From Dehalococcoidia bacterium (GTDB lineage: Bacteria > Chloroflexota > Dehalococcoidia > Lucifugimonadales > UBA3495): a stretch of 64,000 nucleotides of DNA. The notes under the pieces are model-generated. The model was given only the letters and a program-made list of their open reading frames with translations, did no database searches and had not been told where the DNA came from. The DNA lies in the NCBI GenBank assembly GCA_965197635.1, contig CBDANN010000005.1, positions 50,219-114,218 of the forward strand. The letters are read 5' to 3'. Made by a program: the position numbers and the translations under genes. Below, in pieces: positions 1 through 64,000 of the stretch (position 1 is the stretch's first letter; each line of letters starts with the position of its first letter).

Positions 1-268
1 GGAAGATGTTGCGGGTGCCAGCGCGGCGGTACTCATAGTCCTGGCGTCGTGGACGCCCGGGCTGTGGAGGCAGCGGCTCCCGCAGATTGGTCAGAGATCA
101 GGGCCAGCAGTTGGGTGAAAGTCTCGTCAAAGCACACCACCGGTCGGTCTGGATCGTAGGGCTCAGCGTACAGATCCAGCACGTCCTCCATTGCCGCCAC
201 GAACTCCCCGCCTACCTTGGGGATGCACCACTGTTGCTTCCGCCAGGGCTTGAGGACGTTTTTTTGAG
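1..268 (-). CDS. IS630-family transposase, DDE part (partial, 3' end outside window)
   Basis: An alternate frame reads KKNVLKPWRKQQWCIPKVGGEFVAAMEDVLDLYAEPYDPDRPVVCFDETFTQLL. It joins orfA at an A7 run (T7 on the plus strand, 259-265), which is either a frameshift site or an error. Confidence 0.7.
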
Positions 269-757
269 CTTGAGCCGTACCGTCTCATACGTCAACGACG
301 TGACCAACCCCAACTCCACCATCCGGTCGGCCAGCAACTGCAACGTCCAGTGGTCGTGGCCCTCTGGCGCTGGCGAGCACGCCAGGGCAATCAGGCGGGC
401 CTCCCCTTTGTGGTCCACTTTGCGGAAACGGTTGGCCTGGATCCGGTCGTGCAACACCCCATCGAGACCTTCCTCGGCGTACCGCCGTTTGATGCGATAC
501 ACCGTGCCTGCGGACACGTCCAGAGCTTCCGCCACCTGCGGCGCCTTCCCGCCCTCAGCCACCTTGAGCAAAATCCGAGCGCGGGTGGCGATGCGCACCG
601 AGTGTTTCCCGCCTCGGATCAGTCGGTCAGCCGTCCCCGTTCCTCCTCCGTCAACTGTACACAGTATCTTTCCTGCGCCATGGCTGCTGCACCTCCCGGC
701 AACTCGATTTCGCAACCATCGTAGGGATTGCCACCATCGAACCCAAAGTACTTCCAA
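212..757 (-). CDS. IS630-family transposase, N-terminal HTH part (orfA)
   Basis: The ORF translation contains RILLKVAEGGKAPQVAEALDVSAGTVYRIKRRYAEEGLDGVL and HWTLQLLADRMVELGLV, typical of IS630/Tc1 N-terminal winged-helix domains. Confidence 0.8.
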   Translation of the reverse strand: MEVLWVRWWQSLRWLRNRVAGRCSSHGAGKILCTVDGGGTGTADRLIRGGKHSVRIATRARILLKVAEGGKAPQVAEALDVSAGTVYRIKRRYAEEGLDGVLHDRIQANRFRKVDHKGEARLIALACSPAPEGHDHWTLQLLADRMVELGLVTSLTYETVRLKLKKTSSSPGGSNSGASPR

Positions 758-863
758 TGCTAATTTGATCCAATACTAGCGCCCAGCAATCCGGTCGGGA
801 CGGCTCGCCTCGCCTACGAATACTGGTCCCAACATTGAGGAAGCAAGAGACACGCTCCGGCGA

Positions 864-1556
864 GTGATCTGGTCGCTGGCGGTCGGGGCGGCGGTGTTGG
901 CGGTGCTGGTGTTGGTCATCCTGTCATTCCTGATACCAAAGCAGGAAACTGCCCTAACCCGACCCCCCGTCAACATGGCAGACATCAAGGAGACTGCGGC
1001 TACAATCCGGGCTCAATTACCCGGCCCGACCCAAACTCCCGTCAATCTGGTCGACATCAAGGAGGACGCGATTCGGGCTCTCCTTGACGACAAAGGCCAT
1101 TTCATAGGCATGGACGGACGGCTGGCCCGGATTGCACAGGAACATGAAGGCGGCTTCGGTGGCTTCTATTTTGATGAGGACGACCGGAGCCATGCGTATG
1201 TCTATATGCTTGATCCCAACAGCGCGGAAGCAGCGAAAGCCGCGGTCACCGAAGCTTACGGAGAGAACTCGCGGTCAATCGCCAAAATAACCCCGGTACA
1301 AGGGGAATACTCATTCAACGACCTGGCCCGGTGGTTTTACGTCTTGGATCGGGTGTTGATAAGCGCCGGCATACCCCCATCCACCGGGGCGTTGTCAGAG
1401 CGCAAAAACCGCATCAGGTTCGGCATGAGAACCAAAGCCAAGATCAATCTGGCGCGGCAGGTCACCCGCGAAATCGGCATCCCCGAGGGTGAGGTAGTCT
1501 TCGTTCTATCGAACCCGCAGTTGCTCCCTTGCCTCCCGAAAGACCCGAATTGCTAA
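864..1556 (+). CDS. hypothetical membrane-anchored protein
   Basis: A 230-aa ORF with an N-terminal hydrophobic helix (LAVGAAVLAVLVLVILSFLI) and non-biased composition afterwards. I recognise no family. Confidence 0.5.
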   Translation: MIWSLAVGAAVLAVLVLVILSFLIPKQETALTRPPVNMADIKETAATIRAQLPGPTQTPVNLVDIKEDAIRALLDDKGHFIGMDGRLARIAQEHEGGFGGFYFDEDDRSHAYVYMLDPNSAEAAKAAVTEAYGENSRSIAKITPVQGEYSFNDLARWFYVLDRVLISAGIPPSTGALSERKNRIRFGMRTKAKINLARQVTREIGIPEGEVVFVLSNPQLLPCLPKDPNC

Positions 1557-2374
1557 ACAAAAAGCCACGGGGGGACGGATGGACCGGCCATCAAAGCCGC
1601 ACACACCGCGTCCGGGGGTCTAGCGAGCTGGCCGAGGCGTCATCTCCCGACAATACCCCGCCTACGGCGGCCGTTGCCAGCGGCGGCTCGTTTTGCAATC
1701 CCGAAGGCGAAACTCGTGTTGTCGCCGCGCCAATAGTCAACCCTCATCTCGTAGTCCGGCACGGCGGCGCGTACTTCGTCGCGGGACGGTTCTTTAGTTG
1801 AATTGGTCGTTTATGCCGCATTCTTTGTATTGGCGGTGGGATACCTCGCGGGGGCCCTCAATATCGTATCCTTATCACGACCGTTGTACCGACTACAAAA
1901 GCAACCCCTACTATCGCAAGAAACAATAAACGCCCCGGACACCACAGTGAAACTAAGTCAAACGGATAAACGTAGCAATCCCGCCAATTGAGCACCGCCA
2001 GCGCGGACATCGCTATAGCAGCGATAGACGCTTAGCATCGCGTCGTTCTCCGCCTGATTCTCGGATTTTCGTTGGTTCGGCGTGTGTCCGGAGTTCAGCC
2101 GAAGCTATTTGGGTAAAATCGTCATTTGCTCAATCGATCCGCGTTCGCTGGCACCAGTTCGCTACGGGTAAGATTGGCGCACATTCCCCTTTTTTGCCGG
2201 CCTTAATTTACCAAAGCTTAATTTTGCGGCAATACCTTCGCAACACCTGTCGCTTAGCGTAAAAGGCAGTCCCGTCGCCACAGGGGGAATTGCTCGATGA
2301 ACAAAGTCGAACCACCCGCGCTGAGGCGGTAAATTAGCGGAACGAGAACGTCGGCAAGCGTTTGAGGTGCTATC

Positions 2375-3655
2375 GTGCACAGGGGCGGTCCAATCGGGTC
2401 ACAGGTGCCCACCTTGCTGGGGTACCCTTTCAAGCTGGTTCGGGACCGGTTCTGGCGGGTCAGTTGGGCGGGGCTCCACGAGGTACGCTACATCGCCGAG
2501 GTCGCGGTCTGGCTGCGCTGGTTCGTGGCCGCGTTGTGCGTGTACGTCATAATCCAGCGTCCCTTCCCCTTTCCGGTCTTCCAGTACGCGTCCTACGGCG
2601 TGGCCATTGGCTCGCTGATTGTTCTCAACGGGTTCGTCCACTACCAGTTGTGGTCCGGTCGTCTTTTGAGCTGGCGGTGGGTGCTGGCGCTGCATGTCAT
2701 GGACATAGCGTTGGTGACGGCGGCGGTGTGGATTTCGGGAGGGCACTCCGCTCGGTTTTCCCACTTGTTGTACTACCCGACGCTGGCGGTTTTCGCCACG
2801 CTGTTCTCGTCGCTGAAGCTCAACCTGGCGTGGGTCACGTTGGTCGCCCTGACGTACGCTGTGGTGTCTCTTACGGTGGGAGAGGGAATTGATTGGGCTG
2901 CCCGAGAGGACATCACACTGGTCGCAAGGGTGGTGGTGATGTACATATTGGTGCTGGGGGTCAATCTGGTGGCCAGGTTCGAGCGAGCCGGCCGCTTGAG
3001 TGCGACCGAGCGGGAGCGCGCCTTGCAACAGGAGCGCATTGACCTCTCCCAATCGATCCACGACACGGCGGCCCAGTCGGTTTACATGATTGGCCTGGGA
3101 GTTGACAGCGCCCGGTCGCTGGCGGGGGACTACAACGCGCAACTGTCCGAGACGCTGGCATCCACGTCCCAGTTGTCCAGGTCGGTGATGTGGGAACTGA
3201 GACGCTCAATCGACATGGGTGGCATCTTCGAGGGCAGGGATTTGGGCTCCGTCCTGCGGGCGCACGCGGAGACGTTCCAGAGGATCACGATGGTTCCCAC
3301 CGCAATGTCGCAGTCTGGCGTGGAGCCGGCGCTGGGTTTGGACATCCGATCTCGGCTCTTTTCCGTCGCGCACAACGCTCTGACCAACGCCTTCCGGCAT
3401 GCCGATGCGCGGCGGGTGGACGTGGCGCTGGATTTCAGCGAAGACTGCATCCGCCTGAGGGTGGCGGACGACGGGGTGGGGCTTCCCGATGACTACGCCG
3501 AGCGCGGCCGGGGTTTTGTGGGCATGCGGGCGGAAGCGGAGCGGATGGGCGGTTGGTTGACGGTGACTTCGGGCGGACCCGGTAAGGGAACTTCGGTGAG
3601 TTGCGTGGTTCCCATTGATGCGACCAGAGGGCTGGGCCCAACGGGCCCGAACTGA
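2375..3655 (+). CDS. sensor histidine kinase (membrane N-terminus, HisKA_3 + HATPase_c)
   Basis: Several N-terminal TM helices. H-box LSQSIHDTAAQSVY, N-box AHNALTNAFRHA and G-boxes DDGVGLP / GFVGMRAEAERMGG. It lies directly upstream of a NarL-type regulator. The start codon is uncertain. Confidence 0.85.
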   Translation: MHRGGPIGSQVPTLLGYPFKLVRDRFWRVSWAGLHEVRYIAEVAVWLRWFVAALCVYVIIQRPFPFPVFQYASYGVAIGSLIVLNGFVHYQLWSGRLLSWRWVLALHVMDIALVTAAVWISGGHSARFSHLLYYPTLAVFATLFSSLKLNLAWVTLVALTYAVVSLTVGEGIDWAAREDITLVARVVVMYILVLGVNLVARFERAGRLSATERERALQQERIDLSQSIHDTAAQSVYMIGLGVDSARSLAGDYNAQLSETLASTSQLSRSVMWELRRSIDMGGIFEGRDLGSVLRAHAETFQRITMVPTAMSQSGVEPALGLDIRSRLFSVAHNALTNAFRHADARRVDVALDFSEDCIRLRVADDGVGLPDDYAERGRGFVGMRAEAERMGGWLTVTSGGPGKGTSVSCVVPIDATRGLGPTGPN

Positions 3656-3667
3656 CCGGAGGGTGAC

Positions 3668-4330
3668 ATGTCTGAAGACGGGCGATTCCAGGTCATGGTG
3701 GTGGACGACCATCCCCTGTTGAGAGACGGTCTGCGGCGGGTGCTGGAGAACACCGGCGAGTTTGAGGTGGTGGGGCAGGCTGCCGACGGTGAGGAGGCGG
3801 TGACACTGGCCCGGGACCTCCGCCCGGATGTCGTCATAATGGACCTGATCATGCCGGGAAAGGACGGGGTAGCAGCTTGCCGTGAGATCGTGGAGTTGCT
3901 GCCTGACGCCCGGGTGCTGATGCTGACGGCATCCACGGATGACGATGCGGTCATCTCGTCGGTGGCCGCCGGGGCGACGGGGTACGTCGTCAAGGACGCC
4001 AGTCTGCTGGAACTCCTGGAAGCGGTAAGGGACGTGGCGCAGGGCCGGGTCCGGATACCGCTTTCTGTTCTGAGACGGGCCTGCGCCGTAGCGGATGTCC
4101 AGTCCGAGCCCGGTCGCGAGCGGAACTCCCGAATGCTGACAGAGCGGGAGCGGGATGTGCTGGCGATGTTCGCCAGTGGGAGTACCTACGCGGACATCGC
4201 GGGCGCGCAGAACGTCAGCTCCTCCACCGCCCGTAACATCATCTACCGCATTCAGGATAAAGTGGGGACGGGCTCCCGGCGTGGCCTGGTGGCTTGGGCG
4301 GTGCGCAACGGACTGCTGGATGACGACTAA
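3668..4330 (+). CDS. response regulator, NarL/LuxR family
   Basis: Receiver motifs VMVVDDHPL and PDVVIMDLIMPGKDG. C-terminal LuxR HTH LTERERDVLAMFASGSTYADIAGAQNVSSSTARNIIYRI. Confidence 0.9.
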   Translation: MSEDGRFQVMVVDDHPLLRDGLRRVLENTGEFEVVGQAADGEEAVTLARDLRPDVVIMDLIMPGKDGVAACREIVELLPDARVLMLTASTDDDAVISSVAAGATGYVVKDASLLELLEAVRDVAQGRVRIPLSVLRRACAVADVQSEPGRERNSRMLTERERDVLAMFASGSTYADIAGAQNVSSSTARNIIYRIQDKVGTGSRRGLVAWAVRNGLLDDD

Positions 4331-4337
4331 ACCAATA

Positions 4338-4470
4338 CCAAGGTGGGATGTGCATTTCGGGATCTTGAAGCCGTCAGAAAGGACTCCACAGCTCCTCATG
4401 CCACCTTCAGCCCCAACTGGGGTCGCCACTGACGGTGCGGTCTAGCAATATGTACATTTCACCTTGGCTT
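4338..4470. mobile_element. 133-bp MITE of IS630/Tc1-mariner type
   Basis: TIRs CCAAGGTGGGATGTGCA (4338-) and the reverse complement of TGTACATTTCACCTTGG (-4470), flanked by TA at 4336-4337 and 4471-4472. The TIRs match those of the IS630 copy at 39594-40815. No ORF. Confidence 0.8.
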
Positions 4471-4533
4471 TAGTTTAGCAGCCCGTCTGAGGATTGACGG
4501 TGGGTGTGGATGGGACCGTGTGATCGGGACGGT

Positions 4534-5702
4534 TCACACGGTTAGCGGGCTTGGCGACGTGGGACCGAGGGGCAGGCGGCAGCTGCGGAAGAGCTTGAGC
4601 AGGTTGTGGCCGGTGCAGATCAGCGACCATTCGCCCTGAACCTTCTCCAATCCCCACAGCAGGAACTGCCGGAAGCCTCGCCCCTGTTTGATCTGGCCGA
4701 ATACCGGCTCCACCGTCTCCATGCGTAACGCATAACGCTGACGACCCCGCCTGGTCTGCGGCTTGCGGCGCATCCGGTCCCGGGGAGAGCGATGGTTGGG
4801 TATCCGTCCCTTGGGCGCCGGCGGCGGTCTGTGCCCGTGGCGGGTCCGCTCCGGCGCGACGAAGGGGTCCACCACCCAGGGCCGATAGCTCTGCAAGCGC
4901 CTTTGCCGAGTAGTAACCGGCGTCGGCGGAAACCTCTCAGGGCACCGCACCGGCGTTGTGGATGGCTTCCTCAATCATCGTTACCGCCTGCTGCTTGTCC
5001 GATGCCTGATCGGTGGCTCTGGCCGCCACGATCACCTGGTGCTCATGGTCCACCACCGCCTGGCAGTTGTAGGCCGGCAGGAAGTCCTGGCCGCCGGGCC
5101 CAGGCATGATGCGAGACTCCGGATCGGTGAAGTTGCGCTGGGCCTTGTCCTCGGGCACGCCAGGATGCTCTTTGCCTTCGGCCTCGGCCTGTTCAGCAGC
5201 AGCCTGCGTCTCGGCTTCCAACGCTGCCAGGGCCTCTCTTATCTTCTCCAACCGCCCCTCCCGAAAGGCCAACTCCTCCGGTAACTCATCACCGCGTTTG
5301 TCCCTGCCATACCGGCGGCCTTCTTCCTCATCCACCGCCTGGGCGCGGCGCAGCAACTCCGGGCACCTCCGCCTCCAACCGCTCCCGCTTCTCCTTCATT
5401 GGCTGATAGCTCATGGCCTGGTGCTTCGATGCATTGGCCCTGACCTTGGTGCCGTCCAAGGCCACATGGCCCAACTTCACCAGTCCCTCACGCTGGCACA
5501 ACAACAGCACCTGTAGAAACAGTCCCGACAGCGCACACAGCTGGTCCTTGCGAAAGTCCGAGATGGTGCGGAAATCAGGCGTGTTGTTCGCCGCCAGCAC
5601 CCGGAAGGCGATGTCCTCATGCAGTCTGGCGGCAATCCGCCTTGATGATGGCACCCCGATGCAATAGGCATACAGTAGCACCTTCACCATCATCTTGGGA
5701 TG
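4534..5702 (-). pseudogene. IS1182-family transposase, C-terminal three quarters, frameshifted
   Basis: Three overlapping frames (4534-4974, 4937-5356, 5328-5816) read HPKMMVKVLLYAYCIGVPSSRRIA..., ALDGTKVRANASKH, FLPAYNCQAVVD and METVEPVFGQIKQGRGFRQFLLWGLEKV. Confidence 0.8.
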
Positions 5703-5836
5703 TGTAAAACGCCAAGAACTATATACCGGTAATCTGCGAAATCGCCACGAACTATAGACCAGTTCGCCAAGGTCTATGACCACCGGTGGGCGCCAACGAG
5801 GCGACCATGGCCGCACTTCGATTTTGAGGTGCAGCG

Positions 5837-7411
5837 ATGGCGTACAAGGAGGTGCTCAGAGTGGAAATACAGGAAGTGATCCGCCGCTGGCAGGCGGGAA
5901 ACAGCCAACGGCAAATAGCGGATGGGACGGCCTGTCGCGGGCGACGGTGCGCAAGTATCTGTCGGCGGCGACAGAGGAGGGGATTGCCCAGGAGGGACCG
6001 GCTCCCAGCGAAGCGCAGTTGAGCCGTTTGGTTGGGATCAGCCGGGCTGGGCCGCGGCAAGTGGAGACGCCGGTTGAAGACAGCCTGGCTCCCTGGGGTG
6101 ACCAGATCTACCAGTGGCTCACCGGCGACCGGTTGCAGGTTACGCGCGTCCAGGAGTTGCTGGCGGCGCGGGGCTGTACGGTGTCGTACACGTCGTTACG
6201 TCGGTTCATCAGGAAGCGCAACTGGGGACGGCGGAGCGTCCGCACGGTGCGGATGGCCGATACCGAACCGGGAGAGGTGGCGGAGGCGGACTTCGGCCGG
6301 CTGGGGATGATCACCGATCCGGCCACGGGCAAGCGCAAGGTGGTGTGGGCGCTGATCATCGTGCTGTCGTACTCGCGGCACTGCTTGGTCTGGCCGACGC
6401 ACCGCCAGAAGCTGGAAGACGTTATCGCCGGTCTGGAAGCGGCGTGGGCGTTTTTCGGCGGCGTGCCCCGCTACCTGGTCATCGACAATTTCCCCGCCGC
6501 TGTAGCAGGACCGGACCCACTGCATCCGCGATTGACCCGGGGCTTTCTGGAATACTCCCAGCACCGGGGTTTCGTCGCCGATCCGGCCCGAGCCCGTCAT
6601 CCCAAGGACAAGCCCAAGGTCGAGCGGAGCGTTTCCTACGTGAGGGAGCGCCTCTTCAAGGGCGGCGATTTCAACGGGCTGGCCCACCTGCGCACTGAAG
6701 CCCAGCGCTGGTGCCTGGAGGTGGCTGGCCAACGGGTCCATGGCACCACGCGCAAGAAGCCGCCGGTGGTATTCCAGGATGCAGAGCGTCACGCCCTGTT
6801 GTCTTGGGACGGCGATCCCTACGAGATCACCCACTGGCGCACCGCCAAGGTGCATCCCGACCATCACGTGGCCTGCCAGTACGCGCTGTACTCAGTGCCA
6901 TCGTCGGTCTGCCCACCGGGTCAGAAGGTGGAGATCAGGCTGGACAGCAAGCTAGTGCGCATCTACCACCGGGGCAAACTGGTCAAGATCCACCAGCGTC
7001 AGGCCAAAGGCGGCCGCGCCACCGACCCTGACGATTATCCCGCCGAGCTCACCGCCTACACCATGAAGGCTCCGGACCGGGTCAAGCGCAGCGCGGTGCT
7101 GCAGGGACCGGCGGTAGCCCAATTCGCCGAACGGCTCTTCGACGACCAGCATCCCTGGTCCCAGATCAGGCAGGGCCACCAGGCAGGGCCACAAGCTCAT
7201 CCGTCTGGGCGAGCGCTACACACCCCAGCGTCTCGATGCCGCCCGTCAGCGTGCCCTGGACGTGGACCTCATCGACGTGCGTCGCGTGGAACGCATCCTG
7301 GTGCAGGCTCTGGAAGAGGAGGCCACTCCACAACTGCCATTGCCAATACCAGCCGGTCGTTTCGCCAGACCCGGCTCAGTCTTCGCCCATGCCACCGGAA
7401 GTCGATCATGA
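5837..7411 (+). pseudogene. istA: IS21 transposase IstA, two frameshifts
   Basis: MAYKEVLRVEIQEVIRRWQAGNSQRQIA, then a frame change near 5920, then ...VWALIIVLSYSRH...VIDNFPAAV...KDKPKVERSV. A 13-bp tandem duplication GGCAGGGCCAC(C/A)A at 7169-7194 shifts the frame before the C-terminal GHKLIRLGERYTPQRLDAA. Confidence 0.85.
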
Positions 7412-8173
7412 CCCGAGTACCCGAACTCACGCCTCTGCTCAAGCGTCTACAACTGGGACCCATGGCCGCCACCCTGCCCGAACGCATCGCCCTGGCCCGC
7501 CGTGAACAGCTGGACTACGCATCATTTCTGGAGATCATCCTCAGCGATGAGGTCAACCGCCGCGCCCACCGCCGCACCGAACTGCGATTGAACAACGCCG
7601 GTTTCGAGGAAACCTGCCGGCTGGAGGACTTCGACTGGTCGGCGTCGATTACCCTGGACCGTCGGCTCCTGGATGCCGTTTTCTCCCTGGAGTTTCTCGA
7701 CAAGCACGAGCACGTCCTCCTGGTGGGACCGGCCGGTGTTGGCAAGAGCTTTCTCGCGCAGGCCCTGGGCTATTCCGCCATCCGTGCCGGACACACCGTG
7801 CGCTTCGTCCACGCCGACGACTTCTTCAAGGCCATGGCCCAGGCTCGGGTCGACAACTCGCTGGACCGTACCTTACTCCTTCCTCGCGCCCGATCTCCTC
7901 ATCATCGACGACCTCGGTCTGCACCGGCTCACCCCACAGCAGTCCGCTGATCTCTACGAGCTCATCCTCAATCGCCACCGGTCGTCCAGCTTCATCATCA
8001 CCAGCAACCGGGCCGTGGACGAATGGCTCAGCCTCTTCAACGATCCTATCCTCGGCAACAGCGCTCTCGACCGCCTGGCCAACGCCAGCTACCAGATCGT
8101 CATCGAGGGCGCCAGCTACCGGGAACGGCTGTCGCCACACCGCGCCTTGCTGGGCACGCAAGGAGGTGATTGA
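7408..8173 (+). pseudogene. istB: IS21 helper ATPase IstB, one frameshift
   Basis: ATGA overlap with the istA stop. Walker A LLVGPAGVGKSF; Walker B LLIIDDLG appears only after a frame change near 7870. Confidence 0.85.
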
Positions 8174-8271
8174 CCGGGAAACCACAAACTGATATTGATC
8201 AAAATCGCCACGCGCCCAAGGTGGTACATAGTCCTTGGCGATCACTGCCTCAATGTCCGCGGCGTTTCACA

Positions 8272-8453
8272 GGGATGTAGGGTGGACCGCCCCGCCTTTC
8301 GCCCTCGTAGCGGGCGGTGATCTCAGAGAGATCCAACTGGTCCACGATGTCGGAGATGGAATAGGCCAGGTGGTCCTCGGGCAGCCACTCCCGCAAGGCT
8401 GCCGGCAGCAGCAACTGCTGGTCTGGGTCATAAGGTAAATAGGTCTTGCTCAT
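8272..8453 (-). pseudogene. IS1182-family transposase, N-terminal ~60 codons
   Basis: MSKTYLPYDPDQQLLLPAALREWLPEDHLAYSISDIVDQLDLSEI...GGPPY abuts the IS21 right end. The continuation HPKMMVKV lies at about 5700. Confidence 0.8.
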
Positions 8454-9268
8454 CGATGCCTTCCCGCGATTGGACTGCCCCCATCATACCCTCCACCACT
8501 CACAACCTGTTCCTCGGACAGGCCGCTAGGCCAGAGCATGGTAGCTGACCCGCAGTCCAGTCCCGGCCCGTAACCTGGATGGGACACTTGGGAGGGAGGC
8601 AATACGATAGCCGCCCACAACGGTTATTCTGCGAGCGGCCAAACTAAAGGGGGTGTCGAGCGGATGCCACACTACGCGACACGATTATTCTAAATGGGCG
8701 GTGAGTACTCCGCAATGCAGGCCGGAGCTGTCTCCGCCGTTTCCGCCGATGACGTGGCATCCCAGCGACGCACGGACCGCTATAATCCGCTGCACCCGGC
8801 CAGGCGACACAATCGGTGGGCAAGTCCACTGCAGGCGGCCAGCCGTTGGTCAGCCGCCTCGCCCGCAGTGGTAAGACCATTCTATGTGCCCGCTCCCACT
8901 GGCGTAAGGGGCAAGTGTCACCAAAATCCAGTCGGCTGGCTGCAGACTGGGCCAGGGTCTGCGGCGATGGGTTGCAATGCCCCTGCGATTTGAGCGAATG
9001 TCAGACGAATCGCTGCTTGGCCCAGCCCTGCTCAAAAGTCGTGTGGAAGATGGGAGCCGACTTCTTGCTCTGATACATCCACTTGCCGTCAACTCGGATG
9101 TATTTCTTCTCGTCGCGACCGGCGCGCCACCCGCTCCGTCCGCGTGGACTGCGGCGCCACGAAGTTCCGCATCGGCGTGCTCCCCTGACTGAGCGTTCAC
9201 CAGGCCATCATTGAGCTGAACCTGGTCATGACCTCCCGTTTGTGGCTGTCCGCAAGGGCCCGGCGCGT

Positions 9269-10280
9269 TTAGCGCGGAGGCACTATGCTCACCCTCACGG
9301 CGACAATTCCTCTTTCCTGCCACGCTCCGGCACGAAAATCAGGGCGGCTCCTCAGGTTGCCGATCACGTTGGATGTCCTGCTCATACCCGCAGCATTCCA
9401 ATGACGAACCCCACGTCGACCGTCGCGGTAGGACACCTCAATCCAGGCCTCCTTGCTTCGAAACAACTCCTCCAGAAAATCCCCGTGATCCGGAGGATCC
9501 AGGTCGATGGGAAGGGTGTCCCCACGGCTTCCGCCGGGCCCCGACGCCTCACTGACCTCGCGTGGCCGCCACAAGATCCTCACCGGATCGCCTTCCAGTG
9601 CGGCGCTCAGGTCCAGCCCCGGGTCCTCCACGAAATCCGGACGCTCACAGACGAGACGGGGTTTTGGGAAAAGAAAAGATCCCACGACGCCTGACGGACG
9701 GCCCTCTGGAGCTCGACGTAGGGATGCTGGTCTTCCGTCAGCATCCCGGCCCAGAACGGAATGTAGCACAGGTTCCACCCGGCGGTGAACGCCTCCGGAT
9801 TGTGCGTGTTGCCCCAGATGTGGCGTATTCCGTAACCGGATCCCCGCGCCAATCTGTGGCCAGTGTATCGCTCCCAGGCCATCTGGGCTCGCGAGTTGTC
9901 GTCGAGGATTACCTCGCGTCCGTCTCCGGCATCCCAGGTTGCCTGGGCTCCTTTGTCCAGGTTCGGATAGTGCTCGCGACTGCGCCTGGCCCGGTCCGGA
10001 AAGAACGGGGTTCTCTCCCGAACCACGTCAGGATGCACGAAGTACGTATGAGTGAACGCCGCCTGAACGATGGACGTTGTAACTGTTCAGACTTGTGGGG
10101 CTCCGCGGGCTTTTTGACCCCCGATGCAGCAGTGGCCAAGTACGGAATCGCACCGGTGGGCCGACCAGATCCCCTCAAACGTGAACAGTTACTGGACGTT
10201 CCCCCTTTCCGGAAATACTCTTCCAGAGACCTGATCGCGGAGACCGCTCCTTCCGCATGAACCCGCACTCTGATCGTCAT
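9269..10280 (-). pseudogene. hypothetical protein, apparently frameshifted (at least 2 frame changes)
   Basis: Three overlapping minus-strand ORFs (9909-10280, 9607-10038, 9269-9778) continue one another. The best-looking stretch is GYGIRHIWGNTHNPEAFTAGWNLCYIPFWAGMLTEDQHPYVELQ. I recognise no family. Confidence 0.4.
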
Positions 10281-10490
10281 TGCTATTCCCTCCGCAACCG
10301 GCGCTGCCCCGGGCCATACGATTGGCCCATCGTCATTGACGCGGCGTGAAATACGGCCATGAACATGGCCGAATGCGTTATGAGCAGGGCATCATCATGC
10401 TCGCTCGCGCAGCGGATTATTCTAACGTCCCGTAAAGTCCGCCTTCCTCGCTACAGTATGAGTTGGCCAGCGCCGCCCCAGGTGAACATC

Positions 10491-11000
10491 ATGACCTACG
10501 CCCGCAATACCACCGTCAGCGCCATCCGCACCCACAACGAGATCGAGGAAGCCCTCGAGCGCTACGGCGCCGACGGCTTCGCCTACGCCACCCAGGGCAA
10601 CCTGGCCACCGTCATCTTCGCCATGGAGAACCGCCGCATCCGCTTCGTCCTGGCGCTGCCCGATCCCGAGGACTTGCGCCACACCAACCACAGTCCGCCC
10701 CGGGAGCGCAGCCAGAGGGCACAGCAGGAGGCCTACGACCAAGCGTGTCGCCAGCGTTGGCGGGCCCTGCTGCTGGTCATCAAGGCCAAGCTGGAGGCGG
10801 TCACCGCCGGCATCTCCACCGTCGAGACCGAGTTCTTGGCCAACATCGTTCTGCCCGATAACACCACTGCGGGCGAGTGGATGATCCCCCCAGATCGACC
10901 GGGCCTACCGCACCGGCGAGATGCCGCCCCCCGCTGCCCACTGCCGGGCAGACCGGCCAGCGGCCACCCGGCCCCATTCCGTTTCCTCCGGCCTGAATGA
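10491..11000 (+). CDS. conserved hypothetical protein of phage/plasmid type, 3' end possibly frameshifted
   Basis: MTYARNTTVSAIRTHNEIEEALERYGADGFAYATQGNLATVIFAMENRRIRFVLALPDP...QRWRALLLVIKAKLEAV resembles a hypothetical family I recall from actinobacterial mobile elements. C6 runs at 10886-10891 and 10927-10932 coincide with frame changes. Confidence 0.55.
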   Translation: MTYARNTTVSAIRTHNEIEEALERYGADGFAYATQGNLATVIFAMENRRIRFVLALPDPEDLRHTNHSPPRERSQRAQQEAYDQACRQRWRALLLVIKAKLEAVTAGISTVETEFLANIVLPDNTTAGEWMIPPDRPGLPHRRDAAPRCPLPGRPASGHPAPFRFLRPE

Positions 11001-11114
11001 CGCCCGTCCGTTGGAACCACCACCCCGCTGTGCGACAATGGCCCCGGCGGGACGGTTCACGCCCGTGCGCGAGACGGGCGACTTCACCACAGACCTTCCG
11101 CCGGGGAGGACGCC

Positions 11115-11375
11115 ATGCCGGAGCGACAAAAGCCCGTGGTGACCGAGTTGGCCCTGGCTGACGCTCTGGACCGGCTGGTGAACCAGATCGAAGAGCTCAG
11201 GGTCGACGCCGACCTGCGCGTGGTGATCACCACCGATGAGACCCAGCTGGTGAAGCTCACCTTCGCCGGCGCTCCCGGCGTGGGTGTCCCCCTGCAGCGG
11301 GGGGTCCGGGACATTCCCGGCGAGGTGGTCCGCCGCGTCTGGAACGAGGGCCTCCGCGACTACGAGATCGTCTAG
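11115..11375 (+). CDS. hypothetical small protein
   Basis: An 86-aa ORF with balanced composition (ELALADALDRLVNQIEELRVDADLRVVITTDETQLVKLTF). No known family. Confidence 0.4.
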   Translation: MPERQKPVVTELALADALDRLVNQIEELRVDADLRVVITTDETQLVKLTFAGAPGVGVPLQRGVRDIPGEVVRRVWNEGLRDYEIV

Positions 11376-11447
11376 CGCCCCGGGGCCCTTCCTGCAACGC
11401 CGGGAGGCGTTTGGCGTCAACAGCCGGCAAGTTGGCAACGCTGCGTT

Positions 11448-12149
11448 TCAGGTCGACAAACCGCTCCCTTCCCGGTGGTATCGGGCAAGCCGCTTGCCGG
11501 TGAGCTCCGCCAGATGCGCGTCCACCATCATAACGGTCGCCGCGTTGTCGGCCCGCAGCTCCACCGTCTTCATCCGGAACCCCTGGCTCCCCCGGGTTGC
11601 CTTCGTCCGGTTGCAGTAGGTACACAGCAGCTGCAGGTTGCGGACCTCATCCTCTCCGTTGTCGCTCAGCGCGACGATGTGATCCACCTCGAACCGCAGG
11701 TGATGGGGCTGGTGAAAACCGCAGCCCGGGCACACGCCCCGCTGAACCGCATAGAGGCCCATCCGCACCTCATCAGGAACGCTGCTCCGGTCTGAGCCAT
11801 TCCGGCGGCGTCGAGCCGGCCGTTTCTCGTACACCTCCACCGGCTCCAGGTACTCCTGTAGCAGCGCCACGTCCATGGGCCGGTCCGGCTCCCGGTACAC
11901 ATAATGACCGCGGCGAACCCTGGTTACCAGCCGCGGCGACGGCTTGCTGTGGCCCTGGGTAGTACAACCGGCCAGGTCGCTCAATTCCCGATTGACCAGG
12001 TTGCGGTCCCGCTTCGCCCGCGGATCAAAGTCGGCCACACCCAAGTCGGCCACCAATTCGTAAATCTCCTCAGTACTGAAGACGCGCCCCTGGTTGGCCG
12101 CCATCACCTGCACGATGTGGGGACGCAGACTGGTTGCTGCTTTGGTCAA
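11448..12149 (-). CDS. HNH endonuclease with N-terminal winged-helix (HARE-HTH-like) domain
   Basis: C-terminal HNH core CPGCGF...FEVDHIVALSDNGEDEVRNLQLLCTYCNRTK. The N-terminus IVQVMAANQGRVFSTEEIYELVADLG...RVRRGHYVY is wHTH-like. The start is uncertain (TTG 12149 or ATG 12104; the ORF is open to 12302). Confidence 0.8.
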   Translation of the reverse strand: MTKAATSLRPHIVQVMAANQGRVFSTEEIYELVADLGVADFDPRAKRDRNLVNRELSDLAGCTTQGHSKPSPRLVTRVRRGHYVYREPDRPMDVALLQEYLEPVEVYEKRPARRRRNGSDRSSVPDEVRMGLYAVQRGVCPGCGFHQPHHLRFEVDHIVALSDNGEDEVRNLQLLCTYCNRTKATRGSQGFRMKTVELRADNAATVMMVDAHLAELTGKRLARYHREGSGLST

Positions 12150-12349
12150 CTGCCTACCTCCATCGCGGCGTCCGTAGGACGCCAGAACGCCTCCTATCAA
12201 AGCCGAATTATAAACATTGTGGCACCCGGAAGGCCCGCAGCAGCACCACAAGCCGGGCCACCGGTCATGCACCCAAGCTTTGCCGCCCCAAAACGCCACC
12301 AAATCCGACAGATATACTCACCCGGAAACCTCAAACCGCATTTGCTTCC

Positions 12350-12531
12350 CAGGGCTATCGCACATGGATTTCGGAGACCGACCGAGGGGTGAATTGCTGT
12401 TTTAACTGCCAAATTTAGGCAATTGAGGGCCTCAATTGCTGGATAGTAGGGTGATTCGGCTGGAAAGGGCCGCCGAAAAGCTCAGGAAGTCCAGATTTGA
12501 ACCCTCGCAATTTTCATATGCGATAGCCCTG
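12350..12531. mobile_element. 182-bp MITE (CAGGGC-type TIR)
   Basis: TIRs CAGGGCTATCGCACATG (12350-) and the reverse complement of CATATGCGATAGCCCTG (-12531). Perfect 10-bp TSD ATTTGCTTCC at 12340-12349 and 12532-12541. Internal palindrome GCAATTGAGGGCCTCAATTGC. Confidence 0.85.
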
Positions 12532-12592
12532 ATTTGCTTCCGCTTTTTACTTGACAGATTATTAGATTACGACTACCTCTTCCCCATATCAG

Positions 12593-12611
12593 CAACGGTT
12601 GGCAACCGTTG
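12593..12611. promoter_or_regulatory. perfect palindrome CAACGGTTG-G-CAACCGTTG, candidate operator; TTGACA at 12551-12556
   Basis: 9-bp arms, located about 65 bp upstream of the RHH-protein ORF and downstream of a -35-like TTGACA. Confidence 0.4.
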
Positions 12612-12675
12612 CCCATCATCACCAACCCTCACCCATTGAATCTATCCCATCCTGTTCGTCCGCTGGAGCTACACC

Positions 12676-12909
12676 ATGCCTGCTACTTCACATCGTGCGA
12701 GGACAGTGCGCAAGACCGTGGCATTGGATCCGGAGACTTGGGAACGTTTCGATCGGATACTGACCCGCAAAGGCCTCAACGCCGCCGAGATGCTGCGCCT
12801 GCTCGTCGCAGACTGTGTTACTAGGGAGGAGCAGGCTATCAACGCTGACGACCATCACCAGCCTCCCCATAGAAACGGAGCCATGGCCGTGGATACCCAC
12901 CCACCCTAG
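12676..12909 (+). CDS. ribbon-helix-helix (CopG/MetJ-like) DNA-binding protein
   Basis: RKTVALDPETWERFDRILTRKGLNAAEMLRLLVADCV fits the strand-helix-helix pattern of RHH antitoxins and repressors. Confidence 0.55.
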   Translation: MPATSHRARTVRKTVALDPETWERFDRILTRKGLNAAEMLRLLVADCVTREEQAINADDHHQPPHRNGAMAVDTHPP

Positions 12910-12983
12910 GCGCATAGAAAAAGGCCAAATTGCTGAAAGGCCGCAAGCCGTCAGACCAGTACGCCCGGCATCCGCCTTTCGCC

Positions 12984-13799
12984 TAGGCAGTGTTGACATT
13001 TCATCGTAGCCAGATGAGGGCGGCAGCGAATTGCAGAAAGCCAAGGTATCGGCTGGCCAATTTGTCAAACCTGGAAAATACCCGGCGGTAGTGCTTCATC
13101 TTCCCGATGAAACACTCTACCACTTGGCGTTCTCGGTACAAATGCCGGTCGTAATCCCGCGGCGCCTTGCGGTTGGCCCGGGCGGGGATCACTGCCACCA
13201 TGCCCGCTTCTGCCAAATGGTCGATGAAGCTCCGTGCGTCATATCCTTTGTCCGCGATTACGTACTCACTCCGGTAGCCGGTGAGCAGCGCCGCCGCCTG
13301 GGTGATGTCATGCTGCTGTCCCGGCGTCAACGTGAACCGCAGAGGGTTGCCCAGTCCGTCCACGCTCACGTGAACCTTCGTGCTAAACCCGCCGCGACTG
13401 CGGCCCAGGGCTTGCGCTGATTGCCCCCCTTTTGGCGGAGCCTCCCCCAGCGCACTGGTGCGCTCGCACCACCGTACTGTCGATGACCAGGTACTCCAGG
13501 TCCGGTTCCGTACTGAAATGCCGGTGCATTCGCTCCCAGACGCCACGGTCGCACCAGCGGGCGAAGCGTTTGTAGACGGTGTTCCAGTTGCCGTACTCGG
13601 CCGGCAACAGTCGCCACTGCGCCCCGGAGCGATCCATCCACAGCACGCCCTCGACAAACCGCTGGCATTCCGCCGCGTCGCCAACGTACACGTCAGGGCA
13701 ATCCCACAGGAATTGCAAAATCTTCTCCCATTGGTCAGAGGGTATGGTTATACTCGACATGCCGCGATTGTACCGCAGTCCAAATGTCAACACTACCTA
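12984..13799 (-). mobile_element. IS5-family IS (IS427-like, two-frame transposase)
   Basis: TIRs GGCAGTGTTGACATTT (12986-) and the reverse complement of AAATGTCAACACTACC (-13797), embedded in CTAG at both ends (12983-12986 and 13797-13800). Confidence 0.9.
13001..13760 (-). CDS. IS5-family transposase, orfA/orfB joined by a probable programmed -1 frameshift
   Basis: orfA is MSSITIPSDQWEKILQFL...DRSGAQWRLLPAEYGNWNTVYKRFARW. orfB is GGFSTKVHVSVDGLGNPLRFTLTPGQQHD...YVIADKGYD...RERQVVECFIGKMKHYRRVFSRFDK. The slippery CCAAAAGGGGGG lies at about 13421-13432. Confidence 0.85.
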
Positions 13800-14081
13800 G
13801 TCACGAACCGGTAATTGCTCCGGCTTGACGCCGTACTTGGTCAAGATGGCGTCGACGAAGGGTTTGAGCACTGCCTCGGCCCGGTCAATGCGAATTGCCA
13901 CCGCGGACGCTGGGGCATGGTCATCGTCTTTGTCATAATGGACGATGACGTCCTCTGCGATTTCCTCACCTGCCTCGCTCCTTTGTCCGTTCTCAATGCG
14001 CAGGATTTGGCCTTTCGGGTCATACTCTACCCACGCCGGCGGTGTCGGCTCCCATTCAGGCTGTTTTATTGGTTGTCCCAC
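13797..14081 (-). CDS. DUF2283-like small protein (putative antitoxin)
   Basis: WVEYDPKGQILRIENGQRSEAGEEIAEDVIVHYDKDDDHAPASAVAIRIDRAEAVL matches the DUF2283 pattern as I recall it. A GTG at 14081 overlaps the upstream gene by 16 nt. The stop TAG lies in the CTAG where IS5 inserted. Confidence 0.5.
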   Translation of the reverse strand: MGQPIKQPEWEPTPPAWVEYDPKGQILRIENGQRSEAGEEIAEDVIVHYDKDDDHAPASAVAIRIDRAEAVLKPFVDAILTKYGVKPEQLPVRD

Positions 14082-14392
14082 GGCCGGCCTCCGTATCTTT
14101 TTGCCAGATTTTTGTTGTGGTAAGCGGTGAGAAATCTTCCTGTTCCAGGGTCGCCAACGAACACTATCGTTATCCATTGTGTGGAATCCGGCACCCTTCC
14201 AGTGAGGACAGTGCGCCGCTCGCCATACGTAGTATGTGTTGCGTAACGCTCGTAAGGTTCGGCAATGGTTTGCATAACCCATTCCGGGCGGATGCTGTCA
14301 TGCCGTTCTAACGCAGCTGCGCCATGCTCCGCAACCTTCGGCAATCGGTCAAAGGCTTGGCGCAACTGCTCAGTATCATCCGATTGCGCCAT
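14066..14392 (-). CDS. DUF4258-like small protein (putative toxin)
   Basis: A 108-aa ORF upstream of and overlapping the DUF2283-like gene, which is the usual order for that pair. The family call is tentative. Confidence 0.5.
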   Translation of the reverse strand: MAQSDDTEQLRQAFDRLPKVAEHGAAALERHDSIRPEWVMQTIAEPYERYATHTTYGERRTVLTGRVPDSTQWITIVFVGDPGTGRFLTAYHNKNLAKRYGGRPWDNQ

Positions 14393-14397
14393 GTAGC

Positions 14398-14561
14398 CAG
14401 GGCAATCGCATTTGAAATTACAACCCCGTCACGCCGGCGAAAGACGGAGTCCATAAGGTCATTGCATGAACGAATTGGAAACGTAATTAACGAATTCGGT
14501 CACTGGATTCCTACTTTCGCAGGAATAACGGGCATTAAACTGCCCATATGCGATTGCCCTG
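14398..14561. mobile_element. 164-bp MITE (CAGGGC-type TIR)
   Basis: Perfect 14-bp TIRs CAGGGCAATCGCAT (14398-14411) and ATGCGATTGCCCTG (14548-14561). Perfect 10-bp TSD GCCATGTAGC at 14388-14397 and 14562-14571. Confidence 0.9.
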
Positions 14562-14574
14562 GCCATGTAGCTCC

Positions 14575-15666
14575 CTACGTTGACGCTCCCGTCAAATCGG
14601 CGACCTCCGGCATGACCTTCTCGGCCAGGAGCCGCGTCGAATGCTCCCACCCGGACTGGTTTTCCGACTGGTCGTACACCAACATCAGGAGACCGCCGAA
14701 CCCGCCGACATCTCCATACAGCCGTCGGATCTTGCCCGCGACGGTGTCCGGGGAACCGATGAGCCACAGGTGGTCGGCCATGTATTCAATGTTAACGGCG
14801 TCGTCGGGAACCTCGTCGTCGTGCTTGAATACCTTCATCAGGTCAAACTCGCGGAACAGCGGCAGCAGGTAATCGTTCCAAACCCGGCCCAGCATTCCGT
14901 TGAGCGCCAGGTCGCGCGCTTCCTCGTCGGTGTCGGCCACGTACACGTCCCTTACCAGACGCCAATCGGCCCGCGACGGCGTGCGGCCCGTGCGCTCCGC
15001 GCCTTCCTCGATGGCTTCCCAGTGGCTGCGGCAGTAGTCGGCGTTGAGGGCCAGGCTCATGGGAATGAACCCGCGCTCGCCGGCGATCATCAGCGTGGGC
15101 GACTTGTAGCTGACCGACGCCACCCCGATGGGCGGATGGGGCTGCTGGTAGGGTCGCAGGAAAAACTCCAAAGTGCCGAACATGGGTTCCGGTATGCTGA
15201 CGTTCCAGTACTTGCCCTTATATTCAAAGGGGCCGTCGTTCTGCCAGATTTTCAGGATGATGTCCAGCGACTCCCGGGTCATTTCCCGGTGCTCTCCGTT
15301 GTTGCCATCGACATCAAACAGCGCCCAATCGCTGGGCAGACCGCTGGCTCCCACGCCGAACAGGAACCGCCCTTGGGACAAGTGATCCAGGTAGGCCACG
15401 CGGTGCGCCAACTCGGCCGGATGGTGGAAGGGCAACAGGTGCGCGCCGGAACCTAGCTTGATGCGCTTGGTCTTCATCAGTGCCTGCGCGATCAGCAGGT
15501 CAGGGGCCGGAATTGGCTCCCAGGGCGACGTGAAATGTTCGCCTATCCAGGCCTCGTCAAATCCGAGTTCGTCGCACAGGGTCAGGTATTCCAAATCCCA
15601 CTGGTGGGAGTCATAGATGTTCCGTTCCGGTGGATGGGACGGCATCATAAACAATCCGAACTTCAT
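14575..15666 (-). CDS. LLM-class (luciferase-like) flavin-dependent oxidoreductase
   Basis: MKFGLFMMPSHPPER...FDEAWIGEHF...LGSGAHLLPFHHPAELAHRVAYLDHLSQGRFLFGVGASG. SD GGGAGGAG lies before the ATG at 15666. Confidence 0.9.
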   Translation of the reverse strand: MKFGLFMMPSHPPERNIYDSHQWDLEYLTLCDELGFDEAWIGEHFTSPWEPIPAPDLLIAQALMKTKRIKLGSGAHLLPFHHPAELAHRVAYLDHLSQGRFLFGVGASGLPSDWALFDVDGNNGEHREMTRESLDIILKIWQNDGPFEYKGKYWNVSIPEPMFGTLEFFLRPYQQPHPPIGVASVSYKSPTLMIAGERGFIPMSLALNADYCRSHWEAIEEGAERTGRTPSRADWRLVRDVYVADTDEEARDLALNGMLGRVWNDYLLPLFREFDLMKVFKHDDEVPDDAVNIEYMADHLWLIGSPDTVAGKIRRLYGDVGGFGGLLMLVYDQSENQSGWEHSTRLLAEKVMPEVADLTGAST

Positions 15667-15808
15667 GGCTCCTCCCGCGACTTGCTCCGTGGCTCCCGGG
15701 GCTGGTCGAATATCATGGTCGTTGCCGTACCATAACATAATTGGCGCGCCTTTGGCGTAACTCCGCCCGTGTTATAGTGGCGCATCCATTATTGGCGAGG
15801 AGATCAAT

Positions 15809-16240
15809 TTGGCCACAGCACAAATCGGCAACCGAGTACGCGTCCACTATACCGGCCGCCTTGACGATGGCGAAGTGTTTGACTCATCGGAAGGCGGCAC
15901 TCCAATGGCTTTCACCATTGGCAACGGTCAGGTGATACCGGGGTTTGAGAACGGGGTTGTCGGCATGGCAACTGGGGACACCAAGACCGTTAACATCCCC
16001 TGCGCCGACGCCTACGGCGAGCGCCGCGATGACGGGGTGATGCAGGTGCCGAGGGGCGAGTTTCCTCCCGATATGCCGTTGGAAGTGGGAACCTCAGTGC
16101 AAGGCCAGCAACAAAGCGGACAGGTGGTCTCCTTCACCATCATGGCCGCCACCGATGAACAAGTGACCCTGGACGCCAACCACCCCTTGGCCGGCAAGGA
16201 CCTGACTTTTGACCTGACGTTGGTGTCTATCGAAGGGTAG
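15809..16240 (+). CDS. slyD: FKBP-type peptidyl-prolyl cis-trans isomerase, SlyD-like
   Basis: VRVHYTGRLDDGEVFDSS...FTIGNGQVIPGFENGVVGM...VTLDANHPLAGKDLTFDLTLVSIE. TTG start preceded by GGCGAGGAG. Confidence 0.85.
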   Translation: MATAQIGNRVRVHYTGRLDDGEVFDSSEGGTPMAFTIGNGQVIPGFENGVVGMATGDTKTVNIPCADAYGERRDDGVMQVPRGEFPPDMPLEVGTSVQGQQQSGQVVSFTIMAATDEQVTLDANHPLAGKDLTFDLTLVSIEG

Positions 16241-16265
16241 GTGCGAGAAATCTGGGCGGAACTAC

Positions 16266-16571
16266 ATGGATAGCGAAACCGACGGGCGGCGATGGTTCGC
16301 TACTTTGCTGAGTTATGCGCCAGTTTCAATTCGGAATGTGGTTGTCGGTGCGATGTTATTGCTGATTGTGGTTGTGGCCGGCGTAATAGTAGTCGATTTT
16401 GCAGCAGGTGATAACCCAACCACCCGACGACTGGAAACTTGGCTGAGAATGGCACTGATGGTTTTAGCCGTTCTGGTGGTTGCGCTGGCGTCGGGTGGTT
16501 CGTCCGTTACATATACCGACCTAACGTCGACCGGGACGGGAGTTGAGCCAGTTGAAGAACGATTTGAATAA
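16266..16571 (+). CDS. hypothetical membrane protein
   Basis: 101 aa with two long hydrophobic helices. Confidence 0.4.
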   Translation: MDSETDGRRWFATLLSYAPVSIRNVVVGAMLLLIVVVAGVIVVDFAAGDNPTTRRLETWLRMALMVLAVLVVALASGGSSVTYTDLTSTGTGVEPVEERFE

Positions 16572-16853
16572 ACTGAGCCAGGCAATGAGCACCCAAGACA
16601 GTGCCATCACGAAGACGCCAAATCCACCAGCGAGCACAACGTAGCGATGTTCGATCCAATAGCCTATCAAAAGGACCAGCAACGCCACCACAGCGCCAAG
16701 CAGGAGCGGGACATTGGCACGATCCAGTGCGATCATCTCGTTGGACGGTGCTCTGGTTTTTCGCTGCTGGGCACCTGAATCCGGCAGACTAAGACCATCT
16801 GCTGACGGGTTATTGGCATCCATAGGGGCACCTTGCGTCTCAGGCGTAGCCAT
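16521..16853 (-). CDS. hypothetical membrane protein
   Basis: Starts MATPETQG (ATG at 16853) and has two hydrophobic helices. It follows the SDR gene on the same strand. Confidence 0.4.
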   Translation of the reverse strand: MATPETQGAPMDANNPSADGLSLPDSGAQQRKTRAPSNEMIALDRANVPLLLGAVVALLVLLIGYWIEHRYVVLAGGFGVFVMALSWVLIAWLSLFKSFFNWLNSRPGRR

Positions 16854-16885
16854 GGCAACCTCTTCCACGCTTTCACTATACGAGA

Positions 16886-17701
16886 CTACAGCCGCACCTG
16901 CTGCCCCAGCGTCTGGTACGTAACCGGCGAGGTTGCCACCAGGCCGGCGTCCACCGGCAGCACCACACCGTTGATCCAGCGGGCCTCGTCGCTGGCCAGG
17001 AACAGGGCCGCGTTGCCGATGTCCCACGCTGTGCCTTCCGTACGCAGGGGCGCCGCTCCGCTGCGAACCTGGCGCAGGTCGTCGTCCATGCGCGGGGCGA
17101 CCATGGGCGTGTACACCAGGCCGGGCGCGATGCAGTTGGTGCGGATGCCGTCCGGCCCGTGGTCGGCAGCCATGGAGATTGTCAGCCCGATGACCGCGGC
17201 CTTGGATGCGGTGTAGGGCGTGCTGCTGTGGGCCCGCAGGCCCGCGATGGATGAAATGTTGATGATGGAGCCCCCGCCCGCTTCCATCATGCGCGGAATG
17301 GCGAACTTGCTGGCCAGGACGATGCTCTTGACGTTGACGGCCATGATGTGGTCCCAGTCTTCCTCGGATACTTCCACCACGGTGCCGCGCCGGGAGATGC
17401 CCACGTTGTTGTCCAGGATGTCGAGGCGGCCGTAACGCTCGATACAGCTTTCGACCATGCGCCGGCAGTCGGCGGCGTTGGTAACGTCGGCCTGAATGGT
17501 GGACGCGATGCCGCCCTCGGCCTGGATCATCTCCTGCGTTTCAGCGGCCCGCTCCTCGGTGACGTCAGCCAACAGGACCTTGGCTCCTTCCCTGGCGAAC
17601 AGCGTCGCCGTGGCCCGTCCGTTGCCGATGCCGGGGCCGCTGGAACCGGCGCCGGTCACGATTGCCACCTTTCCCTCCAGTCGCGGGCTGCGTTCAGGCA
17701 C
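16886..17701 (-). CDS. SDR-family oxidoreductase
   Basis: GKVAIVTGAGSSGPGIGNG (TGxxxGxG), NNVG, and the catalytic YTASKAAV. Confidence 0.9.
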   Translation of the reverse strand: MPERSPRLEGKVAIVTGAGSSGPGIGNGRATATLFAREGAKVLLADVTEERAAETQEMIQAEGGIASTIQADVTNAADCRRMVESCIERYGRLDILDNNVGISRRGTVVEVSEEDWDHIMAVNVKSIVLASKFAIPRMMEAGGGSIINISSIAGLRAHSSTPYTASKAAVIGLTISMAADHGPDGIRTNCIAPGLVYTPMVAPRMDDDLRQVRSGAAPLRTEGTAWDIGNAALFLASDEARWINGVVLPVDAGLVATSPVTYQTLGQQVRL

Positions 17702-17743
17702 GTTAGAACCTCCGTGATTGTTCGTGGGTTTGGGGTTGCCCCG

Positions 17744-19297
17744 TCATTCGGCGATGGGGCGCGAAATTATCCACAGGCTCGCGCAAGTGTAGCACACCAT
17801 CAGCGTCAGCATCGGGATTTGACTCAGCAGGGCGGCGCGCTGGCTGGCGTAGATGCGCGTCGCCTGGATGTGGGCCAGGTACACCCCTGCGATGTGTCCG
17901 ACCACGATGGCGGAGATGGAGAAATACCAGATGAAAACCGGCGACAGGATCCCGATGTTGATGATGGCATCCGCCGTGCCAAACAGGTCCCAACCCCAAC
18001 CGAAGGGGTCGGACACCAGCACGATGAATTTCTGGCCGTTGACCAGCAGGAATCCCAGGAAGTGGGCGAAGTGATAGGCCAGCGCGATGGGCAACAGCGA
18101 GAAGGTGAACCGGCGCAACAACCGGCCGGTGTCGGGCTGCGAATGCCCGGATAGCGCTACCATCACCGCGCAGGTGGCGGTGAAGAGCAGCCCGAAAACC
18201 ACGGGCAAACCCAGCACCCCAATCAGATTGGCGACGTACCCGCCCACGCGGGGGGACTGCAGCACGAATTGCGTGCTGAATATCAGCCATTCCGGCGTTG
18301 CCGACAGGCCATCGAAGGACACCGTGGAGAGCAGCAGGACGACGTAAAAAACGACCGTCAGCGTAACCACGCCGAGGCGGTTCAACCCTACGCAGGGCGG
18401 ACGCAGGTTGAACTCCCGTTGCTCCCCGAGCCCTTTACCAGGAGATGCTGCGGCGTAGCACTCGTAGCAATCCACGCAATCGTCCTCGCCGGCTGAACAA
18501 CGGCCGGCGCTGGAGCATCGAGCGCATAGGGATTTCGGCGCCCGCACTTCCGTCATGGAGAACCGCGCCATGAACCCGAACACCACCGTGAACCCCTCGG
18601 CGTTGCGCAGCCAGACGTCGCGGCCGTACCGGTACATGCCCACGAAGTTGTACCCGGTGTAGAGAACGAGGATCCACCCCAGCGCCCGGGGGCCGGCGGC
18701 CTCGGCGGCGACGGTTTCCAGGATGGCGAACCCGACGAATACCAGCACGGCGGGCCAGGGGCCCCAACGACGCGGGTAGCGCCGAAGTCGCCTGGACCGG
18801 AGGCCGGGCGCAATCGATTCGGCAAACCCCCAGGCCACTTTCCACGGATTGACCAGCGCCCACAAGTTGCCGAACAGCGCGGTGAAAAAGCTCAACGCCA
18901 CCCAGAAGGCAACATACACCGCCGCCGGAGCCGGATTTAGCGCGGCTCGCTCCGTGCCGATCAGGGCGCCCAGAATGACGTACGCCGTGAGTATTACTGA
19001 CAGCGTTTTCAGCGTTCCGATGAACCCAGGCATCGCCAGCCACCGTATCGGCGCAAGTCTTAGCAGGTTGTAGCGAGGGTAAGCGCCGTGGGCAGTCCCG
19101 CCACGCAAGAAGACCGCCGCCACCACGAACGACAGGGCCACCGCCGCCGCGCCGGCGATTACGAACAGGGACAACGGCAGCGGCAAATCGTACCGCTCGC
19201 CGAACCCATGAGCCTGGGCAGGGAGCGCGAAGATCGCTCCGAGCAGCAGGGCCAGGCCGGACACGCCGCAAATAAGCAATCCCCGCTGCACCGCCAT
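17744..19297 (-). CDS. polytopic membrane protein with a Cys-rich loop, unknown function
   Basis: Signal-like N-terminus then HGFGERYDLPLPLSLF, at least 10 hydrophobic segments, and the loop CARCSSAGRCSAGEDDCVDCYECY. ATG at 19297 overlaps the upstream stop by 1 nt. Confidence 0.7.
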   Translation of the reverse strand: MAVQRGLLICGVSGLALLLGAIFALPAQAHGFGERYDLPLPLSLFVIAGAAAVALSFVVAAVFLRGGTAHGAYPRYNLLRLAPIRWLAMPGFIGTLKTLSVILTAYVILGALIGTERAALNPAPAAVYVAFWVALSFFTALFGNLWALVNPWKVAWGFAESIAPGLRSRRLRRYPRRWGPWPAVLVFVGFAILETVAAEAAGPRALGWILVLYTGYNFVGMYRYGRDVWLRNAEGFTVVFGFMARFSMTEVRAPKSLCARCSSAGRCSAGEDDCVDCYECYAAASPGKGLGEQREFNLRPPCVGLNRLGVVTLTVVFYVVLLLSTVSFDGLSATPEWLIFSTQFVLQSPRVGGYVANLIGVLGLPVVFGLLFTATCAVMVALSGHSQPDTGRLLRRFTFSLLPIALAYHFAHFLGFLLVNGQKFIVLVSDPFGWGWDLFGTADAIINIGILSPVFIWYFSISAIVVGHIAGVYLAHIQATRIYASQRAALLSQIPMLTLMVCYTCASLWIISRPIAE

Positions 19298-19923
19298 CAC
19301 TGGGTAATCCGCCGCCTTTGCAGGGTGAGCCAGGTCCAGACGCCCACGGCGACGATGATCGCCATTACGGCGACGATCCAAATCCATTGGATTTGCGCCC
19401 CCGGTTCGCCCACATCCAGGGGAAGTAAGAACACTTCCTCACCACGCTCCGAGGACACGGTCATGGACACGTTCCACGAACCCACCGCATCGAAAGGTAC
19501 ATCCACCTCAAAATAGCGCAGGGTCTGTTCGTTCAGTACCTGCTGAGGGCCGAACTTTGGCGAACCGGGAGGGCCGGACGCCTCAACCATCAACCGCACC
19601 TCGGTATCGCGGAGCAGACGCTCATCGGCGTCGTCGAATACCTGAATTGCCAGATGGGTTTGTGGTATTACCGGCCGCGCCGGAATGATACCGACGATAA
19701 CTCGGTAGGGGCCCTGGGTGTGGTTCATGATGATGGTTGACGCGCCGTTGGCCTCCGCGATGCTTGCCCAAAACGCCACGCATAAAACCGCCGCAGCGGT
19801 TCCCATGGCCGCCGCGGCCCGCAATAGCCCCATGACTTGCCCAGATGTCAAACCCAAACGGACCCTGCCGAAATCACGTTCAGAATTTCGCGATGCACGA
19901 TAGTATAACGCCGCAAACGCCAT
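19297..19923 (-). CDS. secreted/anchored protein, possibly FixH/YtkA-like Ig fold
   Basis: Signal peptide (MGLLRAAAAMGTAAAVLCVAFWASIAEA; an alternative start at 19833), a ~120-aa beta-rich region and a C-terminal TM helix. The family call is tentative. Confidence 0.45.
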   Translation of the reverse strand: MAFAALYYRASRNSERDFGRVRLGLTSGQVMGLLRAAAAMGTAAAVLCVAFWASIAEANGASTIIMNHTQGPYRVIVGIIPARPVIPQTHLAIQVFDDADERLLRDTEVRLMVEASGPPGSPKFGPQQVLNEQTLRYFEVDVPFDAVGSWNVSMTVSSERGEEVFLLPLDVGEPGAQIQWIWIVAVMAIIVAVGVWTWLTLQRRRITQ

Positions 19924-20353
19924 CGCTCACACGTACCTGCTGCGGGGTTCGTCAGAATCAGGATTTGCGGGATTGAGGGATTTTCAGGATTGAGTTCTGA
20001 CGACGGGTTCGGGATGAGCGGGTGTGGTGTTGCGGTGGCTTCGCTCCTTTGGGGGTTTTGAGTGGTTGGTCCTTCGGCTGGCTCAGGATGATCGGTGTGA
20101 AAGGCAGGACTTCAGATCGCTGTTTTGCCTAGACATATTTGGGATACATGTTCCGGGCCGGTTGGGTCAACGGGAATATTGTCATCGCATACACCGCTTT
20201 CGGTATAACCGCCATCGCGGCCAGGTGCGCGGTGCGGGGACTGCGATCTCGTTGCCGGTGGTGTCGCGGCCCACCCGGCGAGATTGCCAGGTGGTTCGAC
20301 GGGCCCACCATGAGCCGCAAGCATGTGAATTTAGAAACGCCCTGGTTAGGCGC

Positions 20354-21601
20354 CAGGGCTTGTGCAAAGTCCGAATTACACGGATGTAATGAGTTTCAAG
20401 GCTTCGCTCCATTGGGCGGCATAGCGACGGCGTTGCTGTGGCACGTTGTTGACTCCCCGGCGCAGCAATAGGGCTAGGACCAGGTTGTTGATCGCCGCCA
20501 TCATGCGTTGAGCGTGGCCCAGCCTCAGATGACACCAGTCCTCGCGCAGGGTCTCGTCACGCCGGTAATGCAGCCCGTTTTCGATGTTCCAGTGTCCCCG
20601 GACCATGGCCAGCAGCTGTTGCGGGTTGGCTTGCTCCGGCCCCAGGCTGGTTATCCCATAGACCGTATCGTGGGTTAGCTCGCCCCGCTTGACGTGCTCG
20701 GTGCGCCGGTCCACGCGGAAAACCTGTTGCAGATAGGGCCAGTCCAAGTACTCATTCAGGCCAGCGCTGGCCCGCAGGTGGCGTTGCTCAATGCGACCGT
20801 GCCCTTTTTCCACCGTCCCCGCCTCCGGCACACTTTCCGGTTCGTTGGCAAAAAACGTGGCGATGTCGTCGTGCAGTTGGGGTTGGTTATCTTTCACTGG
20901 CCAAAGGTATTCTCCCCCGGCCGCCACCACTTGCGCCGAAAGGTCCCGCTGGGTCAGCATGGCGTCGCCGCTGACCACCTTGCCCCGCAAGTCGATAGCT
21001 TCCAGCAGCCGCGGGGCTGCCTTGATCTCATTTTCCTTGCCGTCCACCTCCACCTGGGCCAGCACTACTCCTTCGCCAGGAAGGTAGGCGGCCATCAGAT
21101 GCGTGCCCCGGGTCTGCCCCGCCGCGATGCTGCCCCGCAAGGTTTTGCCGTCTATGGTTACCTGAACCAACTGTCCATCGGTCCGGTTCTGGGCCAAGAA
21201 TTCCCCCATCGTCCGCTCCAGCGCCTCAACCGACAGCGTTGCGCCCAGGTGTAAGTCGTGCGATGCGGCGCCTGGGGGCGCGGCAACCCCAAAGCTTGGG
21301 CCAGCGCTTCCTTGCGGTGCCACACCCATTCCGCAATGCCCGTCAGCCGGTCTTCCCCAGCCAGTTTGCCCAACAGGACAAATACCAGGATGTGAACCAG
21401 GCGGTAACGTACGCCACGTGTCGCGACGGTCTTCCAGGCGCGGTTCGACCCAGATCCACCAGGAACCCCCTTACCCTGATCCTCAGGACAGACAACAGCG
21501 GCTGGGCTACAATCCAACGGCCTTCCTCCTTCAGATAGGTGCGTGTAATCCCTATCTATGAGGAAGGCTCGTTTATGTCAATCAACTTTGCACAAGCCCT
21601 G
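20354..21601 (-). mobile_element. ISAs1-family IS
   Basis: TIRs CAGGGCTTGTGCAAAGT (20354-20370) and ACTTTGCACAAGCCCTG (21585-21601). 9-bp TSD GTTAGGCGC at 20345-20353 and 21602-21610. Confidence 0.9.
20376..21517 (-). pseudogene. ISAs1-family transposase, one frameshift near 21240-21330
   Basis: VRYRLVHILVFVLLGKLAGEDRLTGIAEW (N-terminal frame), then IDGKTLRGS...VSGDAMLTQRDL...WPVKDNQPQL...GHGRIEQR...VRGHWNIENGLHYRRDETLRED. Confidence 0.85.
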
Positions 21602-21674
21602 GTTAGGCGCCACCAATGTTGACACCCATATCGGTTATTGGTAGCCTGAATTTGCGCGTGATGCGCCGACGGAT

Positions 21675-21750
21675 GGCCCGCTAGCTCAACTGGCAGAGCA
21701 GCTGACTCTTAATCAGCAGGTTCTCGGTTCGACCCCGAGGCGGGTCACCA
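21675..21750 (+). tRNA. tRNA-Lys (anticodon CTT)
   Basis: Acceptor GGCCCGC/GCGGGTC, anticodon loop CT-CTT-AA, T-arm CTCGGTTCGACCCCGAG, encoded CCA. Confidence 0.9.
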
Positions 21751-21808
21751 TTTCTTTTTAACCAAGTGGTGTTTGTGCCGGCCCGGTTCGACCGGGCCGG
21801 TGGTTTCT

Positions 21809-21893
21809 GGGGAAGTGTCGGAATTGGCAGACGAGCATGACTTAGGATCATGTGCCCTTGGGCGTGCGGGTTCGAGTCCCGCCTTCCCCACCA
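21809..21893 (+). tRNA. tRNA-Leu (anticodon TAG)
   Basis: Acceptor GGGGAAG/CTTCCCC, anticodon loop CT-TAG-GA, long variable arm, T-arm CGGGTTCGAGTCCCG, encoded CCA. Confidence 0.9.
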
Positions 21894-21903
21894 GCATCGC
21901 TAG

Positions 21904-22033
21904 TCTTAATCAGCAGGTTCTCGGTTCGACCCCGAGGCGGGTCACCATTTCTTTTTAACCAAGTGGTGTTTGTGCCGGCCCGGTTCGACCGGGCCGGTGG
22001 TTTCTGGGGAAGTGTCGGAATTGGCAGACGAGC
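21904..22033 (+). repeat. perfect 130-bp direct repeat of 21707-21836 (3' half of tRNA-Lys + spacer + first 28 nt of tRNA-Leu)
   Basis: Base-by-base identical by eye, at an offset of 197 bp. It starts in the tRNA-Lys anticodon loop and ends just before the tRNA-Leu anticodon stem. Confidence 0.9.
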
Positions 22034-22165
22034 CGACCTATCCGATGCCTCAACCGAGCCGACGCTGGCGCACCATTCCGAGAATACTGTTCTCTGTTGA
22101 GCGTTGGCGCAGGCTGCGGTATAGTCTGCGGTGATGCTACGCCGCCTGGCGGCGGGAGGTTTGCA

Positions 22166-22981
22166 ATGATATACGGCGCGATAACCAATTCCTGGCGAAA
22201 TCAGCTCGGGGGCACTGAACTGGGCGACCTTATTGCCGAAGCGCAATCTCGTGGCGCTCGGCATATTGAGTTGCGACAAACCTGCCTGGCCGCCGCCGAA
22301 ACCGGCGAGGGCGACGATTGGCGTCCCAACCTGGAAACGTTGGCTGAGGTGGTAGTGCGTTTCCCTGACCTGACCTTCGACTTGGCGGTTGCTCTGCCCT
22401 GCATCACCACCGACATCGACCCGCAGGGAGGGTTGTACCAGTCGCAACTGGAAGCGGCCCGCTTGGTGGGCGGCGGCGCGCCGCATCTGCGCACCGTTGA
22501 CCCCGCTACCGACGCCACCCCCTGGGAAACTCCCACCGACGTTGCGGAGTCGGCGGACCGTATCGTGCCGCTGGTGCGCGAGGCGGCGCGGCAGGGCGTT
22601 ATCTTCTCCATGGAAAACTCCGGCCAGCCCCTGCGCTCCATGGCCCTGCTGGTGAGCCAGGCGCGGGCGCAGTTGACCGACGAAGAAGGTCTGTACCTGG
22701 GTTTGTGTCCCGACCCAACCAACCAGTTGCGGCGGCACCCCGACAGCAACCCTTTGGATGAACTGGCAAACCTGCCGGTCGATTACATCAAAATCGTCCA
22801 CTTCAAACAGGCGCGCGACGGCGTCGGCATCGGCAGCGTCGACGACGGCGACCTGGACTGTCGGGCCATGCGGCGCATCCTGGAGGGCAAAACCTACGCC
22901 GGCGCTGCCGTAATGGAGATTCCGTCGGGCGACGACGTGTTCGACAACCTGGCCGCCAGCTTCGCTTACCTGGACGCCTGA
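22166..22981 (+). CDS. sugar phosphate isomerase/epimerase (xylose-isomerase-like TIM barrel)
   Basis: GARHIELRQ..., VIFSMENSG, IKIVHFKQ and AAVMEIP fit the AP-endonuclease-2/xylose-isomerase-like barrel pattern. SD GGGAGG lies before the ATG at 22166. Confidence 0.75.
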   Translation: MIYGAITNSWRNQLGGTELGDLIAEAQSRGARHIELRQTCLAAAETGEGDDWRPNLETLAEVVVRFPDLTFDLAVALPCITTDIDPQGGLYQSQLEAARLVGGGAPHLRTVDPATDATPWETPTDVAESADRIVPLVREAARQGVIFSMENSGQPLRSMALLVSQARAQLTDEEGLYLGLCPDPTNQLRRHPDSNPLDELANLPVDYIKIVHFKQARDGVGIGSVDDGDLDCRAMRRILEGKTYAGAAVMEIPSGDDVFDNLAASFAYLDA

Positions 22982-22992
22982 CGGCCTTGCGC

Positions 22993-23024
22993 TGTCATTG
23001 CGAGCGGAGCGCGGCAATCTCGTC
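22993..23024. repeat. half copy of the GTCATTGCGAGCG...GCAATCTCG palindromic repeat
   Basis: TGTCATTGCGAGCGGAGCGCGGCAATCTCGTC matches the left arm of the element at 25806-25914. Confidence 0.6.
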
Positions 23025-23040
23025 GGCGTAGCAAGCCTCG

Positions 23041-24387
23041 ATGCAAAACCACAGCGACTACACCGTTTCGATCCATTACGACCGGCGCCTCTACCGGGAG
23101 GACATCGCCGGTTCTAAAGCCCACGCCGCCATGTTGGCGAAGCAAGGCATCATTGCGTCCGAAGACGCCGACGCCATCATCGCCGGCCTGGGAAAGGTGC
23201 AAGACGAAATCGAGTGCGGCGAGTTTCCCTGGGATCCCGCGCTGGAAGACTTGCACATGAACATCGAACGGCGGCTGACCGATCTCATCGGTGTCGCCGC
23301 CGGGCGTCTGCACACCGGGCGTTCCCGCAACGACCAGATTGCGCTGGATATGCGCCTGTACACCCGGCAGGTTATCGTCGATACGGTAGGCGGCTTGCGC
23401 GGCGTGCAGCAGGCATTGGTCACTCTGGCGGAACGGTACCGCGACGCCGTGATGCCCGGCTACACCCACCTCCAACGCGCTCAGCCGGTGCTGTTTGCCC
23501 ATCACATGCTGGCCTACTTTGAGATGCTGGAGCGGGACATCGGCAGGTTCTGCGATTGCGCCTTACGTATGGACGTGCTGCCCCTGGGCAGCGGCGCGCT
23601 GGCCGGCGTTCCGTATCCCACTGACCGTCACGCCGTGGCCGAATCGCTGGGGTTCGGCACAATCAGTCCCAACAGCATGGACGCCGTGGCCGACCGGGAT
23701 TTCCTCGCCGAGTACCACGCCGCCGCCGCCATCGCCATGATGCACCTTTCCCGTCTGTCCGAGGAGATCGTCGTTTGGTCCAGCCGCGAGTTCGACTTCG
23801 TGCGTCTGTCCGATGAATTCACCACCGGCAGCAGTATCATGCCCCAGAAGCGAAACCCCGATTTCGCGGAGATAGCGCGGGGCAAAACCGGAAGGGTCTA
23901 TGGCGGTTTGATGAGCATTCTCACCGTTCTGAAAGGGTTGCCCCTCACCTACAACCGCGATCTGCAAGAGGACAAGGAGGGGTTCTTCGACACGGTGGAC
24001 ACCCTCTTGGCGACGCTGTCGGTGTTTGCCGATATGCTGCCCGGGATGGAACTGAACACCGAGCGCGTTGAGTCGCTGGCCGGGGAGAGCTATATGCTGG
24101 CGACCGACCTTGCCGACTACCTGGTGGGCAAGGGCGTTCCCTTCCGCGAGGCCCACGGCGTGATGCGTCGGCTCTGCCGGCATTGTGAAGCCGAAGGCGC
24201 CGGGTTGTCCGAATTGCCTCTGGCCCAATACCAGGCGTTCTCGCCCCACTTTGACGACGACGTGTACGCCATCACCGCAGTCGCGTCGGTGGCGGCTCGG
24301 GACAATCCCGGCGGCACGGCCCCCAACCGGGTCGCGGAGGGATTGCGACGGGCCAAAGGCATCCTGGCGAAGGCCGACCCACGATGA
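23041..24387 (+). CDS. argH: argininosuccinate lyase
   Basis: SRNDQIALDMRLY, GYTHLQRAQP, GSSIMPQKRNPD. The N-terminus is about 12 aa shorter than canonical ArgH and lacks the WGGRF motif. Confidence 0.9.
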   Translation: MQNHSDYTVSIHYDRRLYREDIAGSKAHAAMLAKQGIIASEDADAIIAGLGKVQDEIECGEFPWDPALEDLHMNIERRLTDLIGVAAGRLHTGRSRNDQIALDMRLYTRQVIVDTVGGLRGVQQALVTLAERYRDAVMPGYTHLQRAQPVLFAHHMLAYFEMLERDIGRFCDCALRMDVLPLGSGALAGVPYPTDRHAVAESLGFGTISPNSMDAVADRDFLAEYHAAAAIAMMHLSRLSEEIVVWSSREFDFVRLSDEFTTGSSIMPQKRNPDFAEIARGKTGRVYGGLMSILTVLKGLPLTYNRDLQEDKEGFFDTVDTLLATLSVFADMLPGMELNTERVESLAGESYMLATDLADYLVGKGVPFREAHGVMRRLCRHCEAEGAGLSELPLAQYQAFSPHFDDDVYAITAVASVAARDNPGGTAPNRVAEGLRRAKGILAKADPR

Positions 24388-25082
24388 CTGCGACCGACGC
24401 CCACGTTCAGATCGCGCCCTCCGTGTTGGCGGCGGACTTTGGCCGGCTGGCTCAACAGGTACGGGACGCGGAGGCGGCCGGCGCCGATTTGATCCATGTG
24501 GACGTGATGGACGGCAGGTTCGTGCCTAACATTTCGTTTGGAGAGGTGGTGGTGGATGCCATTCGCAGCGCCACCAGCCTGCCTTTGAACCTGCACCTGA
24601 TGGTACATGAGCCAGACCGCCTGCTGCCCGGTCTGGTGAAGGGCATTACCGATCAGGTCCTGGTACATGCGGAAGCTTGTACCCATCTGCACCGCACCGT
24701 GGGTTACATCAAGGAACAGGGTTGCCAGGTAGGCGTTGCCATCAACCCGGCCACGCCGGTGTCGGCGGTGGAGGAAGTGCTGGCCGACTTGGATATTGTG
24801 CTGGTGATGACGGTGAACCCTGGTTTCGGCGGGCAGTCGTTTATCCCGTCGGCCCTGGGAAAGCTGCGCCGGCTTTACCGTACCATCGAGGAAAACGGGT
24901 ACGACGTACAGTTGGAAGTGGACGGTGGAGTAAAGGCCGACGCCACGGCACAGGATTCAGTTACGGCTGGCGCGGAAATCCTGGTGGCCGGCACCGCCAT
25001 TTTCAACCGGGAGCAGTCGGTGGCGGAGGCTATGGCCGCGCTGCGGGCCAGCGTGGCGGGATTGAGACCCAGAGACGTTTAG
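24384..25082 (+). CDS. rpe: ribulose-phosphate 3-epimerase
   Basis: IAPSVLAADFGRLAQQV...DLIHVDVMDGRFVPNISFG...MTVNPGFGGQSF...VDGGV. ATGA overlap with argH. Confidence 0.9.
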   Translation: MTATDAHVQIAPSVLAADFGRLAQQVRDAEAAGADLIHVDVMDGRFVPNISFGEVVVDAIRSATSLPLNLHLMVHEPDRLLPGLVKGITDQVLVHAEACTHLHRTVGYIKEQGCQVGVAINPATPVSAVEEVLADLDIVLVMTVNPGFGGQSFIPSALGKLRRLYRTIEENGYDVQLEVDGGVKADATAQDSVTAGAEILVAGTAIFNREQSVAEAMAALRASVAGLRPRDV

Positions 25083-25092
25083 GGGCGAACAA

Positions 25093-25311
25093 TCATTCGC
25101 CCCTGCTGTCGTTGCCGTTTCGCAGCTCCTCGCGTATTTCCGCTAGCCCGGCTTTGGGCGCCGCATCTGGATTTTGCGCGAATCTGGCCTCAATTCGGTC
25201 CAGCAACTCCCTGTCCCGCCGGGCTCTCATCTTAGCGCTTTCGTTCCATGCCCAGAATACCAATCTCGCACCTCCCTCCAGAGTGAATACGGCCATCCCG
25301 TAGAGCGCCAT
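25093..25311 (-). CDS. hypothetical small protein
   Basis: 72-aa ORF with a hydrophobic N-terminus and a charged C-terminus. Confidence 0.35.
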   Translation of the reverse strand: MALYGMAVFTLEGGARLVFWAWNESAKMRARRDRELLDRIEARFAQNPDAAPKAGLAEIREELRNGNDSRGE

Positions 25312-25511
25312 TCCCCAAGCTGGTCATTCCGGCGACGGGAATTCAGTGATGCCAGAATTGCCACGTACTCTGCCCGGTAAAAACGGATAGCAACAACGTT
25401 GTTATCGCGGCCCCGAACGGCGCTATGACGGTATGCGTTCTCTGCCAATGTTCCCGGGACGACCTGAACAGTCGCCTCAGGTATTCCATTGCAGCGCGTC
25501 CCGCTCCGTAA

Positions 25512-25724
25512 CTATGCTGCGGCCCGCGTCCGTGCCTTGGGACCCCGAGGGGGTTTGTACATCGTGCGTAGGCAACGCGAGCAGATTTTCACTCTCGTGG
25601 GTTTGCCGTCGATGGCAAGCGTCTGCTTATGAACGTTGGCCTTCCACCGCGTCTTGGTCCTCCGGTTCGAGTGGCTAACGTTGTTGCCGGTCATGCCGGC
25701 TTTTCCGCACACTTGGCACTGCAT
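25512..25724 (-). CDS. rpmB: 50S ribosomal protein L28
   Basis: MQCQVCGKAGMTGNNVSHSNRRTKTRWKANV is the L28 signature. Confidence 0.9.
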   Translation of the reverse strand: MQCQVCGKAGMTGNNVSHSNRRTKTRWKANVHKQTLAIDGKPTRVKICSRCLRTMYKPPRGPKARTRAAA

Positions 25725-25805
25725 AATCTCTGTCCTGTTTTGCTAGTCCACGCATTATAGCATAGACGACCGGAAAACTGACCAATGTCGGTTACGGACC
25801 CGGTT

Positions 25806-25914
25806 TGTCATTGCGAGCGTAGCGTTGCAATCTCGTCAGTGTAGAACAGGTGGTTGACTGGGAGCGTCAGCATCGAAACGAGATTGCCACGTCGCTATGC
25901 TCCTTACAATGACA
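25806..25914. repeat. REP-like long imperfect palindrome
   Basis: TGTCATTGCGAGCGTAGCGTTGCAATCTCGT ... ACGAGATTGCCACGTCGCTATGCTCCTTACAATGACA: ~31-bp arms around a ~45-nt loop. Confidence 0.7.
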
Positions 25915-26038
25915 TCTGAAAGTGGGTGCGAGTGGGGGCAAATGTTTGTTGCGCAGCCCCCGGTCAGTGCGTCATAATGCCGTCGTCTAGGGCTATTCGG
26001 GACTCACCCCCACCGGCGGGACACAGGAGGGACACCTT

Positions 26039-26992
26039 ATGCCTCAAGCTGGAATACCATCGGAACAGGAGGTGCTGGGCTGGTTTGACAGCCTGTCCAA
26101 CTGGGGACGGTGGGGCGATGACGACGAACTGGGCACCCCGAACCTCATCACGTCGGAAAAGACGCGGGCCGCTCTGGCGACGGTTGAGGAAGGACTTTGC
26201 GTTTCGCTCTCGCGGGACGTAACCTGGGATCCTGAGGTGGACGTGCCGGCCCCGCCGGTGCATTATATGGTGGAAAGCGGCGAGGGTTGGGCCACCGGCG
26301 ACAAGGTGTCGTCGCGAGCCTCGGCCGTGGCCATGGACTACATCGGGATGATTTTCCATGGGGTTTCCGTCACCCACGTGGACAGCCTGGCCCATTTCTT
26401 CTGGGACGGCAAGACCTACAACGGGAAACCGGCTCACATGGTGTCCACCAGTCTTGGAGCCACGGTATGCTCGGTCGAGCAGGCCAAAAACGGGTTCATC
26501 ACCCGTGGCGTGCTGGTGGATGTTCCCCTGGTGCGCGGCATCGATTGGGTTGAGCGCGGCGAGGGGGTGATGCCCGACGACATCCTGGCAGCCGAGGAAC
26601 GGTGCGGCTTCCGCATTGAAGCCGGCGACGTACTGCTGGTGCGGACCGGCCAACTGCGCCGGCGCGGGGTCGAAGGGCCGGTGCCAAGGGAAGCCGGATC
26701 AACCGCCTGCCAGGCGGCCTGCCTGCCCTTGTTCAAGGAACGGGACATCGCCGTTCTGGGGTCGGACACCGGAAATGACGTGAACCCGCCCCAGTATCCC
26801 GGCCAACTCACCAACCCGGTGCATCAGGTTGCGATCACAGCGATGGGCCTGTGGATCCTGGATAACGCCAACCTGGAAGAAGTCTCCGAAGCCTGCCGGG
26901 AACGCAACCGTTGGACGTTTATGGTGAGCATCAACCCGTTGCGTTTGCAGAACACAACAGGGTCCCCGGTTAACCCCGTGGCGGTGTTCTGA
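26039..26992 (+). CDS. cyclase-family protein (kynurenine-formamidase-like fold)
   Basis: GTPNLIT..., HVDSLAHFFWDGKTYNG, GVLVDVP, LLVRTG. Confidence 0.8.
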   Translation: MPQAGIPSEQEVLGWFDSLSNWGRWGDDDELGTPNLITSEKTRAALATVEEGLCVSLSRDVTWDPEVDVPAPPVHYMVESGEGWATGDKVSSRASAVAMDYIGMIFHGVSVTHVDSLAHFFWDGKTYNGKPAHMVSTSLGATVCSVEQAKNGFITRGVLVDVPLVRGIDWVERGEGVMPDDILAAEERCGFRIEAGDVLLVRTGQLRRRGVEGPVPREAGSTACQAACLPLFKERDIAVLGSDTGNDVNPPQYPGQLTNPVHQVAITAMGLWILDNANLEEVSEACRERNRWTFMVSINPLRLQNTTGSPVNPVAVF

Positions 26993-27046
26993 TGGCTGTC
27001 AGATGACGCCGGCCGCAAAAATAACTAAACACGCTCGAGAAGGTCA

Positions 27047-27076
27047 TTGACACTGGCCACCGCATTGCAGTATCAA
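27047..27076 (+). promoter_or_regulatory. candidate sigma70-type promoter (TTGACA - 18 bp - TATCAA)
   Basis: Located about 65 bp upstream of the 27140 ORF, which has a strong SD (AAGGAGG at 27122). Confidence 0.35.
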
Positions 27077-27139
27077 AGGGCATAGGTTAGGCATAGACCT
27101 TGGAGCGCAGGTCAACCGCATAAGGAGGAAACAATAACA

Positions 27140-27301
27140 ATGACCACTCAGGTACAAATTTACTGTGTCAAGTGCAAGGCCAAGACCGATTCTCGCGACG
27201 TAGTGGGAGTTACCATGAAAAACGGGCGCCCGGCAACCCAGGCGATATGCGTGGATTGCGGCACCAAGAAATTCCGCATTGGAGCCACCCCTGCGGCGTA
27301 G
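27140..27301 (+). CDS. small zinc-ribbon protein (DUF5679-like)
   Basis: MTTQVQIYCVKCKAKTDSRDVVGVTMKNGRPATQAICVDCGTKKFRIGATPAA: two CxxC pairs and a strong SD. At 53 aa it falls below the ORF-track cutoff. Confidence 0.75.
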   Translation: MTTQVQIYCVKCKAKTDSRDVVGVTMKNGRPATQAICVDCGTKKFRIGATPAA

Positions 27302-27336
27302 GCGACAAGCGTAGAGCGGGATGGTCCGCTGACGAC

Positions 27337-27363
27337 GGGGCGTTCTGAGAGCGCCCCTTTTTT
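27337..27363 (+). terminator. rho-independent terminator
   Basis: GGGGCG-TTCTGAGAG-CGCCCC followed by TTTTTT. Confidence 0.7.
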
Positions 27364-27426
27364 GACGCCGCCGCGTGGCAGGCCGATGCTATACTTGGCG
27401 GCAGCGCAAAGCTCCGAGGCAGGGCG

Positions 27427-28488
27427 ATGGCAGTTTGGACGATAAAGGCCGGCAGTAGAGGCGAACATGAGGATACCTTCCTGAGCGAGGGTGTCGTGGC
27501 CCTTGGCTATGACCTTCGGCAAAGCATCGTCGACTTCGCGGACCGGGATGCTTTGCGTAGCCATGTTGCAAACCGCACGGGAGCCGACCAGCTGTGGCGC
27601 TTCTACACTGAAGTCAATCCCGGCGACGTGGTGGCGCTGCCCCGCAAACGAACCGGGGAAGTGGCGGTTGGGCGGATTAACGGCCCCTATGCCTATCAGC
27701 CGGAGTTGGCAGGAAGTGGCGCGCCGCACACCCGCAGCGTTGAATGGCAGGTTACGAACATCCCACGCTCGAATTTTGACCGGGATTTGCTGAATTCGCT
27801 GGGTTCGCAGCTGACCCTTTCGCAACCCGGCGCTCCCAACGCGGAGGCCCGGATCAGGCAAATCGCCAATATTTACCTGGAACTGGAAACCGCCCCGACT
27901 GGTGAGCCGGAGACGACGCAAGACGACGCAATGGCAACTGCCCGGGACGACGGCGCCGTTAGTATGGAGCCAACTGCAGAAAATGACCTTGACGACGACC
28001 TTGACCAGGTAATCAAGGACCGCATCGTCGCCCGTTTCCGCCGGCAATACGCCGGCGCCCAGTTGGAATATCTCGTATCCGGCATCCTGAAAGCATCCGG
28101 CTACCATGTGTTGCAAACCCGCAAGGGTCCAGACGGCGGTATCGACGTCCTGGCCGGCAAAGGTGATATGGGCTTTAGCGAACCTCGTCTGTGCGTACAG
28201 GTGAAGGGCCGTACTACTCCCGTGGACTTGCGGGAGTACAGCAGTCTGCCGGGCAATATAAACTCCTTTGGCGCCGACCACGGCCTGCTGGTCAGCCTGG
28301 GCGGATTCACCAAGCCGGTTCGCGACCGCAACGAGCAGCAGTCGTTCTTTATGATACGGCTGTGGGGGCCGGATGAACTGGCCCAAAGGCTGTTGGAGAA
28401 CTACGATTCCCTGCCGGGAGATATTCGCGCCGATTTTCGCGCCGACATTCCACTGGAAACCGCGCGGGTGCTGCGGCAAACGGATTAG
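27427..28488 (+). CDS. Mrr-family (type IV) restriction endonuclease
   Basis: C-terminal Mrr_cat-like core: GPDGGIDVLAGKGDMGF...LCVQVKGRTTPVDLREY...GLLVSLGGFT. An N-terminal wHTH-like domain is joined by an acidic linker. Confidence 0.8.
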   Translation: MAVWTIKAGSRGEHEDTFLSEGVVALGYDLRQSIVDFADRDALRSHVANRTGADQLWRFYTEVNPGDVVALPRKRTGEVAVGRINGPYAYQPELAGSGAPHTRSVEWQVTNIPRSNFDRDLLNSLGSQLTLSQPGAPNAEARIRQIANIYLELETAPTGEPETTQDDAMATARDDGAVSMEPTAENDLDDDLDQVIKDRIVARFRRQYAGAQLEYLVSGILKASGYHVLQTRKGPDGGIDVLAGKGDMGFSEPRLCVQVKGRTTPVDLREYSSLPGNINSFGADHGLLVSLGGFTKPVRDRNEQQSFFMIRLWGPDELAQRLLENYDSLPGDIRADFRADIPLETARVLRQTD

Positions 28489-28492
28489 ATGC

Positions 28493-29866
28493 CTAGCCGC
28501 TGAGCCACCTCAGCAGCCGTCCCCCAATCCCCCGCGTCAGCCCGTTCAGATACCCCTCCCAGGCCAGTTGCTGACTGCCGGTGACCAGCGAAGGGTAGGG
28601 ATGGAGCGTCGTTGCAACGTCCTTGAGCTTCATCCCGCGCTCGGCGGCCATCGCCCATTCCTGTATCACCTCCGAGGCGCGTGGGCCGACAACCGTAGCG
28701 CCCAGGATGGCTCCGTTGGTACGGTGGACGACTTTGATGAATCCGTCGGTCGTCCCGTCGGTGACGGCCCGGTCTATGTGGGACATCGGCAGGGTGGAAA
28801 CCCGTACGGTGTCGCTAAACCGCAGACGCGCCTGCTCCTCGGTGGATCCGACGTGGGCCACCTCCGGGTCGGTGAAAGTTGCCCACGGCACGAGATCTCG
28901 TCGCCCCCTGGCACGTCCGGGCAGCAAGGCGTTGCGGACCGCCATCGCGCCCTGAAAGCCGGCGTAGTGGGTGAACTGGTAACCGCCGACGCAATCGCCG
29001 GCGGCGTAAATGTTCTTGGTGGTAGTACGGAGGCAATCATCCACGGTGATGCCGGCAGGCGTATAGGCCACGCCGGCCGCTTCCAACCCCAACCCGTCGA
29101 GTTGAGGCCGACGCCCGACGGCTACCAGAACGGCATCGCCCCATTCGGCGATAGCAGCCGCTGATTCGATCCTGGTGGACAGCCGAACATCCACTCCATC
29201 AGCCTGTAGAGCCTTGACGACCGCCTGGCTTGCTTCCGGTTCGTCGTTGGGCAATAGCCGGTCCAGAGCCTCCACCAGCGTAACCGGCGACCCCAGCCGT
29301 TGCGACGCCTGGGTCATTTCACAGCCTATCGGCCCGCCGCCGATGACGACGAGACGCGGCGGCAGCGTTTCCAGTTGCCAGAAGGATTCATAGGTCAGGT
29401 ACGGAGTATCGGCCAAGCCGGGGATCGGCGGAATGAAGGGCGATGCTCCCGTGCAGATCAAGAAGTATTTGGCCGAGATTTCACGCCGGCCGGCCTTGAC
29501 GGTGTTTGAGTCGCTGAACTCCGCGCGAGCCTCGATCACGTCAATGCCCTCGGCACGCAGCTTATCCGGCGATTCCTCGGCGTAAATCCGCTCGATGACC
29601 GCGCGAATGCGGGACATCACCGCCGCGAAATCCACGGCGGGTTCACCGGCAATGATCCCGTAGTCGCCGGCCGTCCGCACGCCATGGGCCACCTTGGCTG
29701 CCTGCAACAGCGCCTTGCTGGGTACGCAGCCGGTCCAGGTGCAGTCGCCGCCGACCCGGTTGGCCTCAATGAGCGCAACTCGCTTGCCCAGCCGAGCCGC
29801 GAAACGCGCCGCCGTGAGGCCGGCGGAGCCGGCGCCGATGATCGCCAAATCGTAGCGGGCCGGCAT
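28493..29866 (-). CDS. pyridine nucleotide-disulfide oxidoreductase (dihydrolipoyl dehydrogenase/mercuric reductase family)
   Basis: YDLAIIGAGSAGLTAA, redox disulfide GGDCTWTGCVPSK, and a second GxGxxG (VVIGGGPIGCE). Confidence 0.85.
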   Translation of the reverse strand: MPARYDLAIIGAGSAGLTAARFAARLGKRVALIEANRVGGDCTWTGCVPSKALLQAAKVAHGVRTAGDYGIIAGEPAVDFAAVMSRIRAVIERIYAEESPDKLRAEGIDVIEARAEFSDSNTVKAGRREISAKYFLICTGASPFIPPIPGLADTPYLTYESFWQLETLPPRLVVIGGGPIGCEMTQASQRLGSPVTLVEALDRLLPNDEPEASQAVVKALQADGVDVRLSTRIESAAAIAEWGDAVLVAVGRRPQLDGLGLEAAGVAYTPAGITVDDCLRTTTKNIYAAGDCVGGYQFTHYAGFQGAMAVRNALLPGRARGRRDLVPWATFTDPEVAHVGSTEEQARLRFSDTVRVSTLPMSHIDRAVTDGTTDGFIKVVHRTNGAILGATVVGPRASEVIQEWAMAAERGMKLKDVATTLHPYPSLVTGSQQLAWEGYLNGLTRGIGGRLLRWLSG

Positions 29867-29881
29867 GGTTCGACGCCGAAT

Positions 29882-31384
29882 TTAGCGCGGCCCCTTGATC
29901 TGGTCGGGCAGCCAGAGGGCCAGTTCGGGGAAGGCAATAATCAAGCCGATGACCACGGCCATGCAGGCCATGAAAGGCAGCACGCCGATGTACACGTCGT
30001 TGATGGTGCCCGTTTGGGCAATTTGGCCGGTTGCGGCGACCTCTTGTTGGGCCACGTCGTGACGCGCCCCCTGCAGCACGTACAGGCTCAGGCCCTGCGG
30101 CGGGCTGATCTGGGCCGCCTCCAGCAGGATGATCATGATGATGCCGAACCACAGCAAGTCGACGTCCGCCGCCCGCAGTACGGGAGAGATGATGGGCAGG
30201 GTCGTCAGCATCATGGAGTAGGCTTCCATGAACGTGCCGAGCAAGAGGTAAAAAACCACGAGGAACAGCACCAACTGCACGGTGGTCAGCTGGAAACCGG
30301 CCACCCATTCCGCCATGGTGATGGAGATGCGAAGGTAAGCGAAAGCGAATTGCAGCGTGAACGCCGCCATCAGTATGAACAGGATCATGGCCGAGGATCG
30401 GGCCGCCGACCCGCAGGCTTCCATGCTCATTTGCACGATGAAACGGCAGTAGTTGCGGAAGCTCTCGCCATCGAAACGGTACTGAGCGCGCCCGTCTTCC
30501 AAAGTGGCGCGGACTTCCGGCGACAGCCGGTCCGCGATGCCGGAATTGAGCAGGAAACCGGCGATGTCGCCGGCAAACAGGCGCACGAAGTTGTAGATGA
30601 TGGCCAATGCGAGCGCGCCGCTGACGCCGAATCCCGCCGCCTCCGATGGTGTCGCCCAACCGAAATAGATGCTGCCCAGCACGATGAATATCAGCGCCAG
30701 CACCGGGATCATCAGCACCGTGAACAGCAGCCGCTCCGTCCAGCCCTCCCAGGTCCAGAACCGCGTTTGTGACTGGCGAGGCGCGATGGCCGGCCAGATG
30801 ACGGAGGCCAGGCCGATCATCATCATGAACACCAGCGCCAGCAGGATGCCGGGGATAAAACCGGCCAGAAACAGCCGCCCGATGGATTCGCCAACGGTGA
30901 GTCCGTACAGCACCAGCAGGATGCTCGGCGGGATCAGGATGCCCAGGGTTCCGCCGGCGGCCAGGGAACCCACGACGAGCCGCTCCTGGTAACCCTGGGC
31001 GCGGAAGGACGGCAGGGCCACCCGGCTGACCGTGGCCGCGGTGGCGATGCTGGAGCCGGCGCAGGCGGCGAACACCGCGCACGATGCGATATTGGTGTGC
31101 ATGAGTCCGCCGGGAATGAAATCCACCCACCGGGACAGGGCGCGATACATCAGATCGGCAAAGCCGCCGCGCAGCACGATTTCCCCCATCAGGATGAACA
31201 ACGGGATGGCCACCAGGTTGACGTTGGTGTTGGTCTCCCAGGCCCGGTTGCCCATGATATTCCAGACCGGGTTGTCGGAGAACAGGTTGAGCAACATCAA
31301 CGCCAGCGAACCCAGGGCGCCGGCCACGTACATGCCCGCGAAAAACATGACGGCCATCAGGATGAATGCGATTGCGATCAGCAT
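29882..31384 (-). CDS. TRAP transporter large permease (DctM family)
   Basis: VAIPLFILMGEI, PGGLMHTNIASCAVFAACAGSSIATAATV, GTLGILIPPS. At 500 aa it is longer than typical. Confidence 0.85.
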   Translation of the reverse strand: MLIAIAFILMAVMFFAGMYVAGALGSLALMLLNLFSDNPVWNIMGNRAWETNTNVNLVAIPLFILMGEIVLRGGFADLMYRALSRWVDFIPGGLMHTNIASCAVFAACAGSSIATAATVSRVALPSFRAQGYQERLVVGSLAAGGTLGILIPPSILLVLYGLTVGESIGRLFLAGFIPGILLALVFMMMIGLASVIWPAIAPRQSQTRFWTWEGWTERLLFTVLMIPVLALIFIVLGSIYFGWATPSEAAGFGVSGALALAIIYNFVRLFAGDIAGFLLNSGIADRLSPEVRATLEDGRAQYRFDGESFRNYCRFIVQMSMEACGSAARSSAMILFILMAAFTLQFAFAYLRISITMAEWVAGFQLTTVQLVLFLVVFYLLLGTFMEAYSMMLTTLPIISPVLRAADVDLLWFGIIMIILLEAAQISPPQGLSLYVLQGARHDVAQQEVAATGQIAQTGTINDVYIGVLPFMACMAVVIGLIIAFPELALWLPDQIKGPR

Positions 31385-31609
31385 TATTCGATTGGCCGGT
31401 CAGTTGGTCGCCAAGGGGAATAAGCACGCGAAAACCCCGTCGTGCGAGCCCTTTACTGATCTGGCACGGAGCCTCCGGCACGGGACGCCGCGGCGACGGG
31501 GTAATAGCGAAGGAATGATAGCCGACCGACCGGGCACTGTCCAGCCGAATCCACCAAGCGTCGCGGGTTGTTATAATCGGCTCCGACCGATGAATACGCA
31601 GGAGGTTTG

Positions 31610-32515
31610 ATGATGGCTGATGATTTGTCCGGGCTGCTGGCCGAAACCGAATTGACCTTGTTGGATGGAACTCTGGACCGCACCGAAGGCCCCCTGTGGC
31701 ACCCGGGAGGGTATTTGACCTTCGTGGACCTGGGACGCGAGCATTTGTTGAAGTGGGACCCACCAACCCGCGCGACAACGGTGATCCGCGAGAACACCGG
31801 CGAGGGCAACGGCTGCACCCTGGATCGGCAGGGCCACCTGCTGATGTGCGAGGGAGCCGACCATCGCTGCGTGACCCGCATGGGCGCTGATGGCAACGTC
31901 GTGACCATCGCCGACCGGTGGGACGGTAAGCGATTCAACAAGCCCAACGACGTTATCTGCCGCAGCGATGGTACGGTTTTCTTCACCGACCCGCACCTGC
32001 GGTTTCCCGAAGAGCGGCGAGAAATTCCTTTCGCCGGCGTCTATCGCATTGACACCGCCGGCGACGTGCATCTGGCCACCGACGAGTGTGAGTACGCCAA
32101 CGGCCTGGCGCTGTCCCCCGATGAGACGGTTCTCTACGTCGCCATCAGTCGGGCCGAGGCGGCGGATTTCGACCGGGAGGAGCGCGGCGAGTTCTGCCCC
32201 AACCGGCGCATCCGCGCTTTTGACGTGGCCGCCGATGGAACCCTCAGCGGCAACCGCATCCTGCTAGAGATGGGATCGGACGCGCCCGGCGTGCCCGACG
32301 GCATGAAGGTGGACACGGCCGGCCGGGTCTGGTGCACCGGCTCCGGCGGCGTGTGGATTGTGTCGCCGGAAGGCGAACGCCTTGGGGTACTTGAAACTCC
32401 GGAGGTGACGCGAAACATCTGCTTCGGCGGCGACGATTACCGAACGCTGTTCCTCACGTCTGGAGCGTCCCTTTACAGCATAGGGGTTACGACGCCGGGG
32501 ATTGGGGCTTTCTGA
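31610..32515 (+). CDS. SMP-30/gluconolactonase/LRE-family protein
   Basis: EGPLWHP..., NGCTLDRQGHLLMCE, NKPNDVICRSDGTVFFTDP, ANGLALSPDE, PDGMKVDTAGRVW. TATAAT at 31572. Confidence 0.85.
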   Translation: MMADDLSGLLAETELTLLDGTLDRTEGPLWHPGGYLTFVDLGREHLLKWDPPTRATTVIRENTGEGNGCTLDRQGHLLMCEGADHRCVTRMGADGNVVTIADRWDGKRFNKPNDVICRSDGTVFFTDPHLRFPEERREIPFAGVYRIDTAGDVHLATDECEYANGLALSPDETVLYVAISRAEAADFDREERGEFCPNRRIRAFDVAADGTLSGNRILLEMGSDAPGVPDGMKVDTAGRVWCTGSGGVWIVSPEGERLGVLETPEVTRNICFGGDDYRTLFLTSGASLYSIGVTTPGIGAF

Positions 32516-32538
32516 TTGAGGGGCGGTACTCCGAAAAA

Positions 32539-32571
32539 CTGGTAGGGGCGAATAATTATTGCCCCTACCAG
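32539..32571 (-). terminator. stem-loop terminator between convergent genes
   Basis: CTGGTAGGGGC-(11 nt)-GCCCCTACCAG, with an A5 run on the plus strand just 5' of it (a U-tract for the minus-strand transcript). Confidence 0.6.
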
Positions 32572-32578
32572 TAGCAGA

Positions 32579-32866
32579 CTATTCCGGGGGCAGCAGGTCA
32601 TCCAATCTGATGCCTTGTTTCATAAGGCAGCTCTTGATGGTGGCGCGTTCAACAGCGCGGCCGGTGGCTAAACCGGAGACGCGGCCGGCTTTCCAGGCGG
32701 CGATTTCAAACTCGGTGCGCTTTTTGGCGGCACGGCGTTCGTTGAAGTAGAGCCAGAGTTCACACATAGCCTCAATGCCCCGGCGTCCCAACGGCGCGGT
32801 TAAATCGCTGCTCTCCGGAAAAGGGCGCGGGCGGTAGGGTTGCCCAGATCCAGGGCGTGCCAGCAT
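32579..32866 (-). CDS. hypothetical protein (start may lie further upstream)
   Basis: ORF with balanced composition. The frame stays open upstream of the first ATG. Confidence 0.35.
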   Translation of the reverse strand: MLARPGSGQPYRPRPFPESSDLTAPLGRRGIEAMCELWLYFNERRAAKKRTEFEIAAWKAGRVSGLATGRAVERATIKSCLMKQGIRLDDLLPPE

Positions 32867-33043
32867 TTCGTCGGAGTCATGACCTTGCTCAATCAGCTTG
32901 GCGCGAACCTTCGCTATCCACTGGGCATCTGACTCTGATGATGCGGGCCGCGAAGTCAGGCATTGCCCGGTTGTGGCTGTTTGGCCTGCTCATTGAACCG
33001 GTACCTGTGATTGATTGCGATGGCAACGGGGTACGCTATATTC

Positions 33044-33478
33044 TTACGCTACATTGCCTGAATCGGGATGTCGCCCGTTGGAACTTAGTAGCTCGTTCAG
33101 GTCGTAACCCCGCTGTTGGAGTTGGTCTCGGATCTCGGCGTGGCCCTCCTCTCGGCCCTCCTGACGGCCCTGGCTCAGGGCTTCGGCTATTTCACGGGCA
33201 CGCCGCGCGCGATTTTCCTGATACTTGTCCCAGGCTTTGATAAACAGCACTATGATCCCTCCTCCTACCAGAATCAGCAGGATGACGAGGATAATCGTTC
33301 CGCCGCCGATTTCGCCCAGCCGGTTCAGGTAGTTGGCGATGTCGTGAAAGGTACGCTGCGCCGTCGAGTCTTTGGGCAGCACACTTTCGCCGAGCATTAT
33401 AATCAGGCTGACTACGGCTGCCGCATACAGCGCAATCGTGGCAATCGTTGCCCACAGCTCCAAACGTCGCCAGTTCAT
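33044..33478 (-). CDS. hypothetical membrane protein
   Basis: Starts MNWRRLELWATIATIALYAAAVVSLIIML; a second TM GGTIILVILLILVGGGIIVLFI; a charged C-terminus. Confidence 0.5.
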   Translation of the reverse strand: MNWRRLELWATIATIALYAAAVVSLIIMLGESVLPKDSTAQRTFHDIANYLNRLGEIGGGTIILVILLILVGGGIIVLFIKAWDKYQENRARRAREIAEALSQGRQEGREEGHAEIRDQLQQRGYDLNELLSSNGRHPDSGNVA

Positions 33479-33634
33479 TAGCCTAAGCTTATTGTAGTAT
33501 TTGGAGCAATGGGAATAACCCATCTGACAGTCGTCAAATCGGCGCAGTGTCGGTAAGGCGAGCCGATTTGTGGTAAAACTAACCTGGACTAAAAACGGAT
33601 TGCCGAACAAAGTTACAATGACGAGGAGGCTCTG

Positions 33635-34555
33635 ATGACTACCGCCACCAACGTCGTCGGAAACGGCGCGCACACTTACGAGTTCGACCGGAACTGGGCC
33701 CAGGCTCCCGATGGCATCCCCATGCCCGCCGCCGCCGTGTTCGGCGACGACGAGGATCGGGTGTATTGTTTCAACCGCAACGCGGAACACCCCATCATGA
33801 TTTTTGACCGCGAGGGCAAGTTCATCAAGTCGTGGGGAGCCGGAATGTTTGAATTCCCCCACGCCATCATCATCGACCAGTGGGGCTATGTCTGGTTGGT
33901 TGACCGCAACATGGGTCAGATTTTCAAGCTGACCAAGGACGGCGAGGTGGTGATGACCATCGGCGAGCGCGGCTATCGCTCCGATACCGGCGCCAACAAT
34001 AACGCCTTCGACTCAAATTCCTGGCATCAGGTGGAGCGGGGCGCGGAACCCTTCAATATGCCGGCTGGCATCGCGCTGAACGACGCCGGGGAGATTTACA
34101 TCGCCGACGGCTACGCCAACGCCCGCGTCCACAAATTCACGCCCAACGGTGAGCTCATATTCTCCTGGGGCGAGCCGGGCGCTGGCCCTGGCCAGTTCAA
34201 CCTGCCGCACGGGGCCTGGATCGACCGGCAGGGGAACCTGCTCATTGCCGACCGGGAAAACGACCGGGTGCAGGTATTCCAGCAGGACGGCACCCACGTT
34301 GCCGACTGGCCCAGTAAGCTCATCGGCCCGGCGGTGATCTGCATCGATGACGACGACGTGGCCTACGTCGCCGAGCACAACGGCGGTATGCTGAGCATCC
34401 TGGACGCCAACGGCGCGAGGCTGGCGCAGTGGGGCGATTTGACCCACCGGAGCTGCCACGGCGTCTGGGTGGACAGCCAGAAAGACCTCTACGTTGTGGA
34501 GCCTTATGAAGGCAGCACCGGGCGTACCGTTGTGAAGTACACGCGCAAAGGCTAA
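33635..34555 (+). CDS. NHL-repeat beta-propeller protein (peptidylglycine-lyase-like)
   Basis: Repeated FxxPHGI..D..G.I.VAD..N.RV..F units, e.g. FNMPAGIALNDAGEIYIADGYANARVHKF and FNLPHGAWIDRQGNLLIADRENDRVQVF. Confidence 0.8.
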   Translation: MTTATNVVGNGAHTYEFDRNWAQAPDGIPMPAAAVFGDDEDRVYCFNRNAEHPIMIFDREGKFIKSWGAGMFEFPHAIIIDQWGYVWLVDRNMGQIFKLTKDGEVVMTIGERGYRSDTGANNNAFDSNSWHQVERGAEPFNMPAGIALNDAGEIYIADGYANARVHKFTPNGELIFSWGEPGAGPGQFNLPHGAWIDRQGNLLIADRENDRVQVFQQDGTHVADWPSKLIGPAVICIDDDDVAYVAEHNGGMLSILDANGARLAQWGDLTHRSCHGVWVDSQKDLYVVEPYEGSTGRTVVKYTRKG

Positions 34556-34634
34556 CGGCGCGGTTGCGGAGTTCGCAGGGGGTTTGCTAGAATGGAAACG
34601 CGCCGCCGGTGTGGATTGGCGGCGCGCCGACCTC

Positions 34635-34710
34635 GGGGCTGTAGCTCATTTGGGAGAGCGCTTCAATGGCATTGAAGAGGCAGCGGGTTCGATTCCCGCC
34701 AGCTCCACCA
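34635..34710 (+). tRNA. tRNA-Ala (anticodon GGC)
   Basis: GGGGCTG acceptor with G3:U70, anticodon loop AT-GGC-AT, T-arm GCGGGTTCGATTCCCGC, encoded CCA. Confidence 0.9.
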
Positions 34711-35774
34711 CTCCGTCATCCTGGAGTTTGACGTGCCCAGCTACCGCACCGATGCAGCCCAGCAACGAGGCCAGACCCAGGAGGTGAACCGGCAAAACTC
34801 ATCGACGACAATTCGGCAAATTTAGTTGACGCGGGACAATATGTAGTAGCCTAAATTGGCACTATACGGTAGTCGTGAAACCATGGACGCATAGGGACCT
34901 TAGGCACCAACGGGACGGGTGATGCTGTTCGGCATCGTGTTTTGGGGAGCGCCGCATTGTTGTGCGGGACTTCCCATTTTAGCCCGTAACGGTTCGCCCG
35001 GTCACTTCGCGCACCCCACCTCACCCTACCCTCCTCGCTTTCACTGGCACTGACAAAATCCATTTAGGCAATACCTTTCCGGAACCAGCTTCGCTCTGCA
35101 AGTCGGGTTGCCCGTCCGCCTGTGCAGCGCCACAGGAGCTATACGTACGCGTTTCAGGGGCTTGGGTCAGTGTTGGCAGCGTTCGGGTAGGTCAGGGCAG
35201 CGTGATGACCGCTGCCGCTGGTCGACAATACCGGTCAGGGCAACGACCACCCTGCCGCGCCAAGCGCGGATCTGTTCAACGAAGCACGGGCTCTACTGGG
35301 CAAGTACGGCGTCCGCCCGTCGGAACTGGCCTACATCGCCGACGTGGGGACGTACATCAAGTCGGCGGCCGTTGGCTAGTCCCACACGCTGGACAAGCTG
35401 GGGCCGCAGGCCACTCTGCTCAACAGACAGCTGGCGCAGGTAGGCGGCATCCCTGCCATCGTGTTGGAGCAGATGGCCAGGTCGGACACCTATGGCAAGG
35501 GTAACGCTCCGCGCATCGTCCCGTCTTCTGTCGGTGGGGTGCGGCGCGGTACGACTGGACCGCGCCGTTAGCGTTACAAAAGTGTTGCATCTCTGCGTGG
35601 TGGCGACGTAGTTGGGGCTCGCTGCGTGACCGTCGGCCTACTCGGCTAGGGCGTGGTGCGTTCGACGCCGCTGGACATAGCTGCCGTAGCGCGGGCCAAA
35701 TCAACCCCGGCACCTGCAGTGTCACCGGTTCAGTTCAATTGCCGAAAGCAATGTTATGCCCGCATCCGGGCTGG

Positions 35775-36000
35775 GCAGAGGCGACTAACTGATGAGTTTG
35801 CCCCAGGATGTATGCTCATGGTGAGGCGTGTCGTCCGGACCAAGACCGAGAGGACATTGGTGCGTATTGCCCGATCTATAGCATGGTCTGGGAGCCTTAC
35901 GACGGCATCATTGGTGACGCCCCGTTGGGGGCGATCCCGTTGGGGAGAGTGGCTACATTCCGCGGCTCTTTCCGGCGTCACGTCTACGCAGCCATCGTGG
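35775..36000 (+). ncRNA. candidate IS110 bridge RNA / structured 5' leader
   Basis: A non-coding block directly upstream of the recombinase, with conserved segments shared with the second copy at 37420-37670 and local hairpins (GACGCCCCGTTGGGGGCG). The assignment rests on published IS110 biology and is not proven here. Confidence 0.45.
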
Positions 36001-36005
36001 AGGGA

Positions 36006-37395
36006 ATGATGAGCGGACGCCAGAACAGCGCGAAACCGGCGGGGTTGTCCCAGCTGAACCGGAACGCGGCGGGCATCGACGTGGGCGCCACCAGCCACTA
36101 TGTGGCGGTGCCCGCTGACCGGGCGGAACCGCCAGTGCAAGAGTTTGAGGCTTTCACGGCGGACCTGTATCGACTGGCCGAGTGGCTGGCGGAGTGCGGC
36201 GTGGCAACCGTGGTCATGGAGTCCACCGGCGTGTACTGGATACCCCTGTTCGGGGTGCTGGAAGAGCGTGGGTTTGCGGTGATGCTAGTGGACCCCCGGC
36301 GCATCAAGAACGTGCCAGGGCGCAAGACCGACGTGGCGGACTGCCAGTGGCGGCAGCAGTTGCACACCTACGGCCTGCTCTCGGGAGCCTTCCGTCCCGA
36401 CGGGGACATCCGACGCCGGCGCAGCTACCTGCGGCAGCGGGCCATGCTGGTGGAATACGCCTCCCACCACGTCCAGCACATGCAGAAAGCCTTGACCCAG
36501 ATGAACGTGAAGTTGCAGCACGTGATCCGGGACATCACCGGCAAGACCGGCATGGACATCATGGAGGCCATCGTGGGTGGCGAGCCGAACCCGCGGAAAT
36601 TGGCGCGGTCTGCGCGATCCCAGGATCAAGGCCGACGAGAAGACCATCGCCAGGTCGCTGCGGGGGCACTGGCGCGACGAGCACATCTTCGAGCTGACCC
36701 AGGCGCTGGAGTTGTACCGGTTCTATCACGACAAAATTGCCGAGTGCGACCGTGAGATCGAAGCCCAGTTGGAGCGGTTTGATGACCGCAGCGACGGCGG
36801 GTCTCCCGCTCCCAACGGCAAGAAGCGGAACCAGAAGAACGCGCCGCGTTTCGACGTCCAGAGCCATCTGTACCGGATGACTGGGGTGGACCTGACCTGT
36901 ATCGACGGCGTGGACGGCTTCACGGCGTTGAAGGTGATCAGCGAAGTCGGCGCCGACCTGACCAAATGGCCCAGCGCCAAGCATTTCGCGTCCTGGCTGG
37001 GGCTGAGCCCCCACAACCGCATCACAGGTGGTCGGATCATCAGCTCAAAGACCAAAGCCAGCGCCAACCGTGCGGCGGCGGCATTACGGCTGGCAGCCAA
37101 CGCCCTTCACCGCTCGGACAGCGCCCAGGGCGCCTTCCTGCGCCGGAAGAAAGCTCAGCTGGGCGCGCCCAAGGCCATTACCGCCACCGCGCACAAGCTG
37201 GCCAGGCTCATCTATTCCATGCTGCGCTACGGCCAGGAGTACGTGGACGCTGGAGCCGAGTACTACGAAACTCAGTATCAGCGCCGGGCGTTACGTGCAG
37301 CCAAGCGTCGGGCGGCACAGTTGGGCTACCAACTGGTGCCCATGGTCGATGACCATGCTTCCGCACCGCCCCACGGAGTGGAGGTAGCGGCGTGA
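36006..37395 (+). pseudogene. IS110-family transposase, one +1 frameshift near 36605
   Basis: MMSGRQNS...AAGIDVGATSHYVAV...VVMESTGVYWIPL (DEDD N-terminal domain). After the frame change: LTCIDGVDGFTALKVISEVG...AKHFASWLGLSPHNRITGG (C-terminal domain). Confidence 0.85.
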
Positions 37396-37419
37396 CACTC
37401 CCGGTTAGTCTATAGCAGC

Positions 37420-37670
37420 ATTATGGCCGTGGCCGGCCCGTGCAGAGGCGACTAACTGGTCAGTCCGCGTCGGCCGTGTATACTCTGGCGAGGCGTGTCG
37501 TACGGACCAAGACCGAGTAGACGTTGGTGCATATTGCCCGATCCATAGCATGGTCCGGGAGTTTTACGACTACAGCATTGGTGACGCCCCGTTGTGGGGC
37601 GATCCCGTTGGATAGATTGTGCGTTGCCGATGACTCCCTCCGGCGACACGCCTACGCTGTAAGGAGGGCC
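37420..37670 (+). repeat. second, diverged copy of the IS110 5' leader with no transposase behind it
   Basis: Shares GCAGAGGCGACTAACTG, GAGGCGTGTCGTxCGGACCAAGACCGAG...TTGGTGCxTATTGCCCGATCxATAGCATGGTCxGGGAG and CATTGGTGACGCCCCGTT..GGGGCGATCCCGTTGG with 35752-36005. Two blocks of about 30 nt differ completely. Confidence 0.8.
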
Positions 37671-37728
37671 AGTCGCCGCGTGAAAACTCCAGTTAGTGGA
37701 TAGTCCAGCCAAGAACAGAGAGGCAATT

Positions 37729-38040
37729 ATGCCATCAAGCCAATCAGGGAAGATCCAACGCTACTTCGAAATCGACATTGAAGCAGCCCTAGAGGAACTC
37801 CAGAGAGCCGCCGAAGAAGAGCCGTTCGCTCCACCGGCGGTCCTAGCCAATGTTGCCAAGCTGTCGGGATGGAACGACCCTCCAGACGTCGTCATCGTGA
37901 CACCCGTGTCAAACAAGTGGGAATGGCAAGACGGCGGCTTCTTCTTGGGCAACGCCGACGGCACGGGTGCAATAATCTTTGAGCCGGGAACCTACGATAT
38001 TCCACTCACCGGCATAGTGGTAACTGTTCAGACTTGGTGA
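37729..38040 (+). CDS. hypothetical protein, 3' end replaced by the IS66 left end
   Basis: MPSSQSGKIQRYFEIDIEAALEELQRAAEE... The last codons (VTVQTW) and the stop come from the IS66 terminal repeat. Confidence 0.4.
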   Translation: MPSSQSGKIQRYFEIDIEAALEELQRAAEEEPFAPPAVLANVAKLSGWNDPPDVVIVTPVSNKWEWQDGGFFLGNADGTGAIIFEPGTYDIPLTGIVVTVQTW

Positions 38041-39471
38041 GGTGAATTGGCCGAATTGGGTTAGGAGATGGCTGGCGTTGGGGGTGGTGGTTATGTCATA
38101 TAGCTGGGATGGACGGTGCAATTGATCTCCGGACTGCCGACCGGGATGTGCTCATCGGCATCATCATCATCATCCGACAGCAGGCCATCATTGAACGCCT
38201 GGAGAAGCGGGTCGCCCAGTCGGAAGGCAAGGGCAAATCCGGCGGTTCGGGACGGATGCCCGGCCTGAAGCCCAAAGGCGACGGGAAGACGGATCAACCC
38301 AAGAAGCCGCGCCAGCCCCGTCGCTCGGGCTTTGCCCGAACCAGAATGACGCCCGACCAGCGGATGGAGCACGCGCTGGAGCGGTGTCCCGATTGTGGGA
38401 TCCAGTTGTCCGGGGGCTGGACCCAGCGCACTCGGGAGGTCATCGAGTTGCCCCAGGTTCCGGTGCAGGTAACCGAGCACGCCTATATCGCCCGCGCCTG
38501 CCCCCAGTGCCAACGGCGGTGGGTTCCCTCGGCGGAGTTGGACGAGGTAGTGATGGGCCAGCAGCGCCTGGGGATCAACCTGGTCAGCCTGATTGCCGCG
38601 CTGCGGGAAGAGGCCCGGCTGCCCTTCCGTACCATCCAGTGGTACCTGGCCGCGGTGCATGGTCTGCGTCTCAGCGTGGGCGCCATCGTGGCCGCCACAC
38701 CAAGGGTGGCCGACCGAGCCCAGGGGATGATGACCGACATCGTGGAACGGATCCGAGGCAGTCCGGTGGTCCACGCCGACGAGACCGGCTGGCGGGAGGA
38801 CGGACACAACGGTTACGTGTGGACCTTCAGCACCCCCACCCTTACGCTACTTCCTGCACGCTACTCCTGCGGAGGGGACGCGGCAAAACCGTGGTGGATG
38901 AGGTCCTGGGCGATGAGTTTGCCGGGGTGCTGGTCAGCGACTTCTATGCCGCCTACCACCACTATGACGGCCCCAAGCAGCGCTGCTGGGCACATCTGTT
39001 GCGGGACATCCACGACCGGCGCGTCCTCTACCCCGACGATCTCCCCTTGGTCCAGTGGGCGGACGCCGTCCACCAACTCTACCAACAGGCCAAAGCCTTC
39101 ACCCATCCGGCAGAGCAGCAGCGACGCGCTGCCCAACTGGCCCTGGAACGACGGCTGCTGGCGCTGTGCCGTCCCTACCGGGATGACCCGGCGTCGGCGC
39201 AGGCCAGACTGTGCCGACGCATCAGTAACCACATCAAGGAACTCTTCGTCTTCGTGGCTCATCCGGAGGTGCCGCCGGACAACAACGCCGCCGAGCGCAG
39301 CCTGCGACCAGTGGTGATCAGCCGCAAGATCAGCGGCGGCACCCGCTCGGAGCGAGGCACCGAGACCAAGATGGCGCTGGCCTCAATCTTCGGCACCTGG
39401 CGCACACAAGACCTCAACCCACTCGCCGCCTGCCAGCAACTCCTCGCTTCCCCTCAACTCTGAACAGTTAC
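38030..39471 (+). mobile_element. IS66-family IS (single-ORF type)
   Basis: TIRs GTAACTGTTCAGACTTGGTGAGG (38030-) and the reverse complement of CCCCTCAACTCTGAACAGTTAC (-39471). No matching TSD. Confidence 0.85.
38109..39463 (+). pseudogene. IS66-family transposase, two frameshifts near 38830-38880
   Basis: Zinc ribbon CPDCGIQL...CPQCQRRW, VVHADETGWREDG...WTFSTPT, then a frame change, then VLVSDFYAAYHHY...QRCWAHLLRD...NNAAERSLRPVVISRKISGGTRSERG. Confidence 0.85.
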
Positions 39472-39586
39472 CAGTATCTTTCCTGCGCCATGGCTGCTGC
39501 ACCTCCCGGCAACCGGATTTCGCAGCCATCGTAGGGATTGCCACCACCGAACCCAAAGTACTTCCAATGCTAATTTGATCCAATAC
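39472..39586 (-). repeat. 115-bp relic of an IS630 copy-A-type end
   Basis: Near-identical to 663-776. It starts exactly at the IS66 right end and ends ...CAATAC followed by TA. Confidence 0.85.
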
Positions 39587-40445
39587 TAAATTAAAGCCAA
39601 GGTGGGATGTGCATTTGCCGGAAGGCTGGAATTGGGCTGGGAATCTTGTAGGAGCGCCTCGGCCCTCGATTGCAGCACTGTTCGGCAACGCCGTCTCACC
39701 TCGTCCTTCCGGCTGGCCAGACCAGCCAGGAAGTTCCCGACGCGTTCCTGCACCGCCGCCCTGGTCCCCAGGCACAAATTGCCGGTGGCCTCTTCTCTCG
39801 CCCAACCCCAGATGGCCTCATCGGCGTTGAAGTCCGGGCTGTAGCCCGCAGGTTCACCAGCCTCAGGTTCAGGTCAGGCGTCTGCAGGTATTCCCGCAAC
39901 GCCTCCCCACGATGGGCCGGGGCATTGTCCCAGATCACGTTCAGACGCCCGCCGTGCCTCCCCCGCAACCGTTCCAGGAAGGCAACCGAGGTCCCGGCGT
40001 TGCTGTTGCCCTCCACTTCCATCCACTCCACCTCTCCGGTCTCCAAGCACACCGCCGAGTAGTAGCTGGCCTTCTCCCCGTATTTCGGACTGCTGGAGTC
40101 CACCAATGCCGGCTCTCCTCTCAGCACCCACTCGCCCCGCAACTTGGCGTCGGCCCGGAAGTGGGCCTCGTCAACAAAGAATACCTTTCCGCCAGTGCGT
40201 CCCGACTGGTCCCAAAAGGCGGCATACTCCGCCACGAAGGCCTCACGCTTCGCCTCATTCGCTTGGACCAACCGCTTCTTGGGCCGCTTGAAGGCGAACC
40301 CCAAGCGGCGCAGGTAATTCAAGCAGCTGCTGCGGCACAGGCTGACACCGAACCGTTCCGAAACCAACTGCCGCACCACCTTCCAATACCAGTTGGCCAT
40401 TTCCATGCCTGACCATGACGGCGGCAGTTGCACCGCCGCTTTCAA
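39586..40445 (-). pseudogene. IS630-family transposase DDE part, frameshift near 39840
   Basis: VFFVDEAHF...YYSAVCLETGEV...LNVIWDNAPAHRG, then after a frame change GYSPDFNADEAIWGWAREE. Confidence 0.8.
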
Positions 40446-40815
40446 CTCCTCTTGCTGCGCTTGGTCAAGGGCGGGGGGAACCGCCGGTCGGCTCGAATAG
40501 CAGGGCCGCAGGCCCTCCCTCGCTGAAGGCCGAGGCCCAGCGCCCGATGGTGTGGGGGTCGCGCTCCAGTGCCTCCGCCGTGGCCGCCGCCGTCCAGCCT
40601 TGGGCCAGGAGCAGCATAGCGTACCAACGCTCCCGCTCCCGGGGCGTGGGCGCCAGGATCATCCGCCGCCTGAGGTCCTTCTCCCTCAGCTGCCATCGTT
40701 CCAGCGACCGCCCTATCTCTCTCACCCCCATCAGCAACGCCTCCCAACTTCCGAGGTCAGCTAACCAGTTACGGCCTCAATTTACCCCACTCCTCTGCGC
40801 ATTTCACCCTGGCTT
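39594..40815 (-). mobile_element. IS630-family IS, copy B (different subgroup from copy A)
   Basis: TIRs AAGCCAAGGTGGGATGTGCA (39594-) and the reverse complement of GCGCATTTCACCCTGGCTT (-40815), with TA at 39592-39593. About 1.22 kb. Confidence 0.85.
40465..40737 (-). CDS. IS630-family transposase orfA (HTH)
   Basis: RERERWYAMLLLAQGWTAAATAEALERDPHTIGRWASAFSEGGPAAL. Confidence 0.8.
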   Translation of the reverse strand: MLMGVREIGRSLERWQLREKDLRRRMILAPTPRERERWYAMLLLAQGWTAAATAEALERDPHTIGRWASAFSEGGPAALLFEPTGGSPRP

Positions 40816-41019
40816 TGGTTTAGTTCCTCTGACTTGGCGTCGACGTTGTCGGGTTGGCGGGGGATCCGTTTCCACGTAGCGTAGTCGGCCTATGGCCTGC
40901 CGTCATTCGACCCGGCTTTGAGGGAAATACGAGATTCTCTGATACGACGATCTCTTTCTGGTGCCGTTCAGCCACATCCCGGGTAGCGGAATCGTCTCGC
41001 CATCTGAGGCTACGGACTA

Positions 41020-42749
41020 CTACTGTAAGCAGAACAGGCTGACCGGCTTCGTCCATGCGCCCCATCCGTGGCTTGAGTACCTGCCCCGTACCTGGATGGA
41101 AAGGGCGGACCCGCCGCGCACGCTTAGCTTGCCGTACATGGCGTAGTATTGCTCGTCTCCGTACTCGTAGTCGAACTTGCGGGTCACGTTGCCGGCGCCA
41201 CCCTGGGTCGTTATGTGGGCTTCGTACTCGTCTGCGATGCTGTTTGGTGCGACGTTGGGGTGTTCCTGGGGGCCGGCCCAGAAGATCTTGAAACTCAGGG
41301 TGCCGTCGCAGACGTCGTTGAGCAAGTTCCGCAGGCCGTTGGGCTGTGGATCGTCGGACCCGTAGGCGTCCGTCCAGAATGCCGTCAGGGGGCCCAGGTT
41401 GAGGGCTGGAACCTCGTCCGTTCCGTCCGGCGGAGGCGGCGGCGGTTCCGGCGTCGGCTGTGGGGTGCCGGTCGCTGATGTGAAGGGGCTGGACCCCAGT
41501 CGGTTGACTGCCGCGACCTGCAGCGAGTAGTGGGTGTTGTTGGTCAGCCCGGTGATCTCGACGTTCTGCCCGCGTGCGCCCGGGGGTTTGTTCTGGATCG
41601 TGGTCGTGGTCCATGAGCCTGACGATTCCCGCCGGTGTCGGACTTGGTAGGACGTGATGGGTGCCCTTTCGTCCTCGGTGGGCGGCGTCGTCCAGCTGAA
41701 GTGGAGACCGCCGTCCAGGGGCACGACGGTGATGCTCACGGGCGGATCTGGCGCGCTGGGCGGCCCCTCGGGCTCCGCAGTCGTATCCCCTGTGGGGCCG
41801 TTCTCGTCCGATCTGAGGGCGCGGACCTCGAAGGTGTACGTCACGCGGTTGGTGAGGCCGGTGACCGTGTAGGAATTTGTCGTCCAGCCGCTGCCCGGCA
41901 TCTTGGTCCAGTCGGGCGTCCAGGTGGTTCCGCCGTCCGGGCTCGCCCGGTACTGGTAGCCGGTGATGGAGTCGTCCGGGGATGCGTCCCAGCTGAGGAT
42001 GGACCTCCTGTCCTCTCCTGCCGAGGCGCTGAGGTTCGCCGGGGCAGTCATGGGTCCGCGGGGCGTGAACGACATGCTGCTGGCCGTGCTGAAGCTGGTT
42101 TCCTCGCGCACCGTTCTTATTTCGAACGTGTAGAGGATGTAGTTGGTGAGCCCTGACAGGGTGACGGATGTCGTGGTGTGGTCGCTGTCGGCGGCGCCGG
42201 TCCAGTCCGGGTTCCAACCGGTGTCGTTCGCGTTCATGTGGCGGTACTGGTAGCCGCTGATCGAGGCGTCGGAGGGGTTGGTCCAGGAGAGCGTGACGGC
42301 TCCGTCGCCGGCGAGGGAGGAGCTCAGGTTCTGGGGCGCAGTCAGCGGCGCTCTTGGTATGGCGCGGACCTCGGCATGGTTGCCGGTCACTTCCTCGCCG
42401 TCTCGGGAGTATACGGCACGCAGCTGGAAGGCGTACTCGGCGCCGTTGGTGAGATCGCCGCTGAACATGGTGAGCGTGGTTGTCGTCGGGCCGCTGTCGG
42501 GAACGTCGAACCAATCCGGGGCCATTGACGGTTCGGCGGTGGGGATGATGTTGAGTTGGTATTTGGCGATGGTGGCGTTTGAAGGGTCGTCCCACGTGAG
42601 TTTCACCAAGCGGTTGCCGGGTTGTGCTGCAAGGTTGTTGGGGGCTGGCCGGTCCATGTTGTACGAGTAGAGTTTGCCATTGACCGAATCAACCACCCAC
42701 ATGACGGCGTGGTTTGACCAGATGCCCCAAGATGCGGTGAGGCCCGATC
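41020..42749 (-). pseudogene. repeat protein fragment F (last repeat, 4 x FN3, P-rich linker, C-terminal domain)
   Basis: GSGLTASWGIWSNHAVMWVVDSVNGKLYSYN, four FN3 domains (LTWDDPS, LSWTNPS, LSWDASP, FSWTTPP), PEPPPPPPDG, and a ~140-aa tail ending WGAWTKPVSLFCLQ. Confidence 0.85.
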
Positions 42750-42893
42750 CTAGTATTACAACGACGGTTGACGAGTACGGACCTTGACTTTGGCCTATGC
42801 TAAACAGGAACGGTACTCAAATGAGGGTGTCTTTGCGACCCGCTGATACGAAGCTTCAAGCGTGGTTCGCCAAATCCGTCGTTGTAATACTAG
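42750..42893. mobile_element. MITE with perfect 18-bp TIRs, inserted at CTAG
   Basis: CTAGTATTACAACGACGG (42750-42767) and CCGTCGTTGTAATACTAG (42876-42893). Removing 140 bp (the element plus one CTAG) restores the reading frame of the repeat-protein gene. Confidence 0.9.
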
Positions 42894-44150
42894 TAGCGTG
42901 TTGAAGTTCTTGTCCGGGTCCGGCGCCTTGGTCTCCATGTCGTAGGCGTATATTTTGTTCTCGCTCCAGTCGGACACCCACATGGTGACCCCGTCTGACC
43001 AGAGACCCCGGGGAAACTGGTTTACTGAATCGAAGTCCCTGTCCGAGTCTGGGTCCTTGGTCTCCATGGAATAGGCGTAGAGCTTGTTGTCGAAGGTGTC
43101 GGCTACCCACATGGTGACCTCGTCCGACCACAGGGCGTAGGGGGTTTGGTTGCCGGCGGTGTACAGGGTGTCGAAGTCCTTGTCGGAGTCTCGGTCCTTG
43201 GTCTCCATGGAATAGGCGTAGATCTTGGAGTCGGTGGCGTCCGAGACCCACATGGTGGCGCCGTCGGACCAGATGCCCCAGGGGGCGGTGTTGCCGGCGT
43301 CCTGCAGCCCGGTGAAATCCTTGCCGGGGTCGCGGGTCTTCGATTCCCGGTCGTAGGCGTACAGGCGGGCCGTTGAGCTGTCGCCTACCCAGAAGGTGGT
43401 CCTGTTTCCCCACAGAGCGGTGGGCCGGCTGTTACCGGCCACGGTCATGACGCCGTCCAAGTCGTCGACGGCTCTCCAGCCGAAGTCGGCGCCCACGCCC
43501 CGGTTGATGGAGAGGGTGTGTCCCTCGCCGTCGTCGTTGGGGGCGTTGACGATGATAGCGAGCGTGTTCTCGCCGGCGGCGAGGTTGACCTGAAAGCCGT
43601 CGGTCTCCGCGTCGGCGTCGGTGCCGTCAAACACCAACTCGGCGAACCGGTTGGTGGGCTTGGCCAGTACGGTGGCCTGGGTGACGCTGCTGGCGACGCC
43701 GTGCTGGTGGTCGATCTCGTCAGGGTGGAGCCCGGCGACGTCCTCGCCGTTGACCGTCAGGACACCTATGGACGTGTCGCTGGCGGCTGGCATCCGGTAG
43801 GCGTAGATTTTGTTGTCGTAGCTGTCGGAGGCCCAGATGGTGGATCCGTCTGACCACAATCCTTTAGCCTCTGTGCCACCTGATTCATCGGTTTGGATGA
43901 ACCTGGCGGTCTGCTCGGCTCCGTCGTGGATGGTGTAGGCGACGATGGTGCTATAGTTGACCCCTCTGGCCCACATTGTTGTTCCATCGGTCCAGAGGGC
44001 TTGTATGAAATCGTCAACGTCGACGTCTTTCTGGGGCTGGCGTTCTAGCGTAAACAGGTTGTACGCGGCGGCAATCCTATGGTCCTTGCTGGTTTGTATC
44101 CAAAGCGTCGTTCCGTCGGAGGTGAACACGCTGGAGTTGCTGTCTAGTAC
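42894..44150 (-). pseudogene. repeat protein fragment E (rest of module 4, most of module 5)
   Basis: Resumes VLDSNSSVFTSDGTTLWIQ directly after IS701 and continues to ...PDKNFNTLL at the MITE. Confidence 0.8.
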
Positions 44151-45808
44151 TACAGTCGCGCTTGTGATGAAGGTGTCTGAAGGCGTCTCCGGTAGTGACA
44201 TTGCATGGCCCGGGCCTGGTGCCGCCGTCTCCATCCCGACCAGTGGATGGTCAGGGCAGGACTGCCCCGTGGCAGCCACAGCAGCCGGCACAGCAACCGT
44301 CTGACCTCGGGCACGGTCAGTGGGATGAGTTCTCCCACGAACCTATCCCCCTTTTACCGTCGCCACCGGCGGCATAGTATTACAGTCGCGCTTGAGGAAC
44401 AGGTGTCTGAAGGTGTCTCCGGTAGTGACATTGCATGGCCCGGGCCTGGTGCCGCCGTCTCCAGCCTGACCAATGGATGGTCAATCTGGGACTGCCCCGT
44501 GGCAGCCACAGCAGCCGGCACAGCAACCGTCTGACCTCGGGCACGGTCAGCGGGATGAGTTCTCCCGGGAACCTATCCCCCTTTTACCGTCGCCACCGGC
44601 GGCATAGGACCGGATTACCGCCAGAAAGGCATGGGCCAGCATGGCCAGGGTGATGTGCCGGTGCCAGCCGACCCACAGGCGTACCTCATACTCATCCAGC
44701 CCCACCTCCTGTTTGGCCTCCTTGAAGGCGTCTTCGATGATCCACCGGGTGCCAGCCACGCGCACCAGTTCCGCCAGCGATACCTCTCCGTACCAAAACA
44801 GGCGTAGTAGGCCAGCTCCTCAGGATCGGCGATGCCCGAACCCTTGACCAAGCACGCACCAGCAGCCAATGCCCCTGATCCAGTGCTGACCAGGGTCGTA
44901 TCGGCAACCAACCCCAATCGTAGAGGCGCGGCCCTTTGCTGCCCTCCCCAGCGCTCAGACGTTGCCACCGGTCATCAGGTATCTGCTGGGCCAGTTCACG
45001 GGCTGCCACCTGTGCTGAGCCATCCTCCGTATCCGCCCACAGCGGCTCGTTGTTCTTCACCGCCAGCACGTAGGGCAGGGCCTGCTCCTCCAGCCACCGC
45101 CGTAGTTTCCGGTCATTGCCGTACACCGTATCCCCAGTTACCCAGGCAAAGGGCACCCCAGCCACCACCGCGCGGGCGATCATCTCCTGAGCCAGTTGTG
45201 CCTTGGTGCGAAAGACCACCCCTTCCGGGACACCCGCTTTCCGCCGTCGCTCCACATCCTCCGCCCACTCCTGGGGCAGATACAGCTCCCGATCCAGAAA
45301 GGCCGCGCCCCGTCGGCTGCCATAGGCCAGGAACACTCCGATCTGACAGTTCTCCACCTGCCCCGCCGTGCCGCTGTACTGACGCTTCACCCCCACCGAC
45401 TTCTGGCCTTGCTTCAGAAACCCCGTCTCATCCACCACCAGCACCCCGCCGGGGTCGCCCAGATGCTCCACCACGTACCCTTGCAGGTCGTCCCGCACCT
45501 GGTCCGCGTCCCAGTGGTACACCGCCAGCAACCGCTGCACCCCGTCGGGGATGGCGTCGCCAGCATATTCGGCCAACTGCCACCCGTTCTTGCGCTCCAC
45601 CGACCCCAGCAATCCTTGCAGGTACGCCAGCGCCCGCTGCCGAGACTCACTGCGGCTGAAACGCGACGCGATACGCCCGTGCAGCGCCTGGAGCCCAACC
45701 TCCCACTCCAGCGCTTCCTCTCGCTCCAGTAATGTCTGACCCATTTCCAACTCCTCCGCTCTCAACAGTAATCATGGGCCTATCCTACCAAAAGTAAGCG
45801 CGACTGTA
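44151..45808 (-). mobile_element. IS701-family IS with a duplicated 230-bp terminal segment
   Basis: Ends TACAGTCGCGCTT (44151-, again at 44381-) and AAGCGCGACTGTA (-45808). 4-bp TSD GTAC at 44147-44150 and 45809-45812. The 1662-bp insertion excises in frame. Confidence 0.9.
44383..45765 (-). pseudogene. IS701-family transposase, frameshifted in the C-terminal third
   Basis: LVVDETGFLKQG...VGVKRQYSGTAGQVENCQIGVFLAY...WVTGDTVYG (frame 1). [42 protein letters not shown] and [18 protein letters not shown] lie in other frames. Confidence 0.85.
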
Positions 45809-45812
45809 GTAC

Positions 45813-46830
45813 TAGGCCGGGTATGTCGATGTCCCTGTTGCTGTCCCTAGCTTTTGACACGAGGTCGTATGCGTAGAGAGGCTTGGTGTCGACGTTACTG
45901 ACCCACATGGTGGCGCCATCCGACCAGATGTGATGGGGGTCTTGGTCACCTGCGCCGAACATATCGAAGTTTTGGGTCGGCAGATACTCTCCGCTATCCA
46001 TGTCGTAGGCTTTCACTATTCTGTCGTTGGCGTCCACAACCCACATGGTGGTTCCATCCGACCAGATACTGAACGGGAAATAATTCTTGGACAGCGGCAG
46101 GGAGTTGTCGAAGTCCTGCTCGGGCTGCCAGGCGAAGTCGGCGTCCGTTCCACGGTTGACGGAGATGGTGTAGTCCTGGGTGTCCGTCCCGTTCTGGGCG
46201 GTGACGGTGATGGTGAGCGCGTTTCGGCCCTCGGACAGCTCCATCTGATGGCCGTCCTCGGTGTCGTCGGCGTCGGCGACGCTGTAGGAGACGGTGGCGA
46301 AGTTGTTTATGGGTTCCGGCTCGATGGTCACCTGCTCGGTGTCGTGGACGATGCCGTGCTGGTAGTCGTAGTAGTCTTTCCGGAAGGCCGTTACGCCCCT
46401 GCCGCCGATGCTCAGGTTGCGCAGCTCGTCGTTTTCGCTCTGGGGCATGTTGTAGGAGTAGACCTTGCTGTGGGTCTCGTCTATGACCCACATGGTCTCT
46501 CCGTCGGACCAGATGCCTGACTGTCCGGTGTTGCCGGCGGCCCTCGGCGTCTTGAAGTCCTTGCTCGGGTCCCGCTGCCGCGTGTCGATGTTGTAGGCTT
46601 GGATGTACTGGTTTGTCCCGACGTTCGACATCCACATGGTCTCGCCGTCGGACCAGATCCCCGAGGTGGAGCCGGTGATACCGGGTTCTATGTCCCGGCT
46701 CGGCAGGTGGGTGCCGTCCGACAGGTTGAAGGCGCTTATCTTTTGTGGAGTGCTCACTCCCGCGATCCACATGATGGCGCCGTCGGACCAGATTGTTCTG
46801 GTCAGGGTGTTTATGGGTGTTCCTGGTCCT
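45813..46830 (-). pseudogene. repeat protein fragment D (rest of module 3, start of module 4)
   Basis: TIWSDGAIMWIAG..., GIWSDGETMWMSN..., a beta-sandwich, and two repeats. Ends at the IS701 insertion. Confidence 0.8.
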
Positions 46831-47900
46831 CGTATTCCAGTGTGATGTCCTTGTCGGAGTCGCGGGCCTTGGTGGACAGGTTATAGGCGAGGAGGCTCTG
46901 GCCGCCCAACTGCATTACCCACATGGTGGCGCCGTCGGACGAGATGCCGCTCGGATTATCGTTGTCGGCGTCCAGGGTTTCGAAATCCTCGGTGGGCTTC
47001 CTGGTCTTGTCCGCCATGTCGAATGCGTAGATCTTGGCATCGTCTTTGTCCACCACCCACAGGGTGTCGCCGTAGGCCCACAGGTCGGACATACTGTTGA
47101 AGCCGGTGGTGCCGGCGGTTCGGATGTTGTCGAAGTCGTCGGCCGCTTTCCAGCCGTAGTCGGCGTCGGTGCCGCGGTTGATGAAGAGCGTGTAGGCCTC
47201 GGTGGACAGGTCCTCGGCCACACCGGAGACCAATATCTCGTTTGAGCCCACGGTGAGGTTGATCTGCAGGCCGTCGAGTTCCGGGTCGGCGTCGGTGAGG
47301 CTTCCCAATCTGGTCTGTGCCGCCCAGGTCGCCAGCACGTCGGTTGTGGTGGCGTCCAGGGTGATCTGGTTGGCGGAGTGGTCCACGCCGTGGTGGTAGA
47401 TTCTCCCGTTGGGGTCGAACCGGGCGACGGCGACACCGTCCACGGTTATGGAGGTGAGGGTGCTGTCGGTCCGGGCTGCCGCTGCGGTGGATGCGGTGAG
47501 CACGGCGGCGGCTCCGCCGCCCCTGGGGCTGACGGCCCGCAGTTGGAATGTGTACTCGGTGTCGCCGGTCAGGGAAGCGACCCGGTATTCAGTCGTGTCC
47601 GAGTCGCTGTCCCGGATGTCCTTCCAGTCGGGGTCCCATGTGCCGCCGCCGTCGGCGCTCACCCGGTGCTGGTATTTCGTGATCGTGGGCGAGCCCGCAT
47701 CCCACTCCAGAGTGATGGAATCGTAGCCCAGGAGAGTGGCGGTCAGGTTCTGCGGGGCTGCTGGCGACGGCATGTTGAAGGACAGAATCCGGTTGTTCTC
47801 ATGGTCCAGCGTCCACATCGTGGCCCCGTCGGAGGTGATTCCCGATATTACTCGCGGATGAGTCCAGCGGGTCGACCGTCCGGAAAGTAACTTCCGGTTA
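46811..47900 (-). pseudogene. repeat protein fragment C (last repeat of module 2, FN3, start of module 3)
   Basis: GITSDGATMWTLDHENNRILSFN, FN3 (PQNLTATLLGYDSITLEWD...YTFQLRAV), a beta-sandwich, and two repeats. Confidence 0.8.
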
Positions 47901-47918
47901 CGCCGGAGCCGTCGCTCA

Positions 47919-49820
47919 TCAAGTAGGCGAACAGCTTGCTGCTCTGTGCGTCGGAGACCCACATGGTCTCGCCGTTGGACCAGATGGCATAGGGGTGGTG
48001 TTGTCGCTTGCCAGCGAGAATATCTCCTTGCTGGCGTCACGGGTTCTGGTCTCCATGCTGTAGGCGTATATCTCGGCGTCAGCCAGGTCTGCCACCCACA
48101 TGGTCTCGCCGTCCGACCAGATGCCTGTCGGGCCGGTGTTGGATGCGGCCGCCAGCGTGTCCGACGTGAAGTCCTTGGTGGAGTCCCGGGCCCCGGTGTC
48201 CAGGTCGTAGGCGTGTATGGAATCATCGGTATTGTCGGACAGCCACAGTGTCGTGTCGTCCGACCACATACCCCAAGGGCTGGTGGTTTCGTCCTGTTGG
48301 CGGTCACCGAGGGTGAAGTCATGTTCGGGAGTGCGTTCTTTGGTGCTGACGCTGTAGGCGTAGAGCGTCGCGTCGGCTGAATTAACCGTCCACAGGGTCG
48401 TTCCGTCGGTCCAGATGCCGTAGGAATGCGGTGTGTCGTCGCGGATGCTCGTGCCTTGGTCGGCGATGCTGTAGATGTCGTCAACCGCCTTCCAGGCGTA
48501 GTCGGCGTTCGATCCCCTGTTCAGCGTCAGGGTGTAGGTTTCGGTGCTGTCGTCTGCGGCGGTGACCGTGATGGTCACGTCGTTGGTCCCCGTGTCGAGG
48601 TCGACTTGGAAACCGTCAGCGGCGTCGTCCGCGTCGGCGCCGCTGATGGAGACGCTGGCGAAATTGTTCCTGGGTACTGCCTCGATGGTGACCTGGCTGG
48701 TGGTGTGCGGGAGCGCCTGCATGTAGGAGGCGCTGTCGGAGGGCAGGCTTCGGATGGCCTCCCCGTCCATGGTCAGGCGGCGCAGTGAGGTGTCGTCGGA
48801 TTCCGGCAGGTTGTAGGAGAACAGTTTTGGGCCTTGAAGGTCCGATGTCCAGATGATGGTTCCGTCGCCTAAGATGGCGAGTTCGTTATCGTCTAGGTCA
48901 TCTATGTCCTTGTCGGCATCATGTTCTCTGGTCACCATGTCGTAGGCGTATATTTTGGTATCCGCGCTGTCCATAATCCACATGGTCGTGCCGTCGGACC
49001 ATAGGTCAAATGGGCTGGTGTTGGCGGCGTCTCTGTCGTTGAACTCCTGGTCGGTATCAGGCCTGCCGGTAGCCAGGTTGTATGCGTACACTTTGTTGTT
49101 ACGCGCGCTGGCGACCCACATGGTCGTGCCGTCGGACCAGATGGCCGAGATGTGATTGTGGCCGTGTGAGTAGCTTAAGATGTCCCTGCTGGGTGTGCGC
49201 TGCTTGGTTTCCATGTTGAAGGCGTATAACGCATTGTTGATGAAGTGCGCTATCCAGATTGTCTCGCCGTCGGACCAGAAGTCGGTGAAAAGGTAGCTAT
49301 TACTCACGGTGATCTCGGATCTGCTCCATTCCTTGTCCCGGTCGCGCGCCATTGTGATCGCGTCATAGGCATAAATCTTCCAATCGGTTGCATCGCCAAC
49401 CCACATGGTGGTTCCGTTGGACCAGATGCCGGCCGGAGAATCGTTACCAGCCGCATCCAGGGTGTTGAAGTCGGCGGCGGCGTTCCATTCGTAGTCGGCG
49501 GTGGAACCCCGGTCGATGTGGACGGTGTAGGTCTTGTCGGTGCTGCCGTCCTCCGCGGTTACGGTGATCTCGACCTCGTTATCATCGCCGGCATCAAGGT
49601 CCACCTGGTGACCGGCGGTGTTGGTATCGGCGTCGGTGCTGGGGTCCGTGACCGCCCATGAGGCCGCGCTGTGTTCTGCGGTTGCGGCCACCGTCACTTG
49701 GGCGTCGGTCACTCCGAACCGGTAGGTGGTTCGTCTGGCGCTGAAATCGGGGATGGCGGTGCCGTCGATGGTTATGGACGTCAGGTTGGCGTTGGTGGAG
49801 GCGTCCTGCCGGGTCTCCTC
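47919..49820 (-). pseudogene. repeat protein fragment B (modules 1 and 2)
   Basis: In frame with fragment A across the TAG. Two beta-sandwich domains and nine repeats. Confidence 0.85.
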
Positions 49821-50332
49821 CTAGCCGGTTGGCGCTGGCTGCTCGTCCTCTTTTGGCGCGGTCTCCTCTTTTTCTTCCGGGGTTGGTTCCGGGGTTGGGG
49901 TCGGCGTCGGCGTTGGGGTCGGCGTTGGCTCCGGGTCTGCCGCCAGGGTCGTGACGTTCACGAAGTTGGAACGCGCTGATTGCCCGTCCTTCGAGGCGCG
50001 GATGCGGAACGCGTACCTGGTGCTCTTCTTCAGGTCTACGACCGTGTGGGAGCTGGCTCCGCGTCGATGCTCACCCAGGTGAATTGGCCCGGCGCCTGCT
50101 CGACTATGTCGCGGATGCCGACGTGTTGCTCCGCGCCCGATGTGCCGGGAGGCGTCCAGCTGAGTGAGACGGTGGTGCTCGTCCGGCCGGTGGACGTGAG
50201 GTTTGACGGGGCCTCCAGCGTCGACTGGGCCAGGGCCGTTCCGTCGGATGGCGCCGGCAGGGCAATGGCGATGATGGTGACGAGCACCGGCAGAACGGCC
50301 GCCAGACCGCATATCTTCCAGATGTTTATCAA
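49821..50332 (-). pseudogene. repeat protein fragment A (signal peptide, FN3, TP-rich linker)
   Basis: MINIWKICGLAAVLPVLVTIIAIALPAP, then SNLTSTGRTSTTVSLSWTPP...YAFRIRA with a 1-nt deletion near 50050. Ends TPTPTPTPTPTPEPTPEE...APTG-TAG. Confidence 0.8.
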
Positions 50333-50353
50333 GGGACTGTCTCTTTGAGTGGT

Positions 50354-50426
50354 GAAGGTCTATTTTACCTCACGGCCTGTAGGTCTGCACGGCCTGTAGG
50401 TCTGCCGGTCTTGAACGAAGGTCTAT
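50354..50426. promoter_or_regulatory. repeat cluster upstream of the giant gene: 17-bp tandem CACGGCCTGTAGGTCTG x2 flanked by GAAGGTCTAT x2
   Basis: Tandem copies at 50371-50387 and 50388-50404; GAAGGTCTAT at 50354-50363 and 50417-50426. Together this gives four AGGTCT boxes within 75 bp, 20-95 bp upstream of the ATG at 50332. Confidence 0.4.
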
Positions 50427-50554
50427 CCTGGCGAGTTCGGAGCGAGCCCCTCAAGCCGTGGGAGAAGAAGCCGTGGTGCAGGTGTATCTCCGCGTGGGCG
50501 GTCCGACGGACTCGGTGGTATATGGACCGCTGCGAGTTACCCGGCCGAGGAATC

Positions 50555-52136
50555 TCATTGTGGAGGCGAGTGAGGTGGGAGCCAGACATTGTAGTGGTGG
50601 TGGGCGTTGCGACCCGCCTGTTGGCGTTTCCACTCTGGATGTAAAACGATCCGGATGTCGGTTCGTATATCCGGAACCCGTGTGGACGCCGTGTTGGCAA
50701 TTTCGTTCAGTTTGGGTTCCAGACTGGTCCTGTGGTGAGAGTCTATCACCACCATGATGACAATGGGGTCTCCGAGGACGAACCCGGCGGCCCTGCCTCC
50801 AGACATGGCTACTCGTAACGGGAGCCGCCCTTTCGCGCCTCCAACGCCTCCCGGTGGGCTGCGACATGGCTACTCGTAACGGGAGCCGCCGCTCGAGGGT
50901 GTTCAGTGCCCGAACGTAATGCGTTAACCACGCGAGCTCTGATTCGCGCAACACTGGTGCAGGGCGGCGCACACCATCGTCAGGGATTACCACGAGATGT
51001 CCCGCGGCCGGGTTGTGGTCCTGCGGGATAGGGTTGGCCGCCACTCTACGCTCGTCGAGTTTCAGGAACCGGTTGGCAGGGTCGTGGTTCACGGCATCCT
51101 GGATAGTTCTTCGTTTGGCGTTGGTCGTCCGCTGTACTTGCGCGATTATGTCCTGCATGTCGGCCGGCCCGTGCTGCATCAGAAAAGCGTATATGAGGTC
51201 TCCGGTCCTGCCGCGCCGGCCAAGCATGTCCTGGGGCTCCAGCGACGTGTCCCATAGCTTCAGCCCGAAGGTTGAAAGTCCCTGCCAGGAGATTTCATCG
51301 GATTAGTACGCTGCTGCGCGGACGGCCTCGCTAATGTTGTAGTGAGGAGGCAGGAAGCGCCCTACCAGGCGTCGTATCTCCTCAGCGAGGTACGCCGTTG
51401 TATGTGGCCGATGGTCCCGGTTCAATATGCGCAGCATCGTGTTGGCGACGAGTTTTCTGACGCTGATGTGCTTACCCCAGGGTTGGTCCGGGTGGTAGAA
51501 CCCGTGCTCGCTTGGGAGAATATCCGCCACGCGATAGATGAAGAGAGGGAGGTCCAGTTGCGGCCAGTTGTTCAGGAGGTCTCTCCGGTGGCCAATGGAC
51601 TGAATGATACGCGCTGCACTTTGCGGTTCGTGTGATCGTGCCATATGGGCGGCGACGTCGGCGATCATAGAGTCAATCCCATGGCTCCGGGGGACCACGG
51701 GAGGCGAAGAGACGTAACCGGCCGCGCGGATAACCGGCAATGATCGCTGTGTCGCCGCACCCAACCTGATAAAGGCTCCCAGCGTGGCCTCCGAGTAGAG
51801 TGTTGGTCGGCGATGATGAAGATTGACGATGGCGGCGCGACCCATGATGCTGTTGGCACGCTGCACAGTCTCGGCCAGGGGGTTCCCGTATTGTTGGTCT
51901 GTTTGCGAGAGGGCGTCGATGATGCGGGCCAAGCGAGTTCGTACGGCGTTCGACGGTATGGTATGAACCGCGGCAATCGATCTGTCAGACATGGGCTTGT
52001 TGTCCTGGTCGCCTAGCTTGGCGTCGAGTAGGTCCGCCCACTGGACGTTGGTCCGCACCTGAGCGATGACGTTCCGGGCGTCTGTGAATAGCCTGGGGGC
52101 AACGATGGTATCGGATGTCCCCGATGTGTTTTGCAT
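50555..52136 (-). pseudogene. multi-wHTH (HARE-HTH-like) protein with possible C-terminal nuclease-like domain; in-frame TAA and 61-bp insertion
   Basis: ORFs 51303-52172 and 50451-51227 are in the same frame, separated by TAA at 51303-51305, which falls inside a wHTH unit (SEAVRAAAY*SDEISWQGLSTFGLKLW). A second unit reads LIYAFLMQHGPADMQDIIAQV...ANRFLKL. The frame is then broken by the 28/33/28 insertion. SD GGGAGA lies before the ATG at 52136. Confidence 0.6.
50802..50890. repeat. 28-bp perfect direct repeat separated by 33 bp
   Basis: GACATGGCTACTCGTAACGGGAGCCGCC at 50802-50829 and 50863-50890. The 61-bp period shifts the frame of the surrounding ORF. Confidence 0.85.
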
Positions 52137-52170
52137 GGTGATCTCCCATATGTAAGCCGTGGTAACTGCC

Positions 52171-52196
52171 AAAAAAGCCGTCCATGCGGACGGCCT
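52171..52196 (-). terminator. rho-independent terminator (minus strand)
   Basis: Minus-strand GCCGTCC-GCAT-GGACGGC followed by TTTTTT, just upstream of the 52136 start. Confidence 0.6.
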
Positions 52197-52625
52197 CCCC
52201 CTTTATTCGCGGTATATTTCTTCCAGTGTGCCGGAACCGATGCGCCGTTCTCATCGGCTGTTTGGGCGGCGAATGCCGTAGTCTTCGCGCCGCCGACGTG
52301 CTGTGATGCCCTGTAGTCTTATGCGGCGAACCTCGCCTGATGCGGCACTGAAACATGTGGTTTGGTCGCGTCCTTATCGACCAGAGGCAACTGAGTTCAG
52401 AAGGTTTCGCGCGGCGGCCTGGGTCTGTGGATGGTAGGCACGCGCAGTTTGGGAAATCGCGTTTGTCTGTGCTGGTTGCAGGAGGCGCACCGTATGAGGG
52501 CGTACTCAAACGAGCCTTGATTCACCGTATGCGGTGATTCTGCTTCCAGCACTGCGCTCACTGACGCGTTGGTTACGGCACTTACATCTTGCTGCCACAT
52601 TAGTCGTTATGCGCCATTAGGGTGC

Positions 52626-52656
52626 TTGACATGAGCGCGTAGAGTGTGCCTACAAT
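52626..52656 (+). promoter_or_regulatory. candidate promoter TTGACA - 19 bp - TACAAT
   Basis: Located about 110 bp upstream of the ATG at 52767, which has an SD (GGAGGA). Confidence 0.4.
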
Positions 52657-52766
52657 GGCGCCATGAAAAGCGCATGTGCGGTTTTCGAATCAGTGAATGG
52701 AAGGGTGTGGCTCACCGTGACGTTGGTCAATACCGCGAGTGCGAGCACGTTTCGGAGGATGATCTG

Positions 52767-53372
52767 ATGGTTGATTTGACATCGTCATTGGAGACGCTGG
52801 AGACGGAACTGCTGGAATTGAAGAGGCAGGCGAAAGAGGCAAAGCGCCAGGCGGCCGAAAAGGAACGCCAACTGGGCGAGCAGCTCCGGATCGTTAGGAC
52901 GGCCAAGCAAGAAGCCAGTGACTTGGTTCCAAGTTCGAACACGCCTAGCGGCTCAGGAACGCCGCGCCGTGCGGTGCCAACTAGAATCACTGACCCATCA
53001 GATGAAGACTATGGCTTCTTGTGGGCAGCGCAGGACCCGGAAAACGGGGAGCCGATTTACGATGTCCGCGTCGTGTCGGGATACAACTCGCACCGGGAGC
53101 GGGCACACGCCGCGGCCACAGTCTATGGCCATCAACTCCGCGAGCGTTCGCTCGCCGAGGCCATTTTTGCGAGCGGGGAAACCGGCGCCGTCGACGCGTC
53201 ATCAGCGAGGTCATCGCTGGGCAGCATCGTCAGATACGGAAGCGAATGGACGCGCTTAAACGGCTGGCTGTATTATTCGGGTGAGCTTGCGTGCGATGCG
53301 GACATGGTGTGCCTGTTATTGGGCGAAACGGCCGAGGGAGCGTACCTGGGCAATGAGGGTGATGGGGTCTAG
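52767..53372 (+). CDS. hypothetical protein with N-terminal coiled coil
   Basis: MVDLTSSLETLETELLELKRQAKEAKRQAAEKERQLGEQLRIV..., followed by a globular C-terminal region. No known family. Confidence 0.5.
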   Translation: MVDLTSSLETLETELLELKRQAKEAKRQAAEKERQLGEQLRIVRTAKQEASDLVPSSNTPSGSGTPRRAVPTRITDPSDEDYGFLWAAQDPENGEPIYDVRVVSGYNSHRERAHAAATVYGHQLRERSLAEAIFASGETGAVDASSARSSLGSIVRYGSEWTRLNGWLYYSGELACDADMVCLLLGETAEGAYLGNEGDGV

Positions 53373-53710
53373 ATTTGAGTGAAAGTGACGCCAATGAATC
53401 GCGGGGTGAATGGGTATGGGTTAGAATAGTTGTGCTAATATAAGCCACATAGGAAAAAAGAGATGGCCGACGCGGGTTTAGGGAACCGCGACGGCCGGAC
53501 GTAGAGCCCTCGAGCGAGCGGAGGCCTACAATGGCTACTATAACATACGATTTTTGGGCCGGATCCAGGTTGGAGTTGCCGTTCGGCGTGCTGTGCGTCG
53601 GACCCACGGCCCGTTCGGATCCTTAGACGATTGCCGCGACGTGCCAGCCGCATGGCTGGTGGCATCGCGGCTTTTCTTTTGGAACTGGAACATACCTGAG
53701 AGGGACAACG

Positions 53711-55517
53711 ATGAACGAAAAACGGAACAGGGCTGCGCAGTACTTGCGCAGCAGCGCCCACGATGAAGAGGGTGCGGCCAGTTTGCTTGAGGCGCAGGAA
53801 CGGTATTGCTTGGAATACGCCGATGAGGCTGGATTCGAGATTGATGCCGAGCACGTGTACCGGGAAGTCGGAAGTGGTTCCGGGTTGGACAGGCCCGCCC
53901 TTCAGGGACTACTGCAAGCTGCCGAAGACGGCCGGATCGAGGCTGTGATTGTGTACAACATGAGCCGGCTGTCTGGCGACCGGTCCGAGTTGCGAAGCTT
54001 GGTCCGAAAGCTGAATCAGGCTGGGGTGGTGGTCCTGAACGCGCACCTGCGCAGAAACGAAACGCGAGGAGGCAAGTGAGATGGTGATCAGAGCGGGCGC
54101 CGCCATGCGGGCCGACGAGTGGGGAGGGGGGCCGCGGGCGAGTGCCCACCCAGCCGCGGCCCCGGAACCGGACGAGCGGAAACTCGGCACGGTTGTTTGC
54201 AAGCATACGAAACAAGGGGGTGATTGGCAAATTGGATCGGAAGAGGCCCTGGACCCATCGCCGGGCCAGCGTGTACCTGGTCCACAAAGCGTGGCCGTTG
54301 AGGGCTGGATTGCCGGCGTGCCTGTGGTCGGCGGTGTGGCCGACAGCGGTTGGCTGGATTGCCCGGGCGGCCGGTTGAGGTTAGTGGTGACGTTCAAGGA
54401 CTGTGCTGACCAAAGGGAATGGGTCCGTGCCAGGGCGTACGGCGATGCTTACGCTCGGGAGGTGCTCGGTTAGGGCGGGCGTACCCGCTTGGATACGCCG
54501 TCGGCAGCGATGACAAACACGCTGCCGGCGGTGTTGCACAGCAACTGTACGAACATGGAGGTTGAGATGGCCGATAAGGAAGGAGAACGCGGGCCCCAAA
54601 TCGTGCGCCGGATCTTTGAACTCTACGCCACGGGCATGAGTGTACGCGCGATTCTTGAGCGGATAAACGGGGAAGATCCCGAGCCGGAAAATGGACGAAA
54701 TTGGGACAGCTTGGATTCAAGGAAAAAGCGGGTTGCGGCGCCTCGGGAGGACTGGACTGAGATAACTGGCTATACCGAGCCTCTTGTCTCAAAGGAGCTA
54801 TGGCAGAAGGCACAGGAACGCTTGGCGGCGGCGCAAGAGCGTTACGGCGGCAGAAACAAGCGTCGACACCTGCTGACAGGTATCGCGGTGTGCGGGCGTT
54901 GCAGCGGTTGGATCAGCTCAAATGGCGGTGAGGGAAGGCACAGGTATTATCGGTGCAACAGCCGGCACTCGAAGTATGTTCGAGGGGACGAGGAGAAGGA
55001 CTGCCGGGCACCGGGTATCCCTCTGGATTGGTTGGACGACCAGGTGTGGTCGTGTGTGAAGGCGATGGTGAGGGACCCAAGTGGGGTCATCGCGGACTTG
55101 GAGTTGAACTTCCGGACCGGCGCCGGGGAAATCGGGACGGAGATCGATCGTCTGAGTGGCGAAGTCACTAAAACGGAGCGGGAGGAGGTCCGGCTGGTCG
55201 GTCTTTACCGCCGCGGCACGATCCGGGTGGAATTGCTCGATGCCGAGATGGAGATGCTGACCGCCAAGTTAAAGGACCTGCGGCAGCGATTGGCGGCGTT
55301 GGAAGAACAACGTGGCAACGAAGAAAACGTGGTCGCTGCGGGTGATCGCATCCGCGACTATTGCGAGAAGGTGTCCGAGGGTTTGGGGGAACTGGACGCT
55401 GATGGGAAGCGGGCGTTGATGTTTCGCCTTGGGATCAAGGTCTCGGCAGTCCAGCGGGACGTGATGGTCACGGCGGAGATCGACTCGGGATTTATGGTAA
55501 ATGCGGACACTACTTGA
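53711..55517 (+). pseudogene. large serine recombinase, split into two ORFs around a non-canonical ~450-bp middle
   Basis: 53711-54079 is the resolvase catalytic domain (AAQYLRSSAHDEE..., VIVYNMSRLSGD). 54489-55517 is the recombinase/zinc-ribbon/coiled-coil part (IVRRIFELYATGMSVRAILERIN, CGRCSGW...YYRCNS, a long coiled coil). The link between them needs a frame change near 54050, and the recombinase domain looks shortened. Confidence 0.75.
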
Positions 55518-55657
55518 ACCACCTCAACAAAATGACCGACCAATTGGCGCACTTGCAGGCTGCAATCGCAGGCTGTAGCCAAACCCGTGTCGCTTACACC
55601 ATCCACGGGGCACCAACGGCGGCAATCGTTATCGACACAGGTAGTGTCCCGTCAATA

Positions 55658-57024
55658 GGTGTAAAAGCGCGTGATCCCTTTTGATGTTGATTAGGCCGCT
55701 GCGTCCCGCATGTTGGGCGTCGGCAGTGCCTCGTTGCCGACGGCGCTGGGGATGGTGAGGTAGCGGCGGGCTTCGGCCCACTCGTCGTGTTGCTCGGCCA
55801 GCACCGCGCCCACCAGGTGCCGCGCCGATAGCCGGTTGGGGAAGATGCCCACCACGTCAGTCCGGCGCCTTATCTCCCGGTTCAGCCGTTCCTGCGGGTT
55901 GTTGGACCACAGCTTCTGCCAGTGGGCCACTGGGAAGGCCGTGAAGGCCAGGATGTCCGGCGCGGCGTCCGCCAGCAGCTCGGCCACCTGGTGAAAGGGC
56001 TCCCGGAGTTGTTCCACCACTCGGTCCAATTGGCCGTGGACCTCGGCGGGAGACAGTTGCTGGTAGATGGTGCGCACCATGCGAGGAAGGTCCTGGGTAG
56101 CCACGCCAGGTTGGGCGCGCTGGGGCACTCGGGTGAGCAGGTTGGCCATGAAGTGGGTGCGGCAGCGCTGCCAGCTGGCTCCAGCAAAGACCGCGGCGAT
56201 GGCGTTCTTCAGCCCCTGGTGGGCATCGGAGGTAACCAGTTCCACCCCGCTGAGCCCCCGAGCGGTCAGCGACCGCAGGAAGGCCAGCCAGAACGCGCCG
56301 TCCTCGCTGGTCCCCACGTCCAGGCCCAGAATCTCACGCTGCCCTGCGGCATTGACCCCTGTCGCCACCACCACGCAGACGTTGACGATGCGACCGCCCT
56401 CACGCACCTTCTGGGTCAGGCTGTCCCGCCAGACGTAGGGGTAGGGACCACCGTCCAGGGGCCGACCCAGGAAACTCTCCACCACTTCGTCCAGTTGCTC
56501 GCAGCTGCGCGACACCTGGCTGCTGGAGATGCCGTCGCAACCCAGGGCCTTGATCAGGTCATCCACCCGACGGGTGGAGACTCCCGCCACGCCTGTCCTG
56601 AGCCTGCCGAAGGGTAGGCCTGCTGGATCACCGACAGCAGAGCCTTCTCGCTGCGCCGCCGTGGTTCCAGCAGGCTGGGGAAGTAGCTGCCTTCCCGCAG
56701 CTGGGGAATGTGCCACGCCATGGTGCCGACCCGGGTATCCCAGGTGCGGTTGCGGTAGCCGTTGCGGTAGGTGACCCGCTCTGGGCTGCGTTCGCCGTGC
56801 TCAGCGCCGATCTGGGCGGAAACCTCAGCGTCCATGATGCCGTCCACCAGGACCCGCAGTGCTTCCCGCAGCAAGTCCACGTCTCCGTCGATGCCGCGCT
56901 TGCGTAATAATTCCAAAAGATCCATGCTGTGTTTGACCACCGTCGTTCTCCTTGGTTGGGTTGTTGTGATTCCACAAGGATGACGCGGTGGTCAGCGTTT
57001 TGCCAACCGCCTAACTCTTACACC
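55658..57024 (-). mobile_element. IS256-family IS
   Basis: Ends GGTGTAAAAGCGC (55658-) and the reverse complement of CTCTTACACC (-57024). About 1.37 kb. The flanks show no matching 8-9-bp TSD. Confidence 0.8.
55691..56940 (-). pseudogene. IS256-family (Mutator-like) transposase, frame broken near 56600
   Basis: DLLREALRVLVDGIMDAEVSAQIGA...YRNGYRNRTWDTRVGT...REGSYFPSLLEPRRRSEKAL, then VSTRRVDDL...VWRDSL...LVTSDAHQGLKNAI...WQRCRTHFMAN...NPQERLNREIRRRT. About 27 extra nt (CCTTCGGCAGGCTCAGGACAGGCGTGG) sit at the break. Confidence 0.85.
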
Positions 57025-57029
57025 ACTTC

Positions 57030-57990
57030 TTGGGACTCTACTCTTACCGTTCCCGCAAGAATAGCCGGCTCAGCCTCACCATCACCGACAAGCGGCTGTT
57101 CCAGATCTCCGAGGACGGCCAGACCATCGCCAGTCGGCAATGCGAATTCAACGCCACGCTGCGCGCCCACCGAAACCTCAAATTCCTAGACATCCGCTCC
57201 ATTCGCCTCGTACCGGTCAAGCACTACGGACCTCGGGTACCCCTTCGCAACCGGCACTGCTGCCTCCACGTTCAGGTTTACGTGCCAGAGCCAATACCTA
57301 TCGAAGAACTCGACATCCACATCCCGGAAGACATCCTCGGAGCCGACCGCGGCGCCAAGAACCACCTGGCGGTAAGCTCCGGCCACCGATCCCACCATCA
57401 GGGCGGTCGCCGACGCCGCAACCAAAAGCGAAAGCACCAGCGCCACATCGCAGGCAAGCCCCGCAATAGCAAGCGTCGCCGGCACGTCGTCTCGAAGCCG
57501 CGAACGAGGCCGTCGCTACGCCCAGCACCGCGACCAAGAAATGCGCCGGCAAATCCGCGACATCTTGCTGGAAAGCCCGCCCAAGATGGTGGCCGTCGAA
57601 AGCCTGCATCCCATCAGCATGATGGCCTCCGCTCGCGGCACTGCGGCAAACCCAGGCCGGAACGTCGCCGCCAAGCGAAAACTGAACGAGAGCCTCGCCG
57701 AAGCAGCCATCGGCCACACCGGCAAGCTGCTGCGTGAGGAAGCCGCCAAACTCGGCATACCCACCGTCTCCGTTCCGCCGCAGGGCACGTCCCCGACCTG
57801 CCCGCGCTGCGGAGACCGCACCGGGACAACCGCGAGAGCCGAGCGGTGTTCCGGTGCCGGCATTGCGGTCTTTACGCCCACGCCGATTGGACTGCCGCCG
57901 TCATCATCCGCAACCGGGCCTATGTCCGGCACCGCGAATGGCAGGCAGGACACACGCCGGACGTGTTGACCGCACCCACCGGGTGGCGAG
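57030..57990 (+). pseudogene. tnpB: IS605-family TnpB (OrfB) RNA-guided nuclease relic, N-terminally truncated, two frameshifts
   Basis: RuvC-I GADRGAKNHLAV; RuvC-II MVAVESL; zinc finger and RuvC-III TSPTCPRCG...FRCRHCGLYAHADWTAAVIIRNRA. Frames change near 57490 and 57830. It starts directly at the IS256 end. Confidence 0.75.
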
Positions 57991-58288
57991 AACAGCCATC
58001 CCGCTCCGGCCAGCCAAGGCTTGGCTTGGAGCTAATCGTGTTCAAGCCAGCAGGCACCGCGACGATCCGCTCCGGCGGAAGGGTCCGTGGCCGAAGGCCG
58101 GACTACCGTATCCACAGCGGTGGCCCAAGACACCCAACATTAGGTGGATTCAGCACGAAAACCCCATTTCCGGGTTCGCGCTCAATTTGTGCACACGCTC
58201 TACACCAGTCCATCCTGCCAACTCTGAACTGTTACGTCGGTCGCGCCGATTGGCGCGCCGGCGGGCCGAGTAGTACAATGGCGTCGCT

Positions 58289-58603
58289 ATGGTTGCATAC
58301 GCCAGACGAAACGCGGCGATACTCACCTCCGTTGGCGCGATGGTGGTCGCGCTACTTCTGATCATCTTTTTTGGCGCCTGGGCGGTTTCCGCCGGCGGCG
58401 AGGCCGACCTGGGGGATTTGGTATCGGGCGCGACTGCCGGATTCAGTGGCAGCATATCTCCCGAGTCCGTCGCGTCCAGTCAAAACTCTGCCGCGACAGA
58501 CGGCGATAGCGTGCCCCGGCTGGCATCTGCGTCCGCGGCCCCAGGCGGAGCAGTCGACACCTGGTGGGGTAAAGCGTTTCTGGTGGCCTGTCCACTGCAT
58601 TAG
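58289..58603 (+). CDS. hypothetical membrane-anchored protein
   Basis: One TM helix (ILTSVGAMVVALLLIIFFGAWAV) followed by an S/A-rich tail. Weak evidence. Confidence 0.3.
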   Translation: MVAYARRNAAILTSVGAMVVALLLIIFFGAWAVSAGGEADLGDLVSGATAGFSGSISPESVASSQNSAATDGDSVPRLASASAAPGGAVDTWWGKAFLVACPLH

Positions 58604-58669
58604 TCCGTCCCTTCATCATTCATTCGGGGCGACGGCCGTCCCGTCCTACACCGGGAGGCATCCCCTCTA

Positions 58670-60091
58670 ATGGCTATCAACTCTTCCATTCGCCAAACCG
58701 GCAACGGGTTCCACTATGCGTGGATAATCATTGCCATCCTGGCGGTGGTTCAGATATTCGGCCAGTCGATTTCCATGGCGGCCGGCATCATGGTGCCCGA
58801 ACTACGAATGCCCCTGGAAGAGGGAGGACGGTTTGGCTGGTCGCCGGCGATCATCGGGTTCGCGCTGGCCGGCTATTACCTGGTGGGGTCGCTCACTTCG
58901 CCCTTCAGCGGGAGGTTTGGCGACATCCTGGGCGCGCGCAAATTGCTGATGACCGGGGGCATCCTGTTCGGCGTCAGCATGGTGCTGATCGGTTTCATCA
59001 CCCACGTCTGGCAGTTCTTCCTGGTGTACAGCGTGATGCTGGCGCTGACTTCTTCCATCGCCATGGTCCCTCTAATGGCGGCGGTCAATCCCTGGTTCAA
59101 GCGACGGTTGGGACTGGGCATCGGGCTGATGTGGGCCGCCGGCGGAGTGGGCGCGGCGGCGCTGGCGCCGGTGTATTCCCTGTTGCTGGTGAACTTCGGT
59201 TGGACCACCACCTTTGTGGCGATTGGCCTGGTCGGCGGTGGTCTGACGTTGGGCCTGATGCCCTTCTTCCGCAATCAACCATCCGAAAAAGGGTTGATGG
59301 CTTACGGGGCGTCGGCCAGCGATCCGCCTCCGGCGAGCTTCAGCACCGAGGCGTCCAGGCTGCGCCTGAAGGTCTTCCAGCGGCAGATGAAACACACTCG
59401 CGCCTTCTGGAACCTGCCGGTGATCCACGGCATGGGATGCGCCGGCCATGGCATCGTCCTGATTTTCGTAGTGGACTTCGCCGTAACAAAGGGCATCGAA
59501 TTCACAACGGCCGCGGTGATCCTGACCCTCATCAACGTGTTCAGCATCGGTGGGCGTTTCCTGGTGCCCATCATCACCGAGCGCATTGGCGGCAAGCTGA
59601 TTATGGCGACCGCGTTGGCGATACAATCTGGTTCGGTCGTTATTCTGCTGATAGCCGGCGAATACATGGCTGGATACGCGTGGGCCTTCTACCTGTTCGC
59701 CTGTGTGTTTGGGATGGGGTTCGGCGGCGAGATGTCAGCATACCCGGTGGTCAACCGGCAGTACTTTGGCACCGGGCCGGTCGCGACGGTGTATGGATTC
59801 CAGATTTCCGGAGCGATGATGGGCCACTTCATTTCTACGCTGCTCGCCGGCATAATCATCCAGTTCTGGGGCTACACTCCCGCCTTTATCCTCTCCATGA
59901 TCTTCAGCAGCCTGGGGGTGGTTATCATCATGACGCTGGAAACCACCAAGCGTCAGCTGATCCCCAACTGGGAAGAACAGTTGCCACCCGAAGCGCGAAC
60001 GCCATCGGTAGGGAGCATTCCGGCAATCGTTCCTCCGGCCGCTGCCGCTACCGGCGTCGCCTTCGGCAACGTGGGCGGCGACGGGAACTAG
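58670..60091 (+). CDS. MFS transporter
   Basis: About 12 TM segments and an MFS loop motif (GRFGDILGARKLLM). Confidence 0.85.
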   Translation: MAINSSIRQTGNGFHYAWIIIAILAVVQIFGQSISMAAGIMVPELRMPLEEGGRFGWSPAIIGFALAGYYLVGSLTSPFSGRFGDILGARKLLMTGGILFGVSMVLIGFITHVWQFFLVYSVMLALTSSIAMVPLMAAVNPWFKRRLGLGIGLMWAAGGVGAAALAPVYSLLLVNFGWTTTFVAIGLVGGGLTLGLMPFFRNQPSEKGLMAYGASASDPPPASFSTEASRLRLKVFQRQMKHTRAFWNLPVIHGMGCAGHGIVLIFVVDFAVTKGIEFTTAAVILTLINVFSIGGRFLVPIITERIGGKLIMATALAIQSGSVVILLIAGEYMAGYAWAFYLFACVFGMGFGGEMSAYPVVNRQYFGTGPVATVYGFQISGAMMGHFISTLLAGIIIQFWGYTPAFILSMIFSSLGVVIIMTLETTKRQLIPNWEEQLPPEARTPSVGSIPAIVPPAAAATGVAFGNVGGDGN

Positions 60092-60111
60092 GCCGGATGC
60101 CGGCGTTCTAG

Positions 60112-60510
60112 ATGAACACCGATCTGGCCTTCCTTTGCGACTCCGCCCTGGAGGACCGCGGCAAACTGCACGCCCTCGGTATCGGCATTGACGGGGTTCA
60201 GGGCAATGCGCTCCCGATGACCCACCCGCGTTTCGTGGTGGTGTGCGTCATGCGTTACTCGGTAGTGGAGGCCGGCGACAAACGCATGGAGATCCGCTTG
60301 CTCGGGCCTGACGCCCAGGACGTGTTGACTCCCGTTGAACGGGTCATTACCCTGCCGGCGCGAAGCAGCGTGGTGGATGCCAACGCGCGCATCATCGCTG
60401 AGGTGAACAGCGTAACTTTCCATCAGTCCGGCCCCCACGCCTTCCACGTCGTGATCGACGGCAACGAGGTGGCGCGGCTGCCCATCAACGTCAGTGTCCG
60501 CGCCTCCTGA
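60112..60510 (+). CDS. hypothetical protein
   Basis: A 132-aa ORF with beta-rich composition. No family recognised. Confidence 0.5.
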   Translation: MNTDLAFLCDSALEDRGKLHALGIGIDGVQGNALPMTHPRFVVVCVMRYSVVEAGDKRMEIRLLGPDAQDVLTPVERVITLPARSSVVDANARIIAEVNSVTFHQSGPHAFHVVIDGNEVARLPINVSVRAS

Positions 60511-61183
60511 CGGTGTTGGTCCGGTGTCCCGTACCGAAATCCTGCTGGCCACGGGCAACGCCGACAAGCAGCGGATGTTGGCCTGGCTGCTGGAAGACCT
60601 GCCGGTCCACCCGGTTACGCCGGCCGAGCTGGGGGTATCTGCGTACCCCGATGAGTCGGGGAAAACCCACGAAGCAATAGCCCGAGCCAAGGCTGAGGAG
60701 TGGTCGCAAGCGGCGGGAATCCCAGCCATTGCCAGCGACGGCGGGTTGTTGGTGCCGTCGCTGGGGGCCAATTGGGAGAGCCGCTACACTCGCCGGTTCG
60801 CCGGCCCGGCCGCCGACGATGACGAGCGGCAGCGTCGCCTGCTGGAGCTGTTGCGTCCCTATACCGGGGATGGCCGAAGCGCCGCCTTCGTTGAGGGTTT
60901 GGCGATTGCCGACGGCGGGCGCACGCTGGCGTCTTGGGAAGTGCGCGGGGCGACGGGGCGGATCGTGGACACGCTGGCCGACCGGGGAGGGCCCACCGGC
61001 GGCGACGGATTCTGGGTGTTCCCGCTATGGTATTTCGACCAATTCGGACGGACCTACGACCGGCTGACCGAGAACGAGCGGGCCAGCCTGGGCGACCATT
61101 GGGATACATTGCGGAGCCTGGCGCGCGAGTTTGTGACGGCATGGTCGGCAAGCGGCGTCGGTTCCACAAATGGGCTACAATGA
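60494..61183 (+). CDS. Ham1/ITPase-like (non-canonical NTP pyrophosphatase-like) protein, divergent
   Basis: ILLATGNADKQRML...PDESGKTHEAIARAKA...PAIASDGGLLVPSLG follows the Ham1 order of motifs with substitutions. The start is uncertain (GTG 60494 or 60524). Confidence 0.5.
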   Translation: MSAPPDGVGPVSRTEILLATGNADKQRMLAWLLEDLPVHPVTPAELGVSAYPDESGKTHEAIARAKAEEWSQAAGIPAIASDGGLLVPSLGANWESRYTRRFAGPAADDDERQRRLLELLRPYTGDGRSAAFVEGLAIADGGRTLASWEVRGATGRIVDTLADRGGPTGGDGFWVFPLWYFDQFGRTYDRLTENERASLGDHWDTLRSLAREFVTAWSASGVGSTNGLQ

Positions 61184-61218
61184 TTGAGCCACCTATTCCC
61201 TGACTGCCGGAGTACGCC

Positions 61219-62175
61219 GTGACCGCTGTTCACACCAATGACCCTTTCTCTATCCCCGCATCCGTGGAGGATGTGCAAGGGCTGCTCCGCGACCAGGCTT
61301 ACATCACCGACCGGGGATTGGCCATCGCCATATTCCTGGCGTTGAAATTGCGCCGGCCGCTGTTCCTGGAAGGCGAAGCCGGCGTCGGCAAAACGGAAAT
61401 CGCCCGCGCCCTGGCCGCCGGACTGAACACGGATTTGATCCGCCTGCAATGCTACGAAGGATTGGACGTCAACCATGCGGTGTACGAGTGGAACCACACT
61501 CGGCAGTTGCTGGAAATCCGGCTGATGGAGGCCAGACGCGACGGTATCGACGAAGCAAGCGGCAGCAGCGTTGACCTGTTCGGCTCCCAGTTTCTCATCA
61601 AGCGTCCGCTGCTGGAAGCGATTGACGAGGGCCGGGACCGGGCGCCGGTGCTGCTGATTGACGAACTGGATCGGGCCGATGAGGAGTTTGAAGGCTTCCT
61701 GCTGGAGCTGCTGGCCGACTATCAAATCACGATACCGGAACTCGGCACCTTTCATGCCGTCCATCCGCCGGTCGTGGTAATCACCTCCAACCGGACGCGG
61801 GAGGTGCACGACGCTCTGAAACGTCGTTGCCTGTACTACTGGGTTGACTATCCCGACTACCAGAAGGAACTTCAAATCGTGACCGCGCGGTTGCCCGACG
61901 CTCCGCGACAGTTGGCCCAGCAAGTCACGTCGTTCATCCAGGAGTTGCGCGATACGGAGCTGTACAAAATCCCGGGCGTGTCAGAAACGCTGGACTGGAC
62001 TTCGGCTCTCATGGCGCTGAACATGCGCGAACTGGAGCCGGAAGTCATCGACGATACCCTGGGGATAATGCTGAAGTACCAGGACGACATTGAGGCGGTG
62101 CGGGGCGAGCCGGTGCGCGCGCTGCTGGAACGGTCGCGCAATCGTGGCCCGCGGGGGGGCGGGCGGCGGGGCTAG
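61219..62175 (+). CDS. MoxR-like AAA+ ATPase (AAA_5/CbbQ-NorQ type)
   Basis: Walker A LFLEGEAGVGKTEIARAL, Walker B VLLIDELDRADEEFE, sensor VVITSNRTRE. Confidence 0.85.
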   Translation: MTAVHTNDPFSIPASVEDVQGLLRDQAYITDRGLAIAIFLALKLRRPLFLEGEAGVGKTEIARALAAGLNTDLIRLQCYEGLDVNHAVYEWNHTRQLLEIRLMEARRDGIDEASGSSVDLFGSQFLIKRPLLEAIDEGRDRAPVLLIDELDRADEEFEGFLLELLADYQITIPELGTFHAVHPPVVVITSNRTREVHDALKRRCLYYWVDYPDYQKELQIVTARLPDAPRQLAQQVTSFIQELRDTELYKIPGVSETLDWTSALMALNMRELEPEVIDDTLGIMLKYQDDIEAVRGEPVRALLERSRNRGPRGGGRRG

Positions 62176-62233
62176 CCTGGTCCAGGTTCGGGGATTGAAC
62201 CGACACCTCGGTTAGGCAAAAACCGCCGCTGGT

Positions 62234-62782
62234 TTGGCAGAGGATGCTCATATGAACCAACATTTCGAAATGCCGGACTCCGATGGAATGCAGTCACTGA
62301 CTGTCGATGCGGTAGAACAAGCTCTGGCCCGGGGGGATGGTACGGCCGCGGATTTGCTGATGCTGTACTTCGCCTGCCTGGTCGCCGACCCATACGAAAA
62401 GGGAGAGTTTGGCGGTGTAGCTGACCGGGTGGCTGATACGCTGTTTGAAATGGCGGAAGCGGGCGACGAAGACGCTACGATGGCGATGACCGCCTTGACC
62501 ACGCTGCTGGAGGACGACGGGTCGGACGACGCCAAAACGGTAGGCGTGGCGATGTTCCGATCCGTGGCTACTCGGCCTATTCTGCTGAACGTCGTCGAGG
62601 GGAAGATGGAATTTGAAAGCGCCACCGCTGCGTTGGAGGTCATAGATACGCTGGCGGAGAGTTTGCTGGACGGCGTTTTCGATTCGGATGAAATCGACGA
62701 CTTGGATATTGACGAGTTGGCCGCCGTGTTGGGTGTTTCCAATTTGGATTTAGACTGGGACGGTGATTTTGATGACCGTTAG
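62234..62782 (+). CDS. hypothetical highly acidic protein
   Basis: 182 aa, D/E-rich, predicted helical. It follows the MoxR gene where a VWA partner is more usual. Confidence 0.5.
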   Translation: MAEDAHMNQHFEMPDSDGMQSLTVDAVEQALARGDGTAADLLMLYFACLVADPYEKGEFGGVADRVADTLFEMAEAGDEDATMAMTALTTLLEDDGSDDAKTVGVAMFRSVATRPILLNVVEGKMEFESATAALEVIDTLAESLLDGVFDSDEIDDLDIDELAAVLGVSNLDLDWDGDFDDR

Positions 62783-63956
62783 CCATATGCGGCGACACGT
62801 TGCCGTCGTCGGCGCCGGCATCGTGGGCGCGTCCATAGCATGGCGCATCGCCGCCCGCGGGCTGCGGGTGACTCTCATAGACCAGGCGGAGCCGGGCAGC
62901 GGCGCGTCCAGCCACAGCTTTGCGTGGGTCAACGCCGGCGCCAAGGAACCCATCGAATACCACAACCTGAACCGCCGCTCGCTGGAAATGTGGAGCCGGT
63001 TCGCCGCCGCGTTGGGCGAAGACGTGGGGTTGCGTTGGGGCGGCAAGGTCGCCTGGGAAACGGAGCCCGAGGCTGCCGAGGCGCTGAAGGCCCGAGTCCG
63101 GCAGCTCCAGTCGTGGGGATATCCCAGCCGCTTGGTGTCCAAAGCCCGGCTGGAAGAGCTGGAGCCGGCCCTGGACGTGGGGCCCGTGGCTGCGGCGGAA
63201 TACAATGAGAACGAAGGGCAGGTAGAGCCGCAGATGGTGGTGGACGCCTGCGTCCGCCGTCTCAGGGAGATGGAAGCCAGTATCCTTACCGGCGTAGCAG
63301 TGTTGGGGTTCTCGAAAACCGGCGACGGAACGATTCGCGCAGTCCAGACCACCTCCGGGGACGTTGAAGCCGACGCGGTGGTTCTGGCGGCGGGCACTGA
63401 AACCACCAGGCTAGCCGCCTTGGCCGGGACCCACGTGCCCCAGGCGGAGAGCCCCGGTGTGGTGATAAGAACCACGACCATGCCGCCGTTGCTGCATAAC
63501 GTGCCGGTGGTGTACGCGCCGGCGTTGGGAGACGGCCGTCGAGAGATACACCTGAGGCAATGCCCAGACGGTCGCCTGATGATTGGCGAGGGAGACCAGG
63601 AAAGCCTGGCTGAGGACGACAGCCAGGCCCACGCCGACGATCTGCTGACCCGGGCCGGCCGCTACCTGCCGGCTTTGGCCGGAGCGCAGGCGGTCCCGGT
63701 TCCGGTGGGTTGGCGACCGATGCCCCTGGACGGATACCCCGTGTTGGGGTTTGCCTCTGAAGCCCCGAACGTGTACGTGGCGCTGACGCACAGTGGGGTC
63801 ACGCTGGCCCCGGTGGTCAGCCAATTGGCGGCGCTGGAAATCTGCGACGATGTGCGGGCCAACGTCGTATTGGGGTCATACCGCCCGCAACGGTTCGCCG
63901 GGCTGACCGCGGCAGCGGCGGCGGCAATGACGCACCCGCGCGCAGGGCATCGCTAA
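62763..63956 (+). CDS. FAD-dependent oxidoreductase (DAO/glycine-oxidase-like)
   Basis: VAVVGAGIVGASIAWRIAARG...SGASSHSFAWVNA, and the C-terminal THSGVTLAP. Confidence 0.85.
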   Translation: MILMTVSHMRRHVAVVGAGIVGASIAWRIAARGLRVTLIDQAEPGSGASSHSFAWVNAGAKEPIEYHNLNRRSLEMWSRFAAALGEDVGLRWGGKVAWETEPEAAEALKARVRQLQSWGYPSRLVSKARLEELEPALDVGPVAAAEYNENEGQVEPQMVVDACVRRLREMEASILTGVAVLGFSKTGDGTIRAVQTTSGDVEADAVVLAAGTETTRLAALAGTHVPQAESPGVVIRTTTMPPLLHNVPVVYAPALGDGRREIHLRQCPDGRLMIGEGDQESLAEDDSQAHADDLLTRAGRYLPALAGAQAVPVPVGWRPMPLDGYPVLGFASEAPNVYVALTHSGVTLAPVVSQLAALEICDDVRANVVLGSYRPQRFAGLTAAAAAAMTHPRAGHR

Positions 63957-64000
63957 CGAGCGGGAAATTGCCGCCGAGCCGGCGGCCGCGTCTCAAGACG

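Follow-up and report, generated by a model that had tools for sequence, protein, structure and literature searches.

A probable bridge-RNA-carrying miniature element in tandem with a full-length IS110-group element in a sponge-associated Dehalococcoidia genome

Why does an IS110 transposase gene have a second copy of its own non-coding leader directly behind it, with no recombinase gene to serve? The question is raised by a 64-kb stretch of a sponge-associated Dehalococcoidia genome (G000 in the genus set), referred to here as the window. In this window, two non-coding sequences of ∼250 nt (leader 1, 35752-36005; leader 2, 37420-37670) flank the transposase gene and align with ∼80% identity, showing the conserved and the variable blocks that the original prediction described. 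The repeat is far from chance, since a covariance model built from the family finds exactly two matches in the window, at these two places. The similarity of the leaders reaches a few bases further left than their assigned starts, to the true left ends of two elements (Table 1), each immediately preceded by an AG core.

The best explanation, which we consider probable when taken as a whole, is that two RNA-guided elements of the IS110 group follow one another head to tail at the locus, a full-length copy (element 1) and then a miniature element (the mini), and that the mini would have arisen once, through deletion of the entire recombinase ORF with retention of the bridge-RNA gene and both ends. 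Here we describe the two elements, the predicted folds and guides of their RNAs, and the manner in which the mini may be mobilized.

Table 1. Features of the locus, in window coordinates
Feature	Position	Strand	Basis or remark
Empty mini target GTACAT-AG-TCC	8224..8234	+	Right end of IS21-family element; paralog of the occupied site C8:231335
Left-junction core AG of element 1	35747..35748	+	Junction alignment, ∼45 family copies
Element 1, full-length IS110-group	35749..37415	+	Boundaries from family alignment; Pfam
Bridge-RNA structured core of element 1 (predicted)	35822..35998	+	cmsearch 191 bits; RNAalifold consensus, pair counts
Left target guide of element 1, AUCUAUAG	35874..35881	+	Guide/flank comparison
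Left donor guide of element 1, UUGGGGAG	35940..35947	+	Guide/right-end comparison
IS110-family DEDD recombinase gene	36006..37395	+	PF01548 + PF02371
Miniature element (mini), 288 bp counting one AG	37416..37703	+	Shared boundaries, tandem period, filled/empty sites
Candidate internal sigma-70-like promoter, TGGTCA-16 nt-TATACT	37457..37484	+	Inside variable block 1; a lead
Bridge-RNA structured core of mini (predicted)	37489..37666	+	cmsearch 177 bits; fold and pair counts
Left target guide of mini, AUCCAUAG	37541..37548	+	Comparison with observed left flanks
Left donor guide of mini, UUGGAUAG	37608..37615	+	Comparison with own right end
Right target TCCAG	37704..37708	+	Kept from original insertion site; small ORF start at 37730 beyond

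Element 1 and the miniature element

In element 1 the transposase gene lies between a left end of 257 nt and a right end of 20 nt that closes in GTTAGTCTAT-AG. The encoded recombinase matches DEDD_Tnp_IS110 (PF01548; E=1.6e-16, 60.9 bits, cut-off 29) and Transposase_20 (PF02371; E=8.3e-11, 42.6 bits, cut-off 21.3). In the window its frame is split (36006-36755 and 36577-37395) by an additional G near 36607, which could reflect either polymorphism or a mistake in the assembly, since one short-read contig (run X1; depth 17.8 of 37.4, flank depth 16-21) lacks this G and restores the frame. The traits of the IS110 group are present. The non-coding left end is long, and the stop codon is followed by a right end of just 20 nt; terminal inverted repeats are absent, and in place of a target duplication a short core is repeated, every complete copy having AG at each of its junctions. 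Insertion is sequence-specific, every subfamily being found behind its own 6-8-nt motif. The left flank of element 1 (...ATTGCCGAA-AG) is similar to the common target of the family (...ATTGCGCAA-AG, followed by TCCAG), and a pattern search of the genome returns 12 empty targets in which TTGTACAAAG is followed by TCCAG. Element 1 is a mosaic, F-type for the first ∼985 nt and D/E-type from there on, right end included: its sliding identity to the F-type ortholog L025 is 91-97% up to nt 985 and 79-86% thereafter, and copy D (C6:45427) is 100% identical to it over nt 985-1135.

The mini is composed of a left end with the bridge RNA, a Shine-Dalgarno sequence (SD, AAGGAGGG), a 15-nt piece with the last codons of the transposase gene (CCAGTCGCCGCGTGA), and a right end that closes in GTTAGTGGAT-AG. 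Beyond the SD it continues via GCCGCGTGA and the 20-nt right end, and because this 3' part agrees with that of element 1 (GCGGCGTGA...GGTTAGTCTATAG), the mini has both element ends. These are asymmetric (CAGCATTATGG... vs ...GTTAGTGGATAG), the AG core alone being repeated. In the window the mini is inserted at the junction of the right end of element 1 and the flank. The mini occurs 13 times in the genome, always with the same boundaries and at loci unrelated to one another; 8 of these copies are complete, with 100% identity among them. Most copies are solitary, and three loci are tandems with a 288-bp period. A filled site at C8:231335 (...ggtacat-AG(286 bp...GGAT-AG)tccttggcgatcac...) has empty paralogs at window position 8220 and at C1:1427777.

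Three sister species (G007, G063 and G064) have one mini copy each, two of which likewise lie behind a full element ending in GTCCATAG. The deletion junction GGAGGGCCAG(T/C)CGCCGCGTGA is common to all four species (96-98% identity), suggesting a single origin of the mini and its persistence. After loss of the ORF, its scaffold is intact at all invariant family positions in the four species. No ortholog of the window's own locus in the empty state was found, conservation of the left flank in G007, G063 and G064 being limited to its first ∼120 nt, and similarity to the paralog of the small ORF stops short, with no upstream extension. Exact-pattern scans of genome and metagenome contig collections for the deletion junction and the donor-loop motif returned no match; near relatives are possibly absent from these collections.

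Predicted fold and guide matching

Judged from the family alignment and the fold predicted from it, both leaders encode a bridge-RNA-type molecule with a conserved two-loop fold. The RNAalifold consensus comprises 43 pairs, with 97.6% of cells paired. Compensatory changes, which had been proposed as a check on a fold shared by the two copies, are present: 13 pairs are changed on both sides, against 4.4 ± 1.4 in shuffled controls (0/500) and 2-5 in slid controls. This covariation is located in the closing helix and, within the donor domain, in the stem and the hairpin; the two target-domain helices are invariant across the family. Frequent G-U pairs fit the + strand only. In element 1, the core is modelled as a closing helix around a target-binding domain and a donor-binding domain. 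An alternative target-domain helix (CCGGACC/GGUCCGG) was rejected, as three distant members change its 5' side with a 3'-terminal partner instead; a 5' hairpin in the more upstream of two variable blocks (block 1) was also rejected, being non-conserved and absent from the mini.

An Rfam 15 scan of 33000-41000 (E≤1) matches neither leader to any family. Such a result had been put forward as part of the grounds for dismissing a bridge RNA, yet it is uninformative here, since the family-specific model and the flank covariation are both positive. That model finds only weak relatives outside the genus. The single Rfam match in the scanned interval is tRNA-Ala/tmRNA-like, at 34635.

The proposal that the leaders are bridge-RNA-type genes with differing guides is borne out by segments that track the left flank and the element end. 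The target guide is a segment of 7-8 nt matching the left flank plus the AG core. Across the family (41 distinct pairs, 61 distinct left ends), 177/246 non-core positions are identical between target guide and left flank, compared with 85.5 ± 8.2 for shuffled flank/guide pairs (0/20,000 as high as observed); comparisons with the wrong partner give background level, and mutual-information peaks fall in the same columns. The guides do not coincide with the two variable blocks in which they were originally placed. The target guide lies instead in the presumed conserved scaffold and differs between element 1 and the mini by 1 nt (CCCGATC.ATAGCATGG, dot marking the sole difference), and variable block 1 precedes the structured core on its 5' side and shows no conserved pairing. 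Variable block 2 does include the last bases of the donor guide, together with the 3' strand of the donor loop, which is variable.

The mini left flanks compare with its target guide at 7/8 (GTCCATAG) or 6/8 positions (GTACATAG, ATGCAGAG and, in this window, GTCTATAG). The commonest natural target carries one non-core mismatch to the guide. The guide itself varies between species (AUCCAUAG in G000 vs UCCAAAG in G007).

In the mini (UUGGAUAG to GTGGATAG) and in subfamilies A, E and G, 7/8 positions of the donor guide agree with the right end of the same element; in B, C and D, 6/8 do. Permutation of the donor guides gives 64/114 against 53.4 ± 5.6 (p about 0.04), a test that is weak because many copies are mosaic. 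In the 54 genus genomes searched, the donor code TCCCGTTGGATAGA is confined to minis, apart from one chance match in unrelated DNA of G013, and the donor guide GGAUAG is found in no full-length element; all full-length donor guides mismatch the mini right end at ≥2 of 4 variable positions. The right end GGATAG is found in minis and in one A-type copy (C9:808726). In a bridge RNA the right target guide (RTG) and the right donor guide (RDG) are complementary to the top strand, core included. The best candidate RTG is the 6-mer 5' of AUUGG (90/150 vs 81.8 ± 3.4, p about 0.01, with three registers tried). No convincing RDG emerged from a low-power mutual-information scan, and candidates chosen by eye were inconsistent; the likeness of the donor-loop 5' strand (CAGCAUU) to the start of the mini left end was rejected as an RDG, showing no covariation in G063.

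Element 1 sits in a non-cognate target context, its guides fitting neither its own left flank nor its own right end. The target guide AUCUAUAG matches the present left flank at 4/8 positions, vs 7/8 for D-type right ends and for the element's own right end. The F-type ortholog L025 (in G066) is located behind GTTAGTCTATAG, as predicted from the target guide of element 1. The donor guide UUGGGGAG predicts a right end ...G/CGGGAG; the real right end, GTCTATAG, matches at 3/8, and that of L025 is GTTACTCGGGAG.

Proposed mobilization and its alternatives

The mini seems, from its sequence, to be a non-autonomous element that borrows the recombinase of full-length relatives and supplies its own guide. 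What the sequence itself shows are the boundaries, the flanking AG cores, the empty site, the number of copies, the guide matches to flank and element end, and the conserved fold. We infer that the mini RNA would be transcribed, would bind the recombinase in trans and would direct the reaction. The RNA would fold as the two-loop scaffold of the family, and its target loop AUCCAUAG would pair with the sequence left of a target AG. A recombinase from one of the family copies with an uninterrupted frame of ≥475 codons (∼17 in the genome) would act in trans, leading to copy-out and insertion at AG; intact genes of types A, E and G, for example, lie at C1:1489256, C6:47118 and C7:425488. The right ends of several full-length subfamilies appear as GTC(C/T)ATAG plus a retained right half-target, and in this form would mimic the natural target of the mini (GTACATAG followed by TCC, an IS21 end), which would therefore give IS110-mini tandems. 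Mini-mini dimers would be compatible with donor-half-match recombination.

The candidate internal promoter has a predicted start near the first base of the closing helix, and sigma-70-like sites number 1 found vs 0.5 expected by chance. The motif GTAnnCT is kept across the family. A candidate junction promoter, GTGA(C/A)A-18 nt-CAnnnT, is a further lead. In sponge metatranscriptome contigs the mini has ∼10x the depth of its flank, which fits DNA carry-over or uniform background, since the genome has 13 copies; in contigs from four public runs, depth tracks copy number and contigs end at repeat borders. One RNA-library contig spans a right-end-to-left-end joint (37699 to 37412), and chromosomal tandem dimers give an identical joint. 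Neither half of the recombinase has a phmmer match in the PDB, this family being too distant from IS621 for a match by sequence.

Leader 2 was originally viewed as an orphan confined to this locus, left over from a second IS110 that had lost its recombinase or had it displaced by the small ORF and IS66. That view was right in that no recombinase gene follows the SD at 37661-37668, but the copy is a whole non-autonomous element, equipped with a right end and present many times: this genome has 13 of the 288-bp units, and three other species have the unit too, with a shared internal junction; in the window it ends ahead of the small ORF, with AG on both sides. Copy number and common boundaries refute a single-locus orphan. 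Spread of the copies by segmental duplication or homologous recombination, as opposed to transposition, would accord with the highly mosaic nature of the family and with the common left flank of the dimers at C8:19819 and C9:694327, which indicates at least one duplicated segment or a repeated target. As a general account it is highly improbable, given that other copies have unrelated flanks on both sides, junctions are base-exact at AG, and an empty paralogous site exists.

The mini might also be a passive, MITE-like passenger, its ends recognised by the bridge RNA of an autonomous master and its own RNA gene idle. The metatranscriptome depth of the mini, no more than copy number predicts, would fit this, as would the precedent of MITEPpu9 of Pseudomonas putida, an IS110-associated miniature with parent-like ends (PMC12288879), and the fact that the closest full-length relatives (in G007, their left ends 86% identical) have both the target guide of the mini and its left-end start. 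We nevertheless regard it as unlikely, because the only donor guide found to fit GGATAG is the mini's own, every full-length one in the genus set being off as described above, and because the scaffold has stayed intact in four species despite loss of the ORF. It is very unlikely that the mini is kept for a benefit to the host or to the resident IS, for example as a second guide in tandems or as a recombinase-titrating decoy: the arrangement of a full element followed by a mini does recur (twice in G000, and in G063 and G064), but target mimicry by the upstream right end already predicts such tandems, most copies are solitary, and the donor guide recognises the mini alone.

If the mini does borrow a recombinase while supplying its own guide, it may be a guide-only hyperparasite with a self-specific donor loop, which hijacks any compatible recombinase and retargets by single-base changes of its guide, its left guides lying on the opposite loop strand from those of IS621. 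We consider the case for this fuller proposal evenly balanced.

Relation to known systems and significance

The IS110-group system of reference is IS621, which combines a bridge recombinase with a bridge RNA (Durrant et al. 2024, PMC11208160; Hiraizumi et al. 2024, PMC11208158). As in IS621, the recombinase here has DEDD and Tnp domains, its gene is preceded by a long non-coding left end and followed by a short right end, a core dinucleotide stands at each junction, and the RNA combines a closing stem with two domains that contain internal loops. Since the guide segments are identical to the left target plus core and to the left donor plus core, these IS621-like guides would pair with the bottom strand. 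Unlike in IS621, the core is AG (CT in IS621) and the guides are 7-8 nt. The published order in IS621 is stem, left guide, stem-loop, right guide (PMC11208160; PMC11208158), whereas both left guides here are predicted to follow the apical hairpin, on the 3' strand of the internal loop; with both target-domain helices invariant, this order depends on the predicted fold. Bridge RNA is known to work in trans (PMC11208160).

The mini resembles MITEPpu9 (the ssr9 module of ISPpu9) in being small, protein-less and IS110-associated, and in occurring alone, beside the IS or in tandem. MITEPpu9 is thought to be moved in trans by the recombinase; it has an unrelated sRNA (Ssr9) between boxes imitating the ends of its parent, whose guide recognises it (PMC12288879). 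In contrast, the mini carries the bridge RNA itself, and its pair of donor guide and right end is found in no full-length element of the 54 genus genomes. Its ends do not copy those of a co-resident autonomous IS, as those of a MITEPpu9-type satellite do, and it lacks the terminal inverted repeats and target-site duplication of a classical MITE; other MITE traits are present, the mini being a small, non-coding, multi-copy deletion derivative. Guide-RNA-carrying non-autonomous derivatives of IS200/IS605 (PATE-like, with omega RNA) are also protein-less and keep the guide-RNA gene of an RNA-guided transposon, but their family, enzyme (TnpB/TnpA) and RNA role all differ from those of the mini.

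Two recent reports (10.64898/2026.08.31.748434; 10.64898/2026.08.14.744561) describe half-match recombination as well as tandem repeat units whose matches are LD-only. The present arrays resemble the tandem or expanded IS110 loci of those reports in comprising full and non-coding units placed head-to-tail, and in having boundaries that match the left donor only, the mini-mini junction GTGGATAG matching the donor guide at 7/8 and the target guide at 5/8 positions. They differ from the loci described there in that most tandems are explained by a canonical match of the target guide to the right end of the neighbour. The searchable text of both reports contains no guide-only element that is dispersed and has a donor code to itself, and we found no published description of a bridge-RNA-only miniature IS110 in the literature.

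Bridge recombinases are under development as programmable genome-writing tools, for which the natural separability of recombinase and guide, and the tolerance of foreign guide scaffolds, are practical questions. The locus also provides a worked natural example of IS110 tandem pile-up, in which the right end of a neighbour, together with the retained right half-target, imitates a target. Should trans-mobilization fail, the picture reduces to a deletion derivative within an ordinary, decaying IS110 family. If it holds, trans use of bridge RNAs would occur naturally, a resident recombinase could serve a scaffold ∼80-86% identical to its own, and guide-encoded self recognition would constitute a new layer of parasitism among mobile elements.

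A 288-bp transposase-less element behind element 1

The leaders of element 1, a full-length IS110-group element, and of the copy that follows it are alike as originally noticed (~80% identity by alignment). The second had been read as an orphan leader. It proves to be a miniature element with its own right end (the mini), since the alignment extends beyond its SD into 'GCCGCGTGAAAACTCCAGTTAGTGGATAG', which corresponds to 'GCGGCGTGACACTCCCGGTTAGTCTATAG' of element 1, that is, stop codon plus right end. BLAST of the whole 5.25-Mb genome (G000) finds the 288-bp unit 13 times, with eight complete copies at 100% identity, one at 99.65%, and the others truncated or interrupted. Among the 13 are three head-to-tail dimers, whose period is 288 bp, and two cases where the mini lies directly behind a full-length element, as it also does in G063 and G064, other genomes of the genus. 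All complete copies in G000 have ...AG before them and ...AG at their end. The occupied site at C8:231335 (...ggtggtacat-AG-[286 bp ...GTGGAT-AG]-tccttggcgatcac...) has two empty paralogs (...ggtggtacat-AG-tccttggcgatcac...), at C1:1427777 and window 8220-8240. The latter holds an unoccupied natural target of the mini (GGTGGTACAT-AG-TCC), immediately downstream of an IstB-like C-terminus and within the right end of an IS21-family element.

A single mini with the identical internal deletion junction (96-98% identity) is present in each of three further species of the genus. This shared junction means that the transposase ORF was lost in one deletion, after which the mini persisted and was later amplified in G000. 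In a sister-species mini (L002, G007:C2:1285738-1286008) the target guide is altered to GGUCCAAAG and the 17 nt at the 5' end are replaced; this copy is either a natural retargeting variant or a product of decay.

Public runs from sponges, both metagenomic and metatranscriptomic, contain the window sequence, C6:50219-114218 of G000. One short-read contig of the best-matching run, at a depth like that of unique flanks, lacks the +1 G near 36607 by which the element 1 transposase frame is split, so the frameshift may be a polymorphism or an assembly error; the IS66 transposase is likewise read in two frames. The small ORF starting 26 nt past the mini is indeed cut by IS66, its 3' end running into the IS66 end; it has no Pfam match and a 74% identical paralog at C9:1126221. 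The tRNA-Ala(GGC), accompanied by partial tmRNA-model matches, may mark an island boundary.

Features of the window, predicted helices (columns of alignment A2) and guide segments
Feature	Position or length	Content or sequence	Context
tRNA-Ala(GGC)	34635-34710		~1 kb upstream of IS cluster
Element 1	35749-37415	IS110 family	
Element 1, left end	257 nt	non-coding	
Element 1, gene		PF01548 + PF02371	
Element 1, frameshift	36600-36612	+1 G	
Element 1, right end	20 nt		
Mini	37416-37703	no transposase	
Small ORF	37730-38040		
IS66 transposase	38109-39463		
Closing helix, long	66-80 with 218-232		RNAalifold
Target domain	stem 85-89/127-131; apical hairpin 100-105/111-115		RNAalifold
Donor domain	stem 133-143/209-217; hairpin 156-165/176-184		RNAalifold
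Target guide, A-type		GCGCAAAG	behind TTGCGCAAAG
Target guide, G-type		UUUGGGAG	behind AGTTGGGAG
Target guide, distant members		UCUUUCAG	behind CCTTTCAG
Target guide, mini		AUCCAUAG	behind GTCCATAG, GTACATAG or GTCTATAG
Donor guides, full-length subfamilies		GGGGAG, CGGGAG, CCAUAG	
Donor guide, mini		GGAUAG	7/8 to right end including flanking bases

Predicted fold and guide segments

The expected conserved structure common to both copies is borne out by compensatory changes. In the RNAalifold consensus of 34 non-redundant sequences 97.6% of cells are paired, and double-sided changes occur at 13 pairs, vs 4.4 +/- 1.4 in shuffles (0/500) and 2-5 with partners slid. They fall in the closing helix, donor stem and donor hairpin, both target-domain helices being invariant, and numerous G-U pairs are compatible with the + strand only. 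The leaders have no match in Rfam, the check first proposed; a covariance model built from the family core scores 191 and 177 bits on the two copies and matches no other part of the window. Across the class (150 genomes drawn) this model finds two weak relatives only, and the recombinase halves have no phmmer match in the PDB; together these results mark a lineage far from IS621.

In an alignment of 61 distinct left ends from G000 and relatives, two short segments vary in step with the DNA that surrounds each element. The putative target guide, the 7-8 nt preceding 'CAUGGUC', is identical to the left flank plus the AG core: 177 of 246 non-core positions agree over 41 distinct pairs (shuffles 85.5 +/- 8.2; 0/20,000 as high). 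The putative donor guide, the 6 nt following 'CCCGUU', is identical to the terminal bases of the right end; its permutation support is weak (p ~0.04) because several copies are mosaic. Both segments match the top strand and therefore would pair with the bottom strand, like the left target and left donor guides of IS621 (PMC11208160). The predicted fold places both on the 3' strand of their internal loops, whereas the IS621 order is stem, left guide, stem-loop, right guide (PMC11208158). A possible right target guide is the 6-mer of the target loop that precedes 'AUUGG'; its pairing with G(core) plus right target exceeds that of shuffles by a small margin.

The guides had been sought in two ~30-nt variable blocks, but the target guides of both leaders lie within a stretch called conserved, differing by one base (UCUAUAG vs UCCAUAG), and the donor guides differ by two (GGGGAG vs GGAUAG). 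The start of block 2 falls inside the donor guide, and from there the block spans the donor loop's variable 3' strand and the donor stem. Block 1 is located 5' of the modelled core, outside any conserved pairing; the mini's version contains the region's only sigma-70-like match (TGGTCA-16-TATACT), as a candidate promoter a lead at most.

Mosaic elements and tandem insertion

Element 1 fits its own site poorly, with only 4/8 between target guide AUCUAUAG and left flank GCCGAAAG and only 3/8 between donor guide GGGGAG and right end GTCTATAG. The left flank GTTAGTCTATAG and the terminal CGGGAG of its F-type ortholog in G066 are those that element 1's guides predict. Identity to this ortholog is 91-97% to nt ~985 and 79-86% beyond, and copy D, with right end GTCTATAG, is 100% identical to element 1 at nt 985-1135, so the 3' third of element 1 has been replaced through recombination among family members. 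The left flank, and the right flank past the mini (ATTGCCGAA-AG ... TCCAGCCAAGA), resemble targets of other subfamilies; one possibility is that the F-type left end reached this non-cognate site by half-match insertion, as published for IS621.

Several subfamilies have right ends, GTCCATAG and GTCTATAG, that the mini's target guide fits. Insertion retains the right half-target, so the junction 'right end-AG-TCCAG' mimics a target for the mini, which would account for the tandems in the window, at C9:606489, and in G063 and G064. Where two minis stand in tandem, the left flank of the second is formed by the right end of the first; this matches the mini's donor guide at 7/8 and its target guide at 5/8, in agreement with the left-donor-only half-match pattern described for IS110 tandem repeat units (10.64898/2026.08.14.744561; 10.64898/2026.08.31.748434). 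At C6:43711-48786, 1.4 kb ahead of the window start, full-length elements of subfamilies C, D and E stand in head-to-tail tandem, each left flank being the preceding element's right end and fitting the next target guide within 1-2 mismatches.

The ~45 left ends of G000 fall into a dozen diverged subfamilies (75-88% identity); many of them stand in tandem arrays, and in ~17 copies the frame is uninterrupted for at least 475 codons. In this genome the family inserts mostly into the ends of other mobile elements. Subfamilies A, B and C share a target made up of the final bases of another conserved repeat (...ggccagcttaccctggttttataatgtgcctaacttTTGTACAAAG|TCCAG), unoccupied at 12 G000 loci (e.g. 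C1:497045, C9:290400). A full-length A-type copy with an open frame (C9:806996-808726, - strand) has the mini's right end (GTTAGTGGATAG), not GTTAGTGGGGAG, followed by TCTAGCCAAGA, similar to the window's right flank; this may be either the trace left by a mini since lost or an exchange of ends. The left ends at C9:52917 and C9:783910 are both broken at the first hairpin by one foreign sequence end (...gcaggaataacgggcattaaactgcccatatgcg), which suggests that another element targets this hairpin.

A guide-only element

Bridge RNAs, their experimental use in trans, IS110 tandem growth and half-match reactions are already published. The IS110-associated mini MITEPpu9 has ends that imitate those of its parent, and the sRNA it carries is a different one (PMC12288879); recombinase-only IS110s of ~800 bp are also on record (10.64898/2026.08.14.744561). 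The mini is the reciprocal of the latter, a guide-only IS110 element, and a literature search found no description of such a case in the published text available. Across 54 genomes of the genus its donor-loop motif TCCCGTTGGATAGA is confined to minis, barring one chance match in unrelated DNA. The closest full-length left ends (G007, 86% identity) agree with the mini in target guide and left-end start, but their donor guide is GGGGAG. Mini coverage in RNA-library contigs is only at about copy-number depth. The most economical reading of these sequences is that the mini would use its own RNA with a borrowed recombinase.

Follow-up and report, generated by a model that had tools for sequence, protein, structure and literature searches.

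The minus-strand reading frames that lie between positions 50332 and 41020 of the window, which is the whole 64,000-nt stretch of DNA analysed here, raise the question of what protein they once encoded together, and whether the gene can still encode it. The host is a Chloroflexota bacterium, probably one of the Dehalococcoidia, and would be of the kind living in marine sponges. The explanation that we favour, with a probability of about 0.7, is that the locus is the decayed gene for a secreted modular surface protein of about 2,500 aa, in which five sandwich-propeller units served non-catalytic, multivalent binding.

Three-frame translation and stitching of the whole pseudogene (41020-50332; minus strand, as all features below unless stated otherwise), from a TTG start at 50332 to a stop at 41020-41022, gave a remnant of about 2,500 aa that is colinear with the intact 2,905-aa homologue P0243 over 2,326 aa, with 39% identity. 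The remnant begins with a putative N-terminal signal peptide (50228-50332), in which an A-x-A site can be read after a hydrophobic core; the predicted cleavage separates MINIWKICGLAAVLPVLVTIIAIALPAPSDGTALA from QS, and at the equivalent N-terminus of P0243 the site SHA, cleaved before QS, precedes the first FN3. The intact protein would be expected outside the cell. FN3 domain 1 (49947-50212) is broken by a frameshift near 50060 and after repair matched PF00041 with an E-value of 1.5e-10 (41.5 bits, profile positions 2-82 of 84). It is followed by a TP- and E-rich linker (49788-49946) and by the first unit, composed of cadherin-like beta-sandwich 1 (49506-49787; PF12733) and propeller 1 (repeats 1-5, 48801-49505), which was delimited by the repeat HMM and AF2 and is intact in one frame. 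The remaining propellers were delimited by the repeat HMM. Sandwich 2 (48513-48788) is the best PF12733 stretch (fragment E-value 9.2e-26), and propeller 2 (repeats 6-10, 47768-48512) contains three frameshifts, at 47996, 47881 and 47850; in P0001 the same stretch is readable in one frame. After FN3 domain 2 (47486-47767; E-value 1.5e-9, 38.3 bits) come sandwich 3 (47171-47461; E-value 3.5e-6) and propeller 3 (repeats 11-15, 46443-47170), frameshifted at 46826, then sandwich 4 (46149-46427; E-value 5.1e-14) and propeller 4 (repeats 16-20, 43788-46148), with an insertion sequence between repeats 17 and 18, and finally sandwich 5 (43497-43772; E-value 3.9e-7) and propeller 5 (repeats 21-25, 42652-43496), which is split by a MITE before repeat 25. 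Four tandem FN3 domains (41464-42651; four stretches, E-value 2.1e-35, 121.2 bits), a proline-rich (PPPPPP) linker read from the sequence, PQPTPEPPPPPP (41428-41463), and a C-terminal domain of 135 aa (41023-41427) with two conserved Cys and a GWGAWTKP motif close the protein.

This order, from the signal, FN3 and TP-rich linker through five modules to the four FN3 domains, the PPPPPP linker and the C-terminal domain, is the one put forward in the original prediction, and Pfam and reading of the sequence bore it out, including the FN3 domain between modules 2 and 3. All five sandwiches that had been called cadherin-like are PF12733 domains (E-values 9e-26 to 3.5e-6), with 90.6 bits for two stretches in the first fragment followed by 27.8, 52.9 and 30.9 bits (gathering score 24.2 bits), and the six fn3 copies, one N-terminal, one between modules 2 and 3 and four C-terminal, belong to PF00041 (gathering score 25 bits). 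The repeat count was likewise as claimed, five times five, since the repeat HMM hit this gene exactly 25 times, always on the minus strand (per-repeat E-values 7e-12 to 1e-23), and nowhere else in the window. Intact homologues with matching architecture, which it had been suggested to look for, were found in P0243 and P0242. The C-terminal domain had no Pfam match; it is 54% identical to its copy in the orthologous contig L061, also ends the intact giants P0243, P0242, P0244, P0318, P0273, P0278 and P0306, and is possibly an FN3-like sandwich that has diverged, its similarity to EPO-receptor D2 being weak (E-value 0.17). In the intact protein, a Sec signal peptide would thus have been followed by FN3 spacers, five rigid units, four FN3 domains, the proline linker and the Cys-containing terminal domain.

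The proposal of separate five-bladed propellers agrees with structure prediction. The AF2 model of one five-repeat unit is a compact propeller (pLDDT 92.2, pTM 0.90) in which A, B and C strands recur as five triplets, each after a short D-strand motif; in the DSSP string of this model, 'E-HHH-E' linker motifs likewise number five, beginning with an N-terminal one. Foldseek retrieved beta-propellers exclusively. Its top whole-domain fit was the five-bladed papaya glutaminyl cyclase (2iwa, 2faw; TMq 0.69, TMt 0.65; rmsd 3.7 A, 237 columns); the best matches also included CJ1041C and six-bladed propellers of the NHL or Pizza type, and WD40 proteins gave generic propeller matches only (TMq 0.50-0.56). 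Homologues yielded 151 internal repeat runs, of which 120 comprise exactly five repeats, four comprise ten and one comprises 15; quantisation in fives was seen in 120 homologues, and giant homologues carry 6x5, 7x5 and 10x5 repeats as well as an uninterrupted run of 25. On the AF2, Foldseek and repeat-run evidence the unit is predicted to be a five-bladed closed beta-propeller.

In the model, each 45-50-aa repeat would form one blade, with strands A, B and C supplied by 'P.GIWSDG.TMWV.D....KIYAY' and the short outer strand D by the 'RD..KDF' linker. The N-terminal 'GW.A..D' segment would mimic this linker and contribute the strand missing from blade 5; the DSSP string, the pTM and the Foldseek superpositions suggest that the ring is closed by this N-terminal strand, and on the same basis we propose that the propeller has a conserved top face. 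Together, sandwich and propeller gave a model with pLDDT 89.6 and pTM 0.86, in which each rigid unit would consist of a cadherin-like beta-sandwich fused to a closed five-bladed propeller with no linker between them.

The original prediction had also held that the repeat could not be placed in a named family. This stands insofar as the repeats of the window stayed below every curated cut-off in Pfam and NCBIfam, and the propeller family is without a model of its own in either database; it does not stand insofar as distant kinship to SGL, Arylesterase and Lactonase was detected. NCBI protein names for family members reflect the cadherin-like domain only. The rival that the repeat simply belongs to an existing family such as NHL, YWTD, SGL or WD40, and is nothing new, is unlikely in our view. 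The pattern 'P.G[hydrophobic]..D..G.[hydrophobic][aromatic]V.D....[KR]I..[FY]' fits the blade logic of NHL, SGL and YWTD, and this repeat follows it; moreover, SGL matches ranging from sub-threshold to threshold were obtained with half of the relatives tested (15/30 family modules), next to Arylesterase with 8/30 (E-value 2.2e-18 in one relative) and Lactonase with 7/30. Against such a membership, module 1 of the window reached only 14.1 bits with SGL (E-value 0.036; cut-off for PF08450 26.3 bits), WD40, Kelch, PQQ and YVTN models matched none of the window modules, the 28-aa NHL repeat (PF01436) had no match at E <= 1 in the window fragments, and the existing families are six- to eight-bladed whereas five blades are strictly kept here. 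Among the 30 family modules NHL was matched by a single one (E-value 0.018), which does not place the family in NHL, and PQQ_2 by two. SGL membership itself was rejected, the window module being sub-threshold and the best relative (E-value 4.4e-9, 36.7 bits) covering profile positions 141-212 of 246 only, which leaves remote kinship. Since SGL, Arylesterase and Lactonase profiles matched and the family profile weakly found SMP-30 and YbhE in the PDB, the repeat is a diverged five-blade offshoot, distantly related to the SGL/arylesterase/lactonase/NHL-like blade type.

The length of about 2,500 aa given in the original prediction is correct, and both insertions do excise in frame, but the fragments cannot be joined as easily as that: five frameshifts and one nonsense codon had been overlooked. 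The frameshifts lie near 50060 and at 47996 (-1), 47881 (+1), 47850 (+1) and 46826 (+2), and the nonsense codon is an in-frame TAG at 49821-49823, inside the TP-/E-rich linker; together with the insertion sequence and the MITE they leave the gene without a single uninterrupted reading frame. Because the frameshifts and the TAG come on top of the insertions, the gene is a pseudogene, dead rather than interrupted and otherwise intact. The insertion sequence (44144-45815, 1.67 kb) belongs to the IS701 family, as its frameshifted transposase is of the DDE_5 type (PF13546, E-value 4.9e-53), and has inverted ends of 20 nt, CTAGTACTACAGTCGCGCTT, that are 100% complementary. The MITE (42750-42893, given without strand) comprises 140 nt plus a duplicated CTAG, and the first 11 nt of its inverted ends, CTAGTATTACAACGACGG, are common to the ends of the IS701-like element. 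Cutting out both insertions while keeping one CTAG at each restores the frame; being palindromic, CTAG is only a candidate target duplication of the insertion sequence. The DDE_5 transposase and terminal inverted repeats are those of the IS701 family, from which this copy differs by the frameshifted transposase, a tandem duplication of one end inside the element (230 nt, 44145-44374 and 44375-44604) and the companion MITE with related ends. The locus sits within a cluster of IS66, IS630 and IS701 elements and the MITE. In the orthologous contig L061 (92% nucleotide identity) the sequence runs straight through, and the insertion site is therefore empty there; L061 carries frameshifts of its own, none shared with the window copy, which points to independent decay. 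In this genome, then, the gene has been inactivated through the five frameshifts, the nonsense codon, the IS701-family insertion and the MITE.

Decay of this kind could itself be adaptive, if the surface protein were a target of host phagocytes or of phages and loss alleles were repeatedly selected, making the gene a contingency or antigenic-escape locus. The independent, non-shared frameshifts of two strains at 92% identity, the embedding in the mobile-element cluster and the many database relatives that are fragments speak for this possibility. We nevertheless regard it as doubtful, as the gene holds no simple-sequence tracts that would allow reversible switching, and a symbiont genome rich in IS elements and paralogues would be expected to show the same pattern once selection is relaxed.

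As to function, non-enzymatic multivalent adhesion or lectin-like binding is the most likely role of the propellers, because the blades share conserved residues without having blade-specific ones and because the propellers stand in tandem arrays on extracellular giants. The propeller would then be an adhesin- or lectin-like module attaching to host matrix, glycans or other cells. The family consensus is identical in all five blades, and blade-to-blade identity is 33.2% between blades of the same index vs 32.0% between blades of different index. An asymmetric Ca2+ site of the SGL/lactonase kind was discarded on these grounds, there being no blade-specific conserved residues and no difference between same-index and different-index identity. 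That the propellers are instead Ca2+-dependent lactonase- or arylesterase-like surface enzymes, engaged for example in quorum quenching or the degradation of host metabolites, is improbable. Detectable sequence kinship is solely to SGL, Arylesterase, Lactonase, Vgb lyase and SMP-30, some relatives exceed the Pfam cut-offs of SGL and Arylesterase, both of them enzyme families, and CJ1041C, one of the best structural matches, is a six-bladed Ca2+-binding proposed lactonase. However, the known enzymes are six- or seven-bladed, with an asymmetric metal site to which different blades contribute different residues, where the present family has one consensus; the matches to enzyme profiles span one or two blades, as in the partial SGL match described above; and five to ten or more tandem copies per protein are typical of binding modules, not of catalysts.

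Finally, the idea that the gene is functional, with frameshifts and stop being assembly errors or bypassed by recoding and the mobile elements alone being recent, is highly implausible: one of the five frameshifts (47996) does lie in a C-run and close relatives are on contigs of modest coverage (8-11x), but the other four indels are outside homopolymers, one of them being a 2-nt insertion, the TAG is present, the IS and the MITE each break the ORF unaided, full-length ORFs persist elsewhere in the window, housekeeping ones included (ArgH, Lpd, an MFS transporter, a luciferase-like monooxygenase), and L061 has different frameshifts.

The propeller family extends far beyond this locus, with 10,734 clusters at 50% identity for E <= 0.001, 5,284 for E <= 1e-10 and 2,387 for E <= 1e-30. 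Family loci were found in MAGs of Verrucomicrobiota, Latescibacterota, Chloroflexota, Gemmatimonadota, Actinomycetota, Acidobacteriota and Spirochaetota, and in archaeal MAGs of the Nitrosopumilaceae. One archaeal protein has a signal peptide and a single propeller. Extracellular giants carry arrays of up to 10 or more propellers, together with FN3, cadherin-like, PPC, CARDB and Calx-beta domains. The lineages of these MAGs appear typical of sponge symbionts; sponge origin of most homologous MAGs was taken from lineage names (Poriferisodalis, Poriferisocius), bin names and two publications (PMC7883664, PMC12795557). In sponge symbionts, genes with cadherin and FN3 domains are enriched and move by lateral transfer (PMC8163846, PMC11706023). 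We speculate, tentatively, that the 'WSDG.TMWV' propeller might be a new sponge-holobiont-specific lectin or adhesin class for host-matrix attachment or recognition, horizontally exchanged among at least seven bacterial phyla and ammonia-oxidising archaea, whose repeated independent pseudogenisation would reflect selection by host or phage.

Among known propellers, the SGL/SMP-30/gluconolactonase, arylesterase (PON) and lactonase group (PF08450, PF01731, PF10282) matches the family in its four-stranded blades and in their pattern of hydrophobic and Asp positions, and is the only one with detectable profile similarity to it. In contrast to its six or seven blades, asymmetric Ca2+ catalytic centres and usually single domains, the present family has five near-equivalent blades and occurs in tandem on giant extracellular proteins. 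Tachylectin-2 has five regular blades of ~47-aa repeats, as would be expected if each blade held one binding site. The family resembles it in blade number, repeat length and high blade-to-blade regularity, although no Pfam Tachylectin match and no PDB sequence match was obtained and tachylectin-2 is absent from the top 50 Foldseek matches. Papaya glutaminyl cyclase is likewise five-bladed but is an enzyme without internal sequence repeats, and since sequence identity is 10-12%, the fit is no evidence of homology. The filamin-NHL unit of TRIM-NHL proteins (Lin41, 6fq3) places an Ig-like beta-sandwich directly before an NHL-type propeller as one unit, as here; it is eukaryotic, intracellular, RNA-binding and six-bladed, and with a TM-score of just 0.46 the likeness is one of architecture only. 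Surveys of the 'eukaryotic-like' adhesion proteins, rich in cadherin and FN3 domains, that sponge symbionts carry (PMC8163846, PMC11706023) counted Pfam-annotated domains only, so that the propeller, about half of each protein, is invisible in them; those adhesion proteins have the same PF12733 and PF00041 content as the family described here, are like it enriched and laterally transferred in sponge-associated lineages, and come from the same host lineages.

Translated in three frames, the minus strand between 50400 and 40800 holds one long coding remnant with repeated frame changes (50332 to 41020), and its stitched reading gave a protein of about 2,500 residues. Behind a hydrophobic N-terminus ending in ALA/QS come an FN3 domain and a linker rich in TP and E; a second FN3 domain then separates the first two modules from the other three, and the protein closes with four FN3 domains, the linker PQPTPEPPPPPP and a 135-aa terminal domain (41023-41427). 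In a Pfam scan of the pseudogene, PF12733 (cadherin-like beta-sandwich) matched five domains and fn3 six, while an HMM of the repeat, built from the window and scanned over all of it, found exactly 25 repeats (E 7e-12 to 1e-23), all of them on the minus strand within the pseudogene and in five runs of five. Since the Pfam domains and the repeat counts agree with it, every element of the layout in the original prediction is correct; the observation is real and its structural interpretation essentially right. Directly upstream of the pseudogene, two minus-strand ORFs of 258 and 289 aa (50451-52172) are without Pfam match, and a promoter and terminator scan upstream of the pseudogene start found neither.

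The pieces had also been proposed to join once two mobile elements are removed, and this is contradicted by five frameshifts and an in-frame stop. One frameshift lies near 50060 inside the first FN3 domain and the TAG at 49821-49823 in the linker, while alignment to the orthologous contig L061, which matches the window at 92% of nucleotides over 3.8 kb, located four indels, at 47996 (-1), 47881 (+1), 47850 (+1) and 46826 (+2). In the more distant relative P0001 (76% identity) the stretch at 48000-47850 stays in a single frame, and L061 carries two different frameshifts of its own, none in common with the window. Only one of the indels of the pseudogene is located in a homopolymer, and elsewhere in the window the housekeeping ORFs for argininosuccinate lyase, dihydrolipoyl dehydrogenase, an MFS transporter and a luciferase-like monooxygenase are full length, indicating that the indels are not general assembly noise. 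The gene is thus a pseudogene several times over, and its function has been lost in this genome.

In contrast to the joining of the pieces, the in-frame excision of the two elements was confirmed; removal of either the IS701-type DDE_5 element (44144-45815, perfect 20-nt inverted ends) or the 140-nt MITE (42750-42893), with one CTAG kept, restores the frame. L061 is continuous across the IS site, which proves that the IS is an insertion. The ends of the MITE and of the IS have their first 11 nt in common (CTAGTAYTACA) and both elements are located at CTAG, suggesting that the MITE is mobilised by the transposase of this IS, with CTAG as target or duplication. The terminal region of the IS701-like element is duplicated in tandem over 230 nt (44145-44604, copies 92% identical), which gives it three end sequences (44144, 44374 and 45815), and its transposase is broken into two ORFs in different frames (357 and 72 aa). 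Adjoining the pseudogene on its downstream side (38109-40737), an IS66-family transposase in two overlapping frames (402-aa and 359-aa ORFs) forms an IS cluster with an IS630-type element (HTH_33 and DDE_3). Further away, a single 724-aa ORF (5776-7950) combines integrase domains of the IS21 IstA type (rve, Mu-transpos_C_2) and an ATPase resembling IstB, parts which are normally encoded by two separate genes. A HisKA_3 histidine-kinase region (2435-3858) shows 78% DNA identity to positions 20-1446 of L060, a Dehalococcoidia MAG locus, where it flanks a propeller-protein gene; the window counterpart lies 37 kb from the pseudogene. The argininosuccinate lyase of the window in turn shares 84% and 78% identity with proteins whose names give a Chloroflexi/Chloroflexota MAG. 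On these grounds the window belongs to a Chloroflexota bacterium, probably one of the Dehalococcoidia, and an Acidimicrobiia origin, to which the only homologues with a name had pointed, was rejected. The contig that holds the window is 470 kb long, and the surroundings of the pseudogene are rich in IS elements.

Intact giant homologues exist. P0243, a protein of 2,905 aa encoded on a 435-kb contig, is colinear with the reconstructed protein (39% identity over 2,326 aa). It starts with a signal peptide, ends with the same Cys-containing C-terminal domain and carries six sandwich-plus-propeller units, five FN3 domains and a PPPPPP linker in between, and P0242 (4,675 aa) contains ten units and nine FN3 domains. 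The gene directly upstream of that for P0243 (1,849 aa; L062 1972-7521) has no recorded Pfam hit, and a serpin, a trypsin-like protease and an FN3-polysaccharide deacetylase are encoded nearby. The C-terminal domain gave no match in Pfam or in a word-indexed search; a local phmmer search of the collected proteins found it kept at the C-termini of P0243, P0242, P0244, P0318, P0273, P0278 and P0306. Two Cys are conserved among its roughly 135 residues, its ending is WSxWS-like ('GWG.W..P'), and the pseudogene copy is 54% identical to that of L061. Both this ending ('GWGAWTKP' in the pseudogene) and a marginal EPO-receptor D2 match (E 0.17) suggest that the domain is a divergent sandwich resembling FN3, and its role may be surface retention.

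The proposal that each module holds a separate five-bladed propeller was borne out by structure prediction. An AlphaFold2 model of the five repeats of module 1, built from a 30-sequence alignment, reached a mean pLDDT of 92.2 and a pTM of 0.90, with five triplets of six-residue strands formed by 'P.GIWS' (strand A), 'TMWV.D' (strand B) and 'KIYAY.' (strand C). In the model, the 'RD..KDF' linker forms a short 'E-HHH-E' element ahead of each triplet, the first being the N-terminal 'DYEWNAAADF' with the W and D that are invariant across the family. As linkers and triplets number five each and a linker comes first, we infer that the N-terminal element would complete the last blade as a velcro closure. 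Independent support for five blades per domain comes from the repeat counts; in 120 homologues, 120 of the 151 internal runs were of exactly five repeats, four of ten and one of fifteen, and the giant homologues have runs of 6x5, 7x5 or 10x5, or an unbroken 25. The sandwich and propeller modelled together gave a pLDDT of 89.6 and a pTM of 0.86; with no linker to separate them ('...NRG....YGWKA'), the pair probably behaves as a single rigid unit.

The view that the repeat belongs to no named family holds for the window modules, which fall below every curated cut-off in Pfam and NCBIfam (best sub-cut-off matches: NUP159 propeller 0.0035-0.013, SGL 0.036, 6-phosphogluconolactonase 2.7e-4); some of their relatives show remote kinship to named families. 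Among 30 family modules, 15 matched SGL (best E 4.4e-9; 36.7 bits, above the 26.3 cut-off, with under a third of the profile covered), eight Arylesterase (0.00032), seven Lactonase (0.0005) and one NHL (0.018), and in one relative, P0248, Arylesterase accumulates to 2.2e-18. A PDB search with the sequence of one module returned only marginal matches, as did the family profile (SMP-30, 0.0023; YbhE, 0.0078; virginiamycin B lyase, 0.095). Judged by these profile matches, the blade is a diverged relative of the lactonase/SGL/NHL-type blade. The domain is strictly five-bladed, without a Pfam or NCBIfam model of its own; NCBI protein names cover only 'cadherin-like beta sandwich domain-containing protein'. 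Two other assignments were rejected. NCH3 (PF22729, 'NACHT C-terminal helical domain 3') matched 22 of the 30 aligned modules with E down to 7e-10, yet over only about 20 residues, five times over, and with a helical-domain model on a beta-strand motif; the match is probably spurious and could lead to mis-annotation of the family. Reading 'SDG.T.W' as an Asp-box (S-x-D-x-G-x-T-W) fails on spacing.

A profile search of 1.84 billion cluster representatives (50%-identity clusters) yielded 10,734 proteins at E <= 0.001, 5,284 at <= 1e-10 and 2,387 at <= 1e-30, the largest giants reaching 6,437 aa. Scanning one genome per GTDB species with a single canonical module identified 60 loci in MAGs, belonging to Verrucomicrobiota (Limisphaerales, Pedosphaera), Latescibacterota, Chloroflexota (Dehalococcoidia, SAR202, Tepidiformaceae), Gemmatimonadota, Actinomycetota (Poriferisodalis, Poriferisocius, Aldehydirespiratoraceae), Acidobacteriota, Spirochaetota (Salinispira) and archaea (Nitrosopumilaceae, Nitrosopumilus). 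Such an assemblage of hosts is typical of high-microbial-abundance sponges. Sponge Entoporibacteria are among the SB06xx bins (PMC7883664), a deep-sea sponge yielded the GTDB genus VXOI01 (PMC12795557), and from these reports together with lineage and bin names we infer a sponge origin or specificity of the family. The archaeal copy, in a Nitrosopumilaceae MAG (OZ220738.1; L032 2842-4458), encodes a 538-aa protein with a signal peptide and one five-blade propeller, followed by a PPAEQ-repeat linker and a further domain. Its gene adjoins a 365-aa transposase-like ORF, IS630-like as judged by eye, in keeping with a transfer across domains of life.

The partner domains found in relatives are exclusively extracellular (fn3, cadherin-like, PPC, CARDB, Calx-beta, DUF11, subtilase and LRR), and together with the signal peptide and the beads-on-a-string layout they indicate that the intact protein would be a secreted surface fibre. 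Blades of the same index were 33.2% identical compared to 32.0% for blades of different index, and every blade carries the consensus 'N..P.GIWSDG.TMWV.D..D.K.YAY' with no blade-specific residues. An enzymatic propeller is thus improbable, since five equivalent blades argue against an asymmetric catalytic centre. Instead, the binding surface may be symmetric and offer as many as five equivalent sites on each propeller and 25 on the protein, as in propeller lectins, and we favour multivalent adhesion, with host matrix, glycans or neighbouring cells as targets, at a probability of about 55-60%.

The interest lies in the domain family, a large, cross-phylum five-bladed propeller, of which the window locus is only a decayed copy. 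Surveys of sponge-symbiont genomes, in which 'eukaryotic-like' and adhesion domains are counted by way of Pfam, have reported that cadherin- and FN3-domain genes are enriched in, and laterally transferred among, sponge symbionts (PMC8163846, PMC11706023). The propeller makes up about half the mass of many such proteins, yet it was missed by these surveys and went uncounted because neither Pfam nor NCBIfam has a model specific to it. Defining the family would provide a better marker for symbiont surface proteins, as well as an expressible unit of about 330 aa (sandwich and propeller) for binding and structural work on sponge attachment. Foldseek comparison of the propeller with the PDB returned beta-propellers only, and the best whole-domain fits were papaya glutaminyl cyclase, which has five blades (TMq 0.69; 3.7 A over 237 columns), and CJ1041C, a six-bladed Ca2+-binding propeller (PMC13578688). 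The family would also offer a clean natural case of a five-bladed propeller derived from a six-bladed blade type.
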